A DNA stretch of 64,000 nt from Pseudomonadota bacterium (GTDB taxonomy: Bacteria; Pseudomonadota; Gammaproteobacteria; Burkholderiales; JABEVD01), in contig JAJZRS010000015.1 of the NCBI GenBank assembly GCA_021802545.1, positions 2,239 to 66,238 on the forward strand, in the 5' to 3' direction. Below are positions 1-64,000 of this stretch, in pieces. The notes below the pieces were generated by a model. It was not told the origin of the DNA, did not search any database, and worked only from the letters and a program-made list of their open reading frames with translations. The position numbers were made by a program, and so were the translations under genes. Numbering within the stretch: the stretch's first letter is position 1; every line of letters starts with the position of its first letter.

Positions 1-2076
1 CGGCGCATCGACATCGCGCAGCCGCCTGATTCCGGAGCGAACCATTTGATAAGGGGTTTCATCAGCCCTGACCACGTATATCACTGCGCTCGCATGCCTG
101 GAAAGAACGAGCGAATCGCTTACCGAAACGACAGGCGGGCTGTCTATCACAACCATCTCAAACATTGCGGAAAGTTTTTCCAGCATTTCCCCGAAACGCC
201 TCGACGAGATCAGCTCGAGGGGGTTGGTCAGCAGCTTTCCGCAAGGAATCAGCGAGACATTCCCGCTTTCCGTCTTGTGGATGCATTGATCCAGCCCAGC
301 CGTTCCGACAAGATATTCGAGCAATCCAGGCATGGAAGGATCGTCATGGAGAATATCGGCTATCGAAGGCCGCCTCAGATCCGCCTCCAGAAGAAGCACC
401 TTCTTCATCTGCCCTACCGCAAAGGCGAGATTCACTGAAAGCGTGGATTTTCCTTCCTGAGGAAGGCTGGACGTGACCATCACAACCTTGTGCGGCTCAT
501 CCAGTGAAGACAGCAGCACGCCAGTGCGAATGGATCGGACAGACTCTGAAAACTCCGAGTTCGGATGATCAAGGAACATCCTTTTCGCATCATCCGACGA
601 TTTCGCCCCAAGCATGTGAATCACCCCGAGCGTATTCATCCCGACCTTTTCCTCCACATCCTCCCTGTTCTTCAGGGTGTTGTTGAGATACTCGAACAGG
701 AATGAAAGCGCGATGCCCAAGGCAAGTCCGATGACAAGCGACATCCCTATGATTTTTTTCTTGTCCGGCTTGAAAGGTCTATCCGCCGGGATGGATGGGT
801 CGATGACGCGAGCAATGGTCGACTGGAGATTGGCCCCGACATTCATTTCCTTTGCCCGGTTCATGAAGAGATCGTAAAGCTGTCTGTTGCCATCCACGTC
901 TCGCTGAAGGACATTGAGCTGAAACTCTTTTCTGCTCATATTCTGAATATCCGATCTGACCTGCCCCTGCGCCTGCTCTGCCGCGATTTCGTTGGCTTTG
1001 GCCATTTCGTAATCCTTCTTGATCGCCCCCACGACCGCAGCTATTTGAACCTTCAGGTTGTTTTCGGCGATCCTGAGATCGGATTGGGCCGCAATCATCC
1101 TGGGATGCATGCTTCCATATCTTTGTCTCAGTTCAGCCACTTTCTGCTCGGCCTTCGATTCAGCCTCCTTGGCCTGGATGTACAAGGTGTTCCTCAACAC
1201 TGCAGGGATGGATTCGTAGGCCGGAAGCGGCTGACCTTCGAGATTTTCAACCTGGTAATAGACCACCTGCGCTTCAGCAAGCCGCTGACGCGCCGCGATC
1301 AGGTTCGAAGAAATCTCGTCGAGCTGCTTGCCGGCTCCATTCAGGGCGATGCCTTTTGTGTCCACGATATTCGCCTGGACCCGGTATGCCTGAAGCGCCT
1401 GCTCAGATGCATCGAGTTTCTTCTTCAGATCGCCCAATCTCTGGATGAGCCATGCATTCGCCTTTTGCATCATCTGTACTTTCGCTTCCAAATCGCTTTC
1501 TATATAGGCCTCGGCGTATGCATTCGGAATGCTTGCAGCAAGATCCCTGTCCGAGGAGTCGAAGCTTATCTTGATGATCTGGCCGCTGTTTTGCACTGTA
1601 CTAATCGACAGCCCGCCCTCGAGTCTTGCAACGATGATCTTGAATTTCTCGCTTTCCGGCACGGGTTTCATTGCGGAAGCCGAAAACCACTTATCCCAGA
1701 ACATGGTGCTTTGCCGAGCCGGGATAAACAAGGAGCTTTTCTCCAATCCAAGCTTCTTCGCCACCCTCTCGGCAATCTCTCTGGATTTCAAAACCTGGAT
1801 CTGGGTCTGAAGGAACCCTTCGCCCCCCACTCGTTCCGCATTGTAAATATCCTGAATCGAGAGAATCTTTGGGCTATCCGGCTGTATCATGATCGTCGCA
1901 GTGGAACGGTAAATGGGCGTCATGTTGTAGACGACGAGCGTCGTCACAAGTACGGAGATGAAAGCAAGCCCGAGAATGCTCAATTTATGCCTGACCAGGA
2001 TTCGCCAATATTGCAGAAAGTCCTTTTTTTCCCGCTTCTCGATGGGCTGGGGCTGATCGGGGGAAAATTCGTTCAT
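1..2076 (-). CDS. Polysaccharide chain-length determinant fused to tyrosine autokinase (Wzc-like); 3' end lies beyond the window
   Basis: My minus-strand translation stays open from ATG 2076 to the window edge, which is why it is absent from the ORF track. It reads MNEFSPDQPQPIEKREKKDFLQYWRILVRHKLSILGLAFISVLV... (Wzz-type N-terminus with TM helix). A second TM follows (KKKIIGMSLVIGLALGIALSF), then VMVTSSLPQEGKSTLSVNLAFAVG...MVVIDSPPV (BY-kinase P-loop region). The ATG sits 3 nt after the wza-like stop. Confidence 0.85.
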   Translation of the reverse strand, partial: MNEFSPDQPQPIEKREKKDFLQYWRILVRHKLSILGLAFISVLVTTLVVYNMTPIYRSTATIMIQPDSPKILSIQDIYNAERVGGEGFLQTQIQVLKSREIAERVAKKLGLEKSSLFIPARQSTMFWDKWFSASAMKPVPESEKFKIIVARLEGGLSISTVQNSGQIIKISFDSSDRDLAASIPNAYAEAYIESDLEAKVQMMQKANAWLIQRLGDLKKKLDASEQALQAYRVQANIVDTKGIALNGAGKQLDEISSNLIAARQRLAEAQVVYYQVENLEGQPLPAYESIPAVLRNTLYIQAKEAESKAEQKVAELRQRYGSMHPRMIAAQSDLRIAENNLKVQIAAVVGAIKKDYEMAKANEIAAEQAQGQVRSDIQNMSRKEFQLNVLQRDVDGNRQLYDLFMNRAKEMNVGANLQSTIARVIDPSIPADRPFKPDKKKIIGMSLVIGLALGIALSFLFEYLNNTLKNREDVEEKVGMNTLGVIHMLGAKSSDDAKRMFLDHPNSEFSESVRSIRTGVLLSSLDEPHKVVMVTSSLPQEGKSTLSVNLAFAVGQMKKVLLLEADLRRPSIADILHDDPSMPGLLEYLVGTAGLDQCIHKTESGNVSLIPCGKLLTNPLELISSRRFGEMLEKLSAMFEMVVIDSPPVVSVSDSLVLSRHASAVIYVVRADETPYQMVRSGIRRLRDVDAP

Positions 2077-2078
2077 GG

Positions 2079-2606
2079 TCAAAAGAAACTTTCCTCAACG
2101 GTAATCGTGTCGCCAGGTTCGACCAGGTTGTCTAGATTTTCCCTATGGGGCTTCTTTTCGTTGTCGTGGATGACGGCGATGTCGTTACGGTCTGCCCTGT
2201 CCTGGAATCCTCCCGCCAAGGCGATGGCCTGCCGAACGGTCAGCCCCGGCTGGTAGTGAAACCCTCCAGGATTCTTCACCATGCCGTTCAGGTAGAACTG
2301 CCTGTATTCATCAATGGACACGCTGACTTGCGGATCGACCAGATAGTTGCCCCTGAGTTTGCCAGCAATGAGCGCCCGGAGCTGTGCGACAGTCAGTCCG
2401 AGAACATTGATTTCTCCGAGCATGGGATAGGAGATGCTCCCTCTGTCGCTCAGCCTGACCTTGGAAACGCTGAGCTCCGGTTCGTCGAAAACCGTGATAT
2501 TGATGATGTCACCCATCCCAAGCCTGTAGTTCGAAAGTCCAGAATCCGACGCCATGACCTGGGCAACCGGAATCAGAACAAGTAGAAACAATAAATTGCG
2601 CAACAC
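2079..2606 (-). CDS. Polysaccharide export protein, short Wza/SLBB-type (as in Eps/PEP-CTERM-type loci)
   Basis: 175 aa with signal peptide MLRNLLFLLVLIPVAQVMA. Poly-export/SLBB-like sequence: YRLGMGDIINITVF...LNGMVKNPGGFHYQPGLTVRQAIALAGG. Directly upstream of the Wzc-like gene. Confidence 0.85.
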   Translation of the reverse strand: MLRNLLFLLVLIPVAQVMASDSGLSNYRLGMGDIINITVFDEPELSVSKVRLSDRGSISYPMLGEINVLGLTVAQLRALIAGKLRGNYLVDPQVSVSIDEYRQFYLNGMVKNPGGFHYQPGLTVRQAIALAGGFQDRADRNDIAVIHDNEKKPHRENLDNLVEPGDTITVEESFF

Positions 2607-2646
2607 TCGACCCTCTCACTGCCGGACGAAATCTTGGTTTTCCAGA

Positions 2647-3843
2647 TCAAAGCGAACCGACCAGGCTTAGCATGAAGACATTTCTGTCATAGACAAAAAA
2701 GGAACTATATGCAGGAAGATTGACCGACTTGGACCAAGTCTTCCACCCGAGGTTCGCGGTGAACCAGCGCCTCATCCTGTAGTCCACGCTGACGCCGTAG
2801 CTGTTGTTGGTGGTGTAGACCCCGAGCCATCTGAAATCCTCGTTAATCCGACTGGCATTGAGGTGGGCGGTAAAACGGCTGTCCCAGTCGTATGCCCAGT
2901 CGGCCGTGCTCGAAGTCACAAGGTAAAGACTCGAACCCGGAAGCGTTGATTGCTGAGGCTGCCTCGTCAATGCAAGATTTACTCTGGAATAGGGTTTCGC
3001 ATTCCACGTGATGGAGCCGTTCCAGCCTGTCCCGGTGAAATCAGGAATGGCCCCACCTTCATACCGCTGCTGAACCTGACCGATCCTGAAATCGCCAGTT
3101 GTCTTGGCCGTGGACTCCCATTGCGCGCCGATCAGGTAATTCCTTATCGAATTGTTCGGAACCAGGCTGGCTGCATTGTCATAGGCATACCGGGCATTGC
3201 TTGCTTCAAAAAGCAGTGAGGTGCGAGGCATTACCCTGTAAAAGAACGTTCCGCCCAAATTGGTGATCTTCTTGTCGAATGCAATCGTAATGTTCCTGTT
3301 GTTCAGATACTTGGTAGCCATGTAGCCGGCAGCGAGTTCAATTTTCCCCTTCGCGCCTGCAGAGCCGTAATCCATGGTTCCTGAGATGCCCGCATTGCGC
3401 CATTTGTTTGGCGTCGCCACCGCGCCGCCATAGGTCGTTCCGATCGGATCGATCCCCAGCACATAGCTCGGCTTGAGCTTGAACGAAAGCCTGGATGTTG
3501 CAATGATGTCCGCTTCTCCTGTCAGGTTCTGGGTATTGGAATTGTTGTTGGACGCCCCGCTGTTGTATCGGGTCAGCGATGCACCGTAGCTCAGCGAATA
3601 GACATCGTCCCGCCTTTGCGTAACCAGTTTGACCGAGGGGCTCAATACCTCTATCGTTGCAGCCCGCCTGTTGGCATTGCTGAGGTATACGTTGTCGTCG
3701 TTTTCCAGGATAAGCCCGAGGCTGGCTGACATATTGAATGGTCCCACTGGAATACCTTGACCATCATTGGCTGCGATGGCGCCTGTGCACGCCAAGGCAC
3801 AGCCGACCGCCACGGCCGATTTCACGAAAGGCGAATTTCCCAT
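2647..3843 (-). CDS. Predicted outer-membrane beta-barrel protein of the EPS locus
   Basis: 398 aa with signal peptide ending ACTGAIAA. Alternating aromatic/polar beta-strand pattern with many Y/W/N/G/S residues. C-terminus (VFMLSLVGSL) is barrel-like but has no terminal Phe. Same strand and spacing as the export genes. Confidence 0.6.
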   Translation of the reverse strand: MGNSPFVKSAVAVGCALACTGAIAANDGQGIPVGPFNMSASLGLILENDDNVYLSNANRRAATIEVLSPSVKLVTQRRDDVYSLSYGASLTRYNSGASNNNSNTQNLTGEADIIATSRLSFKLKPSYVLGIDPIGTTYGGAVATPNKWRNAGISGTMDYGSAGAKGKIELAAGYMATKYLNNRNITIAFDKKITNLGGTFFYRVMPRTSLLFEASNARYAYDNAASLVPNNSIRNYLIGAQWESTAKTTGDFRIGQVQQRYEGGAIPDFTGTGWNGSITWNAKPYSRVNLALTRQPQQSTLPGSSLYLVTSSTADWAYDWDSRFTAHLNASRINEDFRWLGVYTTNNSYGVSVDYRMRRWFTANLGWKTWSKSVNLPAYSSFFVYDRNVFMLSLVGSL

Positions 3844-3867
3844 GATATTCCCTTGTCTGGAATAATT

Positions 3868-4428
3868 TCAGCCAGGACTTGCAACACCACCGCCGCCGCC
3901 CCCCCCTGCACCGCCAGCCGGCGTACCTGCAGGGGTGCCAGCCGGCCCGCCCGTCGCGCCAGCGCCAGGACCCGCTCCCGTAGCCCCCAAAACTGCCTGG
4001 ATGTCGACGCCCGGCACGGAGATAGCTGCGCTCTGGATCGCCGTTGTCTGCGCTGGGACCGCCGTGACCGCTGTCTGAGTGATCAAAACCGCCTGGGTCG
4101 GTACTGCCGTCACCGCAGCCAGGACAATCTCAGTCACACTGGCTTCCCCATATGCCGAAATCAGGGCGGAAATCGCCGTCGCTGCGGCAGTGCCGGCAGC
4201 AACCGGGCTCGAGAGCATGGCCGTCGTGATGGCCGACACATTGATTCCTGCCGCCTTTGCCGCCGCCGCAATGTCCGACAGGGAACTGCCGCTATTCGCC
4301 ATGGCGGTCACTTCGGCCTTGATGCTGTCAGGCGACATGCCACTCGTAAATGCGGCCTGAACCGGGATCGAGGAAAAGCCCAAAACCACGGCAAGAAATA
4401 CCTCTTTCCATACCGGCTTTTCGAACAT
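3868..4428 (-). CDS. Secreted Ala/Thr/Gly-rich low-complexity protein, unknown function
   Basis: 186 aa. Sec-type signal (FLAVVLGFSSIPVQAAF). Body is dominated by A/T/V/S/I and the tail reads GATGAGPGAGATGGPAGTPAGTPAGGAGGGGGGGVASPG. GC-rich codon use is consistent with the host. Lies between lapD and the EPS genes on the same strand. Confidence 0.55.
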   Translation of the reverse strand: MFEKPVWKEVFLAVVLGFSSIPVQAAFTSGMSPDSIKAEVTAMANSGSSLSDIAAAAKAAGINVSAITTAMLSSPVAAGTAAATAISALISAYGEASVTEIVLAAVTAVPTQAVLITQTAVTAVPAQTTAIQSAAISVPGVDIQAVLGATGAGPGAGATGGPAGTPAGTPAGGAGGGGGGGVASPG

Positions 4429-4545
4429 GAATATCTCCTTGTCATGGACTCGAATCGAGCAATCCCTTTATAGGCAGACGATAGTTCTATTGCAAGGAAA
4501 TATTGAATTTAATTTGTATTGACTATGCATGCAAGAACCAATGGA

Positions 4546-6456
4546 TCAGGCAAGCGGCGAGGGTTTTCCGATCACAAAGCCTTGAAACCCGTCAATATGG
4601 AGCTTGGCAAGCATGGCGCGCTCCGCTTCTTTCTCGACAGCTTCGGCATAAACGCGCGCATCGACGCCATGCGCGATTCCCGCGATCGCCTGGACCAGGA
4701 ATTGGTTGCCCTTGTCGATATCGATATTGCGGACATAACTGCCGTCGATCTTGAGATAGTCGACCTTCAAGGACGCCAGATAGCCGAAGGAGGCGAATCC
4801 CCGGCCGCACCGGTCAACGCCGAATCCGCATCCGTAAGGCTTGAGGCGCTCGATCATTTTTGCCACGTCCACCTGGTGCCTCGAAACGTCGAACTCGCTC
4901 ATCTCGAAGCTCACCCTGCCTGCATGCTTTCCTGCATCCTTCAGCCTGCCTTCGAGCCATGGAATAAAATCGTGCTCGATCAAGGTCATGATGGAAAGAT
5001 TGATCGCGAACTTTTCTTCCGGGTGCTTGGGGAGCAATTCAAGCACTTGATCGATGACAAGGCGGTCGAACTTTCCTGCATAACCCAGGCTTTCGGCCAT
5101 GGGCATGAAAAGCCCCGCATTCAGGGTTTCTCCTTCATGTTCCATGCGGATGAGCGCCTCGTTATGGATCAGGTCACCCCCATCGATCACCTTCTGGAAG
5201 TGAAGCAGGATATTGCCTGAGGATGCCGTTTTTTCGAATAGCGCCTTCCAGAATTCCGCACCACGTGCAACAGACGCTTTGCCTTCGAACCGCACCCAGG
5301 TTCCGTTTCGCTGCGCAGCCCGCAAGGCCATGTCCGCCTCTGCAAGGAGGATGGATGCGCTCATCCCCTTCGCGAAAAGGGCGAGCCCGAGATGAATGGA
5401 AACGTTTTCACCGCACAACGCGTCCAATCTTTCGCTCATTTGATCTGCGATGCGTTCCGCCTCGATGAGCCCGATATCGGATACGAGCAACGCGAAATTG
5501 GAACCGGCAAGGCGCGCAAGCACCATCCCCCTCATGTCCTCGGAGAGCGACTTGAGTCCTTGTGCGATGTTGCGCAACAATGCATTCCCGGCCTCGAAAC
5601 CTGCGCTTTGATTGTACGCGCCCAGGCCGTCGAGTGCGATCAGGAAAAGCGCACCGTTGTAGAATTCCTCCGTTGATGCGACCATATGGGAGACTTGGAC
5701 ATCGAAGTGCCGCCTGTTCCCGATGCCTGTTACCGGATCGAGATAGCCCTCGTTGCGAAGCATGTCGGCCAGCATCTGCTGCGCTTCGAAATCCTCTCTG
5801 ACTTTCGCCGACATTCTGTTCATGACTTCGACCACTCGCCTCAGATCCTTCGTCCAGGGCAGCTTGTCCTGAATCACGTAATCCCTCGCACCGATCGCGT
5901 CGGCCTGACTCTCGACCGCCTTAAGCGCCCTCAGCACGAAATGCATCGCGATCGACCCCAGGATCAAGGTCGCAGCTGCAAGCATACCCAGCCAGGCTAG
6001 CTCGCCCATGCTGTTACGCCAAAGCTGCTGGTAGGCATAGCCCGGGTGGCTTGCGACCTCGACGATGGCGGCCTGCCGCCAGCCGGACATGACGATCGCC
6101 TCCTCTTTCGGGGTCTCGATCGGCACGAGTCGGACGAACCAGGCGGGGACGCCTTCGACCTTGATGGGAAGGATGCGGCGAATCAGGGTTTCGCCTCGTA
6201 TACTCCGGACAGTGATTTCCCTGTAATACCCTCTGTCGAAAATCGCGTCGACCATCGAGGTCATGGTCGGCAAGTCGTCCTGCTTCATGGGCCGGGACAG
6301 GGAAAGCCCGAGGGATGTGGCGGTGTCCTGCGCGTGAGAGGCGAGCTGCTCAGCGAGATAGCGGCGCGCGCCTTCGACGGAGATCGCGGACACGCCTGCG
6401 AAAACCAGCAGGAAAAGCAGCACGAGGATGCCTGAAAGCTGGGCTCTCAGCGTCAT
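4546..6456 (-). CDS. lapD: LapD-like inner-membrane c-di-GMP receptor (periplasmic LapD/MoxY-N domain, HAMP, degenerate GGDEF, EAL)
   Basis: 636 aa. N-terminal TM, a periplasmic segment, a second TM (AWLGMLAAATLILGSIAMHFV), then a HAMP-like region. The GGDEF-position motif is degenerate (NQSAGFEAG). The EAL domain shows EALIR, NLS, EMSE, KIDGSY, AEAVE and FQGF. Immediately downstream of a LapG-type protease gene. Confidence 0.8.
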   Translation of the reverse strand: MTLRAQLSGILVLLFLLVFAGVSAISVEGARRYLAEQLASHAQDTATSLGLSLSRPMKQDDLPTMTSMVDAIFDRGYYREITVRSIRGETLIRRILPIKVEGVPAWFVRLVPIETPKEEAIVMSGWRQAAIVEVASHPGYAYQQLWRNSMGELAWLGMLAAATLILGSIAMHFVLRALKAVESQADAIGARDYVIQDKLPWTKDLRRVVEVMNRMSAKVREDFEAQQMLADMLRNEGYLDPVTGIGNRRHFDVQVSHMVASTEEFYNGALFLIALDGLGAYNQSAGFEAGNALLRNIAQGLKSLSEDMRGMVLARLAGSNFALLVSDIGLIEAERIADQMSERLDALCGENVSIHLGLALFAKGMSASILLAEADMALRAAQRNGTWVRFEGKASVARGAEFWKALFEKTASSGNILLHFQKVIDGGDLIHNEALIRMEHEGETLNAGLFMPMAESLGYAGKFDRLVIDQVLELLPKHPEEKFAINLSIMTLIEHDFIPWLEGRLKDAGKHAGRVSFEMSEFDVSRHQVDVAKMIERLKPYGCGFGVDRCGRGFASFGYLASLKVDYLKIDGSYVRNIDIDKGNQFLVQAIAGIAHGVDARVYAEAVEKEAERAMLAKLHIDGFQGFVIGKPSPLA

Positions 6457-6468
6457 GCCGCGCTCCTC

Positions 6469-7188
6469 TCATTTCGCCGCTTCCTCATTCATGCGCCTCA
6501 CCAGATCGTTCCACAGGCTGATCCTGTCCGCCTTGCCAGCGGGGCGTCCCGCCCCCCTTTCCTTGGCAAGCCACAATCCGCCCCCATTGAAACTATAGAC
6601 CGGAACCAGATCATTGCGCTCCGATGCAGGCCAGATCGCCTTGTCCAGATTGTCGAGTATCAAAGGATCGGCTTCCGGTGTTGCATAATATGCGAGCACC
6701 ATGTGCGCTTCTTCCGCAGGCGGCGCCTCATAAGCACGGACATAGGTGATCCTGAGCGCATCCATCGGCACCCCCATAGCCAGCAAGGTGAAATACTTGC
6801 CTATGGCGAAATCCTCGCAGTCGCCGCCGTTGGTCGCCAGCGTTTCCACGGGGGTTGCCCAGTAATCCTGCTTCCCCCAGTGCTTGAGATCGGAGACGAA
6901 TTCGACCTGATTGAAGAAATCATTGGCAAGCCTGAGCTTGTCGTCGACAGAGACGCTCCTTCCCTTTTCGATGAGCTTTTGCCAGTCGATGACCCGCTCT
7001 TTCGCCTCCCGTCCGTATTTCTTTCCGACGCGCGCGATCAGCGTGCTGTTCAAGGTGAGCTGGGCGCAAACCGTGCTGCAGATGAGCAGAAGAAGCAGAA
7101 GAGCAGCGCGGTGCCTCCTCAGGAAAGCAGGTAATGCGGCCAGCACGCCTGTCGAGCGAAAGTGCACCGCATCAATGGCGGGATTCAT
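6469..7188 (-). CDS. lapG: LapG-like periplasmic transglutaminase-like cysteine protease (BTLCP family)
   Basis: Core motif DYWATPVETLATNGGDCEDFAIGKYFTLLAMGVP with catalytic Cys, then a later His (EEAHMVLAYY) and Asp (LILDNL). The ORF track begins at 7278. I prefer ATG 7188 ([10 protein letters not shown]...LLLLLLICSTVCA signal), which overlaps the yejF stop by 17 nt. Confidence 0.8.
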   Translation of the reverse strand: MNPAIDAVHFRSTGVLAALPAFLRRHRAALLLLLLICSTVCAQLTLNSTLIARVGKKYGREAKERVIDWQKLIEKGRSVSVDDKLRLANDFFNQVEFVSDLKHWGKQDYWATPVETLATNGGDCEDFAIGKYFTLLAMGVPMDALRITYVRAYEAPPAEEAHMVLAYYATPEADPLILDNLDKAIWPASERNDLVPVYSFNGGGLWLAKERGAGRPAGKADRISLWNDLVRRMNEEAAK

Positions 7189-8815
7189 CGCTTCGGAAAT
7201 GCGCAACTTGACCTGCGATCGGCTCGGCAAATTGCGCACTGGCGAGCAATTGACGCGTGTAGTCGTCGCCAGGTTCATTGACGATGCGATCGGCCGGCCC
7301 GATCTCGAGAATGCGGCCCTGCTTCATGACGGCAATCCGGTGCGACATTGCCGATATCACTTCGAGGTCGTGGCTGATCAGGAGATAGCTCATGCCGTGA
7401 TCGAGCTGAAGTTTCGAAAGCAGCAAAAGCACCTGTTTTTGAACGGACGCATCCAGCGCGCTGGTCGGTTCGTCCAGGACAAGCAGTTTGGGCTTGAGAA
7501 TGACGGCGCGCGCGATGGCAATCCGCTGCCTTTGCCCGCCCGAAAATTCGTGGGGATACCTCGCCAGAATGTCGGCATCCAGACCGACTTCCCGCAAGGT
7601 CTGCACGACTAGATTTCTGCGATCCGAGCGCGACATTTCCGGGCTGTGCAGGGCCACGCCCTCGCCGACGATTTCCTCGATGGTGAGGCGCGGCGAAAGG
7701 CTGCCGAAGGGATCCTGAAAAACCACCTGCATCTTCGCGCGCATTGCGCGCAGCGCTGCCTTGGACAGGGTTTTCAACTGCACCCCGTCGAAGCTGCATT
7801 CGCCGCTGACGATGGACTGCAGAGCCAGGAGCGCCATGGCCAGCGTCGATTTTCCGGAACCCGATTCGCCGACGATGCCCAGCGTCTCGCCGCGCTTCAA
7901 CGAAAGGCTGACGTCTTCCACGGCAACGAACTCTTTTCTCTTGAACCAGCCTGAAGCATAGGAAAACTCGACGCGCAGCCCGCTCGCCCTCAGCAAATCG
8001 CCTGAAGACTCGAACTCCCGAGGCAAAGGGCGCACGATCTTTCCCGGCCTGCTGTCCAGAAGGCGACGGGTATAGGGATGCCGGGGTTCATCGAACAATT
8101 GCGCTGTTTTTGCAATCTCGACAAGCCGTCCTGCCTGCATGACGCCGATCCGGTCGGCGAAACGACGCACCAGATTGAGGTCGTGGGTAATGAGAAGAAT
8201 GGCCATGCCGAATTCATGCTGCAATTCCTCGAGCAGGGCCATGATTTGAGCGCGTATGGTCACATCGAGCGCGGTGGTCGGCTCATCGGCGATCAGAAGC
8301 TGCGGACGACAGGCGAGCGCCATGGCGATCATGACACGCTGCCTCTGCCCGCCTGAAAGCTCGTGCGGATAGCTCGAGAAGCGGCGCTGCGCCTCCTCGA
8401 TGCCTGTCCTCGAAAGGAGGGAGATGGCGCGTTCGCGCGCGCTCGCTTCGTCCATGCCAGCATGCAGGCTGAGCACTTCGGTGATCTGGTCGCCGATTTT
8501 CATGAGCGGATTCAGCGCGCTCATGGGCTCCTGAAAGATCATGGAAATGTCCTTTCCCCTGATGCCGCGCATTCTGCGCTCGCTCGCCTCCAGCAGGTTT
8601 TCCCCCTGGAAATGGATTTCTCCGCCGGTTTTCGCCGAAAGCAGGCGGAGTATGGAAAATGCTGTGACGCTCTTGCCCGAGCCCGATTCGCCGACCAGCG
8701 CGAACTTTTCCCCCGGATTCAGGCTGAAAGACACATCCTGCACGGCCTCAAGCGATGTCCCGTCATGGTCGAAACTGACGCAAAGACTGCGCAATTCGAG
8801 CAAGGGGCTGCTCAT
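7172..8815 (-). CDS. yejF: ABC transporter ATP-binding protein with two ATPase cassettes (YejF-type)
   Basis: Two Walker A motifs (GESGSGKS twice) and two signatures (LSGGQRQR twice). Start taken at [11 protein letters not shown] (ATG 8815), which forms an ATGA overlap with the yejE stop. The longer track ORF (to 8923) looks like a spurious extension. Confidence 0.85.
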
Positions 8816-9837
8816 CGGCGCGCCTTTCTCGTGTCGAATGCATCGCGCAATCCCTCTCCGATGAACACCAGCAGCAACAGCGTGATGAAAAGCACTGAAA
8901 ATGCAGTGACGCCAATCCACCATGCGTCAAGATTGTCCTTGCCCTGCGCGAGCAGCTCGCCAAGGCTCGGGGTCGAAGGCGGGACGCCAAGCCCCAGAAA
9001 ATCGAGACTGGTCAGCGCCGTGATCGAGACGCTCATTCTGAATGGAAGGAAGGTGATCACGGGGGTCAGGCTGTTGGGCAGAATATGCCGCCACATGATT
9101 CTCGCATTTCCCAGCCCCAGCGCCCGCGCGGAACGGACGTAATCGAGCTGCCGGTTGCGCAAGAATTCCGCGCGCACGTAATCCGCAAGCGTCAGCCAGC
9201 CGAAAAGCGAGAGCAGCAGCAGCAGCAAGCCGATGCTGGGCTGGAAAATGGAAGCGAAGATGAGCAGCAGATAAAGCTCGGGCATGGATCCCCATATTTC
9301 CGAAAACCGCTGAAAGAACAGGTCGATTTTCCCGCCGAAATACCCCTGGATTGCGCCCGCCAGGACCCCAAGCAACACCCCGACCGCAGTCAGCGCCAAT
9401 CCGAAGAGCACGGATACGCGAAAACCGTAAAGCGCGCGGGCCAGAACGTCCCGTCCCCGGTCGTCGGTGCCCAGCCAGTTTTCGGCATTGGGCGGCGCAG
9501 GATTGGGGAGTGTCGCGAAATAATTGATGGTGTTGAAGCTGTAGACATTGGGCGGATAGATGGCCCAGTTGCCATTCTTGGAAAAGCGGTCCCTGATGTA
9601 GGGATCGAGATAGTCCGCAGGCGTCGGAAAATCCCCTCCGAAAGTCGTTTCCGGGTAATCATGGAAAAGGGGGAAATAATACGACCCATGGTAATGGATG
9701 ATCAAGGGCTTGTCGTTGGAAAGCACCTCGGCGAAGAGGCTCATGATGAAGAGGAAGGAAAAGACGAGCAGGCTGAAATAGCCCAGCCTGTTTTGCCGAA
9801 AACGCTTCCAGCGTTGCTGATTGGGCGACAGGCTCAC
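8812..9837 (-). CDS. yejE: ABC peptide/microcin-type importer permease (YejE-type)
   Basis: BPD-transporter permease sequence: WLGTDDRGRDVLARALYGFRVS...YVRSARALGLGNARIMWRHILPN. GTG 9837 gives VSLSPNQQRWKRF and a GTGA overlap with the yejB stop. The track ORF upstream extension is Arg/Gly-rich nonsense. Confidence 0.85.
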   Translation of the reverse strand: MSLSPNQQRWKRFRQNRLGYFSLLVFSFLFIMSLFAEVLSNDKPLIIHYHGSYYFPLFHDYPETTFGGDFPTPADYLDPYIRDRFSKNGNWAIYPPNVYSFNTINYFATLPNPAPPNAENWLGTDDRGRDVLARALYGFRVSVLFGLALTAVGVLLGVLAGAIQGYFGGKIDLFFQRFSEIWGSMPELYLLLIFASIFQPSIGLLLLLLSLFGWLTLADYVRAEFLRNRQLDYVRSARALGLGNARIMWRHILPNSLTPVITFLPFRMSVSITALTSLDFLGLGVPPSTPSLGELLAQGKDNLDAWWIGVTAFSVLFITLLLLVFIGEGLRDAFDTRKARR

Positions 9838-10889
9838 TCTGCAACGCTTTCGAATTTCACGCGCGGGTCGGCAAGCACGTAGCTGATGTCCGTGATCAGC
9901 TTGGCAGCCAGTCCCGCGAGCGTGTACACATAGAGCGTGCCCATGACGACGGGATAATCCCGCTGCATGATCGCCTGGTAGGAAAGCAGGCCGAGCCCGT
10001 CGAGCGAAAAGATCGTTTCGATCAGAAGACTCCCCGTGAAAAAAGCGCCGATGAACGCAGCGGGAAATCCCGTCAGCAAAGGCAACAATGCATTGCGGAA
10101 AACATGCCGATAAAGCACCTTGCGTTCCGTCAGCCCCTTGGCGTGCGCCGTTGTCACGTATTGCTTGCGGATTTCCTCGATGAAGCTGTTCTTGGTCAGC
10201 ATGGTGATCACGGCAAAACTGCCCACCACTTCGGCCGTGACCGGCAGGGTGATATGCCACAAATAATCGGTAATCTTGCCCCACAACGAAAGATGCGCCC
10301 AGTTATCGGATGTGAGTCCCCGCAAAGGGAACCATTGCAGGAAACTGCCTCCGCCGAACAGCACGAGCAATACGACGCCGAGAACGAAACTGGGTATGGC
10401 GTAGCCCGTCAGGATCACCGTGCTCGTCAACATGTCGAATCGCGTGCCGTTTCGCACCGCCTTGGCTATGCCCAGGGGAATCGATATCAGATAGGTGATG
10501 ACGAGCGTCCAAAGACCGATCGATATGGAAACCGGCAGCTTTTCCTTGATGAGCGCCCAAACCGATTCATGATGGAAGTAGCTGTTGCCGAGATTGAACG
10601 TGGCAAACCCCTTGAGCATGATCAAGAACCGCTCCGGAGCGGGCTTGTCGAACCCGTATAACGCCTTGATTTCTTTCATCCGCTCAGGGCCGATGTCCTG
10701 TGCGCCACGATAGAGGCTTTGCGGCCCGCCTGCAGCCTCGTGCATTGCATGGCCCTTGCCGCGCAATTCGCTGACCATCTGTTCGACCGGCCCGCCCGGA
10801 ACGAACTGGATGACCGTGAAAGTCAAAAGAAGCACGCCCAGCAAGGTGGGAATCATCAGGAGCAGCCTTTTGGCTATGTACCGGATCAT
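9834..10889 (-). CDS. yejB: ABC peptide/microcin-type importer permease (YejB-type)
   Basis: MIRYIAKRLLLMIPTLLGVLLLTFTVIQFVPGGP is a typical DppB/YejB N-terminus. Contains the EAA-like loop YVTTAHAKGLTERKVLYRHVFRNALLP. ATG 10889 overlaps the yejA stop (ATGA). Confidence 0.85.
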   Translation of the reverse strand: MIRYIAKRLLLMIPTLLGVLLLTFTVIQFVPGGPVEQMVSELRGKGHAMHEAAGGPQSLYRGAQDIGPERMKEIKALYGFDKPAPERFLIMLKGFATFNLGNSYFHHESVWALIKEKLPVSISIGLWTLVITYLISIPLGIAKAVRNGTRFDMLTSTVILTGYAIPSFVLGVVLLVLFGGGSFLQWFPLRGLTSDNWAHLSLWGKITDYLWHITLPVTAEVVGSFAVITMLTKNSFIEEIRKQYVTTAHAKGLTERKVLYRHVFRNALLPLLTGFPAAFIGAFFTGSLLIETIFSLDGLGLLSYQAIMQRDYPVVMGTLYVYTLAGLAAKLITDISYVLADPRVKFESVAE

Positions 10890-12733
10890 CGTCTTCCTTC
10901 TCCGGGTTTCATCCACCAAGTCGTCACCGACCATTCCTCTATGCTGTAAAAGCGCGGCAGCACCTTGGGGAAAGCCAGCGTATGGCGGTATGAGACGCGG
11001 TATACGCTGCTGTAAAAATGGGGAACGATGTAATAGCCGAGACGCAGGATGCGATCGAGCACGCGCACCAGAGTCACCAGTTCCGGACGGCTCTTGGCAC
11101 GGACGATGCGTGCGAGCAAATCATCCACGACGGGATCGGCCACGCCCATCGCATTGTCCGAACCGGGCATGTCGCGGCTTTGCGAGCCGAAATAGCTGAA
11201 GAGCTCGCTGCCCGGGGTTTGAGATCCCGACATCAAGGCCCAGATCATGTCGTAATCGAAATTTTCCACCTTGCGCTGATACAATGCGGCATCGTAAATC
11301 CGGTAGGTCATCTTGATCCCCAGCTTTTCCAGATTGCGCGCATAAGGCGCCGAGGCACGCTCTTCCATCCTGCCCATAATCGCCATTTCGAACTGGAAAG
11401 GCTCGCCTTTTGCATTTCTCAAGGCGCCGTCTCGATACACCCATCCCGCTTCGGCCAGCAGCGTTCTCGCCCGCTTGAGGTTTTCCCTGAGGGAATGGGG
11501 CGGTAAAGTGGTTGGCGGCAAGGGAATGGATTCGAATGCTTCATCGGGCACAAGGGAACCGAAGCGCTTCTGCAATTGCCGCAGCACGTCCAGTTCGGCA
11601 GGGCCAGGCTTGCCTTTTGCCGCCATGTCGGTATTCGTGAAATAACTGGGGCTGCGCTTGTAAAGATTGAAGAACAGCATCCTGTCCATCCATTCGAAGT
11701 CCATGGCCAATCCGAGAGCCTCGCGTACCCGCTTGTCCTGGAAAAGCGGACGCCGCGTGTTCATGGCAAACCCTTGCCATCCTGCGCCGTTATGGTTCGG
11801 AAACGTGGTCTTGATCAGTTGCCCGTCATCCCAGCGCTTCCCCTGATGGCTGCGCGCCCAGTTCTTGGAGGAGTTCTCCTGGATCAGGTCGATCTCTCCC
11901 GCCTTGAGCGCTTCCATTCTCGCAAGCGTGTCCCTGTAATACCGGTAAGTGATGCGCTCGAAATTGAACATGCCTTTGCGCTCGGGCAGGCCGCTTCCCC
12001 AATACGCGTGATTGCGGCGGTAAGTGATGCTGTTGCCGAGGTCGTAAGTCGCCACGACATAAGGTCCGGATGCGATCGGCGGATCGAGCACAATCTGATC
12101 GAAAGGTTTGCCGTTCCCCCACTTGTGGGAAAACACCGGCAATTGACAGATGGCAGTCGTGATTTCGCGGTTCTTGTGCCTGAATTCTGCGCGCACCGTC
12201 CTGTCGTCCACCACCACCATCCGCTCCACATCCGCCCAATACTGTCGGTAAACAGGTGCTGCTTTCATGCTCATCAACTGATCGAAAGAATATTTCACGT
12301 CCTGCGCCGTCACCGGATCGCCGTTCGAAAATCTCGCCTTGGGGTTCAGCCTGAAAGTCATTGACATCTCGTCGGGCGCAAGTTCGATATCTTGAGCGAG
12401 CAGTCCGTACATGGTATCCGGCTCATCCCAGGAAGGCACGGCCAAAGTCTCGAACACCAGATATTGCAGCCCGTCCGCAGCCAGCCCCCTGAGCGTGAAG
12501 GGATTGAGTTTCTCGAAATCCCCCATGCTCGACATGAATAGCGTCCCGCCCTGGGGCGCATCAGGATTGACGTAATCGAAATGCTTGAAGTCGGCGGGAT
12601 ACTTGAAGGCGCTGCCATATAGCGCAATGGCATATGCAGCATCGGCCTGCTGAGGAAAAACGGGCAGGAGGATCGCGGCGGCAATGATGCCCATCTGCCG
12701 AAAGAAATGACGGAAACGCAGCCAATTTTGCAT
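10886..12733 (-). CDS. yejA: Extracellular solute-binding protein, family 5 (YejA-type)
   Basis: 615 aa with a signal peptide (IIAAAILLPVFPQQADA). SBP_bac_5-like sequence throughout. First gene of the four-gene importer operon. Confidence 0.8.
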   Translation of the reverse strand: MQNWLRFRHFFRQMGIIAAAILLPVFPQQADAAYAIALYGSAFKYPADFKHFDYVNPDAPQGGTLFMSSMGDFEKLNPFTLRGLAADGLQYLVFETLAVPSWDEPDTMYGLLAQDIELAPDEMSMTFRLNPKARFSNGDPVTAQDVKYSFDQLMSMKAAPVYRQYWADVERMVVVDDRTVRAEFRHKNREITTAICQLPVFSHKWGNGKPFDQIVLDPPIASGPYVVATYDLGNSITYRRNHAYWGSGLPERKGMFNFERITYRYYRDTLARMEALKAGEIDLIQENSSKNWARSHQGKRWDDGQLIKTTFPNHNGAGWQGFAMNTRRPLFQDKRVREALGLAMDFEWMDRMLFFNLYKRSPSYFTNTDMAAKGKPGPAELDVLRQLQKRFGSLVPDEAFESIPLPPTTLPPHSLRENLKRARTLLAEAGWVYRDGALRNAKGEPFQFEMAIMGRMEERASAPYARNLEKLGIKMTYRIYDAALYQRKVENFDYDMIWALMSGSQTPGSELFSYFGSQSRDMPGSDNAMGVADPVVDDLLARIVRAKSRPELVTLVRVLDRILRLGYYIVPHFYSSVYRVSYRHTLAFPKVLPRFYSIEEWSVTTWWMKPGEGRR

Positions 12734-12774
12734 AGGCTACAGTTTAGCCGATTCGATGGCCCCGCCACCACCCA

Positions 12775-12783
12775 TGCTATAAT
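12775..12783 (+). promoter_or_regulatory. Candidate extended -10 element (TGcTATAAT) for fabI
   Basis: TGCTATAAT lies 28 nt upstream of the fabI ATG, in the 77-bp divergent yejA/fabI intergenic region. No convincing -35 was seen. Confidence 0.3.
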
Positions 12784-12810
12784 TCGCGCTCAATCAAACA
12801 GGGGGAAAAA

Positions 12811-13590
12811 ATGGGATTTCTAGAAGGCAAGCGCATTCTCGTCACCGGGCTCCTCAGCAACCGCTCGATCGCCTACGGCATCGCGAAGTCATGCAGGGAA
12901 CAGGGTGCCGAGCTCGCTTTCACCTACCAGAACGAGCGCTTCATGGAGCGCGTCCAGAAGCTGGCTGCGGAATTCGATAGCACGCTTGTCCTGCCATGCG
13001 ATGTCTCCAGCGACGAAGAAATAGCGCAGCTCTTTTCCGGTCTCGCCAAACACTGGGACAAACTCGACGGACTGGTCCATTCCATCGCCTTCGCGCCCAA
13101 GGAAGCCTTGTCAGGCGATTTCCTGGACGGCGTATCCAGGGAAGCCTTCAGGATCGCGCACGACGTCAGCTCGTACAGCTTCGCTGCGCTCGCCAAGGCC
13201 GCTTTGCCCATGTTGAGCGAAAAGGCCGCGCTGTTGACCTTGTCTTACCTGGGCGCCGAAAGATGCGTCCCCAATTACAACATGATGGGACTGGCCAAGG
13301 CGAGCCTGGAAGCGAACGTGCGCTATCTTGCACAGAGCCTGGGACCCAAAGGGATTCGGGTCAATGCCGTCTCGGCCGGCCCGATCAGGACGCTTGCGGC
13401 AAGCGGAATCGAGGGATTCGGGAAGATTCTGGATTTCGTCGAACAGAACGCCCCCATGCGGCGCAACGTCACCATCGAGGATGTCGGCAACGCCTCAGCT
13501 TTCCTCCTGAGCGATCTGGCTGCCGGCATCACTGGCGAGATCACCTACGTCGACGCCGGCTTCAACACCACGATAGGCGGGATGGGCTAA
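12811..13590 (+). CDS. fabI: Enoyl-ACP reductase (NADH) FabI
   Basis: 259 aa. [39 protein letters not shown]... plus the [24 protein letters not shown] catalytic Y/K region. RBS GGGGGAAAAAATG. Confidence 0.95.
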
Positions 13591-15485
13591 TCGGCAGGCT
13601 TGGCTGTAAGCAGTTTGCTGTTCACCGTGATCTTCGCACTGCTCTTGAGGGCGTTGAAGTATTCGGAAAGCGCTTCCTGGGATACAGCCTGCTTCAGCTG
13701 GTCTGCCATGGCGGCAAGCTCAGAGGGGGATGGATCGGGTGCCTCGAGCACCTTTGAAATCCTCACGACCGTATAACCGCCGTTCCCGGGCACGCCGACA
13801 TAGGCCGGCAGCTTGGACACGTCGGCCTTGAAGAGGGCAATCATGACGTCCTGCGCCAATTCTCCCGGATCCCGCCGGCTGACGCTCACTTCAGGCTTCC
13901 ATGACATGCCGACGTCCTTGCCCGCTTGCAGCGCGGCCAGCTTGTCCTTGCCGTCCTTCAACGCCGCGTCCATGGCCTTGCGCTGGAGCAGCTTGTCCCT
14001 GATTTGACCGCTGACGTCGGCAAGCGCCTTGGTGAAGGCAGGCTTCATATCGACAATGCGCGCCGACACGAGCACATTGGGCGAGACCTCGATCGCCTCG
14101 GTATTCCTTTTTTTCTTCATTGCATCGTCCGAGAAAATCGCAGCGAGCAACTTTGCGTTCGTGGGGAATGACGCATTGCCTCCCGACTCGTCCAGCCAGC
14201 CGCTCGTCTGGACGGGCAACTTGAAGGCATCGGCCGCGTCCTTCAGGCTGCCGCTCTGCTCGTAGACCATGTCGCTGAACTTTTCCGCGTTCTCGCTGAA
14301 TTTCTTGCCGGCTTCCTGCTCCCTGATGTCCCTGACGATTTCGTTCTTCACATCTGAAAAGGCCTTCGTCTTTCCAGGCTTGACCGCATTGAGCTTGATG
14401 ATGTGGAAACCGAATTCGGAGCGGATTGGACCGGCTATCTCGCCCGGCTTCATCGAGAAAACAGCCTCGTCGAACGATTTGACCATCATGCCATGCTTGA
14501 AGAAGCCGAGATCGCCGCCGCTTGCCGCGGAACCCGGATCCTGTGAATACTCTTTCGCCATTTCCGCAAATTTCGAAGGCTGCTGCTTCAGCTGGGCCAT
14601 GATCTTGTCCGCTTTCGCCTTGGCCGCCTCCACTTTGTCCTGCGGCGCATCCTTGGCAACGGCAATCAGGATGTGACTCGCATCCCGTTCTTCAGGCACC
14701 GCAAATTCGGCAGCATGAGACTCGAAATACTGTTTCGCATCCGCATCGCCCACCGGGATCTGGGACTGCAGCGTCTCTGGGGAAAATACCAGGTATTCGA
14801 CCTTCACCTGCTGCGGCACCTTGAATTCTTCGACATTGTCCTTGTAGTACTTGGCTATTTCGTCCTGGCCAATTTTTTCCGAGGAAGCATACTGGGCAGG
14901 CGAAAAAGAAGCCTCGCTCACCACGCGCCGCTGGTCGAAAATCTTGGCGAACTGCACTGCGGAGGCATGAGATATGAAACCGTTCTGCGCCACGACGCCG
15001 AGCAGCTGCTGGCGCTCCAGATCCTGCCTGACCTCGGACTCGAATCTGACCGGAGTCAGCCCTTGGCTGCGCAGGAGAGTCTTGTAGCGTTCGTCCGAAA
15101 AAGCGCCGTCCTTCTGGAAGGCCGGAATGGATTGAATCGCGGCTATCAATTGGGCGTCGGTGACAGCAATCCCGACCTTTTCCGCTTCGTCCAGAAGCAG
15201 GTTCTGCTGGATGAGCCGTTCGAGAACTGCAGCCTTGAAGCCGGGGCTGTCGAACATGGCCTGATCCGCATTCTTGCCGAGCACATCCCTCAGCCTTTCC
15301 TGCTGCTGCTTGAGCGCTGCATCGAACGCTTCCGCCCCTATCCTTCTCCCGTTCACGCTGGCGACATTGCTCGCGCCGCCGCTCCGGTAGGACTGAATGC
15401 CCCAAAACATGAACGTCAGAATGACGAGCCCGAGGATGATATGGACAATCTTCTTGTTTCTCTCGACGAAATCGAACATGGACAA
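13587..15485 (-). CDS. ppiD: Periplasmic chaperone / peptidyl-prolyl isomerase PpiD
   Basis: 632 aa. N-terminal anchor ([19 protein letters not shown]). Parvulin region: ASHILIA...[21 protein letters not shown]...GFHIIKL. Conserved position downstream of hupB and the tRNAs. Confidence 0.9.
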
Positions 15486-15505
15486 CGCTTTCAGGACGGG
15501 ATTCC

Positions 15506-15535
15506 AAATAAAAAGGGCGAACTTGCGTTCGCCCT
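15506..15535 (-). terminator. Rho-independent terminator downstream of tRNA-Asp
   Basis: Hairpin AGGGCGAAC-TTGC-GTTCGCCCT (15514-15535). On the minus strand it is followed by TTTTTATTT. Confidence 0.6.
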
Positions 15536-15539
15536 GATT

Positions 15540-15616
15540 TGGCGGAGTGGACGGGACTCGAACCCGCGACCCCCGGCGTGACAGGCCGGTATTCTAACCG
15601 ACTGAACTACCACTCC
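15540..15616 (-). tRNA. tRNA-Asp (GTC)
   Basis: Reverse complement reads GGAGTGGTAGTTCAGTCGGTTAGAATACCGGCCTGTCACGCCGGGGGTCGCGGGTTCGAGTCCCGTCCACTCCGCCA. Cloverleaf folds. Anticodon loop is CTGTCAC. Confidence 0.95.
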
Positions 15617-15655
15617 ATAACCATTGAAACAGGGTCTAGCTGCAACAGAAGCGCA

Positions 15656-15684
15656 ATTCTACAAGAGAAGCGCGTCCCCCGCAA
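15656..15684 (-). promoter_or_regulatory. Candidate sigma70 promoter for tRNA-Asp (TTGCGG-17-TAGAAT on minus strand)
   Basis: Minus strand reads TTGCGGgggacgcgcttctcttgTAGAAT. The -10 ends about 40 nt upstream of the tRNA 5' end. Confidence 0.35.
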
Positions 15685-15801
15685 GCCGGACTTGTTACAA
15701 AATGTTCACAAAATCGTCCGAACTTTCGCATGCCGCTCGAAGTCCATCTTACGGATATCGAAATATCCGCATTTGCTTTTAAGAGTTGAGAGGAGAACCC
15801 T

Positions 15802-16032
15802 ATGTTTAGAAGCACTGTTGCATTTTTCGGCCTGTACGCCCTGTCCATCGCGGCTTTTGCGCAAACGCCTGCCTGGTTCGTGCTCAAGCATCCTGAAGTG
15901 GCCACCATGGAAAGGATGCAAGCCAAGGAAGAGCTCGCGGCAAAGGAAGCCAAAATGAAGACGCGGCTCGCGTCCCATGACCATGACTCGCATCATGCCA
16001 TGGCGCAGCAAAACGAAGTGCATGGCAGCTGA
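15802..16032 (+). CDS. Small secreted protein with His-rich C-terminus, unknown function
   Basis: 76 aa. Good RBS (GAGAGGAGAACCCTATG). Signal peptide MFRSTVAFFGLYALSIAAFA-QT. Tail is ASHDHDSHHAMAQQNEVHGS. A strong hairpin terminator follows at once. Confidence 0.5.
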   Translation: MFRSTVAFFGLYALSIAAFAQTPAWFVLKHPEVATMERMQAKEELAAKEAKMKTRLASHDHDSHHAMAQQNEVHGS

Positions 16033-16036
16033 AAGC

Positions 16037-16063
16037 AAAAAACCCGCCTTAAGGCGGGTTTTT
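16037..16063. terminator. Bidirectional rho-independent terminator
   Basis: AAAAAACCCGCC-TTAA-GGCGGGTTTTT has an A-run on one side and a T-run on the other. It can terminate the small plus-strand ORF and the minus-strand tRNA-Val transcript. Confidence 0.7.
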
Positions 16064-16071
16064 CATGCTTC

Positions 16072-16147
16072 TGGTGGGTGCTGAGGGGATCGAACCCCCG
16101 ACATTCGCCTTGTAAGGGCGACGCTCTACCAGCTGAGCTAAGCACCC
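16072..16147 (-). tRNA. tRNA-Val (TAC)
   Basis: Reverse complement reads GGGTGCTTAGCTCAGCTGGTAGAGCGTCGCCCTTACAAGGCGAATGTCGGGGGTTCGATCCCCTCAGCACCCACCA. Anticodon loop is CTTACAA. Confidence 0.95.
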
Positions 16148-16172
16148 TTATGCGTGAAATCGCAAAAAGGCT

Positions 16173-16445
16173 TTAGTTTACAGCATCCTTGAGGCCTTTT
16201 CCAGCACGGAATTTCGGCACTTTGGCAGCTGCGATCTTGATTTCAGCTCCGGTGCGCGGATTGCGTCCGGAACGTGCAGGGCGGGAGCCGACGTAGAAAG
16301 TTCCGAAGCCGACCAGGGTCACCATGTCGCCCTTCTTCAAAGCGCCTTTCACTGCATCCACGACTGCATCAAGGGCTCGTCCAGCGGCCGCTTTGGAGAT
16401 ATCTGCGGAGTCAGCAATTGCATCAATAAGCTCAGATTTGTTCAT
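16173..16445 (-). CDS. hupB: DNA-binding protein HU-beta
   Basis: 90 aa. [11 protein letters not shown]...[45 protein letters not shown] is a canonical HU sequence. Confidence 0.95.
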
Positions 16446-16595
16446 GTAATCCCCTTTAACATTCTCTACACAATTGACGAAAATCCCGCGTCGCCAAACA
16501 CCACCCTCTAAGGGCTTGGCATTGCATGAAGGATTCTAATATGTTTTCGAAGCCCCCACAACATCAAAGCCCCATTTTCTGCGCCATCCGGCGCT

Positions 16596-19013
16596 TCAAT
16601 GCTTGATCACGGCAGGCTGAGAAAGCTCGTCGATCTTGGCCGGAATCGCCTCGACCCCCCCTTCCTCTGAAACGCCAGGAAGCGCGACAGGCTTACTTTC
16701 AAGTGCAAAATCAATAACCTGATCAATCCACTTGACAGGGTGTATCTCGAGCTTGCTCTTGATGTTGTCCGGTATTTCCGTGAGATCCTTGACGTTTTCC
16801 TCGGGGATCAGCACGTGCTTGATTCCTCCCCTGTGGGCAGCCAGCAGCTTCTCCTTGAGCCCACCGATGGGCAGCACTTCGCCGCGCAACGTGATTTCGC
16901 CCGTCATGGCAACGTCCGCCCGAACGGGAATGCCCGTCAGGATCGAAACAATCGCCGTGCAGATCGCAATGCCTGCGCTCGGACCGTCCTTCGGTGTCGC
17001 TCCTTCCGGAAGGTGGATGTGGATATCGGTCTTCTGGTAGAAGTCATCTGCAATACCCAGCGTTTTCGCCCTGTTTCTCACGACGGACAGCGCGGCCTGG
17101 ATCGATTCCTGCATGACTTCACCCAGGGTACCCGTGGTGATCGTCTTGCCCTTTCCTGGCAGCATGACGCTCTCGATCGTCAACAGATCGCCTCCCACTT
17201 CGGTCCAGGCAAGCCCAGTGACCTGACCGACCTGGTTTTTCTTCTCGGCCATCCCGTAGCTGTAGCGCCTGACGCCCAGGAATTTTTCCAGGTTTCTCGA
17301 CGTGACGGTGATGGTCCTTTCCGTCTTCTTCAGGAGCAGCATTTTCACCACCTTGCGGCAGATCTTGGCGATCTCGCGCTCGAGACTGCGGACGCCCGCC
17401 TCTCTCGTGTAGTAGCGCACGATGTCGCGCACCGCGCTTTCCGAGACGGAAACCTCAGTTTCCTGGAGGCCATGGTATTTCATCTGCTTCTTGATGAGAT
17501 AGCGCATGGAGATATTGATTTTCTCGTCTTCCGTATAACCGGAAAGCCTGATCACCTCCATCCTGTCCAGCAGCGGGGCGGGAATGTTGAGGGTGTTCGC
17601 GGTCGCGACGAACATGACATCGGAAAGATCATATTCGACCTCGACGTAATGGTCGACGAAGGTGCTGTTCTGTTCCGGATCGAGCACTTCCAGGAGCGCT
17701 GAGGAAGGATCTCCCCTGAAGTCCGCCCCCATCTTGTCGACTTCGTCGAGCAGGAAGAGCGGGTTCCTCACCCCGACCTTGCTCATGTTCTGCAGGATCT
17801 TGCCCGGCATCGAGCCGATGTAGGTCCTTCTGTGACCGCGAATCTCGGCCTCGTCGCGCACGCCGCCCAGCGACATGCGAACGAACTTTCTGTTGGTCGC
17901 TCTTGCGATCGACTGCCCGAGAGAGGTCTTGCCCACCCCGGGAGGCCCGACGAGGCAGAGAATCGGGGCCTTCAGCTTGTCGACGCGCTGTTGGACGGCC
18001 AGATACTCCAGGATGCGTTCCTTGACGCGATCGAGGCCGTAGTGATCCTTTTCCAGGATGGCTTCCGCGGCAGCAAGATCGCGGCTGATCTTGTTTTTCT
18101 TCTTCCAGGGGAGCGCAACCAGGGATTCGATGTAATTCCTGACGACCGTCGCCTCGGCGGACATGGGCGACATGAGCCTCAGCTTCTTCATTTCCGACTC
18201 GGCCTTGGCGCGCGCTTCCTTCGGCATGTGCGCATCTTCTATCTTCTTCGAAAGCTCATCGAGATCAGCCCCTTCTTCGCCTTCTCCAAGCTCCTTCTGG
18301 ATCGCCTTCACCTGCTCGTTGAGATAATATTCGCGCTGGCTCTTTTCCATCTGGCGCTTGACCCGGCCCCTGATGCGCTTTTCGACCTGGAGGATGTCGA
18401 GTTCGGCTTCAAGCAGGCCGAGCAAATGCTCGAGTCGCTTCTGAACGTCGAAAATCTCGAGAATCTCCTGCTTCTGCTCGAGCTTGAGCGGCAGATGGGC
18501 AACGATGGTGTCGGCCAGCCGGCCCGATTCGTCGATCGAGGAAAGCGAAGTCAGTATCTCGGCAGGAATCTTCTTGTTGAGCTTGACGTACTGGTCGAAC
18601 TGGGCGAGCAGCGCGCGCCTCATCGCTTCGACTTCGTGGTTTTCCGTTTCCTCGGCGGAAACGAGGCGCACGATGCCTTCGAAATGGTTCTTCCTGTCGA
18701 GCACCTCGAGAATTTCCGCGCGGTGCGAGCCCTCGACCAGAACCTTCACGGTTCCATCCGGCAGCTTCAGCATCTGCAAGATGTTGGCTACATTGCCGAT
18801 TCTGTACATGTCATCGGCGGAAGGCTCATCCTTGGCAGCGGATTTTTGCGCCACGAGCACGATGCTCTTGCCGGATTCCATCGCCGCATCGAGCGCCTGG
18901 ATGGATTTGGCGCGTCCGACGAAAAGCGGAATCACCATGTGCGGAAACACGACCACGTCCCTGAGCGGGAGCAGCGGCATGAGGAGTTGGTTTTCTGCTT
19001 GATCGGACATCAT
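16596..19013 (-). CDS. lon: ATP-dependent protease Lon (LonA)
   Basis: 805 aa. LON N-domain ([23 protein letters not shown]). Walker [10 protein letters not shown]. Protease site [10 protein letters not shown]. Sits in the conserved clpX-lon-hupB order. Confidence 0.95.
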
Positions 19014-19097
19014 GTCTCACCTATGAAAGTTGGATGATGATGGAATGGGGGCGGCGGCGCCTCATTTCAAGTCCCGCCCCCCCATATTTCAGCCCGA

Positions 19098-20366
19098 TCA
19101 GGCCGAATCGGCAAGCTTCGCCTGGTCGGAATATATCAGTATAGGCTTGATTTCACCGTTCGCTCCGACATCGAGCACCACCTTGGCGACATTGCTGAGC
19201 GAAGGCAGGTCGAACATGATGTCGAGCAGCGCATTCTCGAGTATGGAGCGCAATCCGCGCGCGCCCGTCTTCCTGGCCAACGCCTTCTTGGCGACGGCAT
19301 GCAGCGCCTGCTCGCGGATTTCCAGTTCGACGCTCTCCATGGCGAACATCTTCTGGTACTGCTTGGTGAGCGCATTCTTCGGTTCGGTGAGGATCTGGAT
19401 GAGCGCCGATTCGTCGAGCTCTTCCAGGGTCGCCACGACCGGAAGCCTGCCGACGAATTCAGGAATGAGGCCGTATTTGATCAGGTCTTCCGGTTCCACA
19501 TCGCGCAGCACTGCTCCGACATCCTTGCGATTGTCGCGGCTCTTGACCTCGGCGCCGAATCCGATCCCGCCCTTCTCCGAGCGAGCGCGAATCACCTTGT
19601 CCAGGCCGTCGAACGCCCCGCCGCAGATGAACAGGATGTTGGTTGTATCGATCTGGACGAATTCCTGATTCGGATGCTTCCTCCCGCCCTGGGGTGGCAC
19701 GGAAGCGACGGTGCCTTCGATCAGCTTCAGAAGCGCCTGCTGCACCCCTTCCCCGGACACATCGCGCGTGATCGAAGGATTGTCCGATTTCCTGGAAATC
19801 TTGTCGATCTCGTCGATATAGACGATGCCGTGCTGCGCCTTTTCGATCTCGTAGTCGCATTTCTGCAGCAGCTTCTGGATGATGTTTTCGACATCCTCGC
19901 CGACATAACCCGCTTCCGTCAGGGTCGTCGCATCGGCCATGACAAAAGGCACGTTGAGGAGCCTTGCCAGGGTCTGCGCAAGCAGGGTCTTTCCTGACCC
20001 CGTGGGGCCGATCAGCAGGATGTTGCTCTTGGCGAGCTCGATGCCATCGTCCTTCTTCGAGATGTTCTTGAGCCGCTTGTAATGATTGTAGACGGCAACG
20101 GACAGGATTTTCTTCGCCTGGTCCTGGCCGATCACATACTGGTCGAGAATTTCCCTGATCTCGTGGGGCACGGGAAGATCGGACTGAGCGAGCTTCGAAG
20201 ACTGCTCCTGCGCCTCTTCCCGGATGATGTCGTTGCACAATTCGATGCATTCGTCACAGACGAAAACAGATGGCCCCGCAATCAGCTTGCGAACTTCCTG
20301 CTGACTCTTGCCGCAGAAAGAGCAATAAAGCATCTTTTCACCGCCGTTTTTATCTGACATTGCCAT
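19098..20366 (-). CDS. clpX: ATP-dependent Clp protease ATP-binding subunit ClpX
   Basis: 422 aa. Zinc finger CSFCGKSQ...VFVCDECI. Walker [13 protein letters not shown] pore loop region. Confidence 0.95.
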
Positions 20367-20389
20367 ACCCCTTCATCATACCCGGCAGA

Positions 20390-21013
20390 TCAGGCCGCTT
20401 CCCTGCTGGACAGGACGCTGTCGATCAAACCGTATTTCACTGCATCTTCTGCACCCATGAAGTAATCCCTATCCGTGTCGCGCTCGATCACTTCCAGCTT
20501 CTGACCGGTATGCTCAGCCAGCATCTGGTTGAGCCTTCCCTTGAGGTAAAGGATTTCCTTCGCATGGATTTCGATATCCGTGGCCTGCCCCTGGAAACCG
20601 CCCATGGGCTGGTGGATCATCACACGCGAATTGGGGAGGCAGTAACGCTTGCCTTTTTCCCCTGCGCTCAGCAAGAAGGCGCCCATGCTGGCTGCCTGAC
20701 CCACGCACAGCGTGCTCACATGGGGCTTGATGAATTTCATCGTATCATAAATCGCAAGTCCGGCGGAAACCGATCCGCCTGGCGAATTGATATAGAAATG
20801 GATGTCCTTGTCCGGATTCTCGGATTCGAGGAACAGCAGCTGCGCGACGATCAGGTTGGCGGTGGCTTCGTTCACGGGGCCGACCAGAAAAACGACGCGC
20901 TCCTTGAGCATGCGGGAATAGATATCATAGGCGCGTTCTCCGCGTCCGCTCGTCTCGATCACCATCGGCACGAGACCAAGCCCCATAGGTTCGAAGCGTT
21001 CAAATTGCGGCAT
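20390..21013 (-). CDS. clpP: ATP-dependent Clp protease proteolytic subunit ClpP
   Basis: 207 aa. Contains [26 protein letters not shown] (catalytic Ser) and IHQP. Confidence 0.95.
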
Positions 21014-21014
21014 C

Positions 21015-22307
21015 TCAGTTCCCCATCAATTCGTCAAAAGTAACAGCCTTGTCTTCGACCTTGGCCAGACCCAGCGCCCAGTCCACCACGTTTTCCTCGA
21101 GCGCGAAAGACTCGGCGTCGTTGAGCCTCGAAGGCTCTGCATAATGCCATCTTATCACTTCCTCGGGATGCTCGTAATGCTGCGCGAATTCCTCGATGAC
21201 CGCCCTGATCTGTTCCGGCTTGGCATGCAGCGCGTGGACTTTCACGAGTTCGGCCAGGATGAGGCCGAGATTGACCCTGCGCTTTGCCTGATCTTCGAAC
21301 ATTTCGCGCGGGATCGGCATGTCCTTGGTCTTGATGCCGCGCGCCTCGAGGTCACCCCTCGCCTGGTCGACGAGTCGATGCACTTCCATCTCGACGAGCG
21401 AGCGCGGCAACTCGACCTTGGTCGAATCCAGCAGAGACTGCATCACCTGGTCCTTCAGTCGTCCCTGGATTCTCCTTTTGACTTCCCTTTTCAGGTTGTC
21501 CAAGACCTCTTTGCGCACTTCATCCATGCTGGAAACGCCCAGGCTCTTCGCGAATTCCTCGTCAAATTCGGGGAGCTTCGGCGCCTCTACCCTGTTCAGC
21601 GTAATCTCGAATACCGCTTTTTTCCCGGCCACGTCCTTGCCGTGGTAATCCTTGGGGAAAGTCACTTTCGCCGATTTCGTCTCGCCTGTCTTCATGCCGA
21701 TGATGGCCGCCTCGAAATCCTCCAGCATGCTTCCCTGGCCCAGCAGGACCTGCGTGCCCTTTGCCGAACCGCCTTCGAAGGGCTCCTTGCCTATTTTCCC
21801 TGCAAAGTCGATATCGACCTTGTCGCCAGATTCGGCCGCGCGGTCGACCGGCTCGAAGACGGCGCGCTGCTTGCGCAGCGTTTCCAGCGTCCTGTCGACA
21901 TCGGCATCGCTCACCTCGAAAACCGGGCGCTCGATTTTCGCCTTGGCCATGTCGCCGAGCGTGACCTCTGGATAGACCTCGAACACTGCCCCGTAAACCA
22001 GGCTTTCGCTGCCGGTTTCTTCCTTGTTGGCCTCGAACCTGGGAAAACCGGCCACTTTCAGCGATTTTTCCTTGACTGCACTGACGAAACGGGTTTCCAG
22101 CTCGCTCTCGAGCACTTCCTGCCTGACCTGATCGCCGAACTGCTTGGCCACCACCTTGAGCGGCACCTTCCCTGGGCGAAAACCGTGCAGCTTGACCGTA
22201 TGGGCAAGCCTCTGCAGCCTTTTTTCCACTTCCTTGTTGAACTGCGCAACCGGCACAGTCACATCAATACGCCGCTCCAATGAGCTTGAATTTTCGCTCG
22301 TCTGCAT
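21015..22307 (-). CDS. tig: Trigger factor
   Basis: 430 aa. Ribosome-binding motif [12 protein letters not shown]-like middle domain. Located upstream of clpP. Confidence 0.95.
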
Positions 22308-22460
22308 TCGATCATCCTTGAATTTTTAAAGCCTTACCAATTGACGCCCGTATTTTGGGCGGTTTTTTCCTAAAGGGGGATGGTCCGATTATACTTGATG
22401 TGAGCGCCTTGTGGCGAATATTGGCCAAAACACGATCGGCTTGCTAGACTTGATGGCCTT

Positions 22461-22545
22461 GCGGGTATGGCGAAATTGGTAGACGCACAAGATTTAGGTT
22501 CTTGCGAAGCGATTCGTGTCAGTTCGAGTCTGACTACCCGCACCA
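22461..22545 (+). tRNA. tRNA-Leu (TAG)
   Basis: GCGGGTATGGCGAAATTGGTAGACGCACAAGATTTAGGTTCTTGCGAAGCGATTCGTGTCAGTTCGAGTCTGACTACCCGCACCA. Long variable arm. Anticodon loop is TTTAGGT. Confidence 0.95.
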
Positions 22546-22628
22546 TCTCAGTACTGTAACATTGCCTTCATTTTCCCGAAACATACGCCCGTTACAATGT
22601 GGCCCTGATCACTTAATGGACAGGACCC

Positions 22629-23912
22629 ATGCACAACGAAATCCCCAAGGAAAACGAGCCCGAGATCAAGTCGGAAGACATGGCGGCCAGCCTTTCCGAA
22701 ATCGAGGCCGAATACGTCGCGTCCAGCCTGATCAGAAAATCCCCTGCCGTCCTGCCAGCACAATCCAACGAAGAAGTGCTGCAGCTTCTGGCTCAGCATA
22801 CCGATGTGGTCGGACTGCCTGTCGTGGAAGACAGCAAACCGATCGGCATGATCAACCGCAGCATCTTCATGGACGAAATGGCCAAGCCTTTCAGGCGCGA
22901 ACTGTATTCCAGAAAAAGCTGCATCGCCTTCATGGACAAGCAGCCGCTCGTGGTCGATGGCCGCATGAGCATACAGGAACTGAGCTTCAAGGTCGTCGCA
23001 GCGGGCAACAAGGCCCTCAAGGACGGCTTCATCATCACCGCCCCCTCGGGCGAATATGCAGGCGTTGGGACAGGCGAGGATCTGATGCAGGTGATCGCCA
23101 ACCTCCAGGCCGAAAAGAACAGGCTGGTCATGGAAAGCATCAATTACGCCAGCGTGATCCAAAAATCCTTCCTCAGGTCGGCAAGGCGCGATCTGGAAGC
23201 CTCCCTGCACGACTATTTCATTCACTGGGAGCCGCGCGACAGGGTGGGCGGTGACTATTACTTCTGCAAGAAATTCGACGACGGCTTTTTCATCGCACTG
23301 ATCGACTGCACCGGCCACGGCGTCCCTGGCGCCTTCATGACCCTGATCATGGCCGCCTTCCTCGACCATCTCCTGCAAAACGACAACCGCATGGATCCTG
23401 CAGGCGCGCTGTCCGCAATGAACAGGAAGGTCAAGATAGCGCTCGGCCAGATCGAGGAAATGAACATCTCCCATCTCGGCGAAGCCGAGCATTCGGACGA
23501 CGGCATGGATACGGCCTTTTGCTGGGTGAATCCGTCGGCCGGAAAAATGGTTTATGCCGGGGCGAAAACCCCGCTTTTCCTGCTGCCCAAAGGCAGCGAT
23601 GAAATCACTGTCGTCGACGGCGACAAGAAGGGCGTCGGCTACGTGGAAACGCCCATGGATTATGCCTGGACAAACAAGGAAGTTGCCCTACCGGAAGGAA
23701 TCAGCGTCTATCTCACCACGGACGGCATCATCGACCAGATCGGCGGTCCGAAAAGCATCGCCTTCGGCAAGAAGCGCTTCTCGAAACTGATTCTCGAGCA
23801 TTGCAGCCTGCCCATGATGGAGCAGAAGGGCCGCATCATGCAGGCCTTCTACGAATACCAGGGCAGCCAGCGGCGACGCGACGACGTCAGTTTTCTTGGA
23901 TTCAGGATATAA
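22629..23912 (+). CDS. CBS-pair sensor fused to PP2C/SpoIIE-type Ser/Thr phosphatase (SiaA-like role)
   Basis: 427 aa. The N-terminal half has two CBS-like units (VVGLPVVEDSKPIGMINRSIF... and PLVVDGRMSIQELS...GFIITAPSGEYAGVGTGEDLM). The C-terminal half has PPM metal-ligand motifs: RVGGDYYF, IDCTGHGVPGAF, DDGMDTAF, LTTDGIIDQ and RRDDVSFLGF. Confidence 0.8.
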   Translation: MHNEIPKENEPEIKSEDMAASLSEIEAEYVASSLIRKSPAVLPAQSNEEVLQLLAQHTDVVGLPVVEDSKPIGMINRSIFMDEMAKPFRRELYSRKSCIAFMDKQPLVVDGRMSIQELSFKVVAAGNKALKDGFIITAPSGEYAGVGTGEDLMQVIANLQAEKNRLVMESINYASVIQKSFLRSARRDLEASLHDYFIHWEPRDRVGGDYYFCKKFDDGFFIALIDCTGHGVPGAFMTLIMAAFLDHLLQNDNRMDPAGALSAMNRKVKIALGQIEEMNISHLGEAEHSDDGMDTAFCWVNPSAGKMVYAGAKTPLFLLPKGSDEITVVDGDKKGVGYVETPMDYAWTNKEVALPEGISVYLTTDGIIDQIGGPKSIAFGKKRFSKLILEHCSLPMMEQKGRIMQAFYEYQGSQRRRDDVSFLGFRI

Positions 23913-23921
23913 GGGCTCGCC

Positions 23922-24473
23922 ATGCAACTCGACATGTTCAATGCATTTTGCAATTCGGCCGATTTCAGCGGCGTGATTTTCTACTACAACGGCGAACTCT
24001 CCCAGAACGTCGTCGCCACGATGGGTGACGCCTTGAAAGGCAGACTCGAGGAAGAAGGCAATCTCGGCCCCAAGGCGAGAAAGCTGTTTTCGAGTTACAT
24101 CGAGATGGTCCAGAACGCCCTGCACTATTCCCCGCTCGCGCCGAATGGCGGAAAGCTCGGGGCCGTTGCCGTGGGCAAGCGAAAGGAAGACAAGTATTTC
24201 ATCGTGTGCGGGAACCTGGTCGAGAAGAAGCACATGGAGCGCATTCGGGAAAAAATCGAGCCTTTGCGGAGCATGACGCTCGAGGAAATAAAGAAGGCAT
24301 ACAGGGAGCAGCTGAAGAACGACAGGCATGCAGAGGAAGATGATATCAGCAAGGGGGCGGGGCTCGGTTTCCTGACCGTAGCGCGCGATGCATCCGAGCC
24401 GATCGAATATGCGTTCGATGAGGTACCCGGGCATAGCGAACTCGCCCGTTTTTATCTTAAAGCAATCGTGTAA
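23922..24473 (+). CDS. SiaB-family small protein kinase (GHKL-like, anti-sigma-kinase-like fold)
   Basis: 183 aa. Contains VIFYYNGELSQNVVATMGDAL...SSYIEMVQNALHYS...GAGLGFLTVARDA. Size, motif pattern and position between a PP2C gene and a DUF1987 gene match P. aeruginosa SiaB by recall. Confidence 0.7.
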   Translation: MQLDMFNAFCNSADFSGVIFYYNGELSQNVVATMGDALKGRLEEEGNLGPKARKLFSSYIEMVQNALHYSPLAPNGGKLGAVAVGKRKEDKYFIVCGNLVEKKHMERIREKIEPLRSMTLEEIKKAYREQLKNDRHAEEDDISKGAGLGFLTVARDASEPIEYAFDEVPGHSELARFYLKAIV

Positions 24474-24483
24474 GGAGATTCTC

Positions 24484-24873
24484 ATGAACGACATCTATCT
24501 GGCCAAAACCACACAATCCCCCGAAGTGGACTTCCGTTTCAAGGAGCATGTGCTTTCCATGACAGGAGAAGCCTACCCCGAGAACGCAAATGATTTTTTC
24601 CACCCTATCCTCAATGCGCTGGAAAATTATCTCGCATCCAATGACGGCAAGGACATCGAGTTCAACTTCCGCCTGACCTACTTCAACAGCGCCGCGACGA
24701 AGATGCTGTTCAACATGTTCGACCTGCTCAACGAATCGGCCGCTTCAAGCAACCGGATCGTTCTGAACTGGTACCATGACGAAGAGGATGACACCATCCT
24801 CGAATTCGGCGAAGGCGTCCAGGATGACTTCCAGGCACTGGAATTCAGGGCCATCGCCACAACTTCGGCCTGA
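24484..24873 (+). CDS. SiaC-family (DUF1987) regulatory phosphoprotein
   Basis: 129 aa starting at ATG 24484 behind RBS AAGGAG; the track ORF begins earlier, at 24388. Sequence: MNDIYLAKTTQSPEVDFRFKEHVLSMTGEAYPENANDFFHPILNALENYL...FRLTYFNSAATKMLFNMFDLL...LNWYHDEEDDTILEFGE. This is DUF1987-like. Confidence 0.75.
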   Translation: MNDIYLAKTTQSPEVDFRFKEHVLSMTGEAYPENANDFFHPILNALENYLASNDGKDIEFNFRLTYFNSAATKMLFNMFDLLNESAASSNRIVLNWYHDEEDDTILEFGEGVQDDFQALEFRAIATTSA

Positions 24874-25181
24874 TGTCCGCATTTGAAAAATCGCTGAGCA
24901 TCCCCGTGATGCTCAGCATCCCCCCCAGGCCCGATCCCGTGCTGGGCAAGATCAAGCGTCTTTTCAAGAACAGTCTCGTCGTTTTCTCCTCGATCAGCCT
25001 TCCCCGCGAACACCGCTGCGAACTGGCATTCAGCCTGAATCAGGGCCAGCCCGTCAGAATTCTGTGCAGCGTGGAGGAAAACGTCCATACCCGCTCTGGA
25101 TTCGAGATCTACCTCAAGATAATCAGCCATTTCGACCCGAAAAGCGCCTCGGCGCTGGCCGCGCTTTCCGGCGCGCGCTGA
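24873..25181 (+). CDS. Hypothetical 102-aa protein, translationally coupled to the SiaC-like gene
   Basis: Its ATG shares the A of the siaC-like TGA stop (cTGATGtcc). There is no signal peptide or TM. I recognise no family. It occupies the slot where SiaD (a diguanylate cyclase) sits in the Pseudomonas operon. Confidence 0.5.
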   Translation: MSAFEKSLSIPVMLSIPPRPDPVLGKIKRLFKNSLVVFSSISLPREHRCELAFSLNQGQPVRILCSVEENVHTRSGFEIYLKIISHFDPKSASALAALSGAR

Positions 25182-25255
25182 ACAGTTTTAGACCGGTTCT
25201 TTCCAGGCTGGCAGTTTCATGTCAAGATACTCAAAACAAGTATTCGGGGAACAAC

Positions 25256-27712
25256 TTGAACAAACCATCCCGGAAGTCGCCCTTGCCTCATGAGAAACTC
25301 GGGCTGGACGCCCCTGCGATCCGTCAGTCGCTCAACAACCGCCTCACCTATACCGTCGGAAAGGATCCGCTGACCGCAACCGAGCGAGACTGGTTCCACG
25401 CGCTCGCCTATGCGACGAGAGACCGGCTGGCCGAGCGCTGGATGGACACCATGCGCAGCTATTACGACAGGGATGCCAAGCGGATCTACTACTTTTCCCT
25501 CGAATTTCTCATCGGACGCATGCTGGTCAACAGCCTGAGCAATGTCGGATTCTACGATGAATGCAAAAAAGCCCTGGAAGAACTCGGGCTCGATTTTGAC
25601 GAACTGAAAGAAATCGAGCATGACGCGGCGCTGGGAAACGGCGGTCTGGGAAGGCTTGCAGCATGCTTTCTGGATTCCATGGCCACCCTCGGCATTCCAG
25701 GCTACGGATGCGGCATACGTTATGAATACGGCATGTTCAACCAGCGCATCGAAAACGGCTGCCAGATAGAACACCCGGACAATTGGCTGCGCTACGGCAA
25801 CCCATGGGAATTCCCTCGCCCCGAAGTGCTCTATCCGATCAAATTCTTCGGTCACGTCGCAGAATATGTCGACGAAAGCGGACACCTCTGCCATCAATGG
25901 ATGGATACAGAGGAAATCATGGCGATGGCCTACGATACGCCCGTGCCGGGCTATGGCAACCATGTCGTGAACAACATGCGCCTGTGGTCGGCCAAGGCCA
26001 CGAGGGACTTCAATCTGCGGTATTTCAACGAAGGCAATTACATCAAGGCGGTCGAGGAAAAGGACAGCTCGGAAAATCTCTCCAAGGTGCTCTACCCTGA
26101 CGACACGACCTTGATGGGCCGGGAGCTCCGCCTCAAGCAGCAATATTTCTTCGTCAGCGCATCGCTTCAGGACATTCTCCGCCGCTTTCTCAAGCATCAT
26201 GACGATCTCAAGGCTTTTCCCGAAAAGGTTGCCATCCAGCTCAACGACACCCATCCTTCCATCGCCATTGCCGAACTGATGCGCCTCTTGATGGATACCC
26301 ATCAGCTCGGCTGGGACCAATCCTGGGAAATCAGCTGCAATACGTTCTCGTATACCAACCACACCCTGATGCCGGAAGCATTGGAGACATGGCCGATCTC
26401 CCTGTTCGAGCGGGTTCTTCCCCGGCACATGCAGATCATCTACGAGATCAACCGCCGTTTCCTCAGGGATGTCATGCACCGTCATCCGGGCGACAGCGCG
26501 CTGCTGAAGCGCATGTCGATCATCTCTGAAGAAGGCGAACGGCGCATCCGCATGGCGCATCTTGCCATCGTGGGCAGCCACAAGGTGAACGGCGTGGCGC
26601 GCATCCACACCGAACTGATGAAGAGCACGATCTTCTCCGACTTCGACCGCTTTTTCCCGGGCAAGATCGTCAACATGACGAACGGCGTGACACCCAGGCT
26701 GTGGCTCAAGCAGGCCAACCCGCATCTGTCCCAGCTGATTTCCTCGCACATCGGCAACGGCTGGCCCGCGAACCTCGGCGAACTCGAAAAACTGGCCCCT
26801 CTTGCCGAGAACGCTGCATTCCGCCAGGCGTTCCGAGAAGTCAAGCGCGCCAGCAAGGCCAGGCTCGCCTCCCTCGTCAAGGCGCGGCTTGGCATTGAAA
26901 TCGACACTGATTCCCTGTTCGACGTCCAGATCAAGCGCATTCACGAATACAAGCGCCAGCTGCTCAATTTGCTGCACGTCGTCACGCGCTACAACCGCAT
27001 CCGCAAGAACCCATCGGCCGACATCGTGCCGAGGACAGTGATTTTCGGCGGCAAGGCGGCCCCCGGCTACGCCATGGCCAAGCTCATCATCAGGCTGATC
27101 AACGACGTGGCCGACATCGTCAACAACGACCCTGCAGTGAACGGGCGCCTGAAAGTCGTCTTCATCCCCAATTACGACGTGTCCACCGCGCTCGACATCA
27201 TTCCTGCGGCCGACCTGTCTGAGCAGATATCGACCGCGGGCACGGAAGCCTCAGGCACCGGGAACATGAAGCTCGCCATGAACGGCGCATTGACCATCGG
27301 CACGCTGGATGGCGCCAATATCGAAATCAGGGAAGAAGTCGGCGAAGACAACATTTTCATCTTCGGGCTCACCGCGGAAGAAGTCGCTGAGAGCTACGAC
27401 AAAAACCATCCCGTGCATCCGGAAATGCAGGAAGCGCTCCACATGATCGGCTCTGGCTACTTTTCCCCGACGGATCCGTATTGCTACCTGCCTGTCGTCA
27501 GCGCGCTCACCCAGGGCGACCATTACCGGCTGACCGCGGATTATCCCGCCTACATCAGCTGCCAGGAAAGGGTGGACGAAGCCTATCGGGACAGGGATGC
27601 ATGGTCGAGGAAGGCCATCCTCAATATCGCGAAAATGGGGAAATTCTCAAGCGATCGGACCATAGACCAGTACGCAGGTGAGATCTGGAAGGTCGAACCG
27701 GTATCAAGATGA
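25256..27712 (+). CDS. glgP: Glycogen/maltodextrin phosphorylase
   Basis: Hallmarks: EFLIGRML, GNGGLGRLAACFLDSMATLG, and the PLP-lysine region TAGTEASGTGNMKLAMNGALTIGTLDGANIEI. There is no in-frame ATG after the upstream gene. TTG 25256 gives an N-terminus about the length of E. coli GlgP. The track start at 25064 would overlap the upstream gene with an Arg-rich nonsense extension. Confidence 0.9.
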   Translation: MNKPSRKSPLPHEKLGLDAPAIRQSLNNRLTYTVGKDPLTATERDWFHALAYATRDRLAERWMDTMRSYYDRDAKRIYYFSLEFLIGRMLVNSLSNVGFYDECKKALEELGLDFDELKEIEHDAALGNGGLGRLAACFLDSMATLGIPGYGCGIRYEYGMFNQRIENGCQIEHPDNWLRYGNPWEFPRPEVLYPIKFFGHVAEYVDESGHLCHQWMDTEEIMAMAYDTPVPGYGNHVVNNMRLWSAKATRDFNLRYFNEGNYIKAVEEKDSSENLSKVLYPDDTTLMGRELRLKQQYFFVSASLQDILRRFLKHHDDLKAFPEKVAIQLNDTHPSIAIAELMRLLMDTHQLGWDQSWEISCNTFSYTNHTLMPEALETWPISLFERVLPRHMQIIYEINRRFLRDVMHRHPGDSALLKRMSIISEEGERRIRMAHLAIVGSHKVNGVARIHTELMKSTIFSDFDRFFPGKIVNMTNGVTPRLWLKQANPHLSQLISSHIGNGWPANLGELEKLAPLAENAAFRQAFREVKRASKARLASLVKARLGIEIDTDSLFDVQIKRIHEYKRQLLNLLHVVTRYNRIRKNPSADIVPRTVIFGGKAAPGYAMAKLIIRLINDVADIVNNDPAVNGRLKVVFIPNYDVSTALDIIPAADLSEQISTAGTEASGTGNMKLAMNGALTIGTLDGANIEIREEVGEDNIFIFGLTAEEVAESYDKNHPVHPEMQEALHMIGSGYFSPTDPYCYLPVVSALTQGDHYRLTADYPAYISCQERVDEAYRDRDAWSRKAILNIAKMGKFSSDRTIDQYAGEIWKVEPVSR

Positions 27713-30094
27713 TCTGGTTTTCTTTTGAGAGAAGGTTCTCCTGATCTCCGAGAATTTGGACAGGCGAGCCAGCGCGTTACCGTTGATGCAGCCGGCAGGG
27801 AATCGGCCCGTCGCGTCGGCCGTGCCTGCGTCAAGCCCGGTCAAGATGCTGATCGCCTCGTCGAAATGGCTCACGGCATAGATACTGAATCTTCCCGCGC
27901 GCGCCGCCTCGACCACTTCCTTTTTCAGCATCAAATGCTTCACGTTGGCCCCTGGAATGACGACGCCCTGCGCACCATTGAGCCCCCTTCTTGCGCAGAT
28001 ATCGAAAAATCCTTCGATTTTCTCGTTGACGCCGCCGATGGCTTGCACCTGTCCGAACTGATTCACCGACCCCGTCACCGCCATGGACTGCAGGATCGGG
28101 GCGTCCGCCAGCTTCGAAACCAGCGCGCAAAGCTCCGCAAGCGATGCGCTGTCGCCTTCGATGAGCCCGTAGGATTGTTCGAAAGCGAGGCTCGCTGAAA
28201 GGGAGAGCGGACGGTCGTGCGCATAGCGCGAAGCAAGGAATGAGGACAGGATCAGCACACCCTTGGAATGGATGGCGCCGCTCAGTTCGGCTTCCCGCTC
28301 GATGTTGACGAGTTCCCCTTCCCCCACCCTCACCGTCGCCGTGATTCTCGTCGGCAGCGAGAAAGCATAGTCGGCAAGCTGGATCACCGAAAGCCCGTTC
28401 ACCTGCCCCACCACTGCGCCTTCCGTATCGATCATGATCGTGCCGCGCAATATTTCCTCATGAAGGCGGAACTTCAGCCTGTCCGAGCGCTCGTTCCTCG
28501 CGCGAATGGCCTCCTCGATATCGTTCAGCCCGACGATTTTCCCGCCCTCGTTTCTCGCCTGGAAATCGGCTTCTCGCAAGAGGTCGGCAAGCGCCTTGAT
28601 ATGCGTCGTCAGCCTTTCAGAGTCCGATGCAAGGCGTGACGCATATTCGATCGCGCGCGCAACGGCTTGCCTGTCGAAAGGCAGCATCTCCTCCTTCCTG
28701 GCCAGGGTCGCGATCAGCCTCGCATAAAGCAGGACATTCTCGTCGCTCCGCTCCATCTGATCTTCGAAATCGGCTGGTATCTTGAACAGCTTGCCGAACT
28801 CCGGATCGTATTCCATGAGCATGTAATAGAGCAGCCGGTCGCCGAATAGGACAACCTTGACATCGAGCGGGATGGGTTCAGGTTCAAGAGACACGGTGCT
28901 GACGAGGCTCAGGGCCTGCCCCAGTGATTCCATCCTGATCTCGCTGGACGCCAGCGCACGCTTCAGCCCTTCCCAAGCATAAGGCTGCATCAATACCTTG
29001 CGCGCATCGAGCAGCAGATAACCGCCGTTCGCCCGGTGCAGCGCGCCCGCCTTGATCAGCGTGAAATTGGTCACGAGCGCGCCCAGCTGGGCGACATGCT
29101 CGACCCTGCCGACGAGATTGCCGTAGGAGGGATTTTCCTCGAACAGGATGGGCGCCCCGGCCGATACATAATGGTTGCCCAGCACGTTCACCTGATAGCG
29201 CTCCAGGGAAGGCCGTTCGCCGAGCCCCAAGAGCGCTGACGTCTTGTCCTCCCCCTTCAAAAAATCCCTTGCGTTTTCGACGACATCCCGCTCCACCGCA
29301 TCGAGATAGGCGAGCACGGCGCTGTCCGAATAGGCCGCTCTCACCTCGTCGATCAGGTGAAGCACCGCGACCTTCGTGGTTTCCCTGTAAAGCGCCCTGA
29401 CCTTTTCCCTGTTCTCCTTCATCCATTTGGGAATCTGGCGGATGATTTTCTGCAATGCCTCCTGGAAGATTGAAATCGCCTTCCCAAAGCTTTCCTGCTT
29501 CTTCTGGGGAAGCTTCTCGTAATCGGCAGGAGAAATCACGACATGGTTGGCCATGGGGGCGAAAGCGAATCCCTCGGGCGTCCTGAGCAGGGCCACGTCC
29601 TTTTCTTCTGCACGCTTTCCGAGTTCGTCGAAAGCGTCGTCCTGGCGCCTGCCGAGCTCCTCCTGGATCGCCTCGAGCTTGGCCCTGTACTCGTCGCTTT
29701 CCAGGGCGGCAGGAATCGCGACATGCAGCTCTTCCACGAGATGCGCCATGTCGGCTGCAAGCTTGACGCCCATTCCGTTCCGAAGCTTCAGGGCAATCGG
29801 CTTGTGCGGCTCAGAAAAATTGTTGACATAACACCAGTCGAAAGGCTCCGGCTCCGTTTTCGCCTTTCCCTCGAGATACTGCATGACCATGCTGCGCTTG
29901 CCCAATCCAGGCGGGCCGAGCACGAACAGATTGTAGCCTTCACGCCCGATGCCCGCGCCGAACCTGATTGCGGAAAGCGCACGCGGCTGGCCGATGAATT
30001 CGGTCAATTCTTCGAGGCCGTCTGTCGTCTTGAAATCGAAAATATCCGGATCGCATGCCGTGTTCAACTTGCAGGGGTCGAGCGGTGAGGTCAT
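27704..30094 (-). CDS. Lon-like (LonC/COG1067-type) AAA+ protease with inserted coiled-coil domain
   Basis: Starts at MTSPLDPCKLN (ATG 30094, ATGA overlap with the upstream stop). Contains FIGQPRALSAIRFG and the P-loop GPPGLGKRS, then a long helical insertion. The C-terminal S16 protease domain has GDSASLAELCALVS (Ser) and GGVNEKIEGFF (Lys). Confidence 0.75.
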   Translation of the reverse strand: MTSPLDPCKLNTACDPDIFDFKTTDGLEELTEFIGQPRALSAIRFGAGIGREGYNLFVLGPPGLGKRSMVMQYLEGKAKTEPEPFDWCYVNNFSEPHKPIALKLRNGMGVKLAADMAHLVEELHVAIPAALESDEYRAKLEAIQEELGRRQDDAFDELGKRAEEKDVALLRTPEGFAFAPMANHVVISPADYEKLPQKKQESFGKAISIFQEALQKIIRQIPKWMKENREKVRALYRETTKVAVLHLIDEVRAAYSDSAVLAYLDAVERDVVENARDFLKGEDKTSALLGLGERPSLERYQVNVLGNHYVSAGAPILFEENPSYGNLVGRVEHVAQLGALVTNFTLIKAGALHRANGGYLLLDARKVLMQPYAWEGLKRALASSEIRMESLGQALSLVSTVSLEPEPIPLDVKVVLFGDRLLYYMLMEYDPEFGKLFKIPADFEDQMERSDENVLLYARLIATLARKEEMLPFDRQAVARAIEYASRLASDSERLTTHIKALADLLREADFQARNEGGKIVGLNDIEEAIRARNERSDRLKFRLHEEILRGTIMIDTEGAVVGQVNGLSVIQLADYAFSLPTRITATVRVGEGELVNIEREAELSGAIHSKGVLILSSFLASRYAHDRPLSLSASLAFEQSYGLIEGDSASLAELCALVSKLADAPILQSMAVTGSVNQFGQVQAIGGVNEKIEGFFDICARRGLNGAQGVVIPGANVKHLMLKKEVVEAARAGRFSIYAVSHFDEAISILTGLDAGTADATGRFPAGCINGNALARLSKFSEIRRTFSQKKTRSS

Positions 30095-32874
30095 TCTCTG
30101 CCTTTCTTTTGTCCTAATACAAAGGATAGACCCGGCTCGCCGCAATGGGAAAGAATCCGGCCCCGGGCTTCATCCCGAAGACGGATTGCGGATTCCCAAC
30201 CCGCCCCTTTCGGGAAAATGGGCGCCCCTATCCAAACATTCAATTCGCTTCTTCTCGGAAACCAGCCGCCGTCTCGCAAGGCAGAGCGCGTGCCGCGCAA
30301 GGCGACCGGAACGACGGGAATGCCTGCATTGCTTGACGCAAGGAAGGCGCCCATGCGGAATTCCGCAAGTCCGGGCATCCTGGTGAAGGTCCCCTCCGGA
30401 AAAAAAATCATGGACCGCCCCGATCTTGCCATGTCCTCGAGGCGCTCGATATCCGGCCCGATTTCCCCGCGCGCGACGAATGCCGATCCGACATGATCGA
30501 GATAGAGCCTAGAGATGAAGGAATCCTGCAGTTCCTTCTTGGCGATGAAGGAAAAGAAACCGCCCGGCGCGAGAGAACCGTGCAGGGCTGCGGCCATCAC
30601 GATGCCGTCCGCATAGCTCGCGTGGTTGGCGACGAGGATGGCGGGATCGCCTTGCAGGTTTTGCATTCCCTCGACATTCAACCGGTATCCGCAAAGGGTC
30701 AGGAAAATCCGCGCGAAGCATCTGCTCGATGCCCAGCTCCATGCCCTGCTTTTCGATGACACGGCGAAAAACCAGGCGAAGGGAGCGATCGCCCAGAAGA
30801 CGATCCAGACATGGGCCGCGTAAAGAATGCCGCCCATGGCCCTGGCAAGCCTCCTCGCCTGAGGAAGAATCCCTTCTGCGAGAAAGTCGAGATAATGCAT
30901 CCGCTTCCTCTTCAAGCCGCCGAGATAAAGCGATCGAGAAGCTGCCCGCCTGATCTTGCCGCTGGAAGTCTTGAGGACGGTATGGGGAGGGACGAGCAAT
31001 ATTTCGTCCGGCGGCTCGCCGAGCACGTCGACGACGGCATCGTTGACCAAACCCTTCAGCCTCTCCAGCGCTTCCCTTTGCTTGGTTTCAGCCATCACGA
31101 CAAGCTGCTCCGTTCCGCCCCTGGGCACCCCGAAAACAGCAACGCAACCCCGCCTGATGCCGGGCAAATTGCCCACCGCTTCCTCGGCCTCATAGGGTTG
31201 GATATTTCTGCCTGCCCGGATGATGAGGTCTTTCGCACGGCCCGTGACGTAAATCTCGCCGTCGGCGATATAGGCAAAGTCGCCCGAATCGAGCCATGCA
31301 TCGTGGAAAAGCTTTCCCGTCTCCTCCGGATTCCTGAAGTAGCCGCTTGTCGCAGAGGGCCCCTTGAACTCGAGCCTCCCTTCCCTCCTCTCGCCAACTT
31401 CGCGGCCGGCCGCATCGACAATCCTGATCTCGTGCCCGGGAAGCGGCAGGCCGCAGGAGACGAATGCGACCCTATCCACCCCGCCCTGAATCGCCCGGCC
31501 TGTCCTGGCGAACAGGTCGCGATCCACCTCATCCACTTTCGGACCTCTGCCCGGAGGAGGGAAAGCCAGTCCGACAGAGGATTCCGCAAGCCCGTAGACG
31601 GGCGAAATTGCCGACGGATTCAGGCCGTATTTGGAGAATTTCTCCGAAAAACCACGGATCACCTCCGGACTGACAGGCTCTGCCCCGTTGAAGGCCATGC
31701 GCAGGCTGGACAGATCGATTCCCTGCATGTCCTCCCCTTCGATCTTGGAAAGACAGAGCGCATAGCCGAAATTCGGGGATGCGGTCAGCGTGCCTCTGTG
31801 TCTCGAGATGCAGGAGAGCCACCTTGCAGGTCTGGACAGGAAGGATAGGGGTGACATGACAACATATCTGCAGGCGTGATAAAGGCTGCCGAGCCAGGCG
31901 CCGATCAGCCCCATGTCGTGATAAAGCGGCAGCCAGCTCACGAAAACGTCATTCGAACCGACCTCGGCTGCCGTCCCCATGGCGCGGATGTTCGCCAGCA
32001 GATTGGCGTGATTCAGCATTACGCCCTTCGGGTTTCCGGTGCTGCCCGAGGTATATTGCAACAGGGCGATATCCTCCCTTTCCAGGGCAGGCACAACCTC
32101 GATGTCTTGAGTCGATAGATCTCGGGGCAGAACGATTCCCCGCAAAGATTCGACCTGAAGCCCGAGCAGCTTCGCAAGCTTGGCCGCTTCGTCGAAAGTG
32201 ACCAACATGACCGCTCCTGCATTCGACAATATCCCGGCATGCCGCTTCAGGTGGTCAGCCATCTGGGAAAGTCTGAAAGGAGGATAGATCGGAACGGGAA
32301 TGCAGCCTGCCATCAGGATGCCGAAAAAGCTGAAGAAATAATCCGGCCCGGTGGGAAGCATAAGTGCGACGGCCTCCCCCTTCTGCACACCGCGCATGAT
32401 CAGCCCGCCAGCCACCCTTTTCGCGCGCTTCTCGAGTTCGCCGTAGCTGATCGGCACCGTTTTCCCGGATTCTTCGAATAGGATGTGGATCCGATCGCGA
32501 TGATTCAGGACATGCCATTCCAGGACTTCGGTCAGGGTCTGCGCATCGGTCGGAAACCCTGAAACCTCGCGCTCGGCTTCAGGCGCTTCGGCGATTTCGT
32601 GTAGCGGCAGTTGCTGCTTCCCGAGCGCTTCCAGGATGTCCCTGAGCGTTTCCGCTTCTCCCAGCAATGCCTCGGGAAGTCGGACATCGAAGGCGCGCTC
32701 CACCCTCATCATCAATTCGACCCGCGTCAGGCTGTCGAAACCGAGATCGCGTTCGAGCGACATGTCGAGATTCGGCTGCCCGACCTTCGATGCGCGCGCT
32801 TCCCTTGAGAGCTTCGCCGCGACGCCGAGCAGCTTTTCAGAGACCGTGTCTTGCCATGGATCCGGGCTTTTCAT
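30091..32874 (-). CDS. Tri-domain fusion: acyl carrier domain, acyl-AMP ligase (FAAL/acyl-ACP synthetase-like), TM segment, lysophospholipid/glycerol-3-P acyltransferase (PlsC family)
   Basis: 927 aa. PP-binding motif LGFDSLTRVELMMRVE. Adenylation motifs LQYTSGSTGNPKGV, SGDFAY and LKTSSGKIRR. Hydrophobic helix ILYAAHVWIVFWAIAPFAWFFAV. Acyltransferase motifs NHASYADG (HX4D), FFPEGTFTR and IPVVPVAL. Confidence 0.8.
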   Translation of the reverse strand: MKSPDPWQDTVSEKLLGVAAKLSREARASKVGQPNLDMSLERDLGFDSLTRVELMMRVERAFDVRLPEALLGEAETLRDILEALGKQQLPLHEIAEAPEAEREVSGFPTDAQTLTEVLEWHVLNHRDRIHILFEESGKTVPISYGELEKRAKRVAGGLIMRGVQKGEAVALMLPTGPDYFFSFFGILMAGCIPVPIYPPFRLSQMADHLKRHAGILSNAGAVMLVTFDEAAKLAKLLGLQVESLRGIVLPRDLSTQDIEVVPALEREDIALLQYTSGSTGNPKGVMLNHANLLANIRAMGTAAEVGSNDVFVSWLPLYHDMGLIGAWLGSLYHACRYVVMSPLSFLSRPARWLSCISRHRGTLTASPNFGYALCLSKIEGEDMQGIDLSSLRMAFNGAEPVSPEVIRGFSEKFSKYGLNPSAISPVYGLAESSVGLAFPPPGRGPKVDEVDRDLFARTGRAIQGGVDRVAFVSCGLPLPGHEIRIVDAAGREVGERREGRLEFKGPSATSGYFRNPEETGKLFHDAWLDSGDFAYIADGEIYVTGRAKDLIIRAGRNIQPYEAEEAVGNLPGIRRGCVAVFGVPRGGTEQLVVMAETKQREALERLKGLVNDAVVDVLGEPPDEILLVPPHTVLKTSSGKIRRAASRSLYLGGLKRKRMHYLDFLAEGILPQARRLARAMGGILYAAHVWIVFWAIAPFAWFFAVSSKSRAWSWASSRCFARIFLTLCGYRLNVEGMQNLQGDPAILVANHASYADGIVMAAALHGSLAPGGFFSFIAKKELQDSFISRLYLDHVGSAFVARGEIGPDIERLEDMARSGRSMIFFPEGTFTRMPGLAEFRMGAFLASSNAGIPVVPVALRGTRSALRDGGWFPRRSELNVWIGAPIFPKGAGWESAIRLRDEARGRILSHCGEPGLSFVLGQKKGRE

Positions 32875-35528
32875 GAATGACCCGCTTGTTTTCGTATAGT
32901 CTCAATTTTGCGTACGATCCACTTGCGCGTTTCCTCGAGGAAAAGAAGCCCGGCTGCAAAGGGGATCAGCAAAAGCCAGATGTTCATGGAAAGAGGCGCC
33001 GTCCCGAAAACGGCATTGCCGAGCGGCGTATAGTCGATGAAGAACAGCAGCGCGATTTCGAAAAGCGCACCGAGCAGGATCAGCGGATTGCTAGAGAGGC
33101 CCGTATGAAAAACGGACTTATGCCTGCTTCGGCAGAGGAAGACGTTCACGATCTGCATCGCAATGATGGCGCTCAGGGTTGCCGTCGTCGCTTCGCGGTA
33201 GACAGGGTCGTTCATGGACAGTATTTGCCCGTAATGCCATCCAGATTCTCTGAGCACGAAGAAAAAGCAGTACATTGCAGAAGCCGCTTCGATCGCGCCC
33301 AGAAAAAGATAGGCGCGCAGGGCGAGCGGCCAGTCGAAGAGGCGTCGAGATGGCGGCCTGGGCGGTCTTTCCATCGCGCTCGGATCCGCTTTTTCGACGC
33401 CGAGTCCGAGCGCGGTCAGGGTATCCGTCCCCATGTCGACAGACAGGATCTGGATTGGCGTCAGCGGCAAGGGAATGCTGAAAAGGGAAAAGGCGAGATA
33501 GGGGACCAGTTCGGGAACGTTGTGCGCCAGAATGTAGGTGAGGAACTTGCCGATGTTGTCGAAGACGGCCCGCCCTTCCTCGACCGCATCGACGATGGCG
33601 GCGAAATTGTCGTCCAGCAGCACCATGTCTGCCGCCGACTTGGCGACATCGGTGCCTGATATCCCCATGGCGATGCCGATATGGGCGCACCTCAATGCAG
33701 GCGCATCGTTCACGCCGTCTCCCGTGACCGCCACGACATGCTTCTTCCGCTTCAGCGCGTCGACGATGCGCATTTTCTGCGTCGCATCTGCCCTGGCGAA
33801 AATGATCTCAGGTTCGTCCAGCGCAAGACGCAACTGAGCATCGTCCAAACCGCGCAGCGCGTCCCCGGAGATCACCGTCGGGTTATCCGACCTGGCCAGC
33901 CCGATCTCCCTTGCGATTGCCAGGGCAGTCGCCGGATGGTCCCCGGTCACCATGATGACCCGGATGCCTGCCTGCCTGCATTTTTCGATCGCAGCAGGCA
34001 CTTCAATCCTCGGCGGATCTTCCAGGCCTGCCAGGCCTGCAAAGACCATATCCTCCTCGAGCGGCTTGTTTTTCCAGTCCCGATCCAAAGTGCGGAAAGC
34101 CAGGGCGATGACCCGCAATCCCTTCCCGGCCATGGCTTCCTGCGCCGATCTTATTGCGTCATGATGCGCGTCAAGCAGCGGCCCTTCCCCGTCTTCACAC
34201 AACATCCTGGCGCATAACGGCACGACCTTCTCGGGCGCACCCTTGCAATAAAGCTGCGGCCCTTCAGGGTCACCGTGCACCGTGGCCAGGCGCATACGCT
34301 CGTCATCGAAGGGAATCTCGAAAAGCCTTTCGGATCCGGGAAAAAACGCGTCCTTGGCCATCGAAGCGAGGGCGATTTCCATCGGATCTCCGAAGGAAAC
34401 CTGCCCATCCCTCAGGTCGTTGCAGAATCTCGCCACTTTCAGGAAAGGCGCAGGAAGATCGGCAGAAGGCTTTGAAAACTTTCCTTCGACAAACACCTCT
34501 TTCACCACCATCCTGTTCTGCGTGAGCGTGCCCGTCTTGTCCGTGCAGATGACCGTGGTTGAGCCCAGCGCCTCGACGGACGTCAGATGCCTGATCAGGA
34601 CCTTTTTTCCCGCCATGCGCTGCGTGGCGAGCACCAGGGCGAGCGTCAGCGTGGGAAGCAGTCCTTCGGGCACCATGGCGACGATGATGCCGATGGCGAA
34701 GATGAAATCCTTCCAGAAAGGGATGCCGATCGCCTGTCCGCCCAGAAAGAATGCGATGCCGATAAAGACGGCAATCATTCCGATCATGCGGCTGAGATGG
34801 GTGATCTCGCGCCGCAATGGAGACGTTCCGCGCTCATCCGACTGGGCGAGATGGGCGATTCTTCCGAATTCGGTGCGCATCCCCGTGGCGAAGACGACCG
34901 CCCTGGCCTGGCCGGAAACCACCGATGTGCCGGCAAGCAGGATGTTTCTCGCCTTTGTCCATTCATCGAGGCTCGATGGGGCGGCGTCCCGGTACAGCGG
35001 AACCGCTTCGCCGGTGACGGTGGCGTTGCTCACCTTGACGCCGAATCCCTCTATCAGGCGGCAATCCGCCGGAACATGGTCCCCTTCCTGAAGCAGAACG
35101 ATATCCCCGACGACCAGGCTGGCCAGCGGGATCCGTGCATGCTTTCCTTCCCTCATCACGACACTCTGATTCGGCAGCAGCCCGGAAAGCGCTGCAAGGG
35201 TCCGTTCCGCACGGTATTCCTGCCAGAAGGAAAATGCGCCGCTGATCAGGATCACGGCAACGATGGCGAATGCGAGCTTGCCCATTCCCTGGCCGGGAGC
35301 GCTCCATTGCGCAAAAAGCGCAAGGGCTGCCGCAATCCAGAGGATCAGGGAAAAAAGATGGGTGAACTCCTTGAGAAAGCGGAGCCAGAGCGGCTCCCCG
35401 GCCGGCGCTTCAAGCCTGTTCTCTCCGTATTCGGAAAGCCTGCGGGAAGCCTCCTCCCAGGCAAGCCCGTCTTCGCTGCTCCTGAGGCTTGCCAGGACGT
35501 CATGGACTGTCAGTCTGTGGATGTGCAT
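32871..35528 (-). CDS. Cation-translocating P-type ATPase (P2-like)
   Basis: 885 aa. Cation_ATPase_N start (LSEYGENRLEAP), TGEAVP, TM4 motif VPEGLLPT, phosphorylation site ICTDKTGTLTQN, and MVTGDHP and GDGVNDAPAL. Its stop overlaps the downstream start (ATGA). Confidence 0.9.
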   Translation of the reverse strand: MHIHRLTVHDVLASLRSSEDGLAWEEASRRLSEYGENRLEAPAGEPLWLRFLKEFTHLFSLILWIAAALALFAQWSAPGQGMGKLAFAIVAVILISGAFSFWQEYRAERTLAALSGLLPNQSVVMREGKHARIPLASLVVGDIVLLQEGDHVPADCRLIEGFGVKVSNATVTGEAVPLYRDAAPSSLDEWTKARNILLAGTSVVSGQARAVVFATGMRTEFGRIAHLAQSDERGTSPLRREITHLSRMIGMIAVFIGIAFFLGGQAIGIPFWKDFIFAIGIIVAMVPEGLLPTLTLALVLATQRMAGKKVLIRHLTSVEALGSTTVICTDKTGTLTQNRMVVKEVFVEGKFSKPSADLPAPFLKVARFCNDLRDGQVSFGDPMEIALASMAKDAFFPGSERLFEIPFDDERMRLATVHGDPEGPQLYCKGAPEKVVPLCARMLCEDGEGPLLDAHHDAIRSAQEAMAGKGLRVIALAFRTLDRDWKNKPLEEDMVFAGLAGLEDPPRIEVPAAIEKCRQAGIRVIMVTGDHPATALAIAREIGLARSDNPTVISGDALRGLDDAQLRLALDEPEIIFARADATQKMRIVDALKRKKHVVAVTGDGVNDAPALRCAHIGIAMGISGTDVAKSAADMVLLDDNFAAIVDAVEEGRAVFDNIGKFLTYILAHNVPELVPYLAFSLFSIPLPLTPIQILSVDMGTDTLTALGLGVEKADPSAMERPPRPPSRRLFDWPLALRAYLFLGAIEAASAMYCFFFVLRESGWHYGQILSMNDPVYREATTATLSAIIAMQIVNVFLCRSRHKSVFHTGLSSNPLILLGALFEIALLFFIDYTPLGNAVFGTAPLSMNIWLLLIPFAAGLLFLEETRKWIVRKIETIRKQAGHS

Positions 35529-35582
35529 CGCGTCGGATCATGGCTCGGCTACTCCTTTTATAGCCTACCCGACGGGAAAACT

Positions 35583-36470
35583 TCAGGCGGGGAACACGCC
35601 TGTGGAAAGATAGCGGTCGCCCCTGTCGCAGACGATCGACACGATGACGGCATTCTCAAGCGTCTTCGAGAGCTTCAATGCGGCGGCCATGGCGCCCCCC
35701 GAGGAAATGCCAGCGAAAATCCCTTCCTCCGCGGCAAGCCGTCTTGTCGTCTCCTCGGCTTCAAGCTGGGAGACGAGCATGATCTCGTCGACGAGCTTCG
35801 CATCGTAAACCTTGGGAAGATAGGCTTCAGGCCACTTCCTGATTCCCGGAATCTGGGCGCCTTCGTCAGGCTGGACGCCGATGATGCGTATCGAAGGATC
35901 CGTTTCCTTGAAGAATCTCGCGCAGCCCATGATCGTTCCGGTCGTGCCCATGCTGCTCACGAAGTGCGTGATCTTGCCGCCGGTATCCCGCCATATCTCG
36001 GGCGCAGTGCCTTCGTAATGGGCGATTGGATTGTCAGGATTGGAAAACTGGTCGAGTATCTTGCCCCTGCCTTCTGCCTGCATCCTGTTGGCCAGATCGA
36101 TTGCCGCTTCCATGCCGCCGTCCTTCGGCGTCAGGACGATTTCAGCACCGAAAGCGCGCATGACCTGGCGGCGCTCGACGCTCATGTGCTCGGGCATCAC
36201 CAGCACCATCTTGAATCCGCGCACGGCGGCGGCCATGGCCAGGGCGATGCCCGTGTTGCCGCTCGTCGCCTCGATCAGGGTGTCCCCTTGCCGTATCTCC
36301 CCTCTTTTTTCCGCGCGGGTGATCATGGAAAGCGCAGGCCTGTCCTTCACCGACCCCGCAGGATTGTTCCCTTCTAGCTTGGCCAGGATGACGTTCGAAG
36401 TCGCCCCGGGCAGCCTTCTCAGCCGAACCAGAGGCGTATTGCCGACATAATCTTCGATGTACTTGTACAT
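35583..36470 (-). CDS. cysM: Cysteine synthase B (O-acetylserine sulfhydrylase)
   Basis: 295 aa from ATG 36470. MYKYIEDYVGNTPLVRLRRL...NPAGSVKDRPALSMI (PLP Lys)...TSGNTGIALA. The upstream part of the 417-aa track ORF is Arg-rich nonsense. Confidence 0.9.
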   Translation of the reverse strand: MYKYIEDYVGNTPLVRLRRLPGATSNVILAKLEGNNPAGSVKDRPALSMITRAEKRGEIRQGDTLIEATSGNTGIALAMAAAVRGFKMVLVMPEHMSVERRQVMRAFGAEIVLTPKDGGMEAAIDLANRMQAEGRGKILDQFSNPDNPIAHYEGTAPEIWRDTGGKITHFVSSMGTTGTIMGCARFFKETDPSIRIIGVQPDEGAQIPGIRKWPEAYLPKVYDAKLVDEIMLVSQLEAEETTRRLAAEEGIFAGISSGGAMAAALKLSKTLENAVIVSIVCDRGDRYLSTGVFPA

Positions 36471-36483
36471 GGTGGACCCCGTT

Positions 36484-37143
36484 TCAGGCATTATCGCATA
36501 TGCGAATGAACCATGCCGCAATGTCTTCAATCTCTTCCTGGCAGACGGCATGGGCCATGTCGTAGCGATGCCATTCGACATCGTGCCCGAGACGCTCCAG
36601 CGCATTTTTCGAAGCAAGCCCGGAGGCGACGGGAATGATTTCGTCCATGATGCCGTGCGCCATGAAAACCGGCGTTGCCGAATTCGCAGGGTGGGCTTCC
36701 CTTGCAACCGTATCCGCAAGGGGAAGGTAGGTCGAAAGCGCCAGGATTCCGGCGAGCTTCTCGGGATGAAGCAGGCCGGAATAGAGCGCGGTCGCACCGC
36801 CCTGGGAAAAACCCGCCAGGAAGATTCGATCCGCATCGATCCCCCTTCCCTTCTCCCTTTCGATGAGATCGCATATGCGCATCCTGGATTCCAGTATGCC
36901 TTCCCTGTCCTCTCCGGACTTCAGGTCGAGCGCATAGATGTCGTACCAGGCGCGCATGGCATAGCCGCCGTTCAGGGTGACTGGGCGGACCGGCGCATGG
37001 GGAAACACGAAGCGCATGTCCGGCAAATTCAGGGCTTTCGCGACGGGAACGAAATCGTTCCCGTCGGCCCCCAGCCCGTGCAGCCAGATGACGGAATAAA
37101 CCGGATTGGAAGAAGTTTCGAACTCGATGGCTGGCAGTGTCAT
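36484..37143 (-). CDS. Carboxylesterase/phospholipase family alpha/beta hydrolase
   Basis: 219 aa from ATG 37143. VIWLHGLGADGNDF, nucleophile elbow GFSQGG, and late HGIMDEIIP...H. This is the phospholipase/carboxylesterase family pattern. Confidence 0.8.
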   Translation of the reverse strand: MTLPAIEFETSSNPVYSVIWLHGLGADGNDFVPVAKALNLPDMRFVFPHAPVRPVTLNGGYAMRAWYDIYALDLKSGEDREGILESRMRICDLIEREKGRGIDADRIFLAGFSQGGATALYSGLLHPEKLAGILALSTYLPLADTVAREAHPANSATPVFMAHGIMDEIIPVASGLASKNALERLGHDVEWHRYDMAHAVCQEEIEDIAAWFIRICDNA

Positions 37144-37195
37144 AAGTTTCCGGAAGCAACTATAATGGTCTTGTTTGGCAATTATGGGAGGAAGA

Positions 37196-38236
37196 ATGGA
37201 TCGCCGTGAATTCATCAAGCTTGCCGCATCCAGCAGCGCGCTCTTTGCTCTGCCTGCCTGGGGCTATTACGACGAAATCGCCTCCTGGAGAACCTTTCGC
37301 CTGAACTATCACGTCTCGCTCCCTGAAGCGGGAAAAAACGCGAAACTGTGGCTTCCCGTTCCCGACAGCAACGATACCTTATACCAGCGCAACATGGGAA
37401 GCGTCTGGAGCGACGGACTTTCCCTGGCCAACCTTTACGATCCGCCCAAGAACCTCGCAGCGACCTTCTTCGGGGAATGGCGAGGAATGGGATCGAGACA
37501 AGTCACCGTCGGCACGATGATCAAAACGGCCGAGCGGCGCGTCTCCCTTGAAGGCATCAAGCATCATGGCGGAAGCATCCCGCATGAATTGAAGCGATAT
37601 CTCGAGCCGAGCGGCAGCCATTCCAGCAAGATTGCGCTTGAGGTGACGAAGCATGCATCTTCCCCCTTGGACAAGGCGCATGCCATCTACGAATGGGTCG
37701 TCGACAATACCCATTACGATGCTTCCGTTGGGGACTGCGGCAAGGGGGATGCGGAGGCCATGCTTGAATACGGAAACATGGGCGGAAAGAGCCTGGACAT
37801 CGCCTCCCTTTTCGTCAGCCTTTGCCGGGCATCCGGCATTCCAGCCAGAGGCGCGTACGGCATCCTGCTGGATGAAGCCAGCGACGGAAAAATCAAGACG
37901 AGCCACCATGCGCGCGCAGAATTCTATCTTTCCGGAACAGGATGGTTTCCCGTCGATCCGGCCGAAATCCAGCGCGTCATTCTGGAAGAGAAGCGGAGCT
38001 TCGCTGACGCGAAGGTCGCTGCCCTCAAGAAGGATCTCTTCGGCCACTGGAAGCTCAACTGGATCGGCCTCAATCACGAACGCGACGTTCTGCTGCCTTT
38101 CATGGAAGCCAGGATTCCGCGCTTCATTTACCCTTATGCGCAATACGGCGGCCATCTGCTTGAAGGCTCGGATGCCGGCAGCTTCTACGCCATCGAAGTC
38201 AACGAGATGGTCGGGACAGGCATTCATTTCTCCTGA
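37196..38236 (+). CDS. Tat-exported transglutaminase-fold protein with Ser at the catalytic Cys position
   Basis: Start ATG 37196 behind GGGAGGAAGA. Twin-arginine signal MDRREFIKLAASSSALFALPAWG. The core GGKSLDIASLFVSLCRASGIPARGAYG aligns with the G-x-C-x-x-F-A...GIPAR transglutaminase core but has Ser for Cys. His (HHARAEFYL) and Asp (GWFPVDP) are retained. Confidence 0.75.
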   Translation: MDRREFIKLAASSSALFALPAWGYYDEIASWRTFRLNYHVSLPEAGKNAKLWLPVPDSNDTLYQRNMGSVWSDGLSLANLYDPPKNLAATFFGEWRGMGSRQVTVGTMIKTAERRVSLEGIKHHGGSIPHELKRYLEPSGSHSSKIALEVTKHASSPLDKAHAIYEWVVDNTHYDASVGDCGKGDAEAMLEYGNMGGKSLDIASLFVSLCRASGIPARGAYGILLDEASDGKIKTSHHARAEFYLSGTGWFPVDPAEIQRVILEEKRSFADAKVAALKKDLFGHWKLNWIGLNHERDVLLPFMEARIPRFIYPYAQYGGHLLEGSDAGSFYAIEVNEMVGTGIHFS

Positions 38237-40503
38237 TACCAGTAGCGCCCGTGAACTTCTCTCCAGGAAGAGGAGACCGCTCCTTTTCCTGAAAAATCGA
38301 AGCTCACCATGCCTTCCCTGTCCGTCCTGAAGATCCGGCTGCCCATGCCTGCGTAAAGCGCCACCGTTTCGGGATTCGGGTGATTGAAGCGGTTCAGGTA
38401 GCCTGCTGAAAACACGACGCAGCGCGGAGAGATGACCTTCGCAAAATTTTCCGAACTCTTTGCCCCGTGATGGGGTGCGACCAGGACTTCGGATTCGAGG
38501 CTGCTCGATCTAGCCAGCCTGTCTGCCGCGTGCCGCTCGATATCCCCTGCAATCAGGATGGAATCAGATTTCGAAGCTGCCCGGAGCACGCAGCTCCGTT
38601 CATTGCGCGTGCCCCTGCCTAAAGTTCCCGGACTGAGGATGTCAAAACGCACCCCGTCCCATTCCCAGGATTCCCCCGCCCTGCATCTCAGATGGATTCC
38701 CGCGTGCAGCAATACCGGATTCGCTTCTGGCAGCGAGGAAAGCACCCAGCCGACCGGAACCGAATCGAGGACGGAAATTGCGCCGCCGATATGGTCCATG
38801 TCCTCGTGGCTGAGAATCATCGCATCCAGCCGGGTGATCCCGGATGCTCTCAGATAGGGAAGAATGATCCTGCTGCTGTCGGAACCCGGTCCGAATGCGG
38901 GACCTGCATCGAAGAGCAGGGCGTGATGCCGCGTTTGCACGACGGCGGCGAGCCCCTGCCCGACGTCGAGCACGGATAGCCTCAGCATCTCCGGCCCCTT
39001 TGGCAGCACCAGGAACAGGGGAAGCAGCCCGGAAAAACCCAGCCAGCGCGCGGGGAACCCCTTGGGCAACAACAGCCAGACGATGCCCATCGCCGCAACG
39101 GGAAGCGTCCAGTACGGCGGAGCATGCTGGATCCAGACCACGTCGGGCAGCGCGCTCAGCCTGACGAGCAGGCCCATCAGCGCTGAAAGGAGCCCGTGCG
39201 CGATCACGAACGGAAAATCGAAAGGGAGCGCAGCGCCGATCAGGGTCAGCGGCACGACAACGAAGCTGATGGCCGGAATGGCCAAGGCATTGGCCAGTGG
39301 CGAGACGAGCGAAACCTGCCCGAAAAATGCCAGCAGGACGGGAACGAGCCCGATGGTGACCGCCCACTGGACTGAAACCCAGGATTTGAACCATCCCTTC
39401 AATCCCATCCTTTGCGTTTCGACATAGAATATGAGCGCGACCGCCAGAAAGGAAAGCCAGAACCCGGGGGAGAGCACGGCCCAGGGATCGATGAGCGCAA
39501 CGACGAAAAGCGCCCAGCACAGCACGATCGAAGACGAGCTCGCCTTCCCGAACCATAGCGCTATTGCCACCACGGCGAGCATGTAGACCGTGCGCTGGGT
39601 GGGAACGGCATAGCCTGCGAGAAGCGCATAGCAGAATGCACACGCGAGCCCGGCAAGCGCTGCAATCTTCCTTGCCGGAAGAAGCAAGGCTAGCGTCGGG
39701 AAGAAGCGCCAGATGCGGTAGGCAAGCCAGGCGATGAGCCCTGCGATCATCGTCACATGGAAACCTGAAATGCTCATCAGGTGGATCACTCCCGTACGCC
39801 TGAACACCTGCCAGTCATTCGCGGATATCGCACGCTGCTCGCCCATCAGGAGCGCAGCGATCTCGCCTTTGTAAGGCTCGTCCGCGAGCACCTTGTAGAC
39901 CCTGTCCATCAGCTTCTCCCTTGCGGCTTCGATAATGTAGGCAGGCCTGGGCACGAAACCTTCCAGCTTCTCCCCTCCGCGCACGTAGCCGGTGGCGCGG
40001 ATTCCCCGCTCAAGCAGCCATGCCTCGTAATCGAAACCGCCTGGATTGGCATTGCCGTGCGGACGCTTGAGCCTGACCGCAAAATGCCATTTCTCCCCCG
40101 GATGGACGACCGTTCCCGTCTCGTCGAAATACCGGCTCAACAGGATTTTCGCGGGAACGTGAACGCCAGGGGAAAGCACCTTTTCGACGTCGAAGGCAAA
40201 GCGCTGCCCCTTCTCGTTCGATCCGGGCAATTCGGCGACCACCCCGACGATGTTTATGTCCTTTCCCTCGAACTGTTTCTGCAATTCGTCCGAAAGCCTG
40301 ACCTCGGCGACAAATGCGGCATAGAAAAAGCCGAAGAGCAAAAAGCCCGCCTTCAAAAGAACTTCCCTCGTCCAGCTTCGCCTGAAGAGCATCGCCGAAA
40401 AAAGGAGCAGCGGGACGACGATCGCCCAGTCTCGGTCTGGAAGATGCGCCTGATGCTGCAAGATGCCCGTGCCTGCCACGAAAAGCAGCAGGTTAGCGCG
40501 CAT
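38224..40503 (-). CDS. comEC: DNA internalization-related competence protein ComEC/Rec2
   Basis: 759 aa. Multi-TM competence domain (GVIHLMSISGFHV). C-terminal metallo-beta-lactamase domain (LSVLDVGQGLAAVV...ILSHEDMDHIGG...APHHG). Confidence 0.9.
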   Translation of the reverse strand: MRANLLLFVAGTGILQHQAHLPDRDWAIVVPLLLFSAMLFRRSWTREVLLKAGFLLFGFFYAAFVAEVRLSDELQKQFEGKDINIVGVVAELPGSNEKGQRFAFDVEKVLSPGVHVPAKILLSRYFDETGTVVHPGEKWHFAVRLKRPHGNANPGGFDYEAWLLERGIRATGYVRGGEKLEGFVPRPAYIIEAAREKLMDRVYKVLADEPYKGEIAALLMGEQRAISANDWQVFRRTGVIHLMSISGFHVTMIAGLIAWLAYRIWRFFPTLALLLPARKIAALAGLACAFCYALLAGYAVPTQRTVYMLAVVAIALWFGKASSSSIVLCWALFVVALIDPWAVLSPGFWLSFLAVALIFYVETQRMGLKGWFKSWVSVQWAVTIGLVPVLLAFFGQVSLVSPLANALAIPAISFVVVPLTLIGAALPFDFPFVIAHGLLSALMGLLVRLSALPDVVWIQHAPPYWTLPVAAMGIVWLLLPKGFPARWLGFSGLLPLFLVLPKGPEMLRLSVLDVGQGLAAVVQTRHHALLFDAGPAFGPGSDSSRIILPYLRASGITRLDAMILSHEDMDHIGGAISVLDSVPVGWVLSSLPEANPVLLHAGIHLRCRAGESWEWDGVRFDILSPGTLGRGTRNERSCVLRAASKSDSILIAGDIERHAADRLARSSSLESEVLVAPHHGAKSSENFAKVISPRCVVFSAGYLNRFNHPNPETVALYAGMGSRIFRTDREGMVSFDFSGKGAVSSSWREVHGRYWYQEK

Positions 40504-42982
40504 GCCTGAAAAGCTCTATCCAGAGAACGCTCGACAGGCCGATGGCCATGCTGAATAAGGCATCGCCGAACGAAAGGGAGGAGAAGCCGAAAAGACGGTG
40601 AAAAAAGGGCAGATAGATCACCAGCGCGAGCGCAAGCAAAGTTCCGAAAAATATCCACCAGAAAAGCGGGTTGTTTTTTTTCAGGCCTTCTGCGAAGGAT
40701 CTGGCGCGGATCGACAGGATCAGGGCGAGGCATGAAAAAATCAGGGTACTGAACGCGATGGCACGCGCATGATCCTGCCCCGCCTTCAATGCAACCGCAT
40801 ACACTGAGAGCATCGCTGCAAGCATGCCGCATCCGCGAACGAGACTCACGAATACCGTCCTTTTGTCGAGGATGGATGACTCCGCCTTCCTGGGCGGGAA
40901 TTTCATGAGGTTCGCATCGGCCGGTTCCGCTTCGAAGACGAGCGAGCAGACCGGATCGATGATGAGCTGCAGGAAGGCGATGTGCACGGGATAGAACACC
41001 ATGGGCCAGCCCATGAAAACCGGGATCATCGACATGCCCGCGATCGGCACGTGCACGGCAAGGCTGAAGGAAAAGGCTTTCGTCAGGTTGGCGTAAATTC
41101 GCCTGCCCAGCCTCACGGCATGCACGATGGAAGAAAAATCGTCGTCGAGCAGCACCAGGGATGCTGCCTCCCGCGCCACGTCCGTTCCGCGTCCCCCCAT
41201 TGCAACGCCGATATCGGCGCGCTTCAATGCGGGCGCGTCGTTCACCCCGTCTCCAGTCATGGCCACGATTTCGCCGCGCCTTCTGAACGCATTCACGATC
41301 TTGAGTTTCTGCAGCGGGACGACGCGCGCGAAGATGTCGGTGCGATCGACGAGCGAGGCAAGCTGCTCTTCTTCCATCCTGTCGATTTCGCTTCCCTCGA
41401 CGGTCTCCACGCCAAGCCCGATGCTGCGCGCAATGGCCCGCGCGGTCATCGGATTGTCTCCGGTCATCATCACGACGCGCACGCCCGCATCCCTGCACTC
41501 CTGCACGGCTGCGGGCACGCCCTCCCTCACCGGGTCCTGGAGGCCGACGAGGCCGATGAATTCGAATTCGAAGTCGTGCTGGATCTGCGGCCAGTCTTCG
41601 CCGACATGGCGCGCGCGGGCGACCCCGAGCACGCGCAGGCCGTCCTTCGCCATTTCCGCAACATCCGCGATTCGATCGGCGAGCTCGGCATCGCCCAGAT
41701 GGCAGAGGCTGAATATCGCCTCGGGCGAACCTTTCGCGGCAACGACGTATTCGCTGCTCTTTTGCGAGCGCCAGACATGGGACATGGCGAGCATTTCGGG
41801 GGAAAGCGAATATTCGTGCACGATTTCCCAGTCGGCATGCAAGTGTTCGGTCCGCGAAAGATAGCGCCTGCCCAGGTCGCGGAAGGCCTTTTCCATGGGG
41901 TCGAAAGGATCGATCTCGCTCGCGAGGATGCCGAATTCTAGCAGCGCATGGAATGCTTCCGGAAGGTCCCCGTCTTTTTCGATTTCGAATACCCGCCCGT
42001 TTGCGCTAAGCCTGGAAACGGACATCCTGTTTTCCGTCAGCGTGCCTGTCTTGTCGACGCACAAGACGCTCGCCGCCCCGAGCGTCTCGACGGCCGGAAG
42101 CCGCCTGGTGAGCACTTTGTCGCGCGAAATGCGCCATGCGCCTAGCGCAAGGAAAACCGTCAGCACGACGGGAAATTCCTCCGGAAGAATGGCCATCGCC
42201 ATGGTGATCCCGGCAAGCAACCCCTCGAGCCAGGCGCCCCTCATCCAGCCGTAGGACAGGACCAGAACGACGAACAACACTGCGCAGATCAGCGCGAAAT
42301 TCCTGACGAGACGCGACACTTCCTTCTGCAGCGGCGTCTTCTCCGTCTCGGCGGCGCGAATCGCAAGCCCTATCTTGCCCATCTCGGTGCCTGAACCTGT
42401 CGCAAGCACCCGCGCCGTCCCCTTTCCCTGCGTGACCATCGTCCCCGCATAGACGAAATGGCCGCCTTCCCCGCCAGGGGGCGCCATGGCTTCGATTGCG
42501 CCCCTAGCTGCCATCTTACTGACCGGAACCGATTCGCCCGTGAGCAGCGATTCGTCCGCCGAAAAATCGTTGCACTCGAGCAGAACGGCATCCGCTGCGA
42601 TGCGGTCTCCTTCGGCTATCAGCAGGATGTCCCCGCGCACCACTTCCCTTCCGGCTATCCTGATCGCCTGCCCTTCCCTGACCACGTTCGCCCTCGGGCT
42701 CGTCAAATCGCGAAGGGCCTCCAGCACTCTTTCCGTCTTGTTTTCCTGGTAGACGGTGATGCACATCACCACGAAGACGAAGAAAAGCAGCGCCAGCGCT
42801 TCTCCCATGTCTCCCAGAGCCGCGTAGATCGAGCCTGCCGAAACCAGAAGCAGGAACATGGGCTCTTTCGCCACGTCGCGCGCAATGATCCAGGCGGTGC
42901 GCTCGTTCGGCGCAGCGAGCTCGTTGAAGCCGTCCTTCCTGAGCCGCGCTTCTGCGTCAAGATGGCTCAATCCCGCGTGCAT
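40493..42982 (-). CDS. Cation-translocating P-type ATPase (second paralogue)
   Basis: 829 aa from ATG 42982 behind AAGGAGAAAAAA. MHAGLSHLDAEARLRKDGFNEL, TGESVP, LPEEFPVV, CVDKTGTLTEN, MMTGDNP and GDGVNDAPAL. The 1034-aa track ORF extension runs antisense through marR and is rejected. Confidence 0.9.
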   Translation of the reverse strand: MHAGLSHLDAEARLRKDGFNELAAPNERTAWIIARDVAKEPMFLLLVSAGSIYAALGDMGEALALLFFVFVVMCITVYQENKTERVLEALRDLTSPRANVVREGQAIRIAGREVVRGDILLIAEGDRIAADAVLLECNDFSADESLLTGESVPVSKMAARGAIEAMAPPGGEGGHFVYAGTMVTQGKGTARVLATGSGTEMGKIGLAIRAAETEKTPLQKEVSRLVRNFALICAVLFVVLVLSYGWMRGAWLEGLLAGITMAMAILPEEFPVVLTVFLALGAWRISRDKVLTRRLPAVETLGAASVLCVDKTGTLTENRMSVSRLSANGRVFEIEKDGDLPEAFHALLEFGILASEIDPFDPMEKAFRDLGRRYLSRTEHLHADWEIVHEYSLSPEMLAMSHVWRSQKSSEYVVAAKGSPEAIFSLCHLGDAELADRIADVAEMAKDGLRVLGVARARHVGEDWPQIQHDFEFEFIGLVGLQDPVREGVPAAVQECRDAGVRVVMMTGDNPMTARAIARSIGLGVETVEGSEIDRMEEEQLASLVDRTDIFARVVPLQKLKIVNAFRRRGEIVAMTGDGVNDAPALKRADIGVAMGGRGTDVAREAASLVLLDDDFSSIVHAVRLGRRIYANLTKAFSFSLAVHVPIAGMSMIPVFMGWPMVFYPVHIAFLQLIIDPVCSLVFEAEPADANLMKFPPRKAESSILDKRTVFVSLVRGCGMLAAMLSVYAVALKAGQDHARAIAFSTLIFSCLALILSIRARSFAEGLKKNNPLFWWIFFGTLLALALVIYLPFFHRLFGFSSLSFGDALFSMAIGLSSVLWIELFRHAR

Positions 42983-43028
42983 TTTTTCTCCTTTTCTGGC
43001 ACCCTTGTGAAAACTATAGCGCACGGCG

Positions 43029-43056
43029 TTGACAACATAGTTTCGAGCGTTACAAT
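43029..43056 (+). promoter_or_regulatory. Candidate sigma70 promoter of the marR-efflux operon (TTGACA-16-TACAAT), overlapped by AACTAT/ATAGTT repeats
   Basis: Consensus TTGACA at 43029-43034 and TACAAT at 43051-43056, 26 nt upstream of the marR ATG. GAAAACTAT (43009-43017) and ATAGTTTC (43037-43044) form an inverted repeat. GAACTAT recurs at 43065-43071. Confidence 0.55.
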
Positions 43057-43081
43057 TAACCAATGAACTATTTTTTTCGCC

Positions 43082-43600
43082 ATGAATTCTTCGTTCGAGC
43101 CATTTGAAACCAGGATAGAAGGCTTCTCTCAAGCCCACCCTGAGGCGCCCAAGCGGGAAATCATCCTGAGCCGCCTTTATTTCCACGTTTTCAAGCAGTA
43201 TAACGAAAGGCAGAACCTCCATCTCGCCCCCTTCGGACTCAACGGATCGAGCTGGTTCGCGCTCGTCATGCTCTACTCGACGCCTGAAAATGCGATCAAT
43301 CCATGCGACCTCAGCTACGCCATGATCTCCTCCAGAACGAACATCACGCGGCTTTCCGACGAGCTCGTGGAAAAGGGATGGGTGGAGCGCAACACCAGCG
43401 GGGAAGACAGGCGGAAAATCGTCCTTTCGCTCACGGCTAGCGGAAGGAAGCTCGTCGAGAGCGTCCTGCCCCGTCAATGGGACTACTATAAGGAACTCTG
43501 GTCCGGTTTCGATAGCGAAGAGATCGATCAATTCGAACACCTGCTGCGCAGGCTGCTCGCCAAGCTCGACAAAGACATGGAGAACGCATGCGGACAATAG
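43082..43600 (+). CDS. MarR-family transcriptional regulator (EmrR/MprA-like position)
   Basis: 172 aa. Winged-helix region LNGSSWFALVMLY...PCDLSYAMISSRTNITRLSDELVEKGWVERNTSGEDRRKIVLSLTASGRKL. First gene of the efflux operon. Confidence 0.85.
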   Translation: MNSSFEPFETRIEGFSQAHPEAPKREIILSRLYFHVFKQYNERQNLHLAPFGLNGSSWFALVMLYSTPENAINPCDLSYAMISSRTNITRLSDELVEKGWVERNTSGEDRRKIVLSLTASGRKLVESVLPRQWDYYKELWSGFDSEEIDQFEHLLRRLLAKLDKDMENACGQ

Positions 43601-44964
43601 CTGCGCTTCTCGTCTGCGCGATTCTGACCGGCTGCGCGACCTATACCGGGATTCACGGCGAATCCAAGCCCGTCGCGCTCAAGAAGCCCTCCCCCAAGTT
43701 TTCCGTCACAGCGAAATGGTGGACGATCTTCAGGGACGATCAGCTCGATTCGCTGATCGAGGAAGCGATCGAAAACTCGCCCACGATCAGGATCGCGCAA
43801 GCCAGAATCAGGCAGGCGAAAAGCATGGCCGATGTCTCTGGCGCCGATCTTTATCCCCAGCTGGACGCCAACGGCTCAGCCGTCAGGGAGCGGATCAGCG
43901 CGAAAGGCTATTTCCCGCCGCCTCTGGGAGGGAGCACGCTGAATCTCGGCCAGCTGACGCTCGACTTCGATTACGAATTCGACTGGTGGGGAAGGAACAG
44001 GGCTGCGCTCGATGCCGCATTGAACGAAACCAGCGTCACGGAAGCTGAAGCCGTCGAAACCCGCCTCCTCCTCGGCCTCGCGGTTGCGCAAACCTATTTC
44101 GCGCTTCAGGCCGATCTCGCCAAGCTGAACACGTCGAAGCAGATCCTGGCGAGGCAGGAAGCGCTCCTCGATCTCGCCCGGTTCCGCGCGAAGAGCGGCA
44201 TCGATTCGGACGACCGGGCAAGCCAGATGGCCGGCCTCCTCGCCCAGGAAAAAATCGGCATCTCCAAGCTCGACGAAGCCGTCAAATTGGGCAGAAGCCA
44301 GATTTCAGCCCTGCTCGGCAAACCTCAGAATGCGGAAAAACCCATCGCTGCGCGGATCGATCCCCCTCCGCCTCTTCCTTCTTCCATTCCGGCGGACTCC
44401 ATCGGCCAGCGTCCAGACGTCATGGCGCAGCAATATCGCCTGGCAGCAGCATCGAACCGCATCGATCAGGCGAAGGCTGAATTCTTTCCGAACATCGACC
44501 TGTCCGCCTACGCCGGCGTTCAAAGCATCGGCTTCGGCAATCTCTTCAAGGGAGGGAGCGATATCGCATCCTTCGGCCCTGCGATCCACCTGCCCATTTT
44601 CGGCGGGGGAAGGCTGAGGGCGAACCTCGGCGAGAAATATGCCGAATACGACATCGCCGTGGAAGAATACAACAGGATGGTGATCGGCGCGATGCGCGAC
44701 GTGGCACAGGCGTCGACCTCGCTCAAATCGGTCTCTTCGCAGATTGCCGCGCAGAACGATGTGCTGCGCGCGCTGGGGGATGCGCATCGCATCGCTCTCG
44801 ACCGCTACAACCACGGACTCGGGGACGCGCTCTCCGTGCTCGAAGCCGAGACGCCGCTGCTCATCCAGAAAAACGTCAAAACCGATCTCGACGAAAGAAG
44901 GCTTGAACTCACGCTCGAAATGATCCAATCGCTGGGCGGCGCTCCCAGCATCAATCCGGGGTAA
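43588..44964 (+). CDS. Efflux outer-membrane lipoprotein, NodT/OprM family
   Basis: 458 aa. Lipobox LLVCAILTGCA. Contains WWTIFRDDQLDSLIEEAIENSPTI and duplicated OEP repeats. Confidence 0.85.
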   Translation: MRTIAALLVCAILTGCATYTGIHGESKPVALKKPSPKFSVTAKWWTIFRDDQLDSLIEEAIENSPTIRIAQARIRQAKSMADVSGADLYPQLDANGSAVRERISAKGYFPPPLGGSTLNLGQLTLDFDYEFDWWGRNRAALDAALNETSVTEAEAVETRLLLGLAVAQTYFALQADLAKLNTSKQILARQEALLDLARFRAKSGIDSDDRASQMAGLLAQEKIGISKLDEAVKLGRSQISALLGKPQNAEKPIAARIDPPPPLPSSIPADSIGQRPDVMAQQYRLAAASNRIDQAKAEFFPNIDLSAYAGVQSIGFGNLFKGGSDIASFGPAIHLPIFGGGRLRANLGEKYAEYDIAVEEYNRMVIGAMRDVAQASTSLKSVSSQIAAQNDVLRALGDAHRIALDRYNHGLGDALSVLEAETPLLIQKNVKTDLDERRLELTLEMIQSLGGAPSINPG

Positions 44965-44967
44965 GCT

Positions 44968-46101
44968 ATGGAAGAAAATGGAAAAAAACGCAAACGCATG
45001 CTGCTTTCCCTGGGGGGATTCTTTCTTCTGGCCGGGCTGGCTTACGCGGTCTTCTGGTTCATCTACGGCCAGTATTACCAGGAAACCGACGATGCCTATG
45101 TTTCCGGAAATCTGGTTCAGCTGATGCCGCAGATCACCGGCAACGTCGCTGCGGTTTACGCCGACGACACCGCGCAAGTGAAGGCAGGGCAAACGCTGGT
45201 GACCCTGGACGGCACGGACGCGCGTCTCGCGCTGCAGAATGCGGAAACCAGCCTCGCCGAGACGGTAAGAAACGTCAAACAGCTTTATGCTTCGGCCGGG
45301 GAACTCAGGGCGCTCGTCAACGAAAAGCAGGCCGCGCTCTTCAAGGCGAAGCAGGATCTGGAGCGGCGCACTCAGCTGATCACGGGACATGCCGTCTCCC
45401 AGGAAGAATTGCAGCATGCGAGCGACAATGTTTCCATCGCCGAGGACTCCCTCGCCTCGGCTCAGCACAGGTTTTCCGCAGCCTTGTCCGCAGTCGCAAA
45501 CACGACCCTTGCCACGCACCCTGCCGTGCAGAAGGCCGAGACCCGGGTGAGACAGGCCTGGCTCGACTGCGAGCGCACCTCGATCGAGGCGCCGGCAACA
45601 GGCTATGTCGCCAAGCGCTCGGTGCAGGTCGGGGAACGCGTTAACCCGGGCTCCCCGCTCATGATCATCGTGCCGCTCAACGAAATATGGGTCGATGCGA
45701 ATTTCAAGGAAGACCAGTTGCGCCACATCAGGATAGGCCAGCCCGTCACGCTCACTTCCGACATCTACGGCAGAAGCATCGTTTATCACGGCCGCGTTGC
45801 CGGGCTCGGCGCCGGAACGGGAAGCGTTTTCTCCCTCCTGCCGCCGCAGAATGCGACCGGGAACTGGATCAAGGTTATCCAGAGACTGCCCGTGAGGATC
45901 AGGCTCGACGCCAATGAGATCGCGCAGCATCCATTGAGGATAGGCCTTTCCATGGTGACGAAAATCGACACCCACGACCAGAGCGGCGCCGTTCTGGCCA
46001 GGGTCACGCCTGAAAAGCCGGTCTATTCGACCTCGGTGTTCGAGTACAAGGAGTCCCCCGTCGAACTCATGATCGCCAAGATCGTGCGGGACAACGGATA
46101 A
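44968..46101 (+). CDS. emrA: HlyD/EmrA-family membrane fusion protein
   Basis: 377 aa. N-terminal anchor, then ETDDAYVSGNLVQLMPQITGNVAAVYADDTAQVKAGQTLVTLD and later GNWIKVIQRLPVRI. Typical EmrA sequence. Confidence 0.85.
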   Translation: MEENGKKRKRMLLSLGGFFLLAGLAYAVFWFIYGQYYQETDDAYVSGNLVQLMPQITGNVAAVYADDTAQVKAGQTLVTLDGTDARLALQNAETSLAETVRNVKQLYASAGELRALVNEKQAALFKAKQDLERRTQLITGHAVSQEELQHASDNVSIAEDSLASAQHRFSAALSAVANTTLATHPAVQKAETRVRQAWLDCERTSIEAPATGYVAKRSVQVGERVNPGSPLMIIVPLNEIWVDANFKEDQLRHIRIGQPVTLTSDIYGRSIVYHGRVAGLGAGTGSVFSLLPPQNATGNWIKVIQRLPVRIRLDANEIAQHPLRIGLSMVTKIDTHDQSGAVLARVTPEKPVYSTSVFEYKESPVELMIAKIVRDNG

Positions 46102-47625
46102 ATGAAGCCCATCCATGGCGCCCCGCTTGCCCTGCTGACGCTGTCGCTATCGCTGGCCACCTTCATGCAGGTGCTGGATACCTCCATCGCCAACGTGTCG
46201 ATTCCCACCATCGCTGGAGACCTCGCGGTGAGCCCCAATCAGGGCACCTGGGTCATCACCTCGTTCGCCGTCAGCAATGCCATCGCCCTGCCCTTGTCCG
46301 GCTGGCTCGCCAAGCATTTCGGCGAAGTGAAGCTTTTCATCGCGGCAACCCTGCTCTTCACCCTCGCCTCCATGCTCTGCGGCCTCTCCAGCAGCTTGCC
46401 CATGCTGGTCGTATTCCGCATTTTCCAGGGCGCTGTGGCCGGCCCCATGATTCCGCTCTCGCAAAGCCTGCTGCTCGCGAACTATCCCCACGAAAAGAAG
46501 GGGCTCGCGCTCGCCCTCTGGTCGATGACGGTCGTGCTCGCGCCCATATTCGGCCCCATCCTGGGCGGATACATCACTGACAACATGAGCTGGCCATGGA
46601 TCTTCTACATCAACATCCCGGTGGGGCTGATCGCAAGCTACATCACCTGGCGGATCCTGAAGGACAGGGAAACCGAAACGGTCAGGCTGCCCATCGATAC
46701 CATCGGCCTCATTCTGCTCATCGTGGGGGTGGGGAGCCTGCAGCTCCTGCTCGACAAGGGGAACGACCTCGACTGGTTCAATTCGGACATGATCAGGATC
46801 CTCGCTGCGGTGGCGACAATCTGCATTTCCTTCTTCATCGCATGGGAGCTGACCGAGCGCCATCCGGTGGTCGACCTGTCCCTCTTCAAGGTCAGGAATT
46901 TTTCGGTGGGCACGATCTCCATCAGCCTCGGCTACATGACCTTCTTCTCAGGGGTCGTGGTCTATCCGCTCTGGCTGCAGACCCAGATGGGCTATACGGC
47001 GACATGGGCCGGACTCTCTGCCGCGCCGATCGGCATCCTCTCGGTGATCTTTTCGCCTATCGTCGGAAAGAACATGCATAAAATCGATCTGCGCATCCTG
47101 GCGAGCTTCAGCTTCCTGGTTTTCGCTTCGATCACCTTCTGGGCCTCCTCGTTCAACACCAGCGCAACATTCATGCAGCTCACATTGCCACGCTTCTTCC
47201 AGGGGATAGGCATGGCCTGCTTCTTCATCCCGCTGATGTCCATTCTGCTTTCCGGTCTTCCCCAGAACAGGGTGGCGAGCGCATCCGGCCTTTCGAATTT
47301 CCTGCGCGTTCTGGGAGGAAGCTTCGGCACTTCGCTCTCGGTCGCGCTCTGGGACAGGCGGGAATCGCTCCATCACAGCCAGCTCACGGAAAACATCTCG
47401 GCAGGGGACACCGTGACGAATCATGCCCTGAGCGCACTGCATTCGATCGGCCTTCCTCACATGCCTTCTCTCGCCTTTCTCGAAAGATCCGTCGAAAGCC
47501 AGTCCTACATGCTCGCGGTCAACGACATTTTCATCGCATCCACCTGGATTTTCCTGGCCCTGACGTTCTTCGTCTGGCTCGCGCGTCCGCCTTTCGCTGC
47601 GGGAAAATCGGGGGGCGAGCATTGA
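46102..47625 (+). CDS. emrB: MFS DHA2-family (EmrB/QacA) multidrug efflux permease
   Basis: 507 aa with 14-TM character. FMQVLDTSIANVSIPTIAGDL...LSGWLAKHFGEVKLF. Confidence 0.9.
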   Translation: MKPIHGAPLALLTLSLSLATFMQVLDTSIANVSIPTIAGDLAVSPNQGTWVITSFAVSNAIALPLSGWLAKHFGEVKLFIAATLLFTLASMLCGLSSSLPMLVVFRIFQGAVAGPMIPLSQSLLLANYPHEKKGLALALWSMTVVLAPIFGPILGGYITDNMSWPWIFYINIPVGLIASYITWRILKDRETETVRLPIDTIGLILLIVGVGSLQLLLDKGNDLDWFNSDMIRILAAVATICISFFIAWELTERHPVVDLSLFKVRNFSVGTISISLGYMTFFSGVVVYPLWLQTQMGYTATWAGLSAAPIGILSVIFSPIVGKNMHKIDLRILASFSFLVFASITFWASSFNTSATFMQLTLPRFFQGIGMACFFIPLMSILLSGLPQNRVASASGLSNFLRVLGGSFGTSLSVALWDRRESLHHSQLTENISAGDTVTNHALSALHSIGLPHMPSLAFLERSVESQSYMLAVNDIFIASTWIFLALTFFVWLARPPFAAGKSGGEH

Positions 47626-47644
47626 TATCACTCTAGGAGAAAAC

Positions 47645-47866
47645 ATGCCCTACTACGTGTACAGAATCGAAAGCCGCCCCTTCAAGAAGCTCGACAAGCT
47701 CGATGCCTTCGAATCCTTCAGGGAAGCGAGCGGCTATGCCAAGGAAGTGCGTGCAGGCGTATCGCAGGAAATCCAGATCAAGGTCATCTTCGCCGAAACG
47801 GAGCTCCAGGCAGAAGATCTGTTGAATACCGTGAGGCAGGCCCAGGTCACGGGCAGCGACGACTGA
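47645..47866 (+). CDS. Hypothetical small protein (73 aa)
   Basis: RBS TAGGAGAAAACATG. MPYYVYRIESRPFKKLDKLDAFESFREASGYAKEVR... No family recognised. Its stop abuts the next start (TGAATG). Confidence 0.55.
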   Translation: MPYYVYRIESRPFKKLDKLDAFESFREASGYAKEVRAGVSQEIQIKVIFAETELQAEDLLNTVRQAQVTGSDD

Positions 47867-48295
47867 ATGCTGAACGAGGAGGCTTACAGGAAGGCTCGGG
47901 TAGATGCGGAAAGCATTCCCTGCCCTTTCGGCAAGGCGATTCTCGCCCGCTGCTGCCAATGCTCGCTCAGCCTCAAGCGCAACATCGCGGAACGCGAAGT
48001 GGCGGCCTGCAGCGACAGGACAGCCCAGTCAGCCTGCCAGGCCCTGCTCGAACTGCTCCTGGACAAGGCGCTTTTCGCCCTGAAGCATGCGCAAAGCGAG
48101 ATCCCGCATGCCAAGGCGATGAAAATCCAGTGCGGCGGATTGGCGGGAATAGCTGAAGCTTGCGGATCTTCCCTGGAAGACGTGCATGCCCTCGTGCTGA
48201 GCGCTGTCGAAAGATTCGGCTCGCTCGACGATCTGCCCTATTCCGAGATCATGAAATCGATCTCAGCCTTCGAAATTCGCAAAAAGCCTCAATAA
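47867..48295 (+). CDS. Hypothetical Cys-rich protein (142 aa)
   Basis: Eight Cys, including PCPFGKAILARCCQCS. Directly abuts the upstream small ORF. No family recognised. Confidence 0.5.
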   Translation: MLNEEAYRKARVDAESIPCPFGKAILARCCQCSLSLKRNIAEREVAACSDRTAQSACQALLELLLDKALFALKHAQSEIPHAKAMKIQCGGLAGIAEACGSSLEDVHALVLSAVERFGSLDDLPYSEIMKSISAFEIRKKPQ

Positions 48296-48837
48296 GCCGC
48301 CGCGCAAAAATCCGAAATTTCCCGAACCAGTTTCGCTGCTGCGCGGTTCGCCGCAATCACCCCGCCGTAGGGAGTGTTCTCCGGGCAATCTTCGAATGTC
48401 TCGAACATCCTGGTTTCCGATTTTCCCTTCATCTCCAGCCTCTCGCGCATCACCAGATGGATTTTGCTGGATTTCCCGGAAAATTCCTGCCTCAGCATGA
48501 CGATTTCGCTATAAAGATGCATGTCGCCCCGAGCCCCGCCGCCTTTCACGTTCTCGAAGCGCCTGGAAAGCGACTCGACCAGGATCGGATAGAGCATCGC
48601 CCCCGGGCTCGCGACCCAGCTGTTTTTCGCGAAATAATCGATTCGATGGGGCAGCGTCATGTAAGCCATGCCCACGGTATCGTATCCCGGCAGCATGGCA
48701 GGGCGCTCCACGACCAGGGTCGACGGAATCAGATGGCCGGGCTGGGCCGTCTCGATCGGAAAATCGATCGAGTAGCGCTCGACCCTGGGCTGAGTCGCGC
48801 ATGAAGCAAGCAGAAAAACCAGCAGCAATAGTCTCAT
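48289..48837 (-). CDS. ABC-type transport auxiliary lipoprotein (DUF330/PqiC-like) of the MCE system
   Basis: Starts at MRLLLLVFLLASCA (lipobox; ATG 48837, 1 nt after the MlaD-like stop). Size and position match the lipoprotein partner of MCE transporters. Confidence 0.7.
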   Translation of the reverse strand: MRLLLLVFLLASCATQPRVERYSIDFPIETAQPGHLIPSTLVVERPAMLPGYDTVGMAYMTLPHRIDYFAKNSWVASPGAMLYPILVESLSRRFENVKGGGARGDMHLYSEIVMLRQEFSGKSSKIHLVMRERLEMKGKSETRMFETFEDCPENTPYGGVIAANRAAAKLVREISDFCAAAY

Positions 48838-48838
48838 T

Positions 48839-49741
48839 TCATTCTCCCGGCCCCAATTTGGCCGCAGGCTTGCCGTAAACAAGCACGGATGGATTTCTTT
48901 CTATCTCGTCCGTCAATCGGGTCAACGAGGAAGACAAGTCGCGCAGCTGGCCCATCAGCGCCTTCAGATCGGGGATCGTCGCATCGACACCCTCTATCGC
49001 ATTGCGCGCAGCCATGCTCGATTTCGATGCATCCTTCGCCATCTTGTCGAGCGCGTCCGCCGCTTTTCCGATGCGCGCAACCAGTTCGGGCAGGGACTGG
49101 CTCGCCTCTTCGCCGTTGGACAGCATCTTGGACGCGCTTTTCAGCCCCGCATCGATGTCGCCAGAGCGCCTGGCGAGCGTGTCGCTCAGCTTGGAAAGGC
49201 CGGAGAGGATTTTGGAAAGATCCGCCCTGTTCTTTGCATTCAACGTTTCGTTAAGCCTTTCGATCGAGACGTTGAGATTCGCCAATATGGGCGTGATCGA
49301 CGTGTCGAGCCTGCTCATAAGCGAAGGCGCAGAGCGGATCACGGGATATTTCTCCCCGTCCTTCGCTTTCAATACGGGAGATTTCTCGCCGCCGCCAGAG
49401 AGCTCGATGGTCGCAAGTCCGGTGAGTCCCTGGCTGCGCAAGGTCGCCACGGTGTTTTCCCGGATGACGATGCCCTTTTCGATTTCGAGGAGAAGGCGCA
49501 CGGATTCCTGCCTGGTCTGCGCGATCGAGATGTCCTTGACCCGGCCCACCTCCACGCCCTTGTACCTGACCGGCGCGTTCAGGTTGAGCCCTGCGACCGA
49601 TTCGTTCATGTAGACGAGGTAGTCGCTGTAGCTTTTCCTGTATTGCATGCCCGCGCCGAGCCAGATCACGCCTGCGATCAGCGCAATGCCTAGGATGAGG
49701 ACGAAGATGCCGACGATCGTGTAGCTTACCTTTGTTTCCAT
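48839..49741 (-). CDS. MCE/MlaD-family substrate-binding protein
   Basis: 300 aa. N-terminal TM (IVGIFVLILGIALIAGVIWL). MCE domain: GLNLNAPVRYKGVEVGRVKDISI...ATLRSQGLTGLATIEL. Helical C-terminus. Confidence 0.85.
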   Translation of the reverse strand: METKVSYTIVGIFVLILGIALIAGVIWLGAGMQYRKSYSDYLVYMNESVAGLNLNAPVRYKGVEVGRVKDISIAQTRQESVRLLLEIEKGIVIRENTVATLRSQGLTGLATIELSGGGEKSPVLKAKDGEKYPVIRSAPSLMSRLDTSITPILANLNVSIERLNETLNAKNRADLSKILSGLSKLSDTLARRSGDIDAGLKSASKMLSNGEEASQSLPELVARIGKAADALDKMAKDASKSSMAARNAIEGVDATIPDLKALMGQLRDLSSSLTRLTDEIERNPSVLVYGKPAAKLGPGE

Positions 49742-50496
49742 GCCTGCTCCCGGGCTGCCCTGCCCCTGGGCCCGTAAAAATATTCGCGGATGAGCGGGTC
49801 ACTCGATTCTGAAAGCTCGGGCATGGTGCCCACGCCGAGCACGCGTCCTTCGCCGAGGAAAGCCACCCTGTCCGCCACATGCCAGAGCAGGTCGAGATCG
49901 TGCGTGACGATCACCATGGTGAGCTCCAGCGCATGCCTGAGATGATTGACGAGTTCGTCGAAACCGCTCGCGCTCAAGGGATCCAGCCCTGCGGTCGGCT
50001 CGTCCAGGAAAAGCAGCTCGGGATCGAGCGCCAAGGCTCTCGCGAGCGCGGCACGCTTCCTCATGCCGCCGGAAAGCTCGTCCGGATACTTGAACCGCGC
50101 ATTTTCCGGCAGACCTGCAAGCGCAATCTTGATCGAAGCGATCTCGTCGATCAAGTCCCCGCTCAAGACGGTATGTTCCCTGAGCGGCAGACCCACGTTC
50201 TCGATCACGTTGAGCGAGCTGAACAGCGCCCCTCGCTCGAACATCATCCCGCAGCGCTTCCTGAAAGAAAGCGCCGACTCCTCGTCGAGACCGAGTATCT
50301 CCTGCCCGAAAACGCGAATCGATCCCGAGGCGGGTTTTTGCAGCAGCACGATTTCCCTGAGCAAGGTCGATTTCCCGCAGCCGCTCGACCCCGCGATCGC
50401 GAAAACTTCTCCCCGCTCGACATCCAGATTGACATGATCGTGGACGACCGACTCGCCGAACCGGGTGCACAGATCGGTGATCTCCAGCGCCTTCAC
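49726..50496 (-). CDS. ABC transporter ATP-binding protein (MlaF-like)
   Basis: GTG 50496 (VKALEITDL...) overlaps the permease stop (GTGA). Walker A GSSGCGKST, signature LSGGMRKR, Walker B LLFLDEPT. Confidence 0.85.
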   Translation of the reverse strand: MKALEITDLCTRFGESVVHDHVNLDVERGEVFAIAGSSGCGKSTLLREIVLLQKPASGSIRVFGQEILGLDEESALSFRKRCGMMFERGALFSSLNVIENVGLPLREHTVLSGDLIDEIASIKIALAGLPENARFKYPDELSGGMRKRAALARALALDPELLFLDEPTAGLDPLSASGFDELVNHLRHALELTMVIVTHDLDLLWHVADRVAFLGEGRVLGVGTMPELSESSDPLIREYFYGPRGRAAREQAWKQR

Positions 50497-51557
50497 AAAT
50501 GCACCACGCTGAAGATGACTGAAAAGATCGCATCGGCCACGATCACCAGGAAGATGGCCTGCACCACGCTTTTCGTGGTCTGCCTGCCGACGCTGTCGGC
50601 GCCGCCTTCGACCTGGAAGCCCTGGAAGCATCCCACGATCGCAATGATCGACGCGAAAACGGGCGCCTTGCCTATGCCAACGAGAAAAGCGGAAAGCCTG
50701 ATGGACGCGCCGAACCGGTCGATAAAATCAGTATAGCCGACGCCGAGATTGAAGGAAGCCATGATCATTCCGCCCAGAACGCCCATGATGTCCGCATAGA
50801 CGGTGAGGAGAGGCAGGGCGATGAGGAGCGCGATGATCTTCGGCAATACGAGCTGTTCGGTGGGCGAGACGCCTATCGTTTTCATCGCGTCGACCTCTTC
50901 GGTCACCTTCATGGTGCCGATCTGCGCCGTGAAGGCCGAACCCGAGCGCCCCGCGATGATGATCGCGGTGAGCAGCGGCCCGAGCTCCCTCAGCATAGAA
51001 AGCCCGACGAGGTCGACGACGAAAATGTTGGCCCCGTATCTCGCCAACTGCCCTGCCCCCTGGTAGGCGATCACGATCCCCATCAGAAAGGAGAGCAGCC
51101 CAGAAATGGGCAGTGCGTCGAAGCCGGCATGCTGGAGATTGTGCATCACCGGCTTCCAGCGTATCCTGCCGCGCAGCAGCACAAGCGCGGCCTCGCCGAC
51201 GAAAGCCACCATGCCCCGCATCTCGCGAATGGCGTTCCAGCCCCAAGCGCCGAGCTTTTCCAGGAAATCCCCGCCTTCGGATTTACCCTTGCCGCCCAGC
51301 CCGAGGGACGAGACCATTGCGACGAGCGAGGCATGCTGGGGTTTCATTCCGGACACCTCGAGAGAGAGTTTCCCGAACGTCCTGAAGAAAAGCCATGCGC
51401 CCGCCGTATCCATGGCCGATATGCCGCTCGCGTCGATGGAGCCGAGTTCAGCGGTTTTCAGGCCGGACAGCCTGTCTTCCAGGTCAGGCACGCCCGTGAC
51501 CGTCCATTCGCCGACCAAGCTGATTCTGGAATCGACGATTTCGATTCCGGCGCGCAT
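50493..51557 (-). CDS. MlaE-family ABC permease with N-terminal STAS-like extension
   Basis: 354 aa. The first ~100 aa resemble an MlaB/STAS module (ISLVGEWTV...IDASGISAMDTAGAWLF). The remainder is an MlaE-type permease (LGPLLTAIIIAGRSGSAFTAQIGTMKVTEEVDAM). Confidence 0.85.
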   Translation of the reverse strand: MRAGIEIVDSRISLVGEWTVTGVPDLEDRLSGLKTAELGSIDASGISAMDTAGAWLFFRTFGKLSLEVSGMKPQHASLVAMVSSLGLGGKGKSEGGDFLEKLGAWGWNAIREMRGMVAFVGEAALVLLRGRIRWKPVMHNLQHAGFDALPISGLLSFLMGIVIAYQGAGQLARYGANIFVVDLVGLSMLRELGPLLTAIIIAGRSGSAFTAQIGTMKVTEEVDAMKTIGVSPTEQLVLPKIIALLIALPLLTVYADIMGVLGGMIMASFNLGVGYTDFIDRFGASIRLSAFLVGIGKAPVFASIIAIVGCFQGFQVEGGADSVGRQTTKSVVQAIFLVIVADAIFSVIFSVVHL

Positions 51558-51558
51558 C

Positions 51559-52917
51559 CTATTCTCCGCTATCCGGCACGACGGACAAGCGCTCCATCTC
51601 GCCCAGCTCCACCGCTTCTATCTTGGCAAAGCGCTGCGTGATCTTCCTGCTCGAGACGTGCACCTCTTCCACATCCTTGTTGGCCAGACGGATGTGGTCG
51701 GCCAGGTTCTTCATGCGCTTGTCGAAAAGCCCGAAATCGCGTCCCAGCTTGGCCAGCTCTTCCTTGATGATATGCACCTGCTTTCTGGTCTCCACATCCT
51801 TCAGCACGGCTCTTGCAGTATTGAGGACGGCCATCAAGGTGGTGGGGGAGACGATCCAGACGCGTTTTTGCATCGCATAGTCGACCAGATCCGCGTGGTA
51901 GGCATGGATCTCGGCGAAAACCGCTTCCGCTGGAACGAACATCACCGCGCCGTCCGAAGTTTCGCCGGGAATGATGTATTTCTTCGCGATGTCCTCGACA
52001 TGGCGCTTCACGTCGGACTTGAACAGCTTCTGCGCGGCAAGGCGTTCCGCCTCGGGAAGGCCGGTATCGAGCATGCGGTGGTAGTTTTCCAATGGGAATT
52101 TCGAATCGACCGCGACCTTGCCCGTCGGTTCGGGCAGGAAAAGCACGCAGTCCGCCCGCGCGCCGTTGCCCAAGGTGTGCTGCATCGCGTAGAAAGGCTG
52201 ATCAGGATTGTTGGGCAGGATGTTTCTCACCAGGGACTCGAGCTGCACTTCGCCGAATGCGCCCCTGGAACGCTTGTCTCCGAGCAGCTCCTGAAGGCTG
52301 ACGACATTGGAAGTCAGGCCGTCGATCTTCTTTTGCGCCTCGTCTATGGTCGCCAGCCGCTCGATGACGCTGGTAAAGGTCTCGTTCGTTTTCTTGAAGC
52401 CTTCATCCAGCCGCTCCGTCACCTTCCCGCTGATCTCGGCCAGGCGCTCGTCGACCGTCTTGTTCATCCTGTCGATGCTGGAGACGAGCTGTTCGGACGC
52501 CTGGCGGAGCGAATTCGAAATCTGCTCCTGGGACAATCTGCCCTGTTCCGCGAGCTTGGACTGAAGCGAGAGCGTCAGGTCGGAAAGCTGCTGGATCAGT
52601 GTTTCCCTGTTTTTCGCCAGCTGCTCGTTCTGCGCAACCTGCAGGGACTGCATCGCCTCTCTCGTCTGGGAAAGCTCCTGGGAGACCTGGCTCTTCAGGC
52701 GCTCCCCGGATTCGAGGAGCGCAGTCCCCATCCTGTCGGACTGCTTCGCCAGCCCTTCATGCAGATCGGAAAGAACCGCCCTGTGCTTCTCCTCGGTCAG
52801 GCGGATTTGATTTTCCGAGGCGTTGCGCAAGGACACCGAAACCCTGAATGCGAAAAAGCCGAAAGCAGCGAACATCAGCACTGCGAATACGGACAACAGA
52901 ATTTCTAGCATGCCCAC
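51559..52917 (-). CDS. rmuC: DNA recombination protein RmuC
   Basis: 452 aa. N-terminal TM, long coiled coil, and C-terminal nuclease-like region (FVPAEAVFAEI...VSPTTLMAVL). Confidence 0.85.
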   Translation of the reverse strand: MGMLEILLSVFAVLMFAAFGFFAFRVSVSLRNASENQIRLTEEKHRAVLSDLHEGLAKQSDRMGTALLESGERLKSQVSQELSQTREAMQSLQVAQNEQLAKNRETLIQQLSDLTLSLQSKLAEQGRLSQEQISNSLRQASEQLVSSIDRMNKTVDERLAEISGKVTERLDEGFKKTNETFTSVIERLATIDEAQKKIDGLTSNVVSLQELLGDKRSRGAFGEVQLESLVRNILPNNPDQPFYAMQHTLGNGARADCVLFLPEPTGKVAVDSKFPLENYHRMLDTGLPEAERLAAQKLFKSDVKRHVEDIAKKYIIPGETSDGAVMFVPAEAVFAEIHAYHADLVDYAMQKRVWIVSPTTLMAVLNTARAVLKDVETRKQVHIIKEELAKLGRDFGLFDKRMKNLADHIRLANKDVEEVHVSSRKITQRFAKIEAVELGEMERLSVVPDSGE

Positions 52918-52973
52918 TCCTCTTTTTACAAGTATACATCAGGCACAAAACCTCCCCAACACTGGAAAATCCT

Positions 52974-53001
52974 TTGAATATCAAAAAAATTCGGATATAA
53001 T
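52974..53001 (+). promoter_or_regulatory. Candidate sigma70 promoter of the rpsF operon (TTGAAT-16-TATAAT)
   Basis: TTGAAT at 52974-52979 and TATAAT at 52996-53001, 64 nt upstream of the rpsF ATG. Confidence 0.55.
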
Positions 53002-53015
53002 TCCGCCTTTGCCTT

Positions 53016-53043
53016 GCCTTACCGTCTGCGCGTGGCGGAAGGC
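53016..53043 (+). promoter_or_regulatory. Hairpin in the rpsF 5' leader (possible S6:S18 autoregulatory element)
   Basis: GCCTT-a-CCG ... CGG-AAGGC stem-loop between the promoter and the RBS. A conserved S6:S18-binding leader has been described upstream of bacterial rpsF. I cannot confirm a match to that motif without a covariance model. Confidence 0.3.
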
Positions 53044-53064
53044 TACAACCCACAAGGAGAGTTC

Positions 53065-53436
53065 ATGCGACACTACGAAATCGTTTTCATCGTCCATCCC
53101 GACCAGAGCGAGCAGGTGCCCGCGATGATCGAACGCTACAGGGGAATGGTCACTTCCAAGTCAGGGCAAGTGCACCGCCTGGAAGACTGGGGCCGCCGCC
53201 AGCTGGCCTATCCCATCGAAAAGATCCACAAGGCGCATTACGTGCTGATGAACGTCGAATGCGACCAGGAAACCCTGGAAGAACTCGAGCACACGTTCAA
53301 GTTCAACGACGCGATCCTGCGCCACCTCACCGTCAAGATGCATTCCGCAGTGACCGAGCCGTCCCCGATGATGCGCGAAGAAAAGCAGAAGGCTGCGCCG
53401 GTCGCCGAGGAAGGAAAGCAGGCAGAAACCGCCTAA
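53065..53436 (+). CDS. rpsF: 30S ribosomal protein S6
   Basis: [25 protein letters not shown]... behind RBS AAGGAGAG. The track ORF starts earlier, at 53014. Confidence 0.95.
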
Positions 53437-53730
53437 GTGAATCGCGCCAGCCTCACCGGAGCATTTTCCACATCCGATGCGCTGCGCTATTCGCCTTCAG
53501 GGGTGCCGATTCTGGAATTCAGAGTATTCCATTCATCGACCCAGACAGAAGGCGGCATGGCGCGAAAAGTCGAACTCGAGATGGACGGCCTGGCAGTAGC
53601 CGATATCGCAAAAGCCCTGTCGGGCATCGAATCGGGGACTCAGGTCAGCCTGGAAGGCTTCCTGGCAAGGAAGGGCGCGAAGAGCAGAGAGATCGTTTTC
53701 CATGCAACCCATTTTGAATTAACAGGATAA
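53437..53730 (+). CDS. priB: Primosomal replication protein N (PriB)
   Basis: 97 aa with a GTG start right after the rpsF stop. Single OB-fold-size protein in the conserved rpsF-priB-rpsR-rplI slot. Confidence 0.8.
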
Positions 53731-53734
53731 AATC

Positions 53735-54010
53735 ATGTCACGTCCATTCAAACGCAACGACAAGAACAAGAAAGAAAACAACGCCTCGCGCAATCTTTTC
53801 AAGCGCAGGAAATTCTGCCGCTTCACCGCGGAAGGCATCAAGGAAATCGACTACAAGGACGTCGATCTCCTGAAGGACTTCATCAGCGAGAACGGCAAAA
53901 TCATTCCTTCCCGCATCACGGGAACCAAGGCCCATTACCAGCGTCAGCTCGGAGCGGCGATCAAGCGCGCCCGCTTCCTTGCGCTGCTTCCCTACACCGA
54001 TCTGCACTGA
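53735..54010 (+). CDS. rpsR: 30S ribosomal protein S18
   Basis: 91 aa. [51 protein letters not shown]. Confidence 0.95.
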
Positions 54011-54020
54011 GGAGTACACC

Positions 54021-54467
54021 ATGCAAGTCATTCTGATGGAAAAAGTCGCCAACCTCGGCGTATTGGGCGACATCGTCAAGGTCAAGGACGGGTATGCCAG
54101 GAATTTCCTGATCCCGAACAAGAAAGCCAAGCGAGCAACGGCAGCCAACATCGCCGAATTCGAGGAAAAGCGCGCAATTCTGGAAAAAGCCCAGCAGGAA
54201 ATCCTCGCCAAGGCCCGGGAGCTCGGCCAGAAAATCGACGGGCTGGTCGTGACGATCCCGCACAATGCCGGCGTGGACGGAAAGCTTTTCGGATCGATCA
54301 CCAATGCGGACATTTCGGAAGCATTGAAGGCCCAGGGCTTTGAAGTGGAGAAATCTTCCGTTCGCCTGCCCGAAGGCCCGCTGAAGCAGACGGGAGAGCA
54401 TCAGGTTGCCGTCGCGCTGCATGCGGACGTCGTGCCGACCATCACCGTTTCCGTGGTCGCAGCTTAA
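54021..54467 (+). CDS. rplI: 50S ribosomal protein L9
   Basis: 148 aa from ATG 54021 behind [38 protein letters not shown]. Confidence 0.95.
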
Positions 54468-54475
54468 GCAAAACA

Positions 54476-54496
54476 GGGGGCTTTCGCCCCCTTTTC
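54476..54496 (+). terminator. Rho-independent terminator after rplI
   Basis: GGGGGC-TTTC-GCCCCC followed by TTTTCC. Confidence 0.7.
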
Positions 54497-54527
54497 CACG
54501 GCTTGAATTGAAACACGGTCGAACGCA

Positions 54528-55889
54528 ATGACTCTGGAAATCGATTCGATCAAGCTTCCCCCACATTCCGTCGAAGCAGAACAATCCGTGCTCGGCGGAC
54601 TGCTGCTCGACAACAATGCCTGGGACAAGATCGCCGATCTCATCAACGAAGGCGATTTCTACAGGCAGGACCACCGCCTCATCTACCGGCACATCGCAGT
54701 CCTGATCGCCAGGACCAGCCCGGCGGACGTCGTCACCGTCTCCGAATCGCTCGAAAGCAGCCAGGAACTCTCGAACGCAGGCGGCATCGCCTACCTGGGT
54801 TCTCTTGCACAAAATACGCCATCTGCTGCGAACATACGTCGATATGCAGAGATCGTCAGGGAAAGATCGGTCATGAGGAAGCTCGCCGAGGTGGGCGCGG
54901 CGATCTCCGAATCGGCATACAATCCCCTTGGGCGGACTGCAGGCGAACTGCTCGACTCGGCCGAGGCCAAGGTTTTCGAAATCGCCGAGGCGAGCGCAAA
55001 AGGCAAGCAGGGTTTCGTCAACATCCAGCCGCTGCTGCGCGAAGTCGTCGAGCGCATCGAAGTCCTCTACAACAGGGAGGACGACAGCGACGTCACCGGC
55101 ATCGCCACGGGATTCGCCGATCTCGACCAGAAAACCTCCGGCCTGCAGCCCGGGGACCTCGTGATCGTCGCGGGCCGTCCCAGCATGGGAAAGACCGCAT
55201 TTTCGCTCAACATCGCCGAAAATGTGGCACTTTATTCGAAAAAGCCGGTTGCAGTATTCAGCATGGAAATGGGCGGCGCCCAGCTCGCCATGCGCATGCT
55301 GGGCTCCGTTGGCCGGCTGGACCAGCACAAGCTGCGCACGGGAAAGCTCGCAGACGACGACTGGCCTAACCTGACCCATGCGCTCGGAAAGCTGTCGGAG
55401 GCGCCGCTCTACATCGACGAAACGCCTTCGCTCAATTCGATCGAGCTGCGGGCCAGCTCGCGCAGGCTGCACAGGCAGCACGGCGAACTCGGCCTGATCG
55501 TGGTCGACTACCTCCAGCTCATGTCGGCCAACTCGGCGGGCGAAAACAGGGCGACGGAAATATCGGAGATCTCCCGCTCGCTCAAGGCGCTTGCAAAGGA
55601 GCTTCATGTTCCCGTCGTCGCGCTCTCCCAGCTCAACAGAAGCCTGGAACAGCGCCCCAACAAGCGCCCCGTCATGTCCGATTTGCGCGAATCGGGCGCG
55701 ATCGAACAGGACGCCGACCTGATCCTGTTCATCTATCGGGACGAAGTCTACAACCCTGAAAGCCAGGACAAGGGCATCGCCGAGATCATCATCGGCAAGC
55801 AGCGGAACGGCCCCATCGGCACCGTAAGGCTGACCTTCCTCGGCGAATACACGAGATTTGAAAACGCAGCCCATTCGGGGCAATACTGA
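54528..55889 (+). CDS. dnaB: Replicative DNA helicase DnaB
   Basis: 453 aa. PPHSVEAEQSVLGGLLLD, Walker A GRPSMGKT, IVVDYLQLM, and SQLNRSLEQRPNKRPVMSDLRESGAIEQDAD. Confidence 0.95.
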   Translation: MTLEIDSIKLPPHSVEAEQSVLGGLLLDNNAWDKIADLINEGDFYRQDHRLIYRHIAVLIARTSPADVVTVSESLESSQELSNAGGIAYLGSLAQNTPSAANIRRYAEIVRERSVMRKLAEVGAAISESAYNPLGRTAGELLDSAEAKVFEIAEASAKGKQGFVNIQPLLREVVERIEVLYNREDDSDVTGIATGFADLDQKTSGLQPGDLVIVAGRPSMGKTAFSLNIAENVALYSKKPVAVFSMEMGGAQLAMRMLGSVGRLDQHKLRTGKLADDDWPNLTHALGKLSEAPLYIDETPSLNSIELRASSRRLHRQHGELGLIVVDYLQLMSANSAGENRATEISEISRSLKALAKELHVPVVALSQLNRSLEQRPNKRPVMSDLRESGAIEQDADLILFIYRDEVYNPESQDKGIAEIIIGKQRNGPIGTVRLTFLGEYTRFENAAHSGQY

Positions 55890-55902
55890 CAGAAAGCACG
55901 AC

Positions 55903-57282
55903 ATGATCCGAACCCGTTTCGCGCCCAGCCCGACAGGCTACCTGCACATCGGCGGCGCGCGCACCGCACTCTTTTCATGGGCCTATGCAAAAAAGCATGG
56001 CGGCAAGTTCGTCCTCAGGATAGAGGACACGGATCTCGACCGGTCCACGCCCGAATCCGTGAAGGCGATCCTCGACGGCATGGAATGGCTCGGCCTCGAT
56101 TACGACGAAGGCCCCTTCTACCAGATGCAACGCCTGCCCCGCTACAAGGAAGTGGCCGAGCAGCTGCTGAAGGAAGGCCTCGCCTATTATTGCTACGCAT
56201 CGAAGGAAGAGCTCGACGAAATGCGCGAAGCGCAGAAGGCAAGGGGCGAGAAGCCCAGATACGACGGCAGGTGGCGAAACAGCACAAGAACGCCGCCTGA
56301 AGGCGTTGCCCCGGTCATCCGCTTCAAGACGCCGCTGGAAGGAGACGTCGTGATCGAAGATCTCGTCAAGGGCAAGATCTTCGTCCAGAACAGCGAGCTC
56401 GATGACCTCGTCATCATGCGCGCCGACGGCACGCCGACCTACAATTTCGGCGTCGTAATTGACGACATGGACATGGGCATCACGCACGTCATCCGGGGCG
56501 ACGACCATGTCAACAATACGCCGCGCCAGATCAACATCCTGAAGGCGATGGGCGCGCCGCTCCCCATCTACGCCCATCTGCCGATGATCCTCGGCGAGGA
56601 CGGAGAGCGGCTTTCCAAGCGGCACGGCGCAGTCAGCGTGATGCAGTACTTCGAAGACGGGTATCTGCCCGAGGCGCTGCTCAATTACCTCTCGCGGCTG
56701 GGCTGGTCTCACGGCGACGAGGAAGTCTTCGACATGGAGCAGTTCGTCGGCTGGTTCGACCTGGACAAGATCAGCAAGTCGGCCGCGCAGTTCAATCCTG
56801 AAAAGCTGCTCTGGATCAACCAGCAGCACATGAAGCATGCCGACAACGGCAGGCTGGCCAGGCTCGCCGCGCCTTTTCTCGAAAGGGATGGCTGCGACCC
56901 GAATAGCGGCCCCGATCTCGAGAAGGTCTGCGACCTGCTGAAGGAGCGCGTCAACACGGTCGAGGAACTTGCGGATGCCGCAGTCTATTTCTACAAGCGG
57001 CTTTCCCTCTCCCCCGAACTTGAGAGCGAGCATTGCACGCAGGACAACAGGCTCAACATCACCGAACTTGCGGAAAGATTTTCAGGCGCCACCTGGACGA
57101 GAGAGGAAATCGGCAAGACGATCAAGGCCTTCGCAACAGAAAAAGGGGTCAAGCTCGGAAAGATCGCCATGCCGCTCAGGGTGATGGCCACCGGGGAGGC
57201 GCACACCCCATCGATCGACGCCGTTCTCGAACTGCTCGGCAGGGATGAGGTGCTTGCCCGCCTGGATCGCTTCAAGGGCTGA
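55903..57282 (+). CDS. gltX: Glutamate--tRNA ligase
   Basis: MIRTRFAPSPTGYLHIGGARTALF (HIGH motif) and KLSKRHG (KMSKS). Start at ATG 55903 rather than the track start 55858. Confidence 0.95.
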   Translation: MIRTRFAPSPTGYLHIGGARTALFSWAYAKKHGGKFVLRIEDTDLDRSTPESVKAILDGMEWLGLDYDEGPFYQMQRLPRYKEVAEQLLKEGLAYYCYASKEELDEMREAQKARGEKPRYDGRWRNSTRTPPEGVAPVIRFKTPLEGDVVIEDLVKGKIFVQNSELDDLVIMRADGTPTYNFGVVIDDMDMGITHVIRGDDHVNNTPRQINILKAMGAPLPIYAHLPMILGEDGERLSKRHGAVSVMQYFEDGYLPEALLNYLSRLGWSHGDEEVFDMEQFVGWFDLDKISKSAAQFNPEKLLWINQQHMKHADNGRLARLAAPFLERDGCDPNSGPDLEKVCDLLKERVNTVEELADAAVYFYKRLSLSPELESEHCTQDNRLNITELAERFSGATWTREEIGKTIKAFATEKGVKLGKIAMPLRVMATGEAHTPSIDAVLELLGRDEVLARLDRFKG

Positions 57283-57334
57283 CTTGATTGATTCGGCTTT
57301 GCATGTAAAATAATCCAGGTAACCGGGACGAAGC

Positions 57335-58213
57335 ATGACAGAAGAAGCGACGATTGACGCCCTCAAGGCGACCATAAAGCGAACGGACACCCTGCCGACC
57401 ATCTCCGCGATCGGCCAAAGGCTGCTCACCCTTCGTCTCGACACGGACGAAGGCGAACGCGAACTCATGAACCTGGTCGAGTCCGATCCGATGATCGCGG
57501 CCAGGATCATCGGACTCGCCAATTCGCCCGTTTTCGCGCCTGCCAAGAAGATCTGCTCCATCAAGGATGCGGCAATGGTCCTCGGGCTTTCCAGGGTCAA
57601 GGCCATCGCGGTCAGCATCGCCCTCATGGGCCCCCTGCGCATCAGGGACAGCGAACATTTCAGCATCAAGAACCTTTGGCTGCACAGCTTTTCCATGGCA
57701 GTCGGGATGCGCACCTTGTCCGGCATGATCCCACGCGAGATCCGCCCTTCCGAGGAACTGCTTTTCCTGGCCGGGCTCCTGCACGACATCGGCTTTCTCG
57801 CCTTCGCCTACCTCGAACCGAGAAAATTCGACGAATTCATCTCCGGGATCGAGGCCGATCCCGAGAAGCCCATCACCGAAATCGAGCGAGAAACGCTCGG
57901 CGTCAGCCACGCGCAGCTGGGCGAGATGCTCGGACGCCATTGGGGGCTGCCCGAGGAGATCGTCGCCGTCATCGCAGGCCACCACGGCTCGGGCGTGTCC
58001 CATGACCCCATGCTCACGCTCGCCAGGATCACCGAACGGATACTGGGAAGCACAGCTTCCATTCGCGAGGAAGCCCGTCAAATCAGTCCCGAAGAGGAAG
58101 CAGCCGAGCTCGAGATCCTGGGCCTTCAGCCCGCCCATCTCGAAAAGGCCGCTTTCGTGATCTCCCAGCAGCAGGAACAGATCCGCATTCTCGCTGATAT
58201 GCTCGGCAGCTGA
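57335..58213 (+). CDS. HDOD domain signalling protein
   Basis: 292 aa. ESDPMIAARIIGLANSPVF...LGLSRVKAIAVSIAL...AGLLHDIGFLAFAYLEP...HAQLGEMLGRHWGLPEEIVAVIAGHH. Confidence 0.8.
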   Translation: MTEEATIDALKATIKRTDTLPTISAIGQRLLTLRLDTDEGERELMNLVESDPMIAARIIGLANSPVFAPAKKICSIKDAAMVLGLSRVKAIAVSIALMGPLRIRDSEHFSIKNLWLHSFSMAVGMRTLSGMIPREIRPSEELLFLAGLLHDIGFLAFAYLEPRKFDEFISGIEADPEKPITEIERETLGVSHAQLGEMLGRHWGLPEEIVAVIAGHHGSGVSHDPMLTLARITERILGSTASIREEARQISPEEEAAELEILGLQPAHLEKAAFVISQQQEQIRILADMLGS

Positions 58214-58221
58214 GGATGGGC

Positions 58222-58250
58222 TTTACAGGAAGGATTTGGATCAGTATAAT
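58222..58250 (+). promoter_or_regulatory. Candidate sigma70 promoter for the tRNA-Ala/tRNA-Glu pair (TTTACA-17-TATAAT)
   Basis: TTTACA at 58222-58227 and TATAAT at 58245-58250, 12 nt upstream of the tRNA-Ala 5' end. Confidence 0.55.
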
Positions 58251-58262
58251 TTTCGTTTTTGT

Positions 58263-58338
<76 letters not shown>

Positions 58339-58350
58339 GGAAGTTTTCCT

Positions 58351-58426
58351 GTCCCCATCGTCTAGAGGCCTAGGACACCGCCCTTTCACGGCGGCGACAC
58401 GAGTTCGAATCTCGTTGGGGACGCCA
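58351..58426 (+). tRNA. tRNA-Glu (TTC)
   Basis: GTCCCCATCGTCTAGAGGCCTAGGACACCGCCCTTTCACGGCGGCGACACGAGTTCGAATCTCGTTGGGGACGCCA. Anticodon loop is CTTTCAC. Confidence 0.95.
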
Positions 58427-58462
58427 GACAAAACAACCACTTGAAGGAAGCAACAATCCAAG

Positions 58463-58484
58463 TGGGGTAAAATTGGGGTAAAAT
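58463..58484 (+). repeat. Perfect tandem duplication of an 11-mer (TGGGGTAAAAT x2)
   Basis: Read directly: gTGGGGTAAAATTGGGGTAAAATccc, 37 nt after tRNA-Glu. Preceded by the 7-bp inverted repeat CCACTTG (58437-58443) / CAAGTGG (58459-58465). Confidence 0.8.
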
Positions 58485-58496
58485 CCCGCAAATGAA

Positions 58497-58522
58497 AAGC
58501 CCGGATAATTCCGGGCTTTTTT
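58497..58522. terminator. Bidirectional rho-independent terminator between the tRNA pair and the BRCT gene
   Basis: gAAAAGCCCGG-ATAATT-CCGGGCTTTTTTg. The T-run serves the plus strand; the A-run reads as CTTTTC on the minus strand. Confidence 0.7.
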
Positions 58523-58553
58523 GCTTTTGCCTCTGGAATTGTTTCAGCGCGAT

Positions 58554-59183
58554 TCATTCAGCCAATTTAGATATCCAGTGGGACTCGCTTACAATGTATA
58601 GCCCCGCGCCCTTCTCTACATACTCCACTGCCTTTGCGATTTTTGCCCCAAAGGTTGAATGCTGCCAATGTTCCGAGCCTATAGAGCCGATCACAAGGTA
58701 ATGAAGCTTCTTCGTTACACCATCCAAGCATACGCCTCCCCGCTTTATAACTGCCTGCTTACATTGCTCGCGTGACCCAAATTCAAAAACTCCTGTAAAG
58801 CAGAATGTTCTTGAAGAGAATTCAATTTCCGGGATCGGGGAAGTAAAGGGAAGGCTAGTCGGGGTAATTGCACCTTGGTTGTCAGGCTTCGCTATCTTCA
58901 TCACCAAATCAAGCAATTCTCTTTCTTCCTGGTCATCAAGAACGCCGTCTTCCAGAACTTTACGCAGCCTATCGTTGAGAACGTTTGCTGGCCACATATC
59001 TAGACACTCAATATGATGATTTAGCCAATTAAGAATGCCCTCGGCTTCATTCTGATCGATATGTCCATCAAATAGAGCTGCCTTGCATATCCCGATCAAC
59101 TCATCAATTTGACGTTTTGCCACCCTTTCCCCATGAACTATGTTTAGAAAATACTCGCTTGGCTTCTTCACTTCCCCTCCCAA
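58554..59183 (-). CDS. TerB-like N-terminal domain fused to a BRCT domain, unknown function
   Basis: 209 aa. N-terminus: AALFDGHIDQNEAEGILNWL...DGVLDDQEERELLDLV (TerB/DjlA-N-like D-G-x-I-D-x-x-E pattern). C-terminus: SRTFCFTGVFEFGSREQCKQAVIKRGGVCLDGVTKKLHYLVIGS...IVSESHW, which aligns well with the LigA BRCT domain. The track start is TTG 59183. GTG 59171 behind GGGAGGGGAA is a better start. Confidence 0.65.
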   Translation of the reverse strand: MGGEVKKPSEYFLNIVHGERVAKRQIDELIGICKAALFDGHIDQNEAEGILNWLNHHIECLDMWPANVLNDRLRKVLEDGVLDDQEERELLDLVMKIAKPDNQGAITPTSLPFTSPIPEIEFSSRTFCFTGVFEFGSREQCKQAVIKRGGVCLDGVTKKLHYLVIGSIGSEHWQHSTFGAKIAKAVEYVEKGAGLYIVSESHWISKLAE

Positions 59184-59574
59184 TCATTCGTGTTGGAAAT
59201 ATATCTACAACTTCCAATTATGGCTTAGGACTTCTTGATCGCAAGTATCATGAAGATCGCAACAGGAGATAGAACATGCGCACAGGCAGGCACGATATTC
59301 TTTACACCTGGTCACAATCCAGGGGATGTGGATTTAATTGATGGAAAGCGCGATCGGAGGTCAGCATTCTTGCCGACAAACATCTGGTCAACGTCGGATA
59401 ATGACGCGGTGACACAAGATCCGCTGTCTCTCTGCCGATGATCGATAATGGGCTTTAGCGTGGCCAGATGCTTGGCGCCTCTTGGCGCTTCACCTGGTCG
59501 AGTACCATGAGACTCTTCAGCCCATATCGGATATCAATGAACAGCACCTGGACGGGAGCATTCACTGGAGGAAA

Positions 59575-59949
59575 TCAAAGTGTCTGATTCAGTTTGCGGC
59601 CTGCTTGACCCCTATTCTCCTCCAGCCAGCTCTGAATCTTTTCGTGGGCTGATCCAATTCTGTTGTACATCGTCACCTTTGAGCATCCGCAATCTACTGC
59701 TTTTTGCACAGTAGTTCCTTTCCCCAGGTAGAAAATTTTGACCGTTGTCTGCAGCAGATCATCGAGCGATCGCACTGCCTGGTCGATTTCCCAAGCCCCA
59801 TCGTTAAACTCAGCTGAAAGGCCCCTGCCGCCCCTGGCCTCAAGTCGGCAATACGAGGCTTCACGAGGAAACCCTATATTCGATGTCCTTCCAGACAAAC
59901 ACCAGATGGCCCAGCGATTCATCCTGTTATCGATTTCAGAGTTTTTCAC
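59575..59949 (-). CDS. Phage antitermination protein Q-like (sigma region-4-like HTH)
   Basis: 124 aa. NRWAIWCLSGRTSNIGFPREASYCRLE...DGAWEIDQAVRSLDDLLQTTVKIFYLGKGTTVQKAVDCGCSKVTMYNRIGSAHEKIQSWL. This matches my recollection of the Phage_antitermQ family pattern (W-x-x-W, G-(F/Y)-P, ID-x-AV, C-terminal HTH). Confidence 0.55.
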   Translation of the reverse strand: MKNSEIDNRMNRWAIWCLSGRTSNIGFPREASYCRLEARGGRGLSAEFNDGAWEIDQAVRSLDDLLQTTVKIFYLGKGTTVQKAVDCGCSKVTMYNRIGSAHEKIQSWLEENRGQAGRKLNQTL

Positions 59950-59970
59950 TTCTAAATCCTGTGCGGCTCA

Positions 59971-60531
59971 TCAGTTAGCCAACCTTATCACATCATTCAA
60001 CGTCTGACGAATTACCTCACGCAACTCGCGCTCAACAGCCCATGGATCAGTCATTCCAGAAATCTTATGCGACATCTCAGCGGGTATTTTAAGAAATCGA
60101 TCGGTCAACAAATCTATCGTAGCCCTGCAGGCATGAAACACTCTGTCGCGCTCTACCAGGGATGCGGATTTCTCTTCGAGTTCGAGCTCTGCAATCATTG
60201 CAAGAGCCCCTTCTCTTCTGGTCTTGTTTTCCCAGTATTTCGGATCCGATGCCCTAGATTCACCCTCTACGCCAGGTCGACCGAACAGACTGCTATGACC
60301 TACATCTCGCTCGGCTCTGTTAAAGGCATGAAGATCACGAATATATTCCTTTGCCGGATCTGCGGTATGTTTGAGCGCTTTCAGTGTCTCTCGAACAGCT
60401 ATACGCTTTCCATCAGGGGAAAAAGTAAGCCTCCCTTGCTTTTTTAGCTTTGTGATATAGCTTGGACTCCACCCCATCATTGCAGCAAATTGAGATTTGA
60501 GCAAATATTGATCTTCCTCAATTCCGTCCAT
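59971..60531 (-). CDS. Phage terminase small subunit, Nu1-like (N-terminal HTH)
   Basis: 186 aa. HTH LLKSQFAAMMGWSPSYITKLKKQGRL, then a helical region (KTRREGALAMIAELELEEKSASLVERDRV...IPAEMSHKISGMTDPWAVERELREVI). This resembles the Nu1-type TerS organisation. Confidence 0.5.
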   Translation of the reverse strand: MDGIEEDQYLLKSQFAAMMGWSPSYITKLKKQGRLTFSPDGKRIAVRETLKALKHTADPAKEYIRDLHAFNRAERDVGHSSLFGRPGVEGESRASDPKYWENKTRREGALAMIAELELEEKSASLVERDRVFHACRATIDLLTDRFLKIPAEMSHKISGMTDPWAVERELREVIRQTLNDVIRLAN

Positions 60532-60540
60532 TCGACAGAC

Positions 60541-62304
60541 TCATGACGGGCTCATTGCATGGGCGATACGCACTCCAACCGAGGCGTTCTTGTCATTTTT
60601 CGCGGTAACCCTGGTTCCCGCAGGGGCGTTCTTCAGAGCCACTTCGACATGGACTTTCTGCGGCTGCGGGGACGCGCCTCCGTTCACGGCTTGCGAATCA
60701 ATATTGTGCGCGCGCCGCAAATATGCCTGCGTCTCGCTTGGAAGAACGACTATATTGCGCCCAGAAGCAATGAATCTGTCCGCAACTCCCGGGCCTCCAT
60801 TGTAGGCGGCAAGAATAGCGTCTTCGTCATTGCCGTATCTTTTTTGCAGGGCACCCAAAACAGCGCTTGCGGCTGCTTTGTTGTAATCTGGATCGGTAAG
60901 CCGTGCCGGATCGAAGCCATATTGAATTGCCGTTCCGGGCATGATCTGGTAGCGTCCAATAGCACCTTTCGGAGAAATCGCATTATCACCGCTTCTCTCC
61001 AATTTCTTAACCAGGCCGAGCAGCCCCGGAATCGCGAGCGCATCTTTCCTCTGAAGCTTGAATCCCTCGGGAATGCTGACAGAATGAGTCCCATCGGCAT
61101 TGTATTTTATCGGAGCAAGGGGAGGCAACGCGCCATATTTAGGCATCGCGCTTTTCACTCCCCTCAATTTGTCGATAGAATCACCCAGCTTATTTGCCCA
61201 GTAATACGCGCCGCCAAGAGCTACGCTTATCGCCCCGACTGCAGCAAGCACCGGGTTTGCCCACATCACCAAACCCAGAGTGGTAAGCGATGCGGTAAGG
61301 CTTACGACACTTGAAAGGAGCGGACCCGCCAGAACGAGACCAATCCCAATCATTCCTGCCTTCCATTGTTCCCAGTTCGTGTTCTTGAGCGCATCCGCCA
61401 GCTTCTGGACGAATTCGGTGATCTTGCTGGAAATGAGTTGCTTGTTTTTCGAGATCCACGCGCCCAGCTTTTCCAGCAACGGCCCCAAGACCGGAACCAG
61501 ATCGTTTCCGATGGTGTTCCTCAGATTCGTCAGCGTCATGTCGAAGCGCATCATGTTTTCGTTGTAGCGATTGGCCGCCTCGATCTGGGCCGGCGTCATG
61601 ATCAGCCCCAGCTTTCTGGCTTTCTGGATATAGGCATCGATCCCCTTCGACCCCTTCTGCAGCAGGTAGAGCATCGATTCCACCCCCATTGTCCGGGCCA
61701 CCAGGGCCTCAGCCTGGACGTTTCCCTTGAATGCCGGGTTTTGCAGAGCGTTCGCAATGTCCCGAAATGCCCTGGTCGCGTCGACCGCGCCGGATTTCGT
61801 GCGATGCATGGAAATGCCGAGTTGATTCATCATCTGTATGGCTCTTGGGTTCCTGCCGTAGGTCGCATCCTCGAGGGTATCGCCCAGGCTCTTCAGCGCA
61901 CCGGTCATCGACTCCGACGAAAGGCCGGCCATTTTGGCAGCTCCCTGGAATTCCTGAAGGTTCGTCGTCGAAATGCCGAGGACTGACGATGTTCTCGTGA
62001 GCGAATTTCCCCATCTTCCGAACTGGGTAGCCAGGTCGACAACGCCGGCGACAGTTCCAACCCCAACAATGGCGGTAAGCGGAGCGACGATCGAACGGAT
62101 GTTTGACGAAACCTTTCCGGCTTTCTCCGAGACGTTCTTGAGATTGCGCCCGAAACGGTCGAGTCCAGCCTCCTTCGTCATTGCTTTCACAGAATTGCGG
62201 ATGTTTTCTATTGGACGTGTAACCTTGGCCAAGCGATCATTTAGCCTTCTGATATTAGCGGTAAATCTATCCTGAGCTGTGATACGAATTGCAAATTCGT
62301 TCAT
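60541..62304 (-). CDS. Phage tail tape-measure-like protein with C-terminal lytic transglycosylase (SLT) domain
   Basis: 587 aa. Helical N-terminal two thirds with a TMP-like core (LQEFQGAAKMAGLSSESMTGALKSLGDTLEDA...). Hydrophobic segments (GMIGIGLVLAGPLLSSVVSL...). SLT motifs ERSGDNAISPKGAIGRYQIMPGT...AAYNGGPG. Confidence 0.7.
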   Translation of the reverse strand: MNEFAIRITAQDRFTANIRRLNDRLAKVTRPIENIRNSVKAMTKEAGLDRFGRNLKNVSEKAGKVSSNIRSIVAPLTAIVGVGTVAGVVDLATQFGRWGNSLTRTSSVLGISTTNLQEFQGAAKMAGLSSESMTGALKSLGDTLEDATYGRNPRAIQMMNQLGISMHRTKSGAVDATRAFRDIANALQNPAFKGNVQAEALVARTMGVESMLYLLQKGSKGIDAYIQKARKLGLIMTPAQIEAANRYNENMMRFDMTLTNLRNTIGNDLVPVLGPLLEKLGAWISKNKQLISSKITEFVQKLADALKNTNWEQWKAGMIGIGLVLAGPLLSSVVSLTASLTTLGLVMWANPVLAAVGAISVALGGAYYWANKLGDSIDKLRGVKSAMPKYGALPPLAPIKYNADGTHSVSIPEGFKLQRKDALAIPGLLGLVKKLERSGDNAISPKGAIGRYQIMPGTAIQYGFDPARLTDPDYNKAAASAVLGALQKRYGNDEDAILAAYNGGPGVADRFIASGRNIVVLPSETQAYLRRAHNIDSQAVNGGASPQPQKVHVEVALKNAPAGTRVTAKNDKNASVGVRIAHAMSPS

Positions 62305-62687
62305 TCCAGCCCCCCAGTATTCTCAACGAGGTTGGAAAACTGATTTGTCATCGTATCAAGAGAGCGCAACTTGTATTTTGAGAGATATTCCCGAGGATCT
62401 ACACGACCTTCCATAAGCTGATTCAGCTCCTCAGGAAGTTTTAGCACCCCGAATGCACCTAGTGAAGCTTTTTTTGACAAAAGCTCCTTTATCGCCCAAG
62501 ACATTGCAATGTGGTTCACAATCCCATGTACAGCTTCCAGATGAATTTTTCCTCTAGCCCGACGCCATTCACTTGCACCTTGAACCAGGAGCTGCAACAG
62601 AGCTTCCGCAGCCTCTTGTTGCCCTTTAACGTCATTGGTCTTCAATTGCGTTTCCAGATTCTCGACTGCGGACTGCACGTTAATCAT
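62301..62687 (-). CDS. Hypothetical phage protein (position suggests a tail assembly chaperone)
   Basis: Preferred start is ATG 62687 behind TGGAGAAGATTG; the track start 62720 has no good RBS. Its stop overlaps the tape-measure start (ATGA). No family recognised. Confidence 0.5.
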   Translation of the reverse strand: MINVQSAVENLETQLKTNDVKGQQEAAEALLQLLVQGASEWRRARGKIHLEAVHGIVNHIAMSWAIKELLSKKASLGAFGVLKLPEELNQLMEGRVDPREYLSKYKLRSLDTMTNQFSNLVENTGGLE

Positions 62688-62832
62688 CAATCTTCTCCAA
62701 AATTTTGCAGACGTCTGCATGTATTAAGATACCTACCTTCTACCCTACTTACAGGACTATGTAAAAATATAAAATTGCCCGTGATTAAGGGTGATTTTGT
62801 ATTGCTTTCGCTGATTTGAATTTCGGCCGCCA

Positions 62833-63010
62833 GGGGAAAATATGTCGCGCCACAAAATAGGCTTTTCCATAATCCCATTCCCCAGAAAGCGCGCATTCTT
62901 GGGGAAATTCCCCAAGAATGCCGGACAAAAATCCTGAAAATGGGGAAACTCGGATTGAGCATTTATGCGGCCTTCGAGGAATTTTCCCCAACTTCCCCAA
63001 CTTCCCCAAT
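62833..63010. repeat. Array of eight GGGGAA/TTCCCC motifs, including a perfect 27-bp palindrome and three tandem 9-mers
   Basis: GGGGAA at 62833, 62901 and 62942. TTCCCC at 62878, 62908, 62984, 62993 and 63002. Palindrome CATTCTTGGGGAAATTCCCCAAGAATG at 62894-62920. Tandem TTCCCCAAC, TTCCCCAAC, TTCCCCAAT at 62984-63010. The region is otherwise non-coding. Confidence 0.85.
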
Positions 63011-63050
63011 AAAAAAATTACATCAGGAATATTTTGAACGGAATAAGCGG

Positions 63051-63674
63051 TCACGTTGCATCCGTTGCCGAAAGATCCCCCGTCATTGCCTTTAGGATGA
63101 TCTTGTAGGGTTTCAATATTGAGGCCAACCCGGAGAGCGTCCATGATGCGTCGAAGATCACGGCATCCTGGTTGAATTCGCCCATGAAATAGGCTGCAGT
63201 GCTTACGGATCCACCGGAGGCGTCCGCATCATCAGCCAAAACAGCGATTGGATTCTGGCTGCCGTCTGTTGCAGTCTTGATCGACTCGACATAATTTCCG
63301 GAACCAGCAGAAATGGCTATCGTGAATGAATCACCAGCTGCCATGGGAGTGGTTCCTGAAGTGAAAGTAAATGCAATTAGCTTATCGATGTAAGCCCCAG
63401 CTGCAGTTCCGGGATTGAGTTGCTTTCCTGCTGGGTCAATCACCTCGAATGCCGTGGCGCCTGTAAACTGAATCTGGTACTGCCCGACAATTGCCAATGA
63501 ACCCGTGCTCACCAGAGTAATCGTTCCATTTCCAGTATTCGTACCGGCTACTGGGGCACCAGCAGCACCGACCGTCTGCTGCCCAAGGATGGTGCCGCGC
63601 TTCAGAGTGCCTGATCCGAGCGTAATGCTCTCGGTGATGAGTTTCAGATTTCCTGCAATCAGCTGATCTGGCAA
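63051..63674 (-). CDS. Phage head decoration protein (lambda gpD-like family), possibly N-terminally damaged
   Basis: 207 aa. PDQLIAGNLKLITESITLGSGTLKRGTILG matches the family N-terminal pattern as I recall it. The only start is TTG 63674, with no RBS, and an in-frame TAG lies 10 codons upstream. Confidence 0.55.
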   Translation of the reverse strand: MPDQLIAGNLKLITESITLGSGTLKRGTILGQQTVGAAGAPVAGTNTGNGTITLVSTGSLAIVGQYQIQFTGATAFEVIDPAGKQLNPGTAAGAYIDKLIAFTFTSGTTPMAAGDSFTIAISAGSGNYVESIKTATDGSQNPIAVLADDADASGGSVSTAAYFMGEFNQDAVIFDASWTLSGLASILKPYKIILKAMTGDLSATDAT

Positions 63675-63894
63675 ATAGGCATTCGCTGATACGCCAGGAG
63701 CCTAAGCATTGTCCGATATAGAAGTTACATTCAGAGTCACATCAAAATCCTTTTCAAATTTTAGGGAGTAGCCCTTAACGGGGGCTATGCGGCCAGGTCA
63801 CTTTCCTTCACCAGGCTAGATCAGGTGAAGACGGAGTTCATGAAAGCCCTTGCTGCCGGCGTTTTTCTCCACCTCCGGCTGGGAGTGAGCACCA

Positions 63895-64000
63895 TCAGTG
63901 CAATTCGGTGATTTTGAGCTCGCGCTCCTGCTCACTGTTGATTTTCACCACGGGAGCTTCATCAAATTCGATGTTTTGACTTTTCTGTGTCGCTGACTGA
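63895..64000 (-). CDS. 3' end of an unidentified phage gene (5' part beyond window)
   Basis: My minus-strand translation from the window edge reads QSATQKSQNIEFDEAPVVKINSEQERELKITELH, then TGA at 63895-63897. Its position upstream of the decoration gene would fit a protease or scaffold, but there is no sequence evidence for that. Confidence 0.3.
   Translation of the reverse strand, partial: QSATQKSQNIEFDEAPVVKINSEQERELKITELH

Follow-up and report, generated by a model that had tools for sequence, protein, structure and literature searches.

Positions 22629 to 25181 of the window (the whole 64-kb stretch of DNA that was analysed) are occupied by four closely spaced genes on the plus strand. 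The coordinates of these open reading frames (ORFs) agree exactly with those of a first-pass annotation of the DNA, and every motif quoted there was found to be present. The features referred to below are as follows:

22593..22598, plus strand: candidate -10 hexamer TACAAT of a putative operon promoter, read by eye
22629..23912, plus strand: gene 1, encoding a soluble SiaA-like phosphatase of 427 amino acids (Pfam SpoIIE and CBS, PDB, AF2)
22716..23072, plus strand: predicted CBS pair (Bateman module) of gene 1, residues ~30-148 (Pfam, AF2 model, PDB profile search)
23073..23204, plus strand: long connecting helix, residues 149-192, from sensor to catalytic domain (AF2 model)
23211..23909, plus strand: PP2C/SpoIIE catalytic domain with metal-binding Asp motifs (Pfam, PDB, Foldseek, alignment)
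23922..24473, plus strand: gene 2, encoding a SiaB-family serine/threonine kinase (DUF6272) of 183 amino acids (Pfam, NCBIfam, PDB)
24484..24873, plus strand: gene 3, encoding a SiaC/DUF1987 phosphoprotein of 129 amino acids (Pfam SiaC, PDB)
24688..24690, plus strand: codon of Ser69, the predicted phospho-acceptor (YFN-S-AATK; alignment with P. aeruginosa SiaC)
24873..25181, plus strand: ORF4, encoding an orphan accessory protein of 102 amino acids (dN/dS, homologues P0002 and P0123)
24893..24917, no strand: perfect 10-bp inverted repeat, GCTGAGCATC ... GATGCTCAGC (repeat search, RNA fold)
25256..27712, plus strand: glgP (glycogen phosphorylase), with a TTG start (phosphorylase family match in Pfam and NCBIfam)

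The TACAAT hexamer is located in the 83-nt gap between a tRNA-Leu gene (22461-22545) and gene 1, and went uncalled by the promoter scan because its -35 is weak. The length of gene 3 was counted from the ATG which follows an AAGGAG ribosome-binding site. Its stop codon overlaps the start of ORF4 in the sequence TGATG, where one base is common to TGA and ATG, and ORF4 is predicted to be translationally coupled to siaC.

A Sia-type core with a soluble phosphatase

Gene 1 was matched by the Pfam SpoIIE (9e-18) and CBS (26.3 bits against a cut-off of 24) families, and by the NCBIfam SiaA model at the C-terminal positions 405-657 of the model only (207 bits against a cut-off of 700). Its best match in the PDB was the PP2C domain of P. 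aeruginosa SiaA (6k4e, 9e-47, 34% identity), which was also the top Foldseek match (TM 0.88) of its AF2 model (pLDDT 82.6). The motifs GGDYY, DCTGHG, DGMD, TDG and RDD were invariant across 13 homologues, and the C-terminal part of the connecting helix aligns with the helix preceding the PP2C domain in 6k4e. As the first-pass annotation had stated, the phosphatase has neither a TM segment (the maximum 19-residue Kyte-Doolittle mean was 1.52, located within the PP2C domain) nor a HAMP domain detectable by Pfam; P. aeruginosa SiaA, in contrast, has two TM helices and a HAMP domain where the protein described here has a predicted cytoplasmic CBS pair.

The N-terminal CBS pair which had been proposed was upheld as a cytoplasmic CBS input and for the first motif, which was matched by Pfam (residues 34-84), and less firmly for the second, which fell below the Pfam threshold. 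The AF2 model contains two beta-alpha-beta-beta-alpha units (residues 30-93 and 97-148), and the N-terminal profile retrieved CBS proteins only from the PDB, the matches being weak and including one full-pair alignment (E 0.07) and one which covers the second half. No signal for an internal repeat between the two halves was obtained with hhalign, while the homologue from locus L024 has two Pfam CBS stretches. The second CBS domain contains G-V-G-T-G-E-D-L (alignment A4), and a Thr/Asp pattern of this type is the canonical ribose-binding motif of CBS domains, the pattern G-h-x-T-x-x-D being typical of adenosyl-ligand sites. The window protein in this respect resembles CBS-regulated proteins such as IMPDH, the AMPK gamma subunit, CBS-pyrophosphatase and MgtE, and its predicted CBS tandem is likewise N-terminal to an effector domain. 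The pattern is missing from the second CBS of the clade A relatives described below; adenosyl binding by the window protein is putative. No example of a characterised CBS pair controlling a PP2C phosphatase was found.

Genes 2 and 3 were placed by profile searches in the SiaB and DUF1987 families, as previously claimed. Gene 2 was matched by Pfam DUF6272 (2e-37) and NCBIfam SiaB_fam_kinase (NF038262; 166 bits, passing the cut-off of 85), and gene 3 by Pfam SiaC (2e-40; 137.6 bits against a cut-off of 24.5). All three proteins scored below the NCBIfam equivalog cut-offs for P. aeruginosa-type SiaA, SiaB and SiaC (98.5 against 225 for SiaB, 80.4 against 150 for SiaC). In the PDB, gene 2 matched SiaB (6kko_A, 8e-22), with conservation of the IEM.QN and GAGLG motifs, and gene 3 matched P. 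aeruginosa SiaC (6kko_C/6k4f, 3e-16); the best or sole PDB relatives of genes 1-3 are the SiaA-PP2C, SiaB and SiaC proteins of P. aeruginosa. The Pfam, NCBIfam SiaB_fam_kinase and PDB matches all support the phosphatase/kinase/phosphoprotein core put forward in the first-pass annotation, and dN/dS relative to locus L001 was 0.066, 0.11 and 0.05 for genes 1, 2 and 3, respectively.

The order of PP2C phosphatase, SiaB kinase and DUF1987 phosphoprotein is the same as in P. aeruginosa SiaABCD (PA0172-PA0169), although Pseudomonas has no counterpart of ORF4. Ser69 and Thr72 had both been named as candidate phosphorylation sites of the SiaC-like protein. In the alignment with P. aeruginosa SiaC (LYLN-T-SSIK), Ser69 falls on Thr68, the proven phosphorylation site of that protein (PMC7647112), at the N-terminus of helix alpha2, and was invariant in 42 out of 42 CBS-type SiaC sequences compared; Thr72 aligns with a SiaD-contact position. 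By alignment, Ser69 is the equivalent of the P. aeruginosa phospho-acceptor, with Ser in place of Thr, and its phosphorylation is predicted.

The logic of a PP2C phosphatase opposed to a GHKL-type kinase on a small STAS-like protein is shared with the classical partner switches RsbU/V/W, SpoIIE/AA/AB, HsbR/HsbA/HsbD and BgrSTUWV, which control cyclases or sigma factors and in which the unphosphorylated small protein binds the target, as is proposed here (PMC8457831). The present locus differs from these in its phosphoprotein (DUF1987, not STAS), its kinase (DUF6272) and its sensor, a CBS pair in place of a receiver, RsbT-binding or membrane domain.

Relatives of the cassette and the linked cyclase gene

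The CBS-PP2C/SiaB/SiaC trio forms a large family that is conserved among the Beta- and Gammaproteobacteria, with siaB and then siaC downstream in every full-length CBS-PP2C locus that reaches far enough. The first-pass suggestion that a Sia core had been rewired locally to a CBS input is not supported by this distribution. In clade A (the Burkholderiales/Ectothiorhodospira/Phytobacter loci, L011-L024), a SiaD-like stalk-GGDEF cyclase of ~245 amino acids lies directly 3' of siaC in 14 out of 14 loci, and the best NCBIfam match of these cyclases is the SiaD model, extending into the stalk. In clade B, to which the window belongs, a siaD-like gene follows siaC in L088 and L123; the two cyclases are 74% identical, which is similar to the identity of the core trio of these loci to that of the window. 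These CBS-type SiaABCD operons (L011-L024, L088 and L123), of which no description was found in the searchable literature, have the same architecture as the window locus, 41-72% identity to it and the YFNS motif, but they retain the cyclase that it lacks, and only L088 shares ORF4.

The trio was found without a linked cyclase in about 35 clade B loci (26 distinct SiaC sequences), while L086, the nearest relative (86% identity), has neither ORF4 nor siaD. Many lineages without siaD have kept the trio, with identities of 55-74%, and many methylotroph, methanotroph and sulfur-oxidiser lineages have a three-gene switch with no linked output. In other loci examined, the same core adjoins class III cyclases, HD-GYP-type, CYTH and Usp genes.

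No SiaD-like GGDEF gene adjoins the cassette, and no cyclase partner for SiaC was found within the 64-kb window. The sole GGDEF-type ORF in the 64 kb encodes a LapD-like receptor (4546-6456, minus strand), from which it appears that the organism uses c-di-GMP. The first-pass annotation had seen in the missing cyclase a new output, a claim not supported in view of the SiaD-like genes of all clade A loci and of L088 and L123. Consistent linkage of a GGDEF gene to the cassette in relatives, which it had considered as pointing to loss, was found to a large extent (clade A, L088 and L123), with about 35 clade B loci as the exception. The missing cyclase most likely reflects loss of a linked siaD and not a demonstrated new output, since related bacteria still carry a SiaD-type cyclase at this position, loss versus gain having been read from an NJ tree without support values.

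The equivalents in SiaC of the SiaD-contact residues listed for P. aeruginosa SiaC (PMC8457831) are E29, Y31, Y66, N68, S69, T72, F/Y76, T104 and F/L108. Conservation at these positions in the 26 siaD-less sequences was equal to that in the siaD-linked ones, and the window SiaC has the residues of L088 and L123 at most of them. On account of this conservation, together with dN/dS values of 0.05-0.11, the trio would appear to be still in use. The conserved contact positions also lend indirect support to binding and activation of a cyclase by unphosphorylated SiaC, but the surface could instead serve recognition by the kinase and phosphatase.

ORF4, a diverged accessory gene

ORF4 had been described as a TGATG-coupled protein of unrecognisable family in fourth position, and there was indeed no Pfam (even at E 10), NCBIfam or PDB sequence match to it. 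Its in-frame dN/dS was 0.19, or 0.14 when only codons 25-102 are counted, compared to 0.43 (in a frame with stop codons) or >1.2 in the other five frames of the region; an antisense ORF of 150 amino acids (24678-25130) is interrupted by a stop codon in L001 and had a dN/dS of 1.2. A spurious ORF was ruled out by the in-frame dN/dS and the syntenic homologue in L088, and ORF4 is a real gene. The inverted repeat at 24893..24917 falls in ORF4 codons 7-15 and covers the internal ATG of Met13 (RNA fold z-score -3.8), and both stems are invariant in L001 despite an overall ORF4 DNA identity of ~87%.

Homologues were sought by word-indexed, exhaustive HMMER (over 1.8 billion representatives) and profile searches. 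Only P0002 (87% identity) and P0123 (39%, E 6e-9) were found, giving no relatives beyond three clusters; two other HMMER matches, to repetitive eukaryote-like proteins, were dismissed, and there were no further ORF4-like ORFs among loci L001-L119. All three clusters lie directly 3' of siaC, P0123 being situated between siaC and siaD in L088. ORF4 is absent from L086, L123 and about 35 other trio loci, and at 39% identity it is much less conserved than the genes around it (71-74%). Its presence beside siaD in L088, its absence from L086 and L123 and its strong divergence mark ORF4 as an accessory gene and no replacement for SiaD, contrary to the first-pass view that it stood in place of the cyclase. 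It was also rejected as a siaD remnant: alignment with 13 sequences (SiaD-like cyclases and, from L011 and L016, two ORFs of doubtful status) gave only noise, and tblastn and the SiaD HMM were blank at 24.8-25.3 kb.

It might still be argued that ORF4 is the new output, with unphosphorylated SiaC binding it and ORF4 passing the signal on, for example as a PilZ-like adaptor. The constant position of the three clusters after siaC, the TGATG coupling in the window and the purifying selection on ORF4 despite the lack of an adjacent siaD are in keeping with this, as is a low-confidence model (pLDDT 49.5) with a beta-rich core then a C-terminal helix, which, like the size of the protein, resembles PilZ domain proteins. 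Several PilZ structures (1ywu, 5xly_B, 5vx6, 4rt0 and 3ph1) were among its Foldseek matches, although all matches had E >0.1 and those to PilZ had a probability of <=0.6 and E >0.3. Neither of the c-di-GMP motifs RxxxR and (D/N)xSxxG is present in the three-sequence alignment A3, Pfam gave no match, and hhalign against a validated MapZ sequence returned a probability of 0.05%; a PilZ assignment is not supported by sequence, and weak fold matches are all that point to it. As L088 has ORF4 alongside siaD and not instead of it, and most trio loci have no ORF4, we regard an output role for ORF4 as unlikely. Somewhat less likely again is the broader proposal that the trio no longer drives a cyclase and that SiaC instead binds ORF4, a new adaptor or effector which may link an adenylate/energy signal to the neighbouring glycogen phosphorylase. 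The latter arrangement, if true, would be a partner switch of the DUF1987 type whose output is not a nucleotide cyclase and one of whose components is newly born.

Proposed mechanism and significance

On balance, the locus is probably a soluble CBS-type SiaABCD operon which has lost siaD, in which ORF4 is accessory and for which the SiaC target is probably unlinked. The CBS pair would bind a ligand from the cytoplasm, for which an adenosine-type nucleotide is the likeliest candidate, and set the activity of a dimeric PP2C through the long linker helix. Phosphatase and SiaB-like kinase would jointly set the phosphorylation of Ser69, and unphosphorylated SiaC would bind and activate its target. 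In this family the cassette usually ends with a SiaD-like stalk-GGDEF diguanylate cyclase, the gene having presumably been lost in this lineage, and ORF4 would be a fast-evolving, sporadically retained accessory which may modulate the SiaC-target step, not a replacement output. The gene for the target most likely lies at another site in the genome, and a stalk-bearing c-di-GMP cyclase is the most plausible candidate; a different target is possible because most clade B members have no linked cyclase.

The SiaB-like kinase could itself be the effector, inhibiting an unlinked target in the manner of RsbW and being titrated by unphosphorylated SiaC, in which case the output would not have to be encoded next to siaC; the trio does stand alone in most clade B loci. 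SiaB belongs to the GHKL-like kinase class, and such kinases are the anti-sigma factors of the Rsb and Spo systems. SiaC is moreover a structural relative of antagonist proteins with a STAS domain (PMC8457831, PMC7647112). However, in the sole characterised Sia system the effector is SiaC and not SiaB (PMC8457831), the surface by which SiaC contacts SiaD is conserved even where siaD is missing, and none of the loci examined has a linked gene for a sigma factor or another candidate target of SiaB, which makes this reading distinctly improbable.

It is very unlikely that GlgP is the target, with a CBS-sensed energy signal controlling glycogen breakdown through binding of SiaC to GlgP. The glgP gene is on the same strand, 75 nt past ORF4, with no intrinsic terminator found in the window between siaC or ORF4 and glgP (in L086, the GC-rich spacer folds no better than shuffled sequence), and the Sia system of P. 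aeruginosa is responsive to the supply of carbon (PMC7647112). However, glgP adjoins the cassette solely in relatives at >=86% identity (L001-L005 and L086) and in no other locus compared, it has its own ribosome-binding site and upstream TGTCAAGATA element (conserved, with the start codon, in L001 and L086), and GlgP has no SiaD-like coiled-coil stalk; glgP is probably a mere neighbour, outside the system. That the cassette is a decaying remnant in which signalling ceased after loss of siaD is scarcely credible: in its favour are the lack of a linked output gene and the fact that L086 does without ORF4, but the four ORFs are intact with all catalytic motifs, dN/dS is 0.05-0.19 relative to L001, and the trio is retained in many siaD-less lineages.

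For the window locus the result is mostly corrective, the absence of the cyclase being best read as loss. To our knowledge, all work on SiaABCD has been done in Pseudomonas, in which the system couples a membrane sensor to a biofilm cyclase. The large uncharacterised family with a CBS-pair sensor is a cytoplasmic branch of the Sia switches, and this branch would tie metabolic/adenylate state to Ser/Thr partner switching, usually to c-di-GMP synthesis. The occurrence of the core beside such varied neighbours as class III cyclase, HD-GYP-type, CYTH and Usp genes suggests a general module for the control of second-messenger enzymes, and the target of the orphan three-gene switches would reveal how portable the SiaC mechanism is.

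Composition and family of the cassette

The cassette comprises four open reading frames, flanked by a tRNA-Leu gene (22461-22545) and glgP and spaced 9, 10 and -1 nt apart:

22629-23912, forward strand: gene 1, CBS-PP2C phosphatase (SiaA-like), 427 amino acids
23922-24473, forward strand: gene 2, SiaB-family kinase, 183 amino acids
24484-24873, forward strand: gene 3, siaC, 129 amino acids, with its ATG start behind an AAGGAG site
24873-25181, forward strand: gene 4, ORF4, 102 amino acids, with a TGATG stop/start overlap with siaC

The first-pass annotation of genes 1-3 as a SiaA/SiaB/SiaC-type trio was borne out by profile searches, in which gene 1 matched Pfam SpoIIE (9e-18) and CBS (26.3 bits, cut-off 24), gene 2 matched DUF6272 (2e-37) and NCBIfam SiaB_fam_kinase (166 bits, cut-off 85) and gene 3 matched Pfam SiaC (2e-40). 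The top NCBIfam models were the Pseudomonas aeruginosa equivalogs, all with scores below their cut-offs (SiaA 207/700, SiaB 98.5/225 and SiaC 80.4/150), and the SiaA model aligned with gene 1 only over positions 405-657 (linker plus PP2C). In agreement, the best or only PDB relatives were P. aeruginosa SiaA-PP2C (6k4e, 9e-47), SiaB (6kko_A, 8e-22) and SiaC (6kko_C/6k4f, 3e-16). Ser69 of the window SiaC (YFN-S-AATK), previously named as a candidate phospho-site, aligned to Thr68 of P. aeruginosa SiaC (LYLN-T-SSIK), a phospho-site proven by experiment (PMC7647112), and is the putative acceptor; this position was serine in all SiaC proteins compared.

Thousands of relatives of the CBS-PP2C protein were found, the best 120 of which were 58-100% identical, approximately 400-436 amino acids long and mostly annotated as CBS plus SpoIIE; these came from Methylophilaceae, Sulfuricella, Sulfuriferula, Leeia and methanotrophs. 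Comparison loci were drawn from representative genomes, metagenomes and exact look-ups. In those reaching far enough downstream, SiaB-like and then SiaC-like genes lay directly 3' of every full-length CBS-PP2C gene, in constant order. The cassette falls within a broad branch of SiaABC(D) systems with a CBS sensor, of which no description was found in the searchable literature.

The CBS sensor

Neither a TM segment nor a HAMP domain was found in the CBS-PP2C protein, as the first pass had reported. An AlphaFold model (13 homologues as input, pLDDT 82.6) predicted beta-alpha-beta-beta-alpha units at residues 30-93 and 97-148, a long helix (149-192) and a PP2C domain for which SiaA was the top structural match (TM 0.88), and a search with the N-terminal 130 residues as profile matched only CBS proteins in the PDB. 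The proposed N-terminal CBS pair is supported by the two modelled units and by the first CBS, which passes the Pfam cut-off, but falls short of proof because the second was detected neither by Pfam nor by an internal-repeat test.

In an alignment of CBS-PP2C proteins (A4), the second CBS motif was an invariant G-x-G-T-G-E-D-L in clade B, the window's own clade (window 23040-23063, residues 138-145), and G-x-G-x-G-L-x-L in clade A, a siaD-linked Burkholderiales clade. In a CBS domain, G-x-G-T-G-E-D-L is the classical ribose-contacting pattern. Clade B is mostly siaD-less and clade A siaD-linked; the difference in motif hints that the two clades sense different ligands.

Cyclase linkage, ORF4 and the output of the switch

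In clade A (loci L011-L024, from Burkholderiales, Ectothiorhodospira and Phytobacter, with phosphatases 41-49% identical to the window's) a protein of approximately 245 amino acids was encoded next after siaC in 14/14 loci. It has an N-terminal helical region of approximately 80 residues and a GGDEF domain with GGEEF, and its best NCBIfam model was the SiaD equivalog, the alignment reaching the stalk. Two clade-B loci, L088 and L123, also carry a SiaD-like gene (247 amino acids) 3' of the trio; their cyclases are 74% identical to each other, comparable to the 71-74% identity of their core trios to the window's. No such gene followed siaC in approximately 35 other clade-B loci extending past siaC, and a GGDEF-model scan of siaD-less clade-B loci found none within 4-5 kb in any locus scanned. 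The first pass was correct that no cyclase is linked here; its reading of the cassette as rewired to a new output held only in part, a SiaD-like cyclase still being the usual output of the CBS-sensor branch. The window lineage appears to have lost the linked cyclase and to have retained a rare accessory gene, ORF4.

In siaD-less clade B the genes 3' of siaC, among them a protoglobin gene, MCP genes and pqqA, were variable and often convergent. Other c-di-GMP genes adjoined some trios: a convergent multi-TM membrane GGDEF gene in siaD-less Leeia oryzae (L120:7366-8565, -), an upstream EAL-CBS-GGDEF gene (L122:414-2270) and an upstream HD-GYP-type gene in Sulfuricella (L124:213-1454). As such genes are common, this adjacency may be due to chance. 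In L123 a divergent CBS-HisKA kinase gene lies upstream (L123:2443-3717, -).

We favour a target encoded in trans, which would probably be a cyclase. The SiaC residues contacting the SiaD stalk are known from a crystal structure (PMC8457831). At the equivalent positions, conservation in 26 distinct siaD-less clade-B sequences equals that in siaD-linked ones, and the window SiaC agrees with L088 and L123 at most of them. This would fit a SiaC that still binds a stalk-type partner encoded elsewhere, but as the kinase and the phosphatase face the same surface it is no more than suggestive.

ORF4 is a real gene. Compared with the 87% identical copy in L001, its dN/dS was 0.19 (0.14 over codons 25-102) and 24/41 differences fell at third codon positions, while the other five frames gave 0.43 (a frame with stop codons) or >1.2; an overlapping antisense ORF contains a stop codon in L001. 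A search of 5.8 billion clustered proteins, plus exhaustive HMMER over 1.8 billion representatives, yielded one further homologue, P0123 (100 amino acids, 39% identity, E 6e-9), whose gene in L088 comes next after siaC, with the SiaD-like gene 247 nt further on. Neither L123, which is sister to L088, nor L086 carries ORF4. L086 is the closest relative of the window beyond its own species group (86-90% identity), and there glgP begins 128 nt after siaC. From this patchy distribution, ORF4 would be a fast-evolving, sporadically retained accessory of the cassette and no substitute for SiaD. It was indeed start-stop coupled and without a recognisable family, matching nothing in Pfam, NCBIfam or PDB profile searches or by hhalign against MapZ, but the place of SiaD assigned to it earlier is at odds with their coexistence in L088. 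For the same reasons it is unlikely to be the output of the cassette. Its single-sequence AlphaFold model (pLDDT 49.5) was beta-rich with a C-terminal helix and had no significant Foldseek match, PilZ structures recurring among the weak ones; c-di-GMP-binding motifs were absent. We consider the kinase itself an improbable effector.

ORF4 also contains an inverted repeat (24893-24917; perfect 10 bp, GCTGAGCATC, loop CCCGT, GATGCTCAGC) over codons 7-15, spanning the ATG codon of the internal Met13. In L001 the two stems are unchanged, against approximately 87% identity in the surrounding DNA. The repeat resembles a minus-strand terminator because a T-run follows it on that strand, and may act in RNA stability or in the control of translation.

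Neighbouring genes and Sia cores with other sensors

In the region 25220-25258, glgP starts with TTG at 25256 (ATG in L001, GTG in L086), behind GGGGAACAAC. A TGTCAAGATA element 27 nt upstream, conserved in the window, L001 and L086, may be a promoter or operator. Read-through from ORF4 into glgP is possible, since no terminator was found between them. This would suit GlgP as target of the switch, a reading we regard as very improbable: the adjacency is limited to close relatives such as L001 and L086, and position alone ties GlgP to the switch. Hardly credible is a decaying remnant, given low dN/dS against L001 (phosphatase 0.066, kinase 0.109, SiaC 0.050) and catalytic motifs that are all invariant (13 homologues).

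A gene for a LonC-type Lon-like protease (LonC_helical, AAA_32, Lon_C; 27704-30145, -) is convergent with glgP, with an overlap of 9 nt at the 3' end of glgP; the canonical lon gene is found on the far side of the cassette (16596-19013). The sole GGDEF-type ORF in the 64 kb encodes a LapD-like c-di-GMP receptor (4546-6456, -; LapD_MoxY_N periplasmic domain, GGDEF, EAL), and the organism therefore uses c-di-GMP signalling. In three ENA contigs encoding an ORF4 protein identical to the window's (L002:1-192, L003:1-192 and L005:1-192) a RepA_C-family gene lies beyond hupB, where the window (13587-15485, -) and L001 have ppiD (SurA_N plus rotamase), which suggests that strains differ by a rearrangement or insertion approximately 7 kb upstream of the cassette.

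In Sia-like cassettes with non-CBS sensors the gene after siaC varies (L026:8795-9838, L035:8843-9865, L036:6308-7561(-), L038:3020-4066, L030:10193-11881, L074:10120-10977, L059:10392-10931 and L048:7846-8715(-)). These genes encode a class III adenylate/guanylate cyclase with an N-terminal extension of approximately 100 amino acids (four loci), a PAS-cyclase, or an HD_5/HD-GYP-type, CYTH or Usp protein. The Sia core appears to serve generally as a switch for nucleotide second-messenger enzymes.

Follow-up and report, generated by a model that had tools for sequence, protein, structure and literature searches.

Combining exhaustive profile searches, gene-order comparison and structure prediction, we come down on balance in favour of the view that the 102-aa protein encoded immediately after siaC in the 64-kb stretch of DNA analysed here (the window), which we call X, is a divergent, probably c-di-GMP-independent PilZ-fold adaptor and the rare, fast-evolving fifth gene of a SiaABCD variant whose SiaA carries a CBS sensor. 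SiaABCD, which has been studied extensively, links environmental and carbon cues to c-di-GMP and the formation of biofilms, and descriptions so far present it as a module of four proteins in which SiaD is acted on directly by SiaC. The conserved, PilZ-shaped X found between siaC and siaD points to a five-component version of this module, in which the fold of a c-di-GMP receptor would have become part of the apparatus for c-di-GMP synthesis, probably with no binding of the ligand. A PilZ fold within the Sia module would surprise a specialist in c-di-GMP signalling, and a full-text literature search returned no paper that mentions both DUF1987 and PilZ. What is new here is a Sia cassette with a cytoplasmic CBS sensor in SiaA, an extra gene for a predicted PilZ-fold protein and, in the lineage of the window, no adjacent cyclase. 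Because the family of X is tiny, with eight clusters that all stem from uncultured organisms, the immediate impact is confined to specialists; the lineage that has siaABC and X with no siaD at the locus offers them a natural experiment on other targets of the Sia switch.

The window holds siaA, siaB and siaC (DUF1987/PF09345) in the order of SiaABCD, and the profile matches bear out the initial annotation in its description of the genes upstream of X as a Sia-like cassette. The siaA-like gene (22629..23912, plus strand) encodes a 427-aa cytoplasmic phosphatase with an N-terminal CBS domain (Pfam CBS, 9.8e-06) and a PP2C/SpoIIE domain (Pfam SpoIIE, 9.1e-18); NCBIfam SiaA NF038263 matches only its C-terminal PP2C part, at 207 bits, below the equivalog cutoff of 700. 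It is followed on the same strand by a siaB-like kinase gene (23922..24473; Pfam DUF6272, 2.1e-37; NCBIfam NF038262, 165.9 bits, cutoff 85) and by a gene for a 129-aa siaC-like phosphoprotein (24484..24873; Pfam SiaC PF09345, 2e-40, 137.6 bits), whose closest counterparts among GTDB representatives, from a Methylophilaceae MAG and an unclassified proteobacterial MAG, are 69% identical. Key residues of P. aeruginosa SiaC are N67, T68 and S69 (PMC8457831). As judged from sequence, the SiaC switch of the window looks functional, since it keeps the YFNS..TK motif that is invariant in 88 of the 88 SiaC sequences compared and since its Ser69 corresponds, in a motif-based alignment, to the phospho-site T68 of P. 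aeruginosa SiaC.

The P. aeruginosa cassette (PA0172-PA0169) has in common with the window a PP2C phosphatase, a SiaB kinase and a SiaC with the YFN(S/T) phospho-site region, and relatives of the window locus also share its stalk-plus-GGDEF SiaD. It differs in its SiaA, a 663-aa form with a full-length NF038263 match, in contrast to the 427-aa cytoplasmic CBS form of the window, and in that the relatives have the extra gene X between siaC and siaD. In the window itself the stalk-plus-GGDEF SiaD that directly follows siaC in SiaABCD is absent; X stands there instead, and after it, at the position of siaD in the relatives, comes the glycogen phosphorylase gene glgP (25220..27712, plus strand; Pfam Phosphorylase, 1103.8 bits). 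A tblastn search of the 64-kb window with seven SiaD proteins found no siaD at E below 0.2, and a copy may sit elsewhere in the genome, outside the window. The stop codon of X is separated from glgP by 38 nt if glgP starts at ATG 25220, and a scan for terminator-like sites found none on the plus strand between 25181 and 25500, so that co-transcription of siaC, X and glgP is possible. The X-glgP arrangement is the same at loci L001-L005, and synteny at L001 is identical to that of the window, running lon-clpX-clpP-tig, siaA-siaB-siaC-X-glgP and a lonC-like gene.

X occupies 24873..25181 on the plus strand, with its TGA at 25179-25181, and our description of it as the gene for a stand-alone divergent PilZ-fold protein draws on its sequence, its family and its predicted structure. 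The initial annotation had placed the reading frame, its 102-aa translation and its TGATG stop/start overlap with siaC (24871..24875, plus strand) correctly, as re-reading of the sequence confirmed: at the junction, TCGGCCTGATGTCC, the siaC TGA (24871-24873) and the X ATG (24873-24875) have one base in common. X lies directly after siaC in eight of eight clusters, overlapping it by one base in the window and in L001, an orthologue of equal length that is 87% identical with no indels, and separated from it instead by spacers of 15-33 nt in the distant homologues. An alternative start at Met13 (ATG 24909) is disfavoured because it would cut the predicted strand beta1 short and because the TGATG start is kept in L001. 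No obvious Shine-Dalgarno sequence precedes the ATG in the upstream sequence.

That X is a real gene, as had been argued from the overlap alone, is borne out by its codon-position composition, by its conservation in L001 and in distant homologues, and by its dN/dS; it is a coding gene under purifying selection and changes more quickly than the genes around it. At the three codon positions its GC content is 0.54/0.44/0.76 (GC3 0.757), similar to that of the neighbouring genes and absent as a pattern from the other frames, and gene callers report the identical protein in five independent metagenome assemblies. Of the 41 differences in X that separate the window from L001, 24 fall at third positions, and dN/dS is 0.19 for X as against 0.05-0.11 for siaA, siaB and siaC. 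Within a subclade of 83-aa homologues dN/dS lies at 0.16-0.26, next to 0.17-0.22 for siaD at the same loci.

The initial annotation had called X an orphan, a description that does not survive deeper searching: seven further clusters exist, and all of them stand beside siaC. While a first word-indexed search returned two close forms only, an exhaustive HMMER search over 1.84e9 representatives followed by two profile searches over 5.8e9 proteins added six more clusters of 83-100 aa that are 28-40% identical, bringing the family to eight clusters among 5.8 billion proteins. The search closed there, with the last profile search, made with 11 sequences, giving the same eight clusters and nothing new; a cluster look-up supplied four more near-identical variants of X. 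Sixteen columns are invariant over the 11 sequences (L30, V36, V37, L43-P44-R45, C49-E50-L51, F53, C65, V67, E69, V71, G76 and L81). Between clades X is 33-37% identical, compared with 69-77% for SiaA, SiaB and SiaC and 57-58% for SiaD, which makes it the fastest-evolving gene of the cassette. Neither tblastn nor the family HMM (--max, six-frame ORFs) detected X in 80 GTDB-representative and 80 metagenome siaC loci, and a scan of metagenomes for the pattern LPR[ED]..CEL gave no confirmed relative.

Gene order in these relatives corrects the further claim that X occupies the output slot of the cassette in place of SiaD. Five of the six distant clusters have, directly after X, the gene for a protein of 239-247 aa with an N-terminal stalk and a GGDEF domain bearing a GGEEF motif, that is, an intact SiaD; in the sixth (L097) the contig stops within the gene after X. 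A GGDEF gene comes after X at L087, L089, L091, L092, L094 and L095, and at L087, L089, L091 and L094 the stalk-plus-GGDEF SiaD has been located one gene further on, after X. Since siaC-X-siaD is the order in five of the six distant clusters, X is an added gene rather than the occupant of an output slot: the usual order is siaA(CBS-PP2C)-siaB-siaC-X-siaD(GGDEF), with siaA in the same CBS-PP2C form throughout the X-bearing cassettes, and X, as the inserted fifth component, does not stand in for SiaD. The window lineage together with L001 is the exception, in which X is kept, siaD is missing from the locus and glgP follows X. When 88 SiaC proteins were placed in a neighbour-joining tree, all the loci with X grouped in a single clade, which also holds three-gene cassettes that have neither X nor siaD (L007, L008). 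The slot after siaC varies in sister loci, where it contains nothing, an MCP or a receiver-domain (REC) protein.

Structure prediction points to a PilZ-type six-stranded beta-barrel, and X is predicted to be a small cytoplasmic protein of that fold, in keeping with the beta-rich, loosely PilZ-like look that had been noted at the outset. The fold assignment rests on predicted structures, namely AlphaFold models built on an alignment of eight sequences. The model of the window protein (pLDDT 82.8, pTM 0.73) has strands at 10-15, 23-30, 34-39, 48-55, 59-72 and 77-86 and a C-terminal helix at 89-100; that of the 83-aa homologue P0006 (pLDDT 85.7, pTM 0.74) has the same six strands without the helix. 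When each of the two models was compared with the PDB by Foldseek, the best 27 matches were all PilZ domains, among them those of BcsA, MapZ/PA4608, Alg44, YcgR, MotI, PlzD, MrkH, PlzA and PA0012, with query-normalised TM-scores of 0.51-0.78 and modest E-values, the best being 5e-4; FMN-binding split barrels rank below the PilZ domains in these lists. A canonical PilZ domain is a six-stranded barrel with a C-terminal helix (Galperin and Chou, 10.1101/814665), and the model of the window protein shows both the antiparallel barrel and the helix, the latter being absent from the 83-aa relatives.

What counts against the fold claim is that a link of X to PilZ at the level of sequence is absent from Pfam, the PDB and hhalign. 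Neither X nor any of the eight family members has a Pfam or NCBIfam match even at E<=10, the Pfam PilZ profile (PF07238) included; profile and sequence searches of the PDB gave no match to the family at E<=10; and hhalign of the family against MapZ, whose sequence was verified against 5xly_B, returned a probability of 0.1. The same Pfam searches showed no GGDEF domain in X; similarity to the SiaD stalk is likewise absent, and the family HMM matched X genes only across the 160 siaC loci.

X has lost, or never had, both of the motifs through which PilZ domains bind c-di-GMP, as far as its residues can be assigned to motif positions in a register taken from predicted strands rather than from superposition. 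RxxxR is absent before beta1, where residues 1-9 (MSAFEKSLS) contain no Arg; only two residues precede beta1 in the model of the 83-aa homologues, and the R-T-A-I-R that some 83-aa members have is part of beta2 and lacks conservation. The turn between beta2 and beta3 does not read [D/N]hSxxG: the window has R29-L30-F31-K32-N33-S34, the 83-aa clade K-L-S-A-H-E and P0003 R-L-S-R-T-Q. Remnants persist in that h is the invariant L30 and that Ser is kept in six of the eight clusters, with K or R at the D/N position and E, Q or S in place of Gly. The failure of X to conform to RxxxR / D-x-S-x-x-G had been recognised before and holds on inspection of the motif positions. The R-x-x-R (R45-R48) and N-x-x-x-x-S-G (N70-G76) spacings to which attention had been drawn are indeed present, but they lie in beta4 and in beta5/6; because the PilZ motifs sit at the N-terminal loop and the beta2/beta3 turn, the likeness is coincidental. 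By prediction X falls under the definition of xPilZ, a barrel without both c-di-GMP motifs (10.1101/814665).

Among known proteins of this kind, PA2960 and XAC1133/Xc1028 (PilZ proper, xPilZ class) resemble X in being small, stand-alone and devoid of both RxxxR and [D/N]hSxxG. They share no sequence similarity with it, XAC1133 has an incomplete five-strand barrel in which beta2 is replaced by a helix whereas X is predicted to have all six strands, and their genomic partner is the type IV pilus machinery rather than the Sia partner switch. MapZ/PA4608 binds CheR1, PA0012 is a protein of 85 aa, and such single-domain PilZ adaptors dock on a partner protein. MapZ/PA4608 and PA0012 are similar to X in size (85-125 aa) and in having a six-strand barrel, whether or not a C-terminal helix follows; unlike X, which has neither motif and gives the hhalign probability quoted above against MapZ, both proteins contain the two c-di-GMP motifs and are able to bind c-di-GMP. 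Single-domain PilZ adaptors in the Foldseek results include 5xly_B and 5y4r_D, with TM 0.67-0.68, and 8u0i, with TMq 0.59 and 0.73 for the two models. The PilZN-type N-terminal domains of YcgR (YcgR_N), MrkH and GSU3033 are six-strand barrels that lack the c-di-GMP motifs and the C-terminal helix, as does the 83-aa form of X, but they occur only as N-terminal fusions to a canonical PilZ domain, whereas X is stand-alone and in its window form predicted to have the helix. By analogy, then, X would behave like an xPilZ-type adaptor, yet it departs from canonical PilZ domains in both sequence and motifs.

We hypothesize that X acts through protein-protein contact rather than through binding of c-di-GMP, as the motif-less stand-alone PA2960/XAC1133 would suggest; such motif-less PilZ proteins are protein-protein adaptors (Galperin and Chou, bioRxiv 10.1101/814665). 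X would dock on a component of the cassette and either tune or relay the output of the switch. We infer that its partner is SiaC, SiaD or another protein, of which SiaC seems the likeliest, because X always occurs with siaC, is coupled to it here and remains under selection in the lineage that lacks siaD at the locus; in cassettes that do have a SiaD, its stalk, or the complex of SiaC with that stalk, could serve instead. The SiaC of P. aeruginosa, when unphosphorylated, contacts the stalk of SiaD with helices alpha2 and alpha3 and with the N67-T68-S69 patch, and turns an inactive SiaD pentamer into an active dimer (PMC8457831). The geometry of the overlap suggests that X is translationally coupled to siaC in the window genome, and a candidate contact surface on X would comprise the LPR(E/D) loop, the C-E-L-x-F strand and the C-x-V-x-E-x-V strand, all of them invariant. 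As a barrel of 83-102 aa without an enzymatic or DNA-binding domain, X would fit the part of an adaptor better than that of a terminal effector. Two observations count against an adaptor: the identity of only 33-37% between clades is unexpectedly loose for a protein that docks on the very conserved SiaC, and close SiaC relatives (L007, L008, L098-L103) do without X.

Other readings of X draw on much of the same evidence. Its predicted PilZ fold, together with the GGEEF cyclase of active type that is encoded right after it in most of the family, would suit a c-di-GMP receptor with a non-canonical site that senses what the adjacent SiaD makes, either in a feedback loop or at the first step of the output, and that persists in the window lineage for c-di-GMP made elsewhere. 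The remnants of [D/N]hSxxG (the invariant L30 and the Ser of six clusters) and the conserved basic residues R/K29 and R45, with R-A-R in the 83-aa clade, could contribute to such a site, and there are PilZ proteins, PA2989 among them, that still bind in spite of an imperfect second motif (10.1101/814665). We nevertheless regard a receptor as doubtful: X lacks not only RxxxR but also the N-terminal loop that bears it, K or R at the D/N position amounts to a reversal of charge, and Gly is E, Q or S; in the window lineage, moreover, Ser has become Phe and purifying selection continues nonetheless, and X is kept where siaD is gone. Rather unlikely, in our estimation, is the proposal that X is a terminal effector, the partner of unphosphorylated SiaC in place of SiaD, which would give the Sia switch a new output that is not a cyclase. 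It accords with the position of X right after siaC in a window whose 64 kb hold no GGDEF gene, with a stop/start overlap that suggests equimolar production of X and SiaC, with purifying selection in the absence of an adjacent siaD, and with the variable content of the slot after siaC in sister loci (which may be empty or hold an MCP or a REC protein). Since X coexists with siaD in five of the six distant clusters, however, the contig of the sixth ending inside the next gene, X was not originally a substitute for SiaD; it is, besides, a bare barrel of 83-102 aa with no catalytic, DNA-binding or membrane domain, and siaD may sit elsewhere in the genome.

A more specific, and in our judgement quite improbable, version of events is that X, as a c-di-GMP-independent PilZ-fold adaptor captured by unphosphorylated SiaC, rewired the CBS-sensing Sia switch from its cyclase to a metabolic target. 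The obvious candidate for that target is the product of glgP, encoded 38 nt downstream and apparently in the same transcription unit; if this were true, the rewired switch would control the mobilisation of glycogen by protein-protein contact, for which the binding of GlgP by HPr in E. coli offers a loose analogue. We consider it very unlikely that X is instead a redox- or thiol-sensing input module whose two invariant cysteines modulate the partner switch by way of a metal site or a disulfide that can open and close. C49 and C65 are present in 11 of 11 sequences and, judged only by the secondary-structure register of the two models (49+65 = 55+59; 41+58 = 47+52), would face one another across the beta4-beta5 hairpin, but paired buried cysteines can be ordinary core residues, and the cassette already has a sensor in the CBS domain of SiaA. 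The notion that X is a spurious reading frame or a decaying remnant, such as a functionless leftover of siaD, might be drawn from its extreme rarity, its lack of a Pfam or NCBIfam family and the missing Shine-Dalgarno sequence. It is effectively refuted by a codon-position GC like that of real genes, by preservation of length and frame with a dN/dS of 0.16-0.26 in two clades, and by a confident, compact AlphaFold fold; the family HMM shows no similarity to SiaD or to any other ORF across the 160 siaC loci. A descent from siaD was specifically rejected, as tblastn and HMM searches gave no similarity to any SiaD.

A minor feature of the region is a perfect 10-bp hairpin, GCTGAGCATC-CCCGT-GATGCTCAGC, at 24893..24917 on the plus strand, within codons 7-15 of X. 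It is unique in the 64-kb window, and the idea that it is a repeated palindromic element was rejected. An Rfam scan of 22200-25500 matched tRNA-Leu alone. The RNA fold of 24860-24940 has a predicted energy of -27 kcal/mol (z -3.84) and includes an outer stem between the start-codon region and 24926-24933, which we do not claim because substitutions in L001 break its pairing. The hairpin itself was picked up by the scan for terminator-like sites on the minus strand, and both of its stems are unchanged in L001, where a single loop base differs.

The SiaA homologue encoded in the window (22629-23912, + strand) is a cytoplasmic protein of 427 aa that combines CBS and PP2C domains, and it is matched by the 658-position model of P. 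aeruginosa SiaA over the C-terminal PP2C part only. Together, this domain make-up and the restriction of the match to PP2C suggest a nucleotide- or energy-sensing input in place of the membrane input. The CBS-PP2C form is common to all loci that carry X, the predicted PilZ-fold protein encoded directly after siaC (102 aa in the window), and to two related siaC loci without X, L007 and L008. Among the closest siaC loci that lack X, the gene following siaC is variable: it encodes a 4HB-MCP chemoreceptor in L098 (2521-4221) and L099 (4721-6367) and a receiver-domain protein in L105 (723-1862), and in L007 and L008 it is a convergent, unrelated gene. Output seems to be freely exchanged within this CBS-type Sia subfamily.

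In X itself, two cysteines, C49 (25017-25019) and C65 (25065-25067), are invariant in the family. In both AlphaFold models the strand register predicts that they lie opposite one another on the two sides of the beta4-beta5 hairpin. We posit that this modelled pair could form a disulfide or a thiol switch, or could merely contribute to core packing.

The X gene also contains a perfect 10-bp hairpin, GCTGAGCATC-CCCGT-GATGCTCAGC (24893-24917, + strand), which lies within codons 7-15, is translated into the near-palindromic peptide SLSIPVMLS and occurs only once across the window. The RNA fold of 24860-24940, which includes it, has a z of -3.84, and the hairpin receives a terminator-like score on the minus strand. 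In the orthologue that is 87% identical (locus L001), both stems are unchanged and a single loop base differs.

Downstream, glycogen phosphorylase (25182-27712 with the preceding intergenic stretch) lies on the cassette strand, 38 nt beyond the cassette if it starts at the ATG at 25220, which is GTG in L001. The intergenic sequence ccggttctttcca...tgtcaagata is kept between the window and L001, no terminator was predicted between cassette and glycogen phosphorylase, and it is possible that both are carried on one transcript. Convergent with glgP is a LonC-like protease gene (27704-30145, - strand; LonC_helical, AAA_32 and Lon_C in orthologous loci), whose final 9 nt extend over the glgP stop, and past it lies a large PP-binding/AMP-binding/acyltransferase fusion gene (30091-32874, - strand). 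On the upstream side, tig and siaA are separated by a tRNA-Leu with anticodon TAG (22461-22545, + strand), and a terminator-like hairpin (22345-22361) lies ahead of this tRNA gene.

The distant five-gene cassettes, siaA-siaB-siaC-X-siaD, are flanked by phoU/phoX and rpmB-rpmG, and their surroundings are enriched in genes linked to c-di-GMP (CBS-GGDEF, EAL-CBS-GGDEF, MCP; L089 1-160 and 7643-9427, L091 7691-9436, L094 5644-7428). A further X family member, P0009 (90 aa; L093 2615-2887), carries a divergent extension at its C terminus, the coding sequence of which runs 14 nt into the following gene; the 83-aa form stops sooner, and the extension may represent a frameshift or stop-loss variant.

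Follow-up and report, generated by a model that had tools for sequence, protein, structure and literature searches.

E. coli Aas combines an adenylate-forming domain with a PlsC-type HX4D acyltransferase domain in one membrane-associated polypeptide, with the acyltransferase preceding the ligase, and is paired with the flippase LplT. Fusions of a fatty acyl-adenylate ligase (FAAL) with an LPLAT domain have been mentioned as a 'unique domain organisation' and as a FAAL clade in an LPLAT/AGPAT context (PMC8460268, eLife 2021; PMC12820801, Protein Sci 2026), and these surveys say nothing of its function, its acceptor or its genomic surroundings. The ATP-independent Lon-like protease MtaLonC has been described from Meiothermus taiwanensis (PMC3391209, PMC13069640); the available part of the MtaLonC paper gives neither gene context nor a physiological role, and the words 'operon' and 'neighbor' are absent from it. 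In Burkholderia cenocepacia, the low-oxygen-activated lxa locus contains, according to the available part of its description, USPs, Hsp20, PEBP, RNR, a cation ATPase and a Zn protease (PMC3721108).

The locus described here lies in the window, a stretch of 64,000 nucleotides of a Pseudomonadota bacterium, and consists of three co-directional genes for a P-type ATPase, an ACP-FAAL-LPLAT fusion protein and a LonC-type protease. These genes and the features around them are:

25283..27712, plus strand: glycogen phosphorylase (glgP), Pfam Phosphorylase 1103 bits, gene call of 809 aa
27704..30094, minus strand: LonC-type ATP-independent Lon-like protease, 796 aa
30091..30094, minus strand: ATGA start/stop overlap between the fusion and LonC genes, read directly from the DNA
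30091..32874, minus strand: ACP-FAAL-LPLAT fusion, ORF of 927 aa with an ATG start
32871..32874, minus strand: ATGA start/stop overlap between the ATPase1 and fusion genes, read directly from the DNA
32871..35528, minus strand: P-type ATPase (ATPase1), ORF of 885 aa with an ATG start
35583..36470, minus strand: cysM (cysteine synthase B), co-directional, 54 nt upstream of ATPase1, NCBIfam CysM 522 bits (cutoff 413)
36484..37143, minus strand: Abhydrolase_2 (phospholipase/carboxylesterase family), co-directional, 13 nt upstream of cysM, Pfam PF02230, E = 1e-51
37181..37210, minus strand: sigma-70-like promoter match, TTCACG-18-CATAAT, 9/12 matches, the only one upstream of the five-gene co-directional string

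The initial annotation had proposed three genes of 885, 927 and 796 aa with these domains, and the ORFs, the gene calls made independently for the source contig and Pfam agree with it. The LonC ORF spans 27704..30145 on the minus strand, and the ATG at 30094 gives the 796 aa. Both four-nucleotide overlaps that it had reported are present, and its inference of co-expression is sound. The commonest overlap of co-directional bacterial genes is the 4-nt ATGA, and in related loci it also joins unrelated pairs such as DnaK/DnaJ (L006) and DnaJ/PCMT (L093). Two in series show close packing and a probable common transcript, with nothing statistically odd about them. In a relative at 89% (L005) the ATPase1/fusion overlap is not kept, and the junction instead has a TAA stop followed by a spacer of 100 nt; at the fusion/LonC junction the same relative has an equivalent 1-nt overlap, TAATG.

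The three genes form a real, tightly packed and probably co-transcribed string, which may extend upstream through cysM and the esterase gene. For cysM a shared transcript with ATPase1 is possible, and the terminator scan found no terminator-like site in the 54-nt gap; the sole minus-strand site of this kind upstream of ATPase1 (36681-36669) lies inside the esterase gene. Site counts in the promoter and terminator scan equalled those of shuffles, with no excess, and as promoter matches across the region are at or below the shuffled level, the match at 37181..37210 is weak evidence. Downstream, the unit is bounded by glgP, which is convergent to LonC and overlaps its stop by 9 nt. The immediate neighbours of the operon are housekeeping genes (cysM, glgP and tig-clpPX-lon); cysM precedes a variable slot in every relative compared and is a conserved backbone gene, and the Abhydrolase_2 gene belongs to the backbone kept in relatives with or without the fusion. 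For the FNR/Anr box TTGAT-N4-ATCAA, with up to 2 mismatches, 26 matches were obtained against 27.6 expected, none of them near the candidate promoter regions 35529-35590 and 37147-37260, and an Rfam scan of 26-44 kb found no riboswitch or leader. A 13-codon uORF at the start of the pump gene was considered as an MgtL-like leader and rejected, its stop not being conserved in the 89% relative. No signs of mobile elements were found around the block, GC content is uniform at 58-60%, and the only flanking repeat is an 11-nt-seeded 71% match (27626, 35635) consistent with chance.

ATPase1 contains the Pfam domains Cation_ATPase_N, E1-E2_ATPase, HAD and Cation_ATPase_C, and the motifs DKTGT and, in TM4, PEGL. 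Its top-scoring solved relatives are the eukaryotic Na,K-/H,K-ATPase alpha subunits (P2C): Na,K-ATPase alpha reaches 562 bits, LMCA1 445 and SERCA 396, and the PDB ranking runs from Na,K- and H,K-ATPase to LMCA1 and then SERCA. The best NCBIfam model is IIC_X-K (TIGR01106) with 633 bits, which is under its cutoff of 946. The cation ligands of TM4 (PEGLL), TM5 (N-x-x-E) and TM6 (D-x-x-x-D) are shared with the P2C alpha subunits; aligned to Na,K-ATPase alpha-3, ATPase1 keeps the equivalents of E327, N776, E779, D804, D808 and Q923, while S775 is replaced by His and D926, the aspartate of Na site III, by Asn. It also differs from the alpha subunits in being shorter, and no gene resembling a beta subunit was found in the operon. 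Subtyping by TM residues, as suggested in the initial annotation, therefore assigns ATPase1, at the level of sequence, to the P2C-like (Na,K/H,K-type) cation pumps, and the transported ion would probably be monovalent. A second P-type ATPase gene (40493..42982), noted earlier as a paralogue overlapping comEC, does so by 11 nt; its product is a distant, PMR1/P2A-like paralogue with 31% identity to ATPase1.

In the fusion protein, Pfam locates PP-binding at residues 34-84, AMP-binding at 119-513 and Acyltransferase (PF01553) at 731-859, with one hydrophobic stretch (residues 679-707) between the ligase and acyltransferase domains. The DSL serine, YTSGSTGNPKG, NHxSYxDG (the HX4D motif, as in NHASYADG) and FFPEGT are invariant across 12 homologues, and the catalytic motifs for adenylation and HX4D acyl transfer are intact. 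The best solved relative is 3pbk, a chain deposited as 'Fatty Acyl-Adenylate Ligase', and the other leading structures, FadD23, FadD32 and FadD28 among them, were likewise deposited under FAAL or FAAL-type loading enzyme titles. NCBIfam, too, ranks a FAAL model first, its 414 bits falling short of the cutoff of 600. FAALs as a class carry a specific insertion that prevents the use of CoA, and they hand the acyl group to holo-ACP. From these motifs, the protein is predicted to use ATP to activate a free fatty acid and load it onto its own phosphopantetheine arm, from which the membrane-associated PlsC-type domain would pass the acyl group on to a lyso-(phospho)lipid or an acceptor of similar kind. 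Fatty acids would in this way return to membrane lipid independently of CoA, in the manner of Aas.

With Aas the fusion shares the presence of both catalytic domain types in a membrane-associated chain and a predicted net reaction that uses ATP, but not CoA, to re-esterify a lysolipid with a free fatty acid via acyl-ACP. In contrast to Aas, the order is ACP-ligase-acyltransferase, the carrier protein is built in and the ligase is probably of the FAAL type. BLASTP identity to Aas is local and low, 28% over 304 aa in the ligase and 27% over 149 aa in the acyltransferase, with the order permuted, and the 173 bits obtained with NCBIfam PRK08633 lie far below the cutoff of 1221; orthology with Aas was rejected on the local identities and the domain order. 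The operon contains no MFS gene and thus no LplT-type flippase. An MFS transporter is the commonest neighbour of the fusion elsewhere (12 of 85 loci), but it is unrelated to LplT: it was rejected as an LplT for want of significant similarity to the E. coli protein (E = 0.05) and matches ATG22/UMF1-type Pfam models. Of the likeness to lplT-aas seen in the initial annotation, the Aas-type chemistry is therefore reasonable from the motifs, while neither Aas orthology nor an LplT partner stands: judged by sequence, the fusion is a protein other than Aas with a probably similar mode of action. It is present in at least 598 species genomes, and a literature search for a characterised ACP-FAAL-LPLAT protein returned nothing relevant. 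What the present analysis adds to the published surveys is the ACP at the N terminus, together with the neighbourhoods in stress islands and beside MFS genes.

The third gene encodes, by domains and motifs, a true LonC. Pfam recognises LonC_helical (57 bits, cutoff 24), AAA_32, the LonB lid and Lon_C, and the best solved relative is MtaLonC (4fwd, 300 bits), the alignment being strong only over residues 296-754 of this proteobacterial member. Both proteins have a helical insertion in the AAA-like domain, degenerate Walker motifs, the CX3GLX(G/E) element and a Ser-Lys dyad. The Walker A-like sequence reads GPPGLGKRS (GPPSLGKHE in MtaLonC), with no Thr/Ser after GK, and the Walker B-like sequence GGYLLLDA (GYLILDA) lacks the catalytic Glu. 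The LonC-specific insertion CARRGLNG (CX3GLXG) follows the catalytic lysine, VVEAA aligns with VLEAV of MtaLonC (the phi-X2-A-phi insertion), and the dyad consists of the serine in GDSAS and the lysine in NEK. A hydrophobic stretch like that of the fusion was not found in LonC. The motifs predict that it would hold and degrade unfolded proteins at no cost in ATP. While the available part of the MtaLonC account describes no gene context, LonC genes are tied here to USP, DnaK-DnaJ or PrsT in different lineages. Their dominant partner is a tandem USP directly downstream (47 of 86 loci), and HPF-CSD, Hsp20, DnaK/DnaJ, PCMT, RtcB and GroEL are further recurrent neighbours; a literature search for LonC together with USP returned nothing relevant.

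The combination of pump, fusion and LonC was described as a functional unit in none of the papers searched, as the initial annotation had said, and these papers contained neither expression nor biochemical results on any of the three proteins or on close homologues. All three genes occur together only in the window contig and its 89% relative. Sister genomes have the same backbone, and the slot after cysM is filled differently: with the fusion alone (L003), with PrsT-LonC and no fusion (L091, L092), or with DnaK-DnaJ-fusion-PrsT-LonC (L006, L090), the pump being absent from all five. Among 80 fusion-centred species genomes, LonC lies within 10 kb in two and an ATPase1-like pump in two, and DnaK-like, DnaJ and PrsT genes were found near the fusion in none; among 80 LonC-centred metagenome loci, the fusion occurs in three and the pump in two. 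None of these 160 independent loci contains all three. The trio is a lineage-specific juxtaposition and not a conserved machine.

Pairs of the same families are, however, found together above chance, yet rarely (2-4% of loci). In rough Poisson tests, which use upper-bound expectations, uniform gene placement and a 4-Mb genome, three cases of the fusion close to LonC compare with an expectation of 0.20 or less (P = 0.001), the proximity of HPF-CSD to the fusion gave P = 2e-5, and the enrichment of the pump was marginal (P = 0.02-0.1). Fusion loci also hold HPF-CSD (6), USP (5), RNR (3), PEBP (2) and PolX (2), and both the fusion and the LonC family recur beside USP, HPF-CSD, Hsp20, a second DnaK/DnaJ set, PCMT and FtsH. 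In Ferrigenium kumadai, DnaK-LonC-DnaJ-PCMT-SpeE-like-Grx-ATPase lie on one strand, the ATPase being 57% identical to ATPase1, and another locus (L155) holds the fusion, SpeE-like, PCMT, LonC, DnaK and DnaJ within 17 kb. A Cupriavidus plasmid carries the fusion, USP, FtsH, LonC, Hsp20 and Ald within ~26 kb, and a Sinorhizobium fredii plasmid FtsH, USP, Hsp20, a truncated fusion, PolX, HPF, Crp/Fnr and an ATPase1 orthologue (53% identity).

These surroundings resemble the lxa locus and the M. tuberculosis DosR regulon, with which, as far as the available part of the lxa paper goes, they share USPs, alpha-crystallin Hsp20, PEBP, class II RNR, a cation-transporting P-type ATPase and an ATP-dependent Zn protease (PMC3721108). 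In that part of the paper neither LonC nor the fusion is seen; the terms 'acyltransferase' and 'AMP-binding' are absent, and the only protease in the excerpt of its Table 4 is the ATP-dependent Zn protease. The window operon itself is unlike lxa: no USP, Hsp20, HPF or Crp/Fnr genes were found beside it and no FNR-like box near its candidate promoters, so that clustering with USP, Hsp20 and Crp/Fnr is a feature of the homologues elsewhere.

The initial annotation had suggested an envelope or lipid-repair module, in which the pump, the reacylating enzyme and LonC form one dedicated unit, similar to LplT-Aas with a quality-control protease added. The start/stop overlaps point to translational coupling, the fusion is chemically equipped for Aas-like reacylation, and elsewhere the fusion and LonC keep their order on one strand, in L036, in L006 and L090 with PrsT interposed and in L169 with a single gene interposed. 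Malikia and Methylobacterium nodulans, too, have a P-type ATPase gene beside the fusion, but in Malikia an opposite-strand malic enzyme gene separates the two, and in M. nodulans the ATPase belongs to a different, MgtA-like subfamily (30% identity). The neighbourhood analysis that had been proposed does not find pump and LonC as conserved neighbours of the fusion; either flank is freely dropped in sister genomes, the ATPase1/fusion overlap is lost in the 89% relative, and an LplT-like flippase and Aas orthology are wanting. A trio adjacent in a single lineage is the outcome that the annotation itself had named as speaking against a functional module, and we regard such a module as improbable. 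The thought that the operon is what remains of an XrtA/PEP-CTERM exopolysaccharide locus, with LonC and perhaps the fusion serving exosortase-linked envelope biogenesis, derives from the four closest sister genomes, where PrsT (TIGR02917, 889 bits) directly precedes LonC and genes for polysaccharide deacetylase, Orn/DAP decarboxylase, Asn synthase and glycosyltransferase follow it; Asn synthase is also near LonC in L168, L170 and L171. Yet tblastn found no PrsT or EPS genes in the window, PrsT occurs in none of the 80 LonC-centred metagenome loci, and most LonC genes partner USP instead, which makes this origin very improbable.

A stronger competitor is pure accident of genome compaction, in which rearrangement would have joined functionally unrelated genes, sharing neither regulation nor theme, at the variable slot flanked by cysM and glgP. 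The five different contents of this slot among related genomes, its housekeeping flanks, the general frequency of ATGA overlaps, and the failure of the searches to find a recognisable regulator, riboswitch or FNR box would all fit. Against it, pairs of the three families recur in unrelated lineages and on plasmids more often than the upper-bound chance expectation, and LonC and the fusion independently have rare neighbour families in common (such as HPF-CSD, PolX, Hsp20 and FtsH); accident alone is a serious but doubtful possibility. The explanation we favour, to which we give about an even chance, is a lineage-specific operon drawn from a dispersed pool of growth-arrest/stress genes, with each product most likely acting alone. 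The thread common to the three genes would be a growth-arrest or low-oxygen stress pool, suggested by their homologues elsewhere, which may also comprise USP, HPF-CSD, Hsp20, a second DnaK/DnaJ set, PCMT, FtsH and Crp/Fnr regulators and appears to have been repeatedly reshuffled into islands in Proteobacteria. Gene structure, intact domains and motifs, the want of conserved synteny and above-chance pairing have been observed, whereas the acyl acceptor, the ion transported, co-regulation and a role in stress are inferred.

Going further than the favoured reading of a stress-derived operon with independently acting products, the fusion, LonC and the P2C-like pump might form the core of an undescribed, widespread 'growth-arrest maintenance' pool in Proteobacteria, of which the window operon would be a compact version acting in concert. 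Tandem USP, HPF-CSD, Hsp20, the second DnaK/DnaJ, PCMT and FtsH would be further members. The fusion would then return free fatty acids to phospholipid independently of CoA, while the pump would hold ion gradients and LonC would clear damaged proteins without ATP. We consider this speculative and rather unlikely.

As a claimed new three-protein module the finding does not stand, and in this sense its value is limited. The individual families are of interest in their own right. The ACP-FAAL-LPLAT family is widespread and functionally uncharacterised, and it is a plausible self-contained route for the CoA-independent return of free fatty acids to membrane lipid. The genomic signature of LonC, clear and apparently unreported, is either a tandem USP directly downstream or a placement within a second DnaK/DnaJ set, and LonC is found near ribosome-hibernation and protein-repair genes, its physiological role being undescribed in the available part of the LonC paper. 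Both families and the pump occur in lxa-like stress islands on the Cupriavidus and Sinorhizobium plasmids. A shared stress role, if true, would provide concrete conditions, namely oxygen limitation and stationary phase, under which all three functions may be found.

The three genes of the operon lie on one strand, behind cysM and an esterase gene:

32871..35528, minus strand: pump (ATPase1), P-type ATPase, 885 aa
30091..32874, minus strand: fusion, ACP-FAAL-LPLAT protein, 927 aa
27704..30094, minus strand: LonC, Lon-like protease, 796 aa from the ATG at 30094
upstream of the pump, minus strand, 54-nt gap to it: cysM
upstream of cysM, minus strand, 13-nt gap: Abhydrolase_2 esterase gene

ORF coordinates and junction sequence agree with the initial annotation, which had described these three ORFs and ATGA at both junctions, 32874-32871 (pump/fusion) and 30094-30091 (fusion/LonC); a domain search recovered the same domain content. 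The LonC ORF is open upstream as far as a TTG at 30145; the length of 796 aa follows the ATG at 30094, the start favoured both by independent gene calls and by alignment with homologues. The pump start, ATG 35528, is fixed by an in-frame TGA four codons upstream. This ATG has no obvious Shine-Dalgarno sequence; a strong one, AAGGAG, lies 10 nt ahead of an out-of-frame ATG at 35541 (window 35500-35558), which starts a 13-codon ORF running across the pump start codon. As its stop is missing in the 89% relative, it is unlikely to encode a conserved leader peptide.

Four-nucleotide overlaps are the commonest type in bacteria and are also present at unrelated junctions of related loci, so they indicate tight packing and likely co-transcription and are nothing unusual in themselves; the co-expression read from them is judged to hold. 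The promoter/terminator scan found no terminator-like site in the 54-nt gap ahead of the pump, and the sole promoter-like match of the string is upstream of the esterase gene, hence the transcription unit may comprise all five genes. One minus-strand terminator-like site (36681-36669) lies within the esterase gene. Promoter-like and terminator-like sites alike did not exceed shuffle frequency. Downstream, a glycogen phosphorylase gene runs convergently, with a 9-nt overlap at the LonC stop.

The pump contains DKTGT, PEGLL and GDGVNDAPAL. Its top NCBIfam model is type IIC, with a score under the model cutoff, and its closest solved structures are the alpha subunits of Na,K-ATPase (about 560 bits) and H,K-ATPase (about 540 bits), followed by Listeria LMCA1 (445) and SERCA (396). 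Aligned with Na,K-ATPase alpha-3, it retains the equivalents of E327, N776, E779, D804, D808 and Q923, while S775 is replaced by His and D926 by Asn. All this makes the pump best viewed as P2C-like, with a probably monovalent cation specificity. The second, paralogous ATPase reported near comEC (ATPase2, 40493..42982) is present, PMR1/P2A-like and only 31% identical to the pump. It overlaps comEC by 11 nt (window 38224-42982). Every related MAG contig examined retains the two genes with identical overlap geometry, which makes this odd pair steadier across relatives than the trio.

In the fusion, the N-terminal carrier domain bears the DSL serine, the top solved and curated relatives of the adenylation domain are fatty acyl-AMP ligases, and HX4D and FFPEGT mark the C-terminal PlsC-type domain; none of the motifs varies among 12 homologues of 56-67% identity. 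A single hydrophobic stretch (residues 679-707) lies between ligase and acyltransferase. Two FAAL surveys mention the FAAL-LPLAT architecture solely as an unusual, uncharacterised arrangement (PMC8460268, PMC12820801). The intact motifs and the precedent of Aas, the E. coli lysophospholipid reacylase, suggest a route in which the enzyme would convert a fatty acid to acyl-AMP, charge its built-in carrier domain with the acyl chain and, at the membrane, pass this on to a lysolipid. It would be an Aas-like enzyme with a built-in ACP. Two parts of the proposed lplT-aas parallel, Aas orthology and the presence of the flippase LplT, were tested and rejected.

MtaLonC is the closest solved relative of the window LonC; both have degenerate Walker A and Walker B sequences, a CX3GLX(G/E) insertion and a Ser-Lys dyad (PMC3391209). 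The window LonC has no hydrophobic stretch. Just past glgP, a SpoIIE/CBS phosphatase, DUF6272 and SiaC form a partner-switching-like set, beyond which the housekeeping cluster tig-clpP-clpX-lon(A) encodes canonical LonA (window 22629-24873; 16596-22307), placing LonC ~9 kb from it.

The window sequence is identical to one ENA metagenome contig, and the trio persists in the 89% relative, where 100 nt separate pump from fusion and the fusion/LonC junction reads TAATG. Relatives with fusion or LonC proteins 64-75% identical have a common backbone, ATPase2-comEC-transglutaminase-esterase-cysM, and differ in what follows cysM:

L003: fusion followed by glgP; pump and LonC absent
L091, L092: PrsT-LonC-EPS genes; pump and fusion absent
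L090: fusion-PrsT-LonC-EPS genes
L006: DnaK-like-DnaJ-fusion-PrsT-LonC-EPS genes

Hence the trio arose recently and locally, at a slot whose content varies. PrsT of these sister MAGs is an XrtA/PEP-CTERM TPR protein (889 bits), and the PrsT-LonC pair heads an exopolysaccharide locus with deacetylase, Orn/DAP decarboxylase, Asn synthase and glycosyltransferases (L006 12737-17977; L090 7208-12388; L091 7176-12388; L092 7212-12379).

The fusion family occurs in at least 598 species-representative genomes of many phyla. Its best 80 loci, with about 1.1 Mb of flanking sequence, include two that have LonC no more than 10 kb away (Pseudolabrys, Usitatibacter) and two with an ATPase1-like pump at such a distance (Malikia, an actinobacterial MAG). 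The gene most often found right beside the fusion encodes an MFS transporter (12/85 loci, median gap 162 nt) of ATG22/UMF1 type, not LplT (L008 7697-8986; L009 8469-9761; L020; L076 12797-14140; L177 8026-9288). In some loci a second AMP-binding gene accompanies it, and the set adjoins glgP, glgA, glgB and malQ in Burkholderia sp. JP2-270. HPF-CSD (6), USP (5), RNR (3), PEBP (2) and PolX (2) genes also occur. On Methylobacterium nodulans pMNOD02 (L178 8910-14814) an MgtA-annotated ATPase stands head-to-head with the fusion gene; being only 30-35% identical to the window pump, it indicates that pump-fusion adjacency can involve another ATPase subfamily. A Cupriavidus sp. USMAHM13 plasmid (L174 10129-20091) carries on one strand ACP, PDH-like E2, E1-beta and E1-alpha, acetate-CoA ligase, the fusion and a second AMP-binding protein. 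In 4 genome loci a dihydrolipoamide acyltransferase gene is likewise clustered close to the fusion, and this PDH-like setting could be a second, biosynthetic context.

Among 80 LonC-centred metagenome loci, three contain the fusion (L134, L155, L169) and two an ATPase1-like pump (L114 and, partial, L095). The main partner of LonC is a ~280-aa tandem-USP protein immediately downstream on the same strand, often overlapping (47/86 loci by clustering, median gap 24 nt; 37/80 by tblastn; among loci L094-L173, for example, L111 11278-12120 and L114 2530-3372). It is absent beside the window LonC, and we found no paper linking LonC with USP. Further recurrent neighbours are HPF(S30AE)+CSD protein, Hsp20, DnaK-like Hsp70, DnaJ, PCMT, RtcB-archease and GroEL.

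Counts were compared with upper-bound expectations under uniform placement. By this measure the fusion is enriched near LonC (3 observed, at most 0.20 expected, P = 0.001), as is HPF-CSD near the fusion (P = 2e-5) and near LonC (P = 2e-7); pump enrichments are marginal (P = 0.02-0.1). The HPF-CSD protein, of ~190 aa with ribosome-hibernation S30AE and cold-shock domains, occurs near both LonC and the fusion, far over rough chance expectation (L155 1288-1863; L016, L027, L036, L043, L045, L071, L127, L134, L138, L142, L157, L172). Ferrigenium kumadai (AP019536; L093 8048-20606) has seven genes on one strand: DnaK-like Hsp70, LonC, DnaJ, protein-isoaspartate methyltransferase (PCMT), an 800-aa spermine-synthase-like (SpeE-like) protein, a 410-aa glutaredoxin-domain protein and an ATPase 57% identical to ATPase1; its fusion gene is at another site, where a ceramidase gene separates it from a nearby MFS gene. 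LonC likewise sits between a second DnaK and its DnaJ in L095, L096 and L113. Within 17 kb, L155 holds fusion, SpeE-like, PCMT, LonC, DnaK-like and DnaJ genes. About 26 kb of a Cupriavidus plasmid hold fusion, USP, FtsH, nicotinate phosphoribosyltransferase, LonC, Hsp20 and alanine dehydrogenase, and Sinorhizobium fredii pSF45436d holds BON proteins, FtsH, USP, Hsp20, a truncated fusion, PolX, HPF, hemerythrin and a Crp/Fnr regulator, together with the top plasmid match to ATPase1 (53% identity). This gene content closely resembles the low-oxygen-activated lxa locus of B. cenocepacia, which includes USPs, alpha-crystallin, PEBP, RNR, a cation ATPase and a Zn protease and which its authors likened to the M. 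tuberculosis DosR regulon (PMC3721108).

The most economical reading is that the trio genes are independent effectors from a dispersed growth-arrest/low-oxygen stress gene pool, joined as one operon in the window lineage. The stress role is suggested by homologues only, and the operon itself lies amid housekeeping genes, with neither FNR box nor riboswitch seen at it; we therefore consider this reading about evenly balanced between right and wrong. That the genes met by pure accident is the less probable account. A concerted three-protein module, as initially proposed for envelope or lipid repair, is improbable: among the 80 best fusion-centred and 80 LonC-centred loci, none beyond the window lineage has all three genes. 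Of the initial proposal, gene identities and co-expression stand and the functional module does not. Least probable of all is a remnant of an exosortase locus, to which the position of LonC directly after PrsT in the nearest sister MAGs would point, but PrsT and EPS genes are absent from the window. The trio combines known kinds in a way private to this lineage: an Aas-like enzyme with built-in ACP, LonC and a P2C-like pump. The more useful leads are the fusion family, which is uncharacterised, and the linkage of LonC to USP and DnaK.

Follow-up and report, generated by a model that had tools for sequence, protein, structure and literature searches.

A dense GGGGAA/TTCCCC array in a rearranged prophage remnant as a probable orphaned phage replication origin

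What could eight copies of a short word be doing within 178 bp of a non-coding gap in a phage-derived island? The question is raised by a 64-kb stretch of bacterial DNA (the window, by which we mean the whole stretch analysed), near one end of which the hexamer GGGGAA and its complement TTCCCC pile up between two structural genes. A first-pass annotation had left three answers side by side, i.e. iterons of a replication origin, operators, or recognition sites for the small terminase subunit (TerS), and had drawn attention to a TerS-like gene nearby.

The cluster is real and non-random. GGGGAA occurs at 62833, 62901 and 62942 and TTCCCC at 62878, 62908, 62984, 62993 and 63002, that is, eight exact copies within 62833-63007 (five one way, three the other), precisely where the first-pass annotation had placed them. 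The rest of the window holds 61 hits in 63.8 kb, or ~0.17 expected per 178 bp, which bears out the claim of a density far above chance (Poisson P(≥8) ~1.5e-11). When hexamers are ranked by local density over the whole window, GGGGAA comes first with its eight copies and the next unrelated word has six. The repeated word extends to TTCCCCA(A), with TTCCCCA in seven of the eight copies and TTCCCCAA in five, and the array accounts for five of the eight occurrences of TTGGGGAA in the window.

These copies are arranged in an orderly fashion. Copy 1 (62833-62838) lies on the minus strand, GGGGAA on the plus strand being TTCCCC on the other. Copy 2 (62878-62885, plus strand, TTCCCCAG) and copy 3 (62899-62906, minus strand, TTGGGGAA when read on the plus strand) form an imperfect palindrome of ~29 bp around GCGCGC (62889-62894). 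Copy 3 is also the left half, and copy 4 (62908-62915, plus strand, TTCCCCAA) the right half, of a perfect palindrome, GCATTCTTGGGGAA-A-TTCCCCAAGAATGC (62893-62921), which had been correctly described as perfect around one central base but is 29 bp long with 14-bp arms (62893-62906 and 62908-62921, 100% complementary), not 27 bp with 13-bp arms. Copy 5 (62941-62947, minus strand, TGGGGAA on the plus strand) sits directly to the left of a spacer, CGGATTGAGCATTTATGCGGC (62951-62971, plus strand; the CGGATTGAG..TTTATGCGGC spacer), which is conserved in some relatives (see below). Copies 6-8 (62984-63010, plus strand) follow head to tail at 9-bp spacing as TTCCCCAAC TTCCCCAAC TTCCCCAAT; this triple 9-mer (TTCCCCAAN three times over) and the A7 run after it (63011-63017) are present as first reported.

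The whole array is contained in a gap of 363 bp (62688-63050), between the stop of a head-decoration gene (63051) and the ATG of orf128 (62687). Two overlapping minus-strand ORFs do exist there (62687-62962 and 62785-63144) but have no Pfam or PHROG family match, and their earlier dismissal as spurious holds. By tblastn, the gap contains no remnants of the capsid, tail, tube, chaperone or DNA-circulation genes of related phages. A generic genome repeat (REP or MITE), which the first-pass annotation had itself set against its reading, is ruled out within the window since the gap DNA matches itself alone there, with no second copy. No relatives of the gap were found in the collections searched (phage records, viral contigs, proteins and metagenomes), the DNA of the whole island has no match among 50,697 phage records, and a metagenome scan for palindrome plus triple gave 0 hits. 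Scans with 17 nt of the palindrome and 20 nt of the spacer returned mostly chance or coding matches, the only true relatives being L084/L087, which are of the same phage type as L038 (introduced below). The gap has no DnaA box at ≤1 mismatch, and Rfam at a permissive threshold reports the two tRNAs of the locus and nothing in the gap. On an AT profile, the array is flanked on the side of the triple by an A+T-rich stretch that includes the A7 run (63008-63037, up to 84% AT), which is a candidate DNA-unwinding element, and on its other side by a second one (62750-62803, 80% AT).

What kind of element carries this array? Just past tRNA-Ala and tRNA-Glu (58263-58426) G+C drops from ~0.60 to ~0.50, and the array sits in a low-GC, phage-derived island next to tRNA-Glu, all genes of which are on the minus strand. 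In the order of transcription, these are an uncharacterised ORF, the decoration gene, the 363-bp gap, orf128 (or orf139), and genes for a tape-measure protein, TerS, a Q-like protein and a BRCT-domain protein, the last adjoining the tRNA. The decoration gene (63051-63740, minus strand, lambda-D-type, 58% identical to its relatives) is a probable pseudogene, its codon 13 being an in-frame TAG (63702-63704) in place of the Gln of relatives; it retains the ancestral GTG start (63738-63740) and an AAGGA ribosome-binding site, and the locus also has a 207-aa ORF from a TTG at 63674 that is devoid of a ribosome-binding site. Orf128 (62301-62687, minus strand) has an ATG at 62687 with the ribosome-binding site GGAG, a likely start that is also the one used by gene calls on public contigs, and becomes orf139 if an upstream ATG (62720) is used. 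It overlaps the start of the tape-measure gene (ATGA) and is an orphan that has no homologue outside this organism: with orf139 as query, viral contigs gave no relative, and a collection of 5.8 billion proteins gave nothing but the protein itself. The tape-measure protein (60541-62304, minus strand, 587 aa, with an SLT lytic transglycosylase domain) is intact and 47-50% identical to relatives over its full length, its closest homologue (P0063) being 69% identical over 64% of the protein. The Nu1-like TerS gene (59971-60531, minus strand), noted earlier as lying 2.3 kb from the array, is genuine: it matches phrog_57, its product is 49-54% identical to relatives' TerS, and its homologues adjoin the gene for the large terminase subunit (TerL). 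The island TerS diverges from its relatives around residues 130-150, and its C-terminus is ~10-12 residues shorter (...NDVIRLAN vs ...ADDLDKAMEVSH), which may affect interaction with the large subunit. No TerL gene was found in the island, including beside terS. The Q-like protein (59575-59949, minus strand) is 64% identical to that of relatives.

The closest homologues of the island TerS, Q-like, decoration and tape-measure proteins belong to L038/L040, L039/L042 and L041, which are phages that join a head of the lambda type to a tail of the Mu type. Their TerS homologues are all followed by genes for TerL, gpW, portal, S49 protease, scaffold, decoration and capsid, and their contigs also encode a Mu-like sheath, tube and baseplate. 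The order in these phages is primase-helicase, a gap, two 66-aa genes, Q, a minor tail gene, the cos gap and then TerS onward. Directly after their Q-like gene comes TTGACA-N17-TATAAA, and behind it a GC hairpin with a T-run (L038:2385-2500, L039:1950-2050), which together look like a textbook Q-antitermination unit; nhmmer finds no counterpart of this promoter and terminator in the island. Also missing from the island are the capsid-to-chaperone block, everything past the tape measure, TerL and the cos region. On comparison of the two maps, the order of the island is not derivable from that of its relatives by deletions alone. It is this order, together with the missing modules and the TAG in the decoration gene, that leads us to view the island as a rearranged prophage remnant, in which surviving genes are cut off from their partners. 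No sister islands (tape measure, then TerS) turned up, all nine homologue contexts (9/9) showing the standard phage order. One of the relatives, the complete-looking phage L039/L042 (ERZ27237461:k141_685765), shares its metagenome sample with the 78-kb contig in which the window lies, and its TerS, Q and tape-measure proteins are 49, 64 and 47% identical to those of the island.

The outer edge of the island lies beyond the window. Public contigs with this DNA are all 100% identical, except L011 (99.98%), a shorter contig that begins inside the gap at 62756, and those reaching past the decoration gene all break ~555 bp beyond the window. At that edge is the end of an IS3-family element (L007:1-132, ~424-555 bp beyond the window, equivalent to ~64424-64555), with the start of its orfA (HTH_Tnp_1, E 5e-4) and, read by eye, an IS407-like terminal inverted repeat, TGACCTGCCTCCCACTAGG. 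Upstream of the decoration gene, the reading frame of the uncharacterised ORF runs on to the IS boundary, and this ORF may therefore be truncated. No gene for a VapE, primase or O-like initiator was detected by tblastn in the window and its 555-bp extension.

The key to the array comes from its counterparts in the same phages, which carry two look-alike kinds of arrays, one after the primase-helicase gene and the other at terS. In L038 and L039, the former fills the gap directly after the first gene (VapE-like_dom, E 6.5e-77; PHROG DNA helicase/primase, E 5e-108), with ~13 copies of CGTCCAACC/GGTTGGACG in both orientations over ~310 bp, a head-to-tail triple, an alternating GC block of ~45 bp and an AT-rich stretch, after which come two inverted copies, a spacer of ~25 nt and two direct copies. 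The triple, CGTCCAACC GTCCAACCT CGTCCAACC, is found in L038, L039 and L100-L104, and parallels that of the island. Layout and repeat word are kept in L100-L104, which encode VapE relatives at 64-67% identity, and in L101 two perfect DnaA boxes flank the array. Pseudomonas relatives have other words, e.g. GTGTTGGGT, again after the primase gene. By position and form, these arrays are putative origins of the kind used by the Rep proteins of staphylococcal pathogenicity islands (SaPI).

The island array has much in common with them. On the plus strand it has the same layout, i.e. an inverted copy (62941-62947), the spacer and three direct copies, and it shares with the uncultivated phages L038, L039, L084 and L100-L104 the succession of inverted copies, spacer and direct copies, a triple with ~9-bp period, a GC-alternating element (here the GCGCGC block between copies) and AT-rich DNA, here on the flanks. 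The repeat core CCAAC is common to both. The spacer is 19/21 identical to the one between inverted and direct repeats in L038, L039 and L084, a single similar block of 21 nt found after several gaps had been inspected. Its local alignment score of 17 was reached by none of 300 dinucleotide shuffles (mean 11.1, max 16), and it is the best hit of the whole window for a nhmmer profile of the L038 and L039 arrays, with a marginal E=0.17 over 128 kb. There are differences too. The word is TTCCCCAA vs GTCCAACC in L038-type arrays, there are eight copies in 178 bp vs ~13 in ~310 bp, the GC block measures 6 bp vs ~45 bp, and the module is, unlike in L038-type arrays, detached from a helicase gene and inverted (relative to the island genes). 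The spacer is not conserved in L100-L104, and a profile comparison with L100-L102 gives no signal; it would be odd for simple divergence that the island keeps the spacer with another word while L100-L104 keep the word without the spacer. On balance, however, the architecture of the island array matches the ori-like, not the cosB-like, type of these relatives.

The reading that we favour, and hold to be reasonably probable, is that the array is an iteron-type phage replication origin, or its surviving core, orphaned in a decaying, IS-flanked prophage remnant. Its source would be a temperate phage combining a lambda-like head with a Mu-like tail, and the initiator in such phages would be a VapE/D5-type primase-helicase. 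The C-terminal winged-helix domain of this protein would bind many copies of a short word, in both orientations, directly after its own gene, and several bound protomers would then promote helicase loading and opening of the neighbouring A+T-rich stretch. In the island, the eight TTCCCCA(A) copies would serve as these sites, with protomers facing each other on the palindrome and lined up along the 9-bp triple, and the stretch at 63008-63037 would be the candidate for unwinding. The module would have come to lie, inverted with respect to its neighbours and parted from any initiator gene, between the decoration pseudogene and the block of orphan ORF, tape measure, TerS and Q, in an island whose rearrangement went beyond deletions and which has the IS3-family element at its edge. 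The genes that flank the array are structural, and since no initiator gene lies by the array, in the window or in the 555 bp beyond, the adjacency that defines such origins is missing; an inverted module, detached from its initiator in a rearranged island, is thus most likely an orphaned origin. It would be active only if DNA beyond the IS, or a co-resident phage, provided a cognate initiator in trans. The array and its architecture, the location of the matching arrays in relatives, the common spacer and the lack of partners are direct observations; binding by a primase-helicase, unwinding and present-day inactivity are what we infer from them.

How does such an origin compare with better known ones? 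For SaPI Rep helicases, the binding sites are 6-12 penta- or hexanucleotide iterons right behind the rep gene, which are in opposite orientations around an AT-rich region and are recognised by the winged-helix domain of the helicase (PMC9371898). SaPI/PICI origins, which are served by self-loading SF3 helicases (Rep or Pri-Rep), thus resemble the island array in having short iterons in both orientations in non-coding DNA with AT-rich DNA nearby. They differ from it in being directly downstream of rep with an AT-rich centre, whereas the island array has AT-rich flanks and no adjacent rep, and the initiator of the phage relatives is of VapE type, not a SaPI Rep. Similar features are familiar from phage P4 ori/crr, with its alpha primase-helicase and type I iterons, and from lambda ori, with its O-protein iterons. 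Their repeats (octamers or 18 bp long, direct and inverted) are bound by the winged-helix domain of the initiator beside an AT-rich region, lambda ori has a palindrome, and both P4 crr and lambda ori are found next to or within their initiator genes. The likeness of the island array to P4 and lambda is one of form only, and we claim membership in neither family.

The same word occurs in comparable settings in unrelated viruses. Viral contigs were chosen only for having two adjacent TTCCCCAA copies, and the seven densest TTCCCC/GGGGAA arrays were inspected, leaving out L012, whose copies are purely in tandem and end a contig. One array comes directly after a DUF927+HTH_56 (Cch-like helicase) gene (L116) and another directly after an AEP-primase+AAA_25 gene (L137). 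Two adjoin phrog_19930 DNA polymerase/primase ORFs (L166 and L126), with an alternating GC block in L166, and a fifth is upstream of a helicase-polymerase fusion read from sequence motifs (L109). The neighbours of the L144 array have no family match. No terminase gene was found among the scanned ORFs immediately flanking six of these dense arrays (L116, L137, L166, L126, L109 and L144), the seventh being L176, on a giant-virus contig. As separate observations, L012:11180-11245 contains at least seven tandem copies of TTGGGGAAC that run to the contig end and adjoin a small gene, putatively GapR/DUF2312-like, and five TTGGGGAA/TTCCCCAA copies, including the TTGGGGAAATTCCCCAA palindrome also seen in the island, lie in the middle of a 290-aa ORF in L060:540-650 and L043:~2180-2290. 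This ORF has no Pfam hit and looks like a replication-organiser protein, and an array within it resembles the situation in lambda, where the origin is within the O gene.

The second kind of array in the phage relatives lends itself to a different view, namely that the eight repeats are R sites for the island's Nu1-like TerS, i.e. a cosB/pac-like recognition site, which would give the island, as a satellite or a defective phage, its own packaging specificity. At terS, relatives have a short-word array on the start codon (L038:3190-3290; L039:2740-2830; L017-L035, about -70 to +15 of terS; L014/L015:5930-5990). In the L038 and Ralstonia types it consists of 4-5 copies of GTGAA, including in the Ralstonia type a GTGAA-A-TTCAC palindrome with a one-base centre; in Pseudomonas phages, the TerS recognition helix of which differs, the word is GTTAAC, spaced at 9 bp. 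From their position and covariation with TerS, these look like cosB-like sites. Like lambda-type cosB, the island array repeats a short word not far from a Nu1-like terS gene. It also has a palindromic pair centred on a single base, GGGGAA-A-TTCCCC, which resembles the Ralstonia palindrome, and GGGGAAA is one base apart from GGTGAAA. No GTGAA array is present upstream of the island terS, and therefore the GGGGAA array is the sole candidate, if any packaging site exists. However, we consider the packaging view unlikely on several grounds. In all ~20 relatives examined the array is on the terS ATG, adjoining the gene as in lambda-type cosB, whereas that of the island is 2.3 kb away, separated from it by orf128 and the tape-measure gene, whose stop is 9 nt from the terS start. 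The recognition helix of the island TerS, WSPSYITKLKKQGRL, is almost identical to WSPSYVTKLKEQGRL and WSPSYVTKLGKEGKL of GTGAA genomes, yet the array word is GGGGAA, a correlative argument to which the Pseudomonas clade adds weight, a changed helix there accompanying GTTAAC. A nhmmer profile of 18 cos regions has no match in the gap or the island (best E=3.4, elsewhere), and there is no cosN-like sequence, unlike in lambda-type cos. Eight copies in both orientations over 178 bp fit the ori-type array of relatives, not a 4-5-copy cosB. Finally, the TerL gene is absent and the C-terminus of TerS is shortened. Of the three functions proposed at first, iterons are thus favoured (by ori-type architecture, spacer and CCAAC), and the link to TerS is left unsupported by an array that is distal to terS, by the helix and by the lack of a cos match. 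A homology of the gap to relatives' cos regions that had been suspected by eye (TGGCGGCCGAAATTC vs TAGCGGCCAG/TAGCGGGTGAATTTC) was rejected, the cos profile having no hit in the island.

Operators, the remaining function on the first list, would make the array a cluster of repressor or activator sites, either for a promoter of the orf128, tape-measure, terS and Q genes or for a divergent plus-strand transcript. On the coding strand, the next gene lies 113-330 bp downstream of the array, and dimeric regulators typically bind palindromes and tandem sites. But the number of promoters predicted in the gap equals the shuffle expectation, with one weak sigma-70-like match on the plus strand (62748-62775) and no consensus promoter on the coding (minus) strand. 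No regulator gene adjoins the array, eight sites over 178 bp would be unusual for an operator, and the Q-type unit of relatives is a single strong promoter and terminator with no such array, all of which makes regulation a rather improbable function.

Could the plus strand instead act as a structured RNA, or as single-strand DNA hairpins in which each GGGGAA pairs with the next TTCCCC to give three hairpins? The gap does fold better on that strand (z = -4.7, 0/100 shuffles as good) than on the minus strand (z = -2.0), and within the second A+T-rich stretch is a plus-strand-specific hairpin of 14 pairs (62767-62802), which requires G-U pairs and therefore forms only in plus-strand RNA; this hairpin adjoins the weak promoter-like match. 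However, inverted copies by themselves make any array fold well, and the strong plus-strand fold is mostly due to them. Two of the three hairpins consist of 6-7 pairs closing loops of ~40 nt, there is neither an Rfam match nor homologues for covariation, and the plus strand is antisense to every island gene. A functional fold is accordingly the least probable reading, and very unlikely indeed.

Short clustered repeats in both orientations are also found at parS/parC sites, integrase arm sites and transposon ends, and the array might represent sites of another multi-protomer DNA machine of this sort (a partition centromere, recombinase arm or transposon end) brought in by recombination. This would suit a rearranged island with an IS element at its edge, but no par, integrase or transposase gene adjoins the array, the window has no second matching end or other copy, and the shared spacer and layout point specifically to primase-helicase-adjacent arrays, which leaves this origin for the sites very unlikely.

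Finally, the island might be an undescribed satellite-like element, with intact TerS, tape measure and Q genes and an origin whose repeat word has been switched, which we regard as an unlikely alternative to an orphaned origin. Equally speculative is how such an element might operate: it would have kept a helper-type spacer with a new iteron, and would exploit co-resident helper phages of the L039 type, a primase-helicase supplied in trans either replicating the element or being titrated by it.

If the array is indeed an orphaned origin, there are several implications. First, the strongest non-genic signal in the window could be assigned to a known mechanism, i.e. initiator-binding iterons, and the two look-alike arrays of this phage lineage, ori-type and cosB-type, could be told apart. 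Second, the primase-helicase-adjacent arrays of the lineage would carry different words (GTCCAACC, GTGTTGGGT and TTCCCCAA) on a similar scaffold, a variation that could help to study how the specificity of the initiator winged-helix changes. Third, the island should be annotated as what is left of a rearranged prophage, its cis sites orphaned, and not as a phage that can be induced.

Other repeats were seen in the island. The gap of 220 bp that precedes the decoration gene contains an inverted repeat, CTTCACC-N11-GGTGAAG (63806-63830), followed by a GTAGCCC...GGGCTAC hairpin, and a third GGTGAA is at 63944, GGTGAA being the word of relatives' terS-proximal arrays. At the opposite end, no att repeat of the tRNA was found inside the island. 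A tandem TGGGGTAAAAT TGGGGTAAAAT lies 37 bp past tRNA-Glu (58463-58484), and may represent attachment-site arm repeats; it is followed by a strong terminator-like hairpin (58494-58521).
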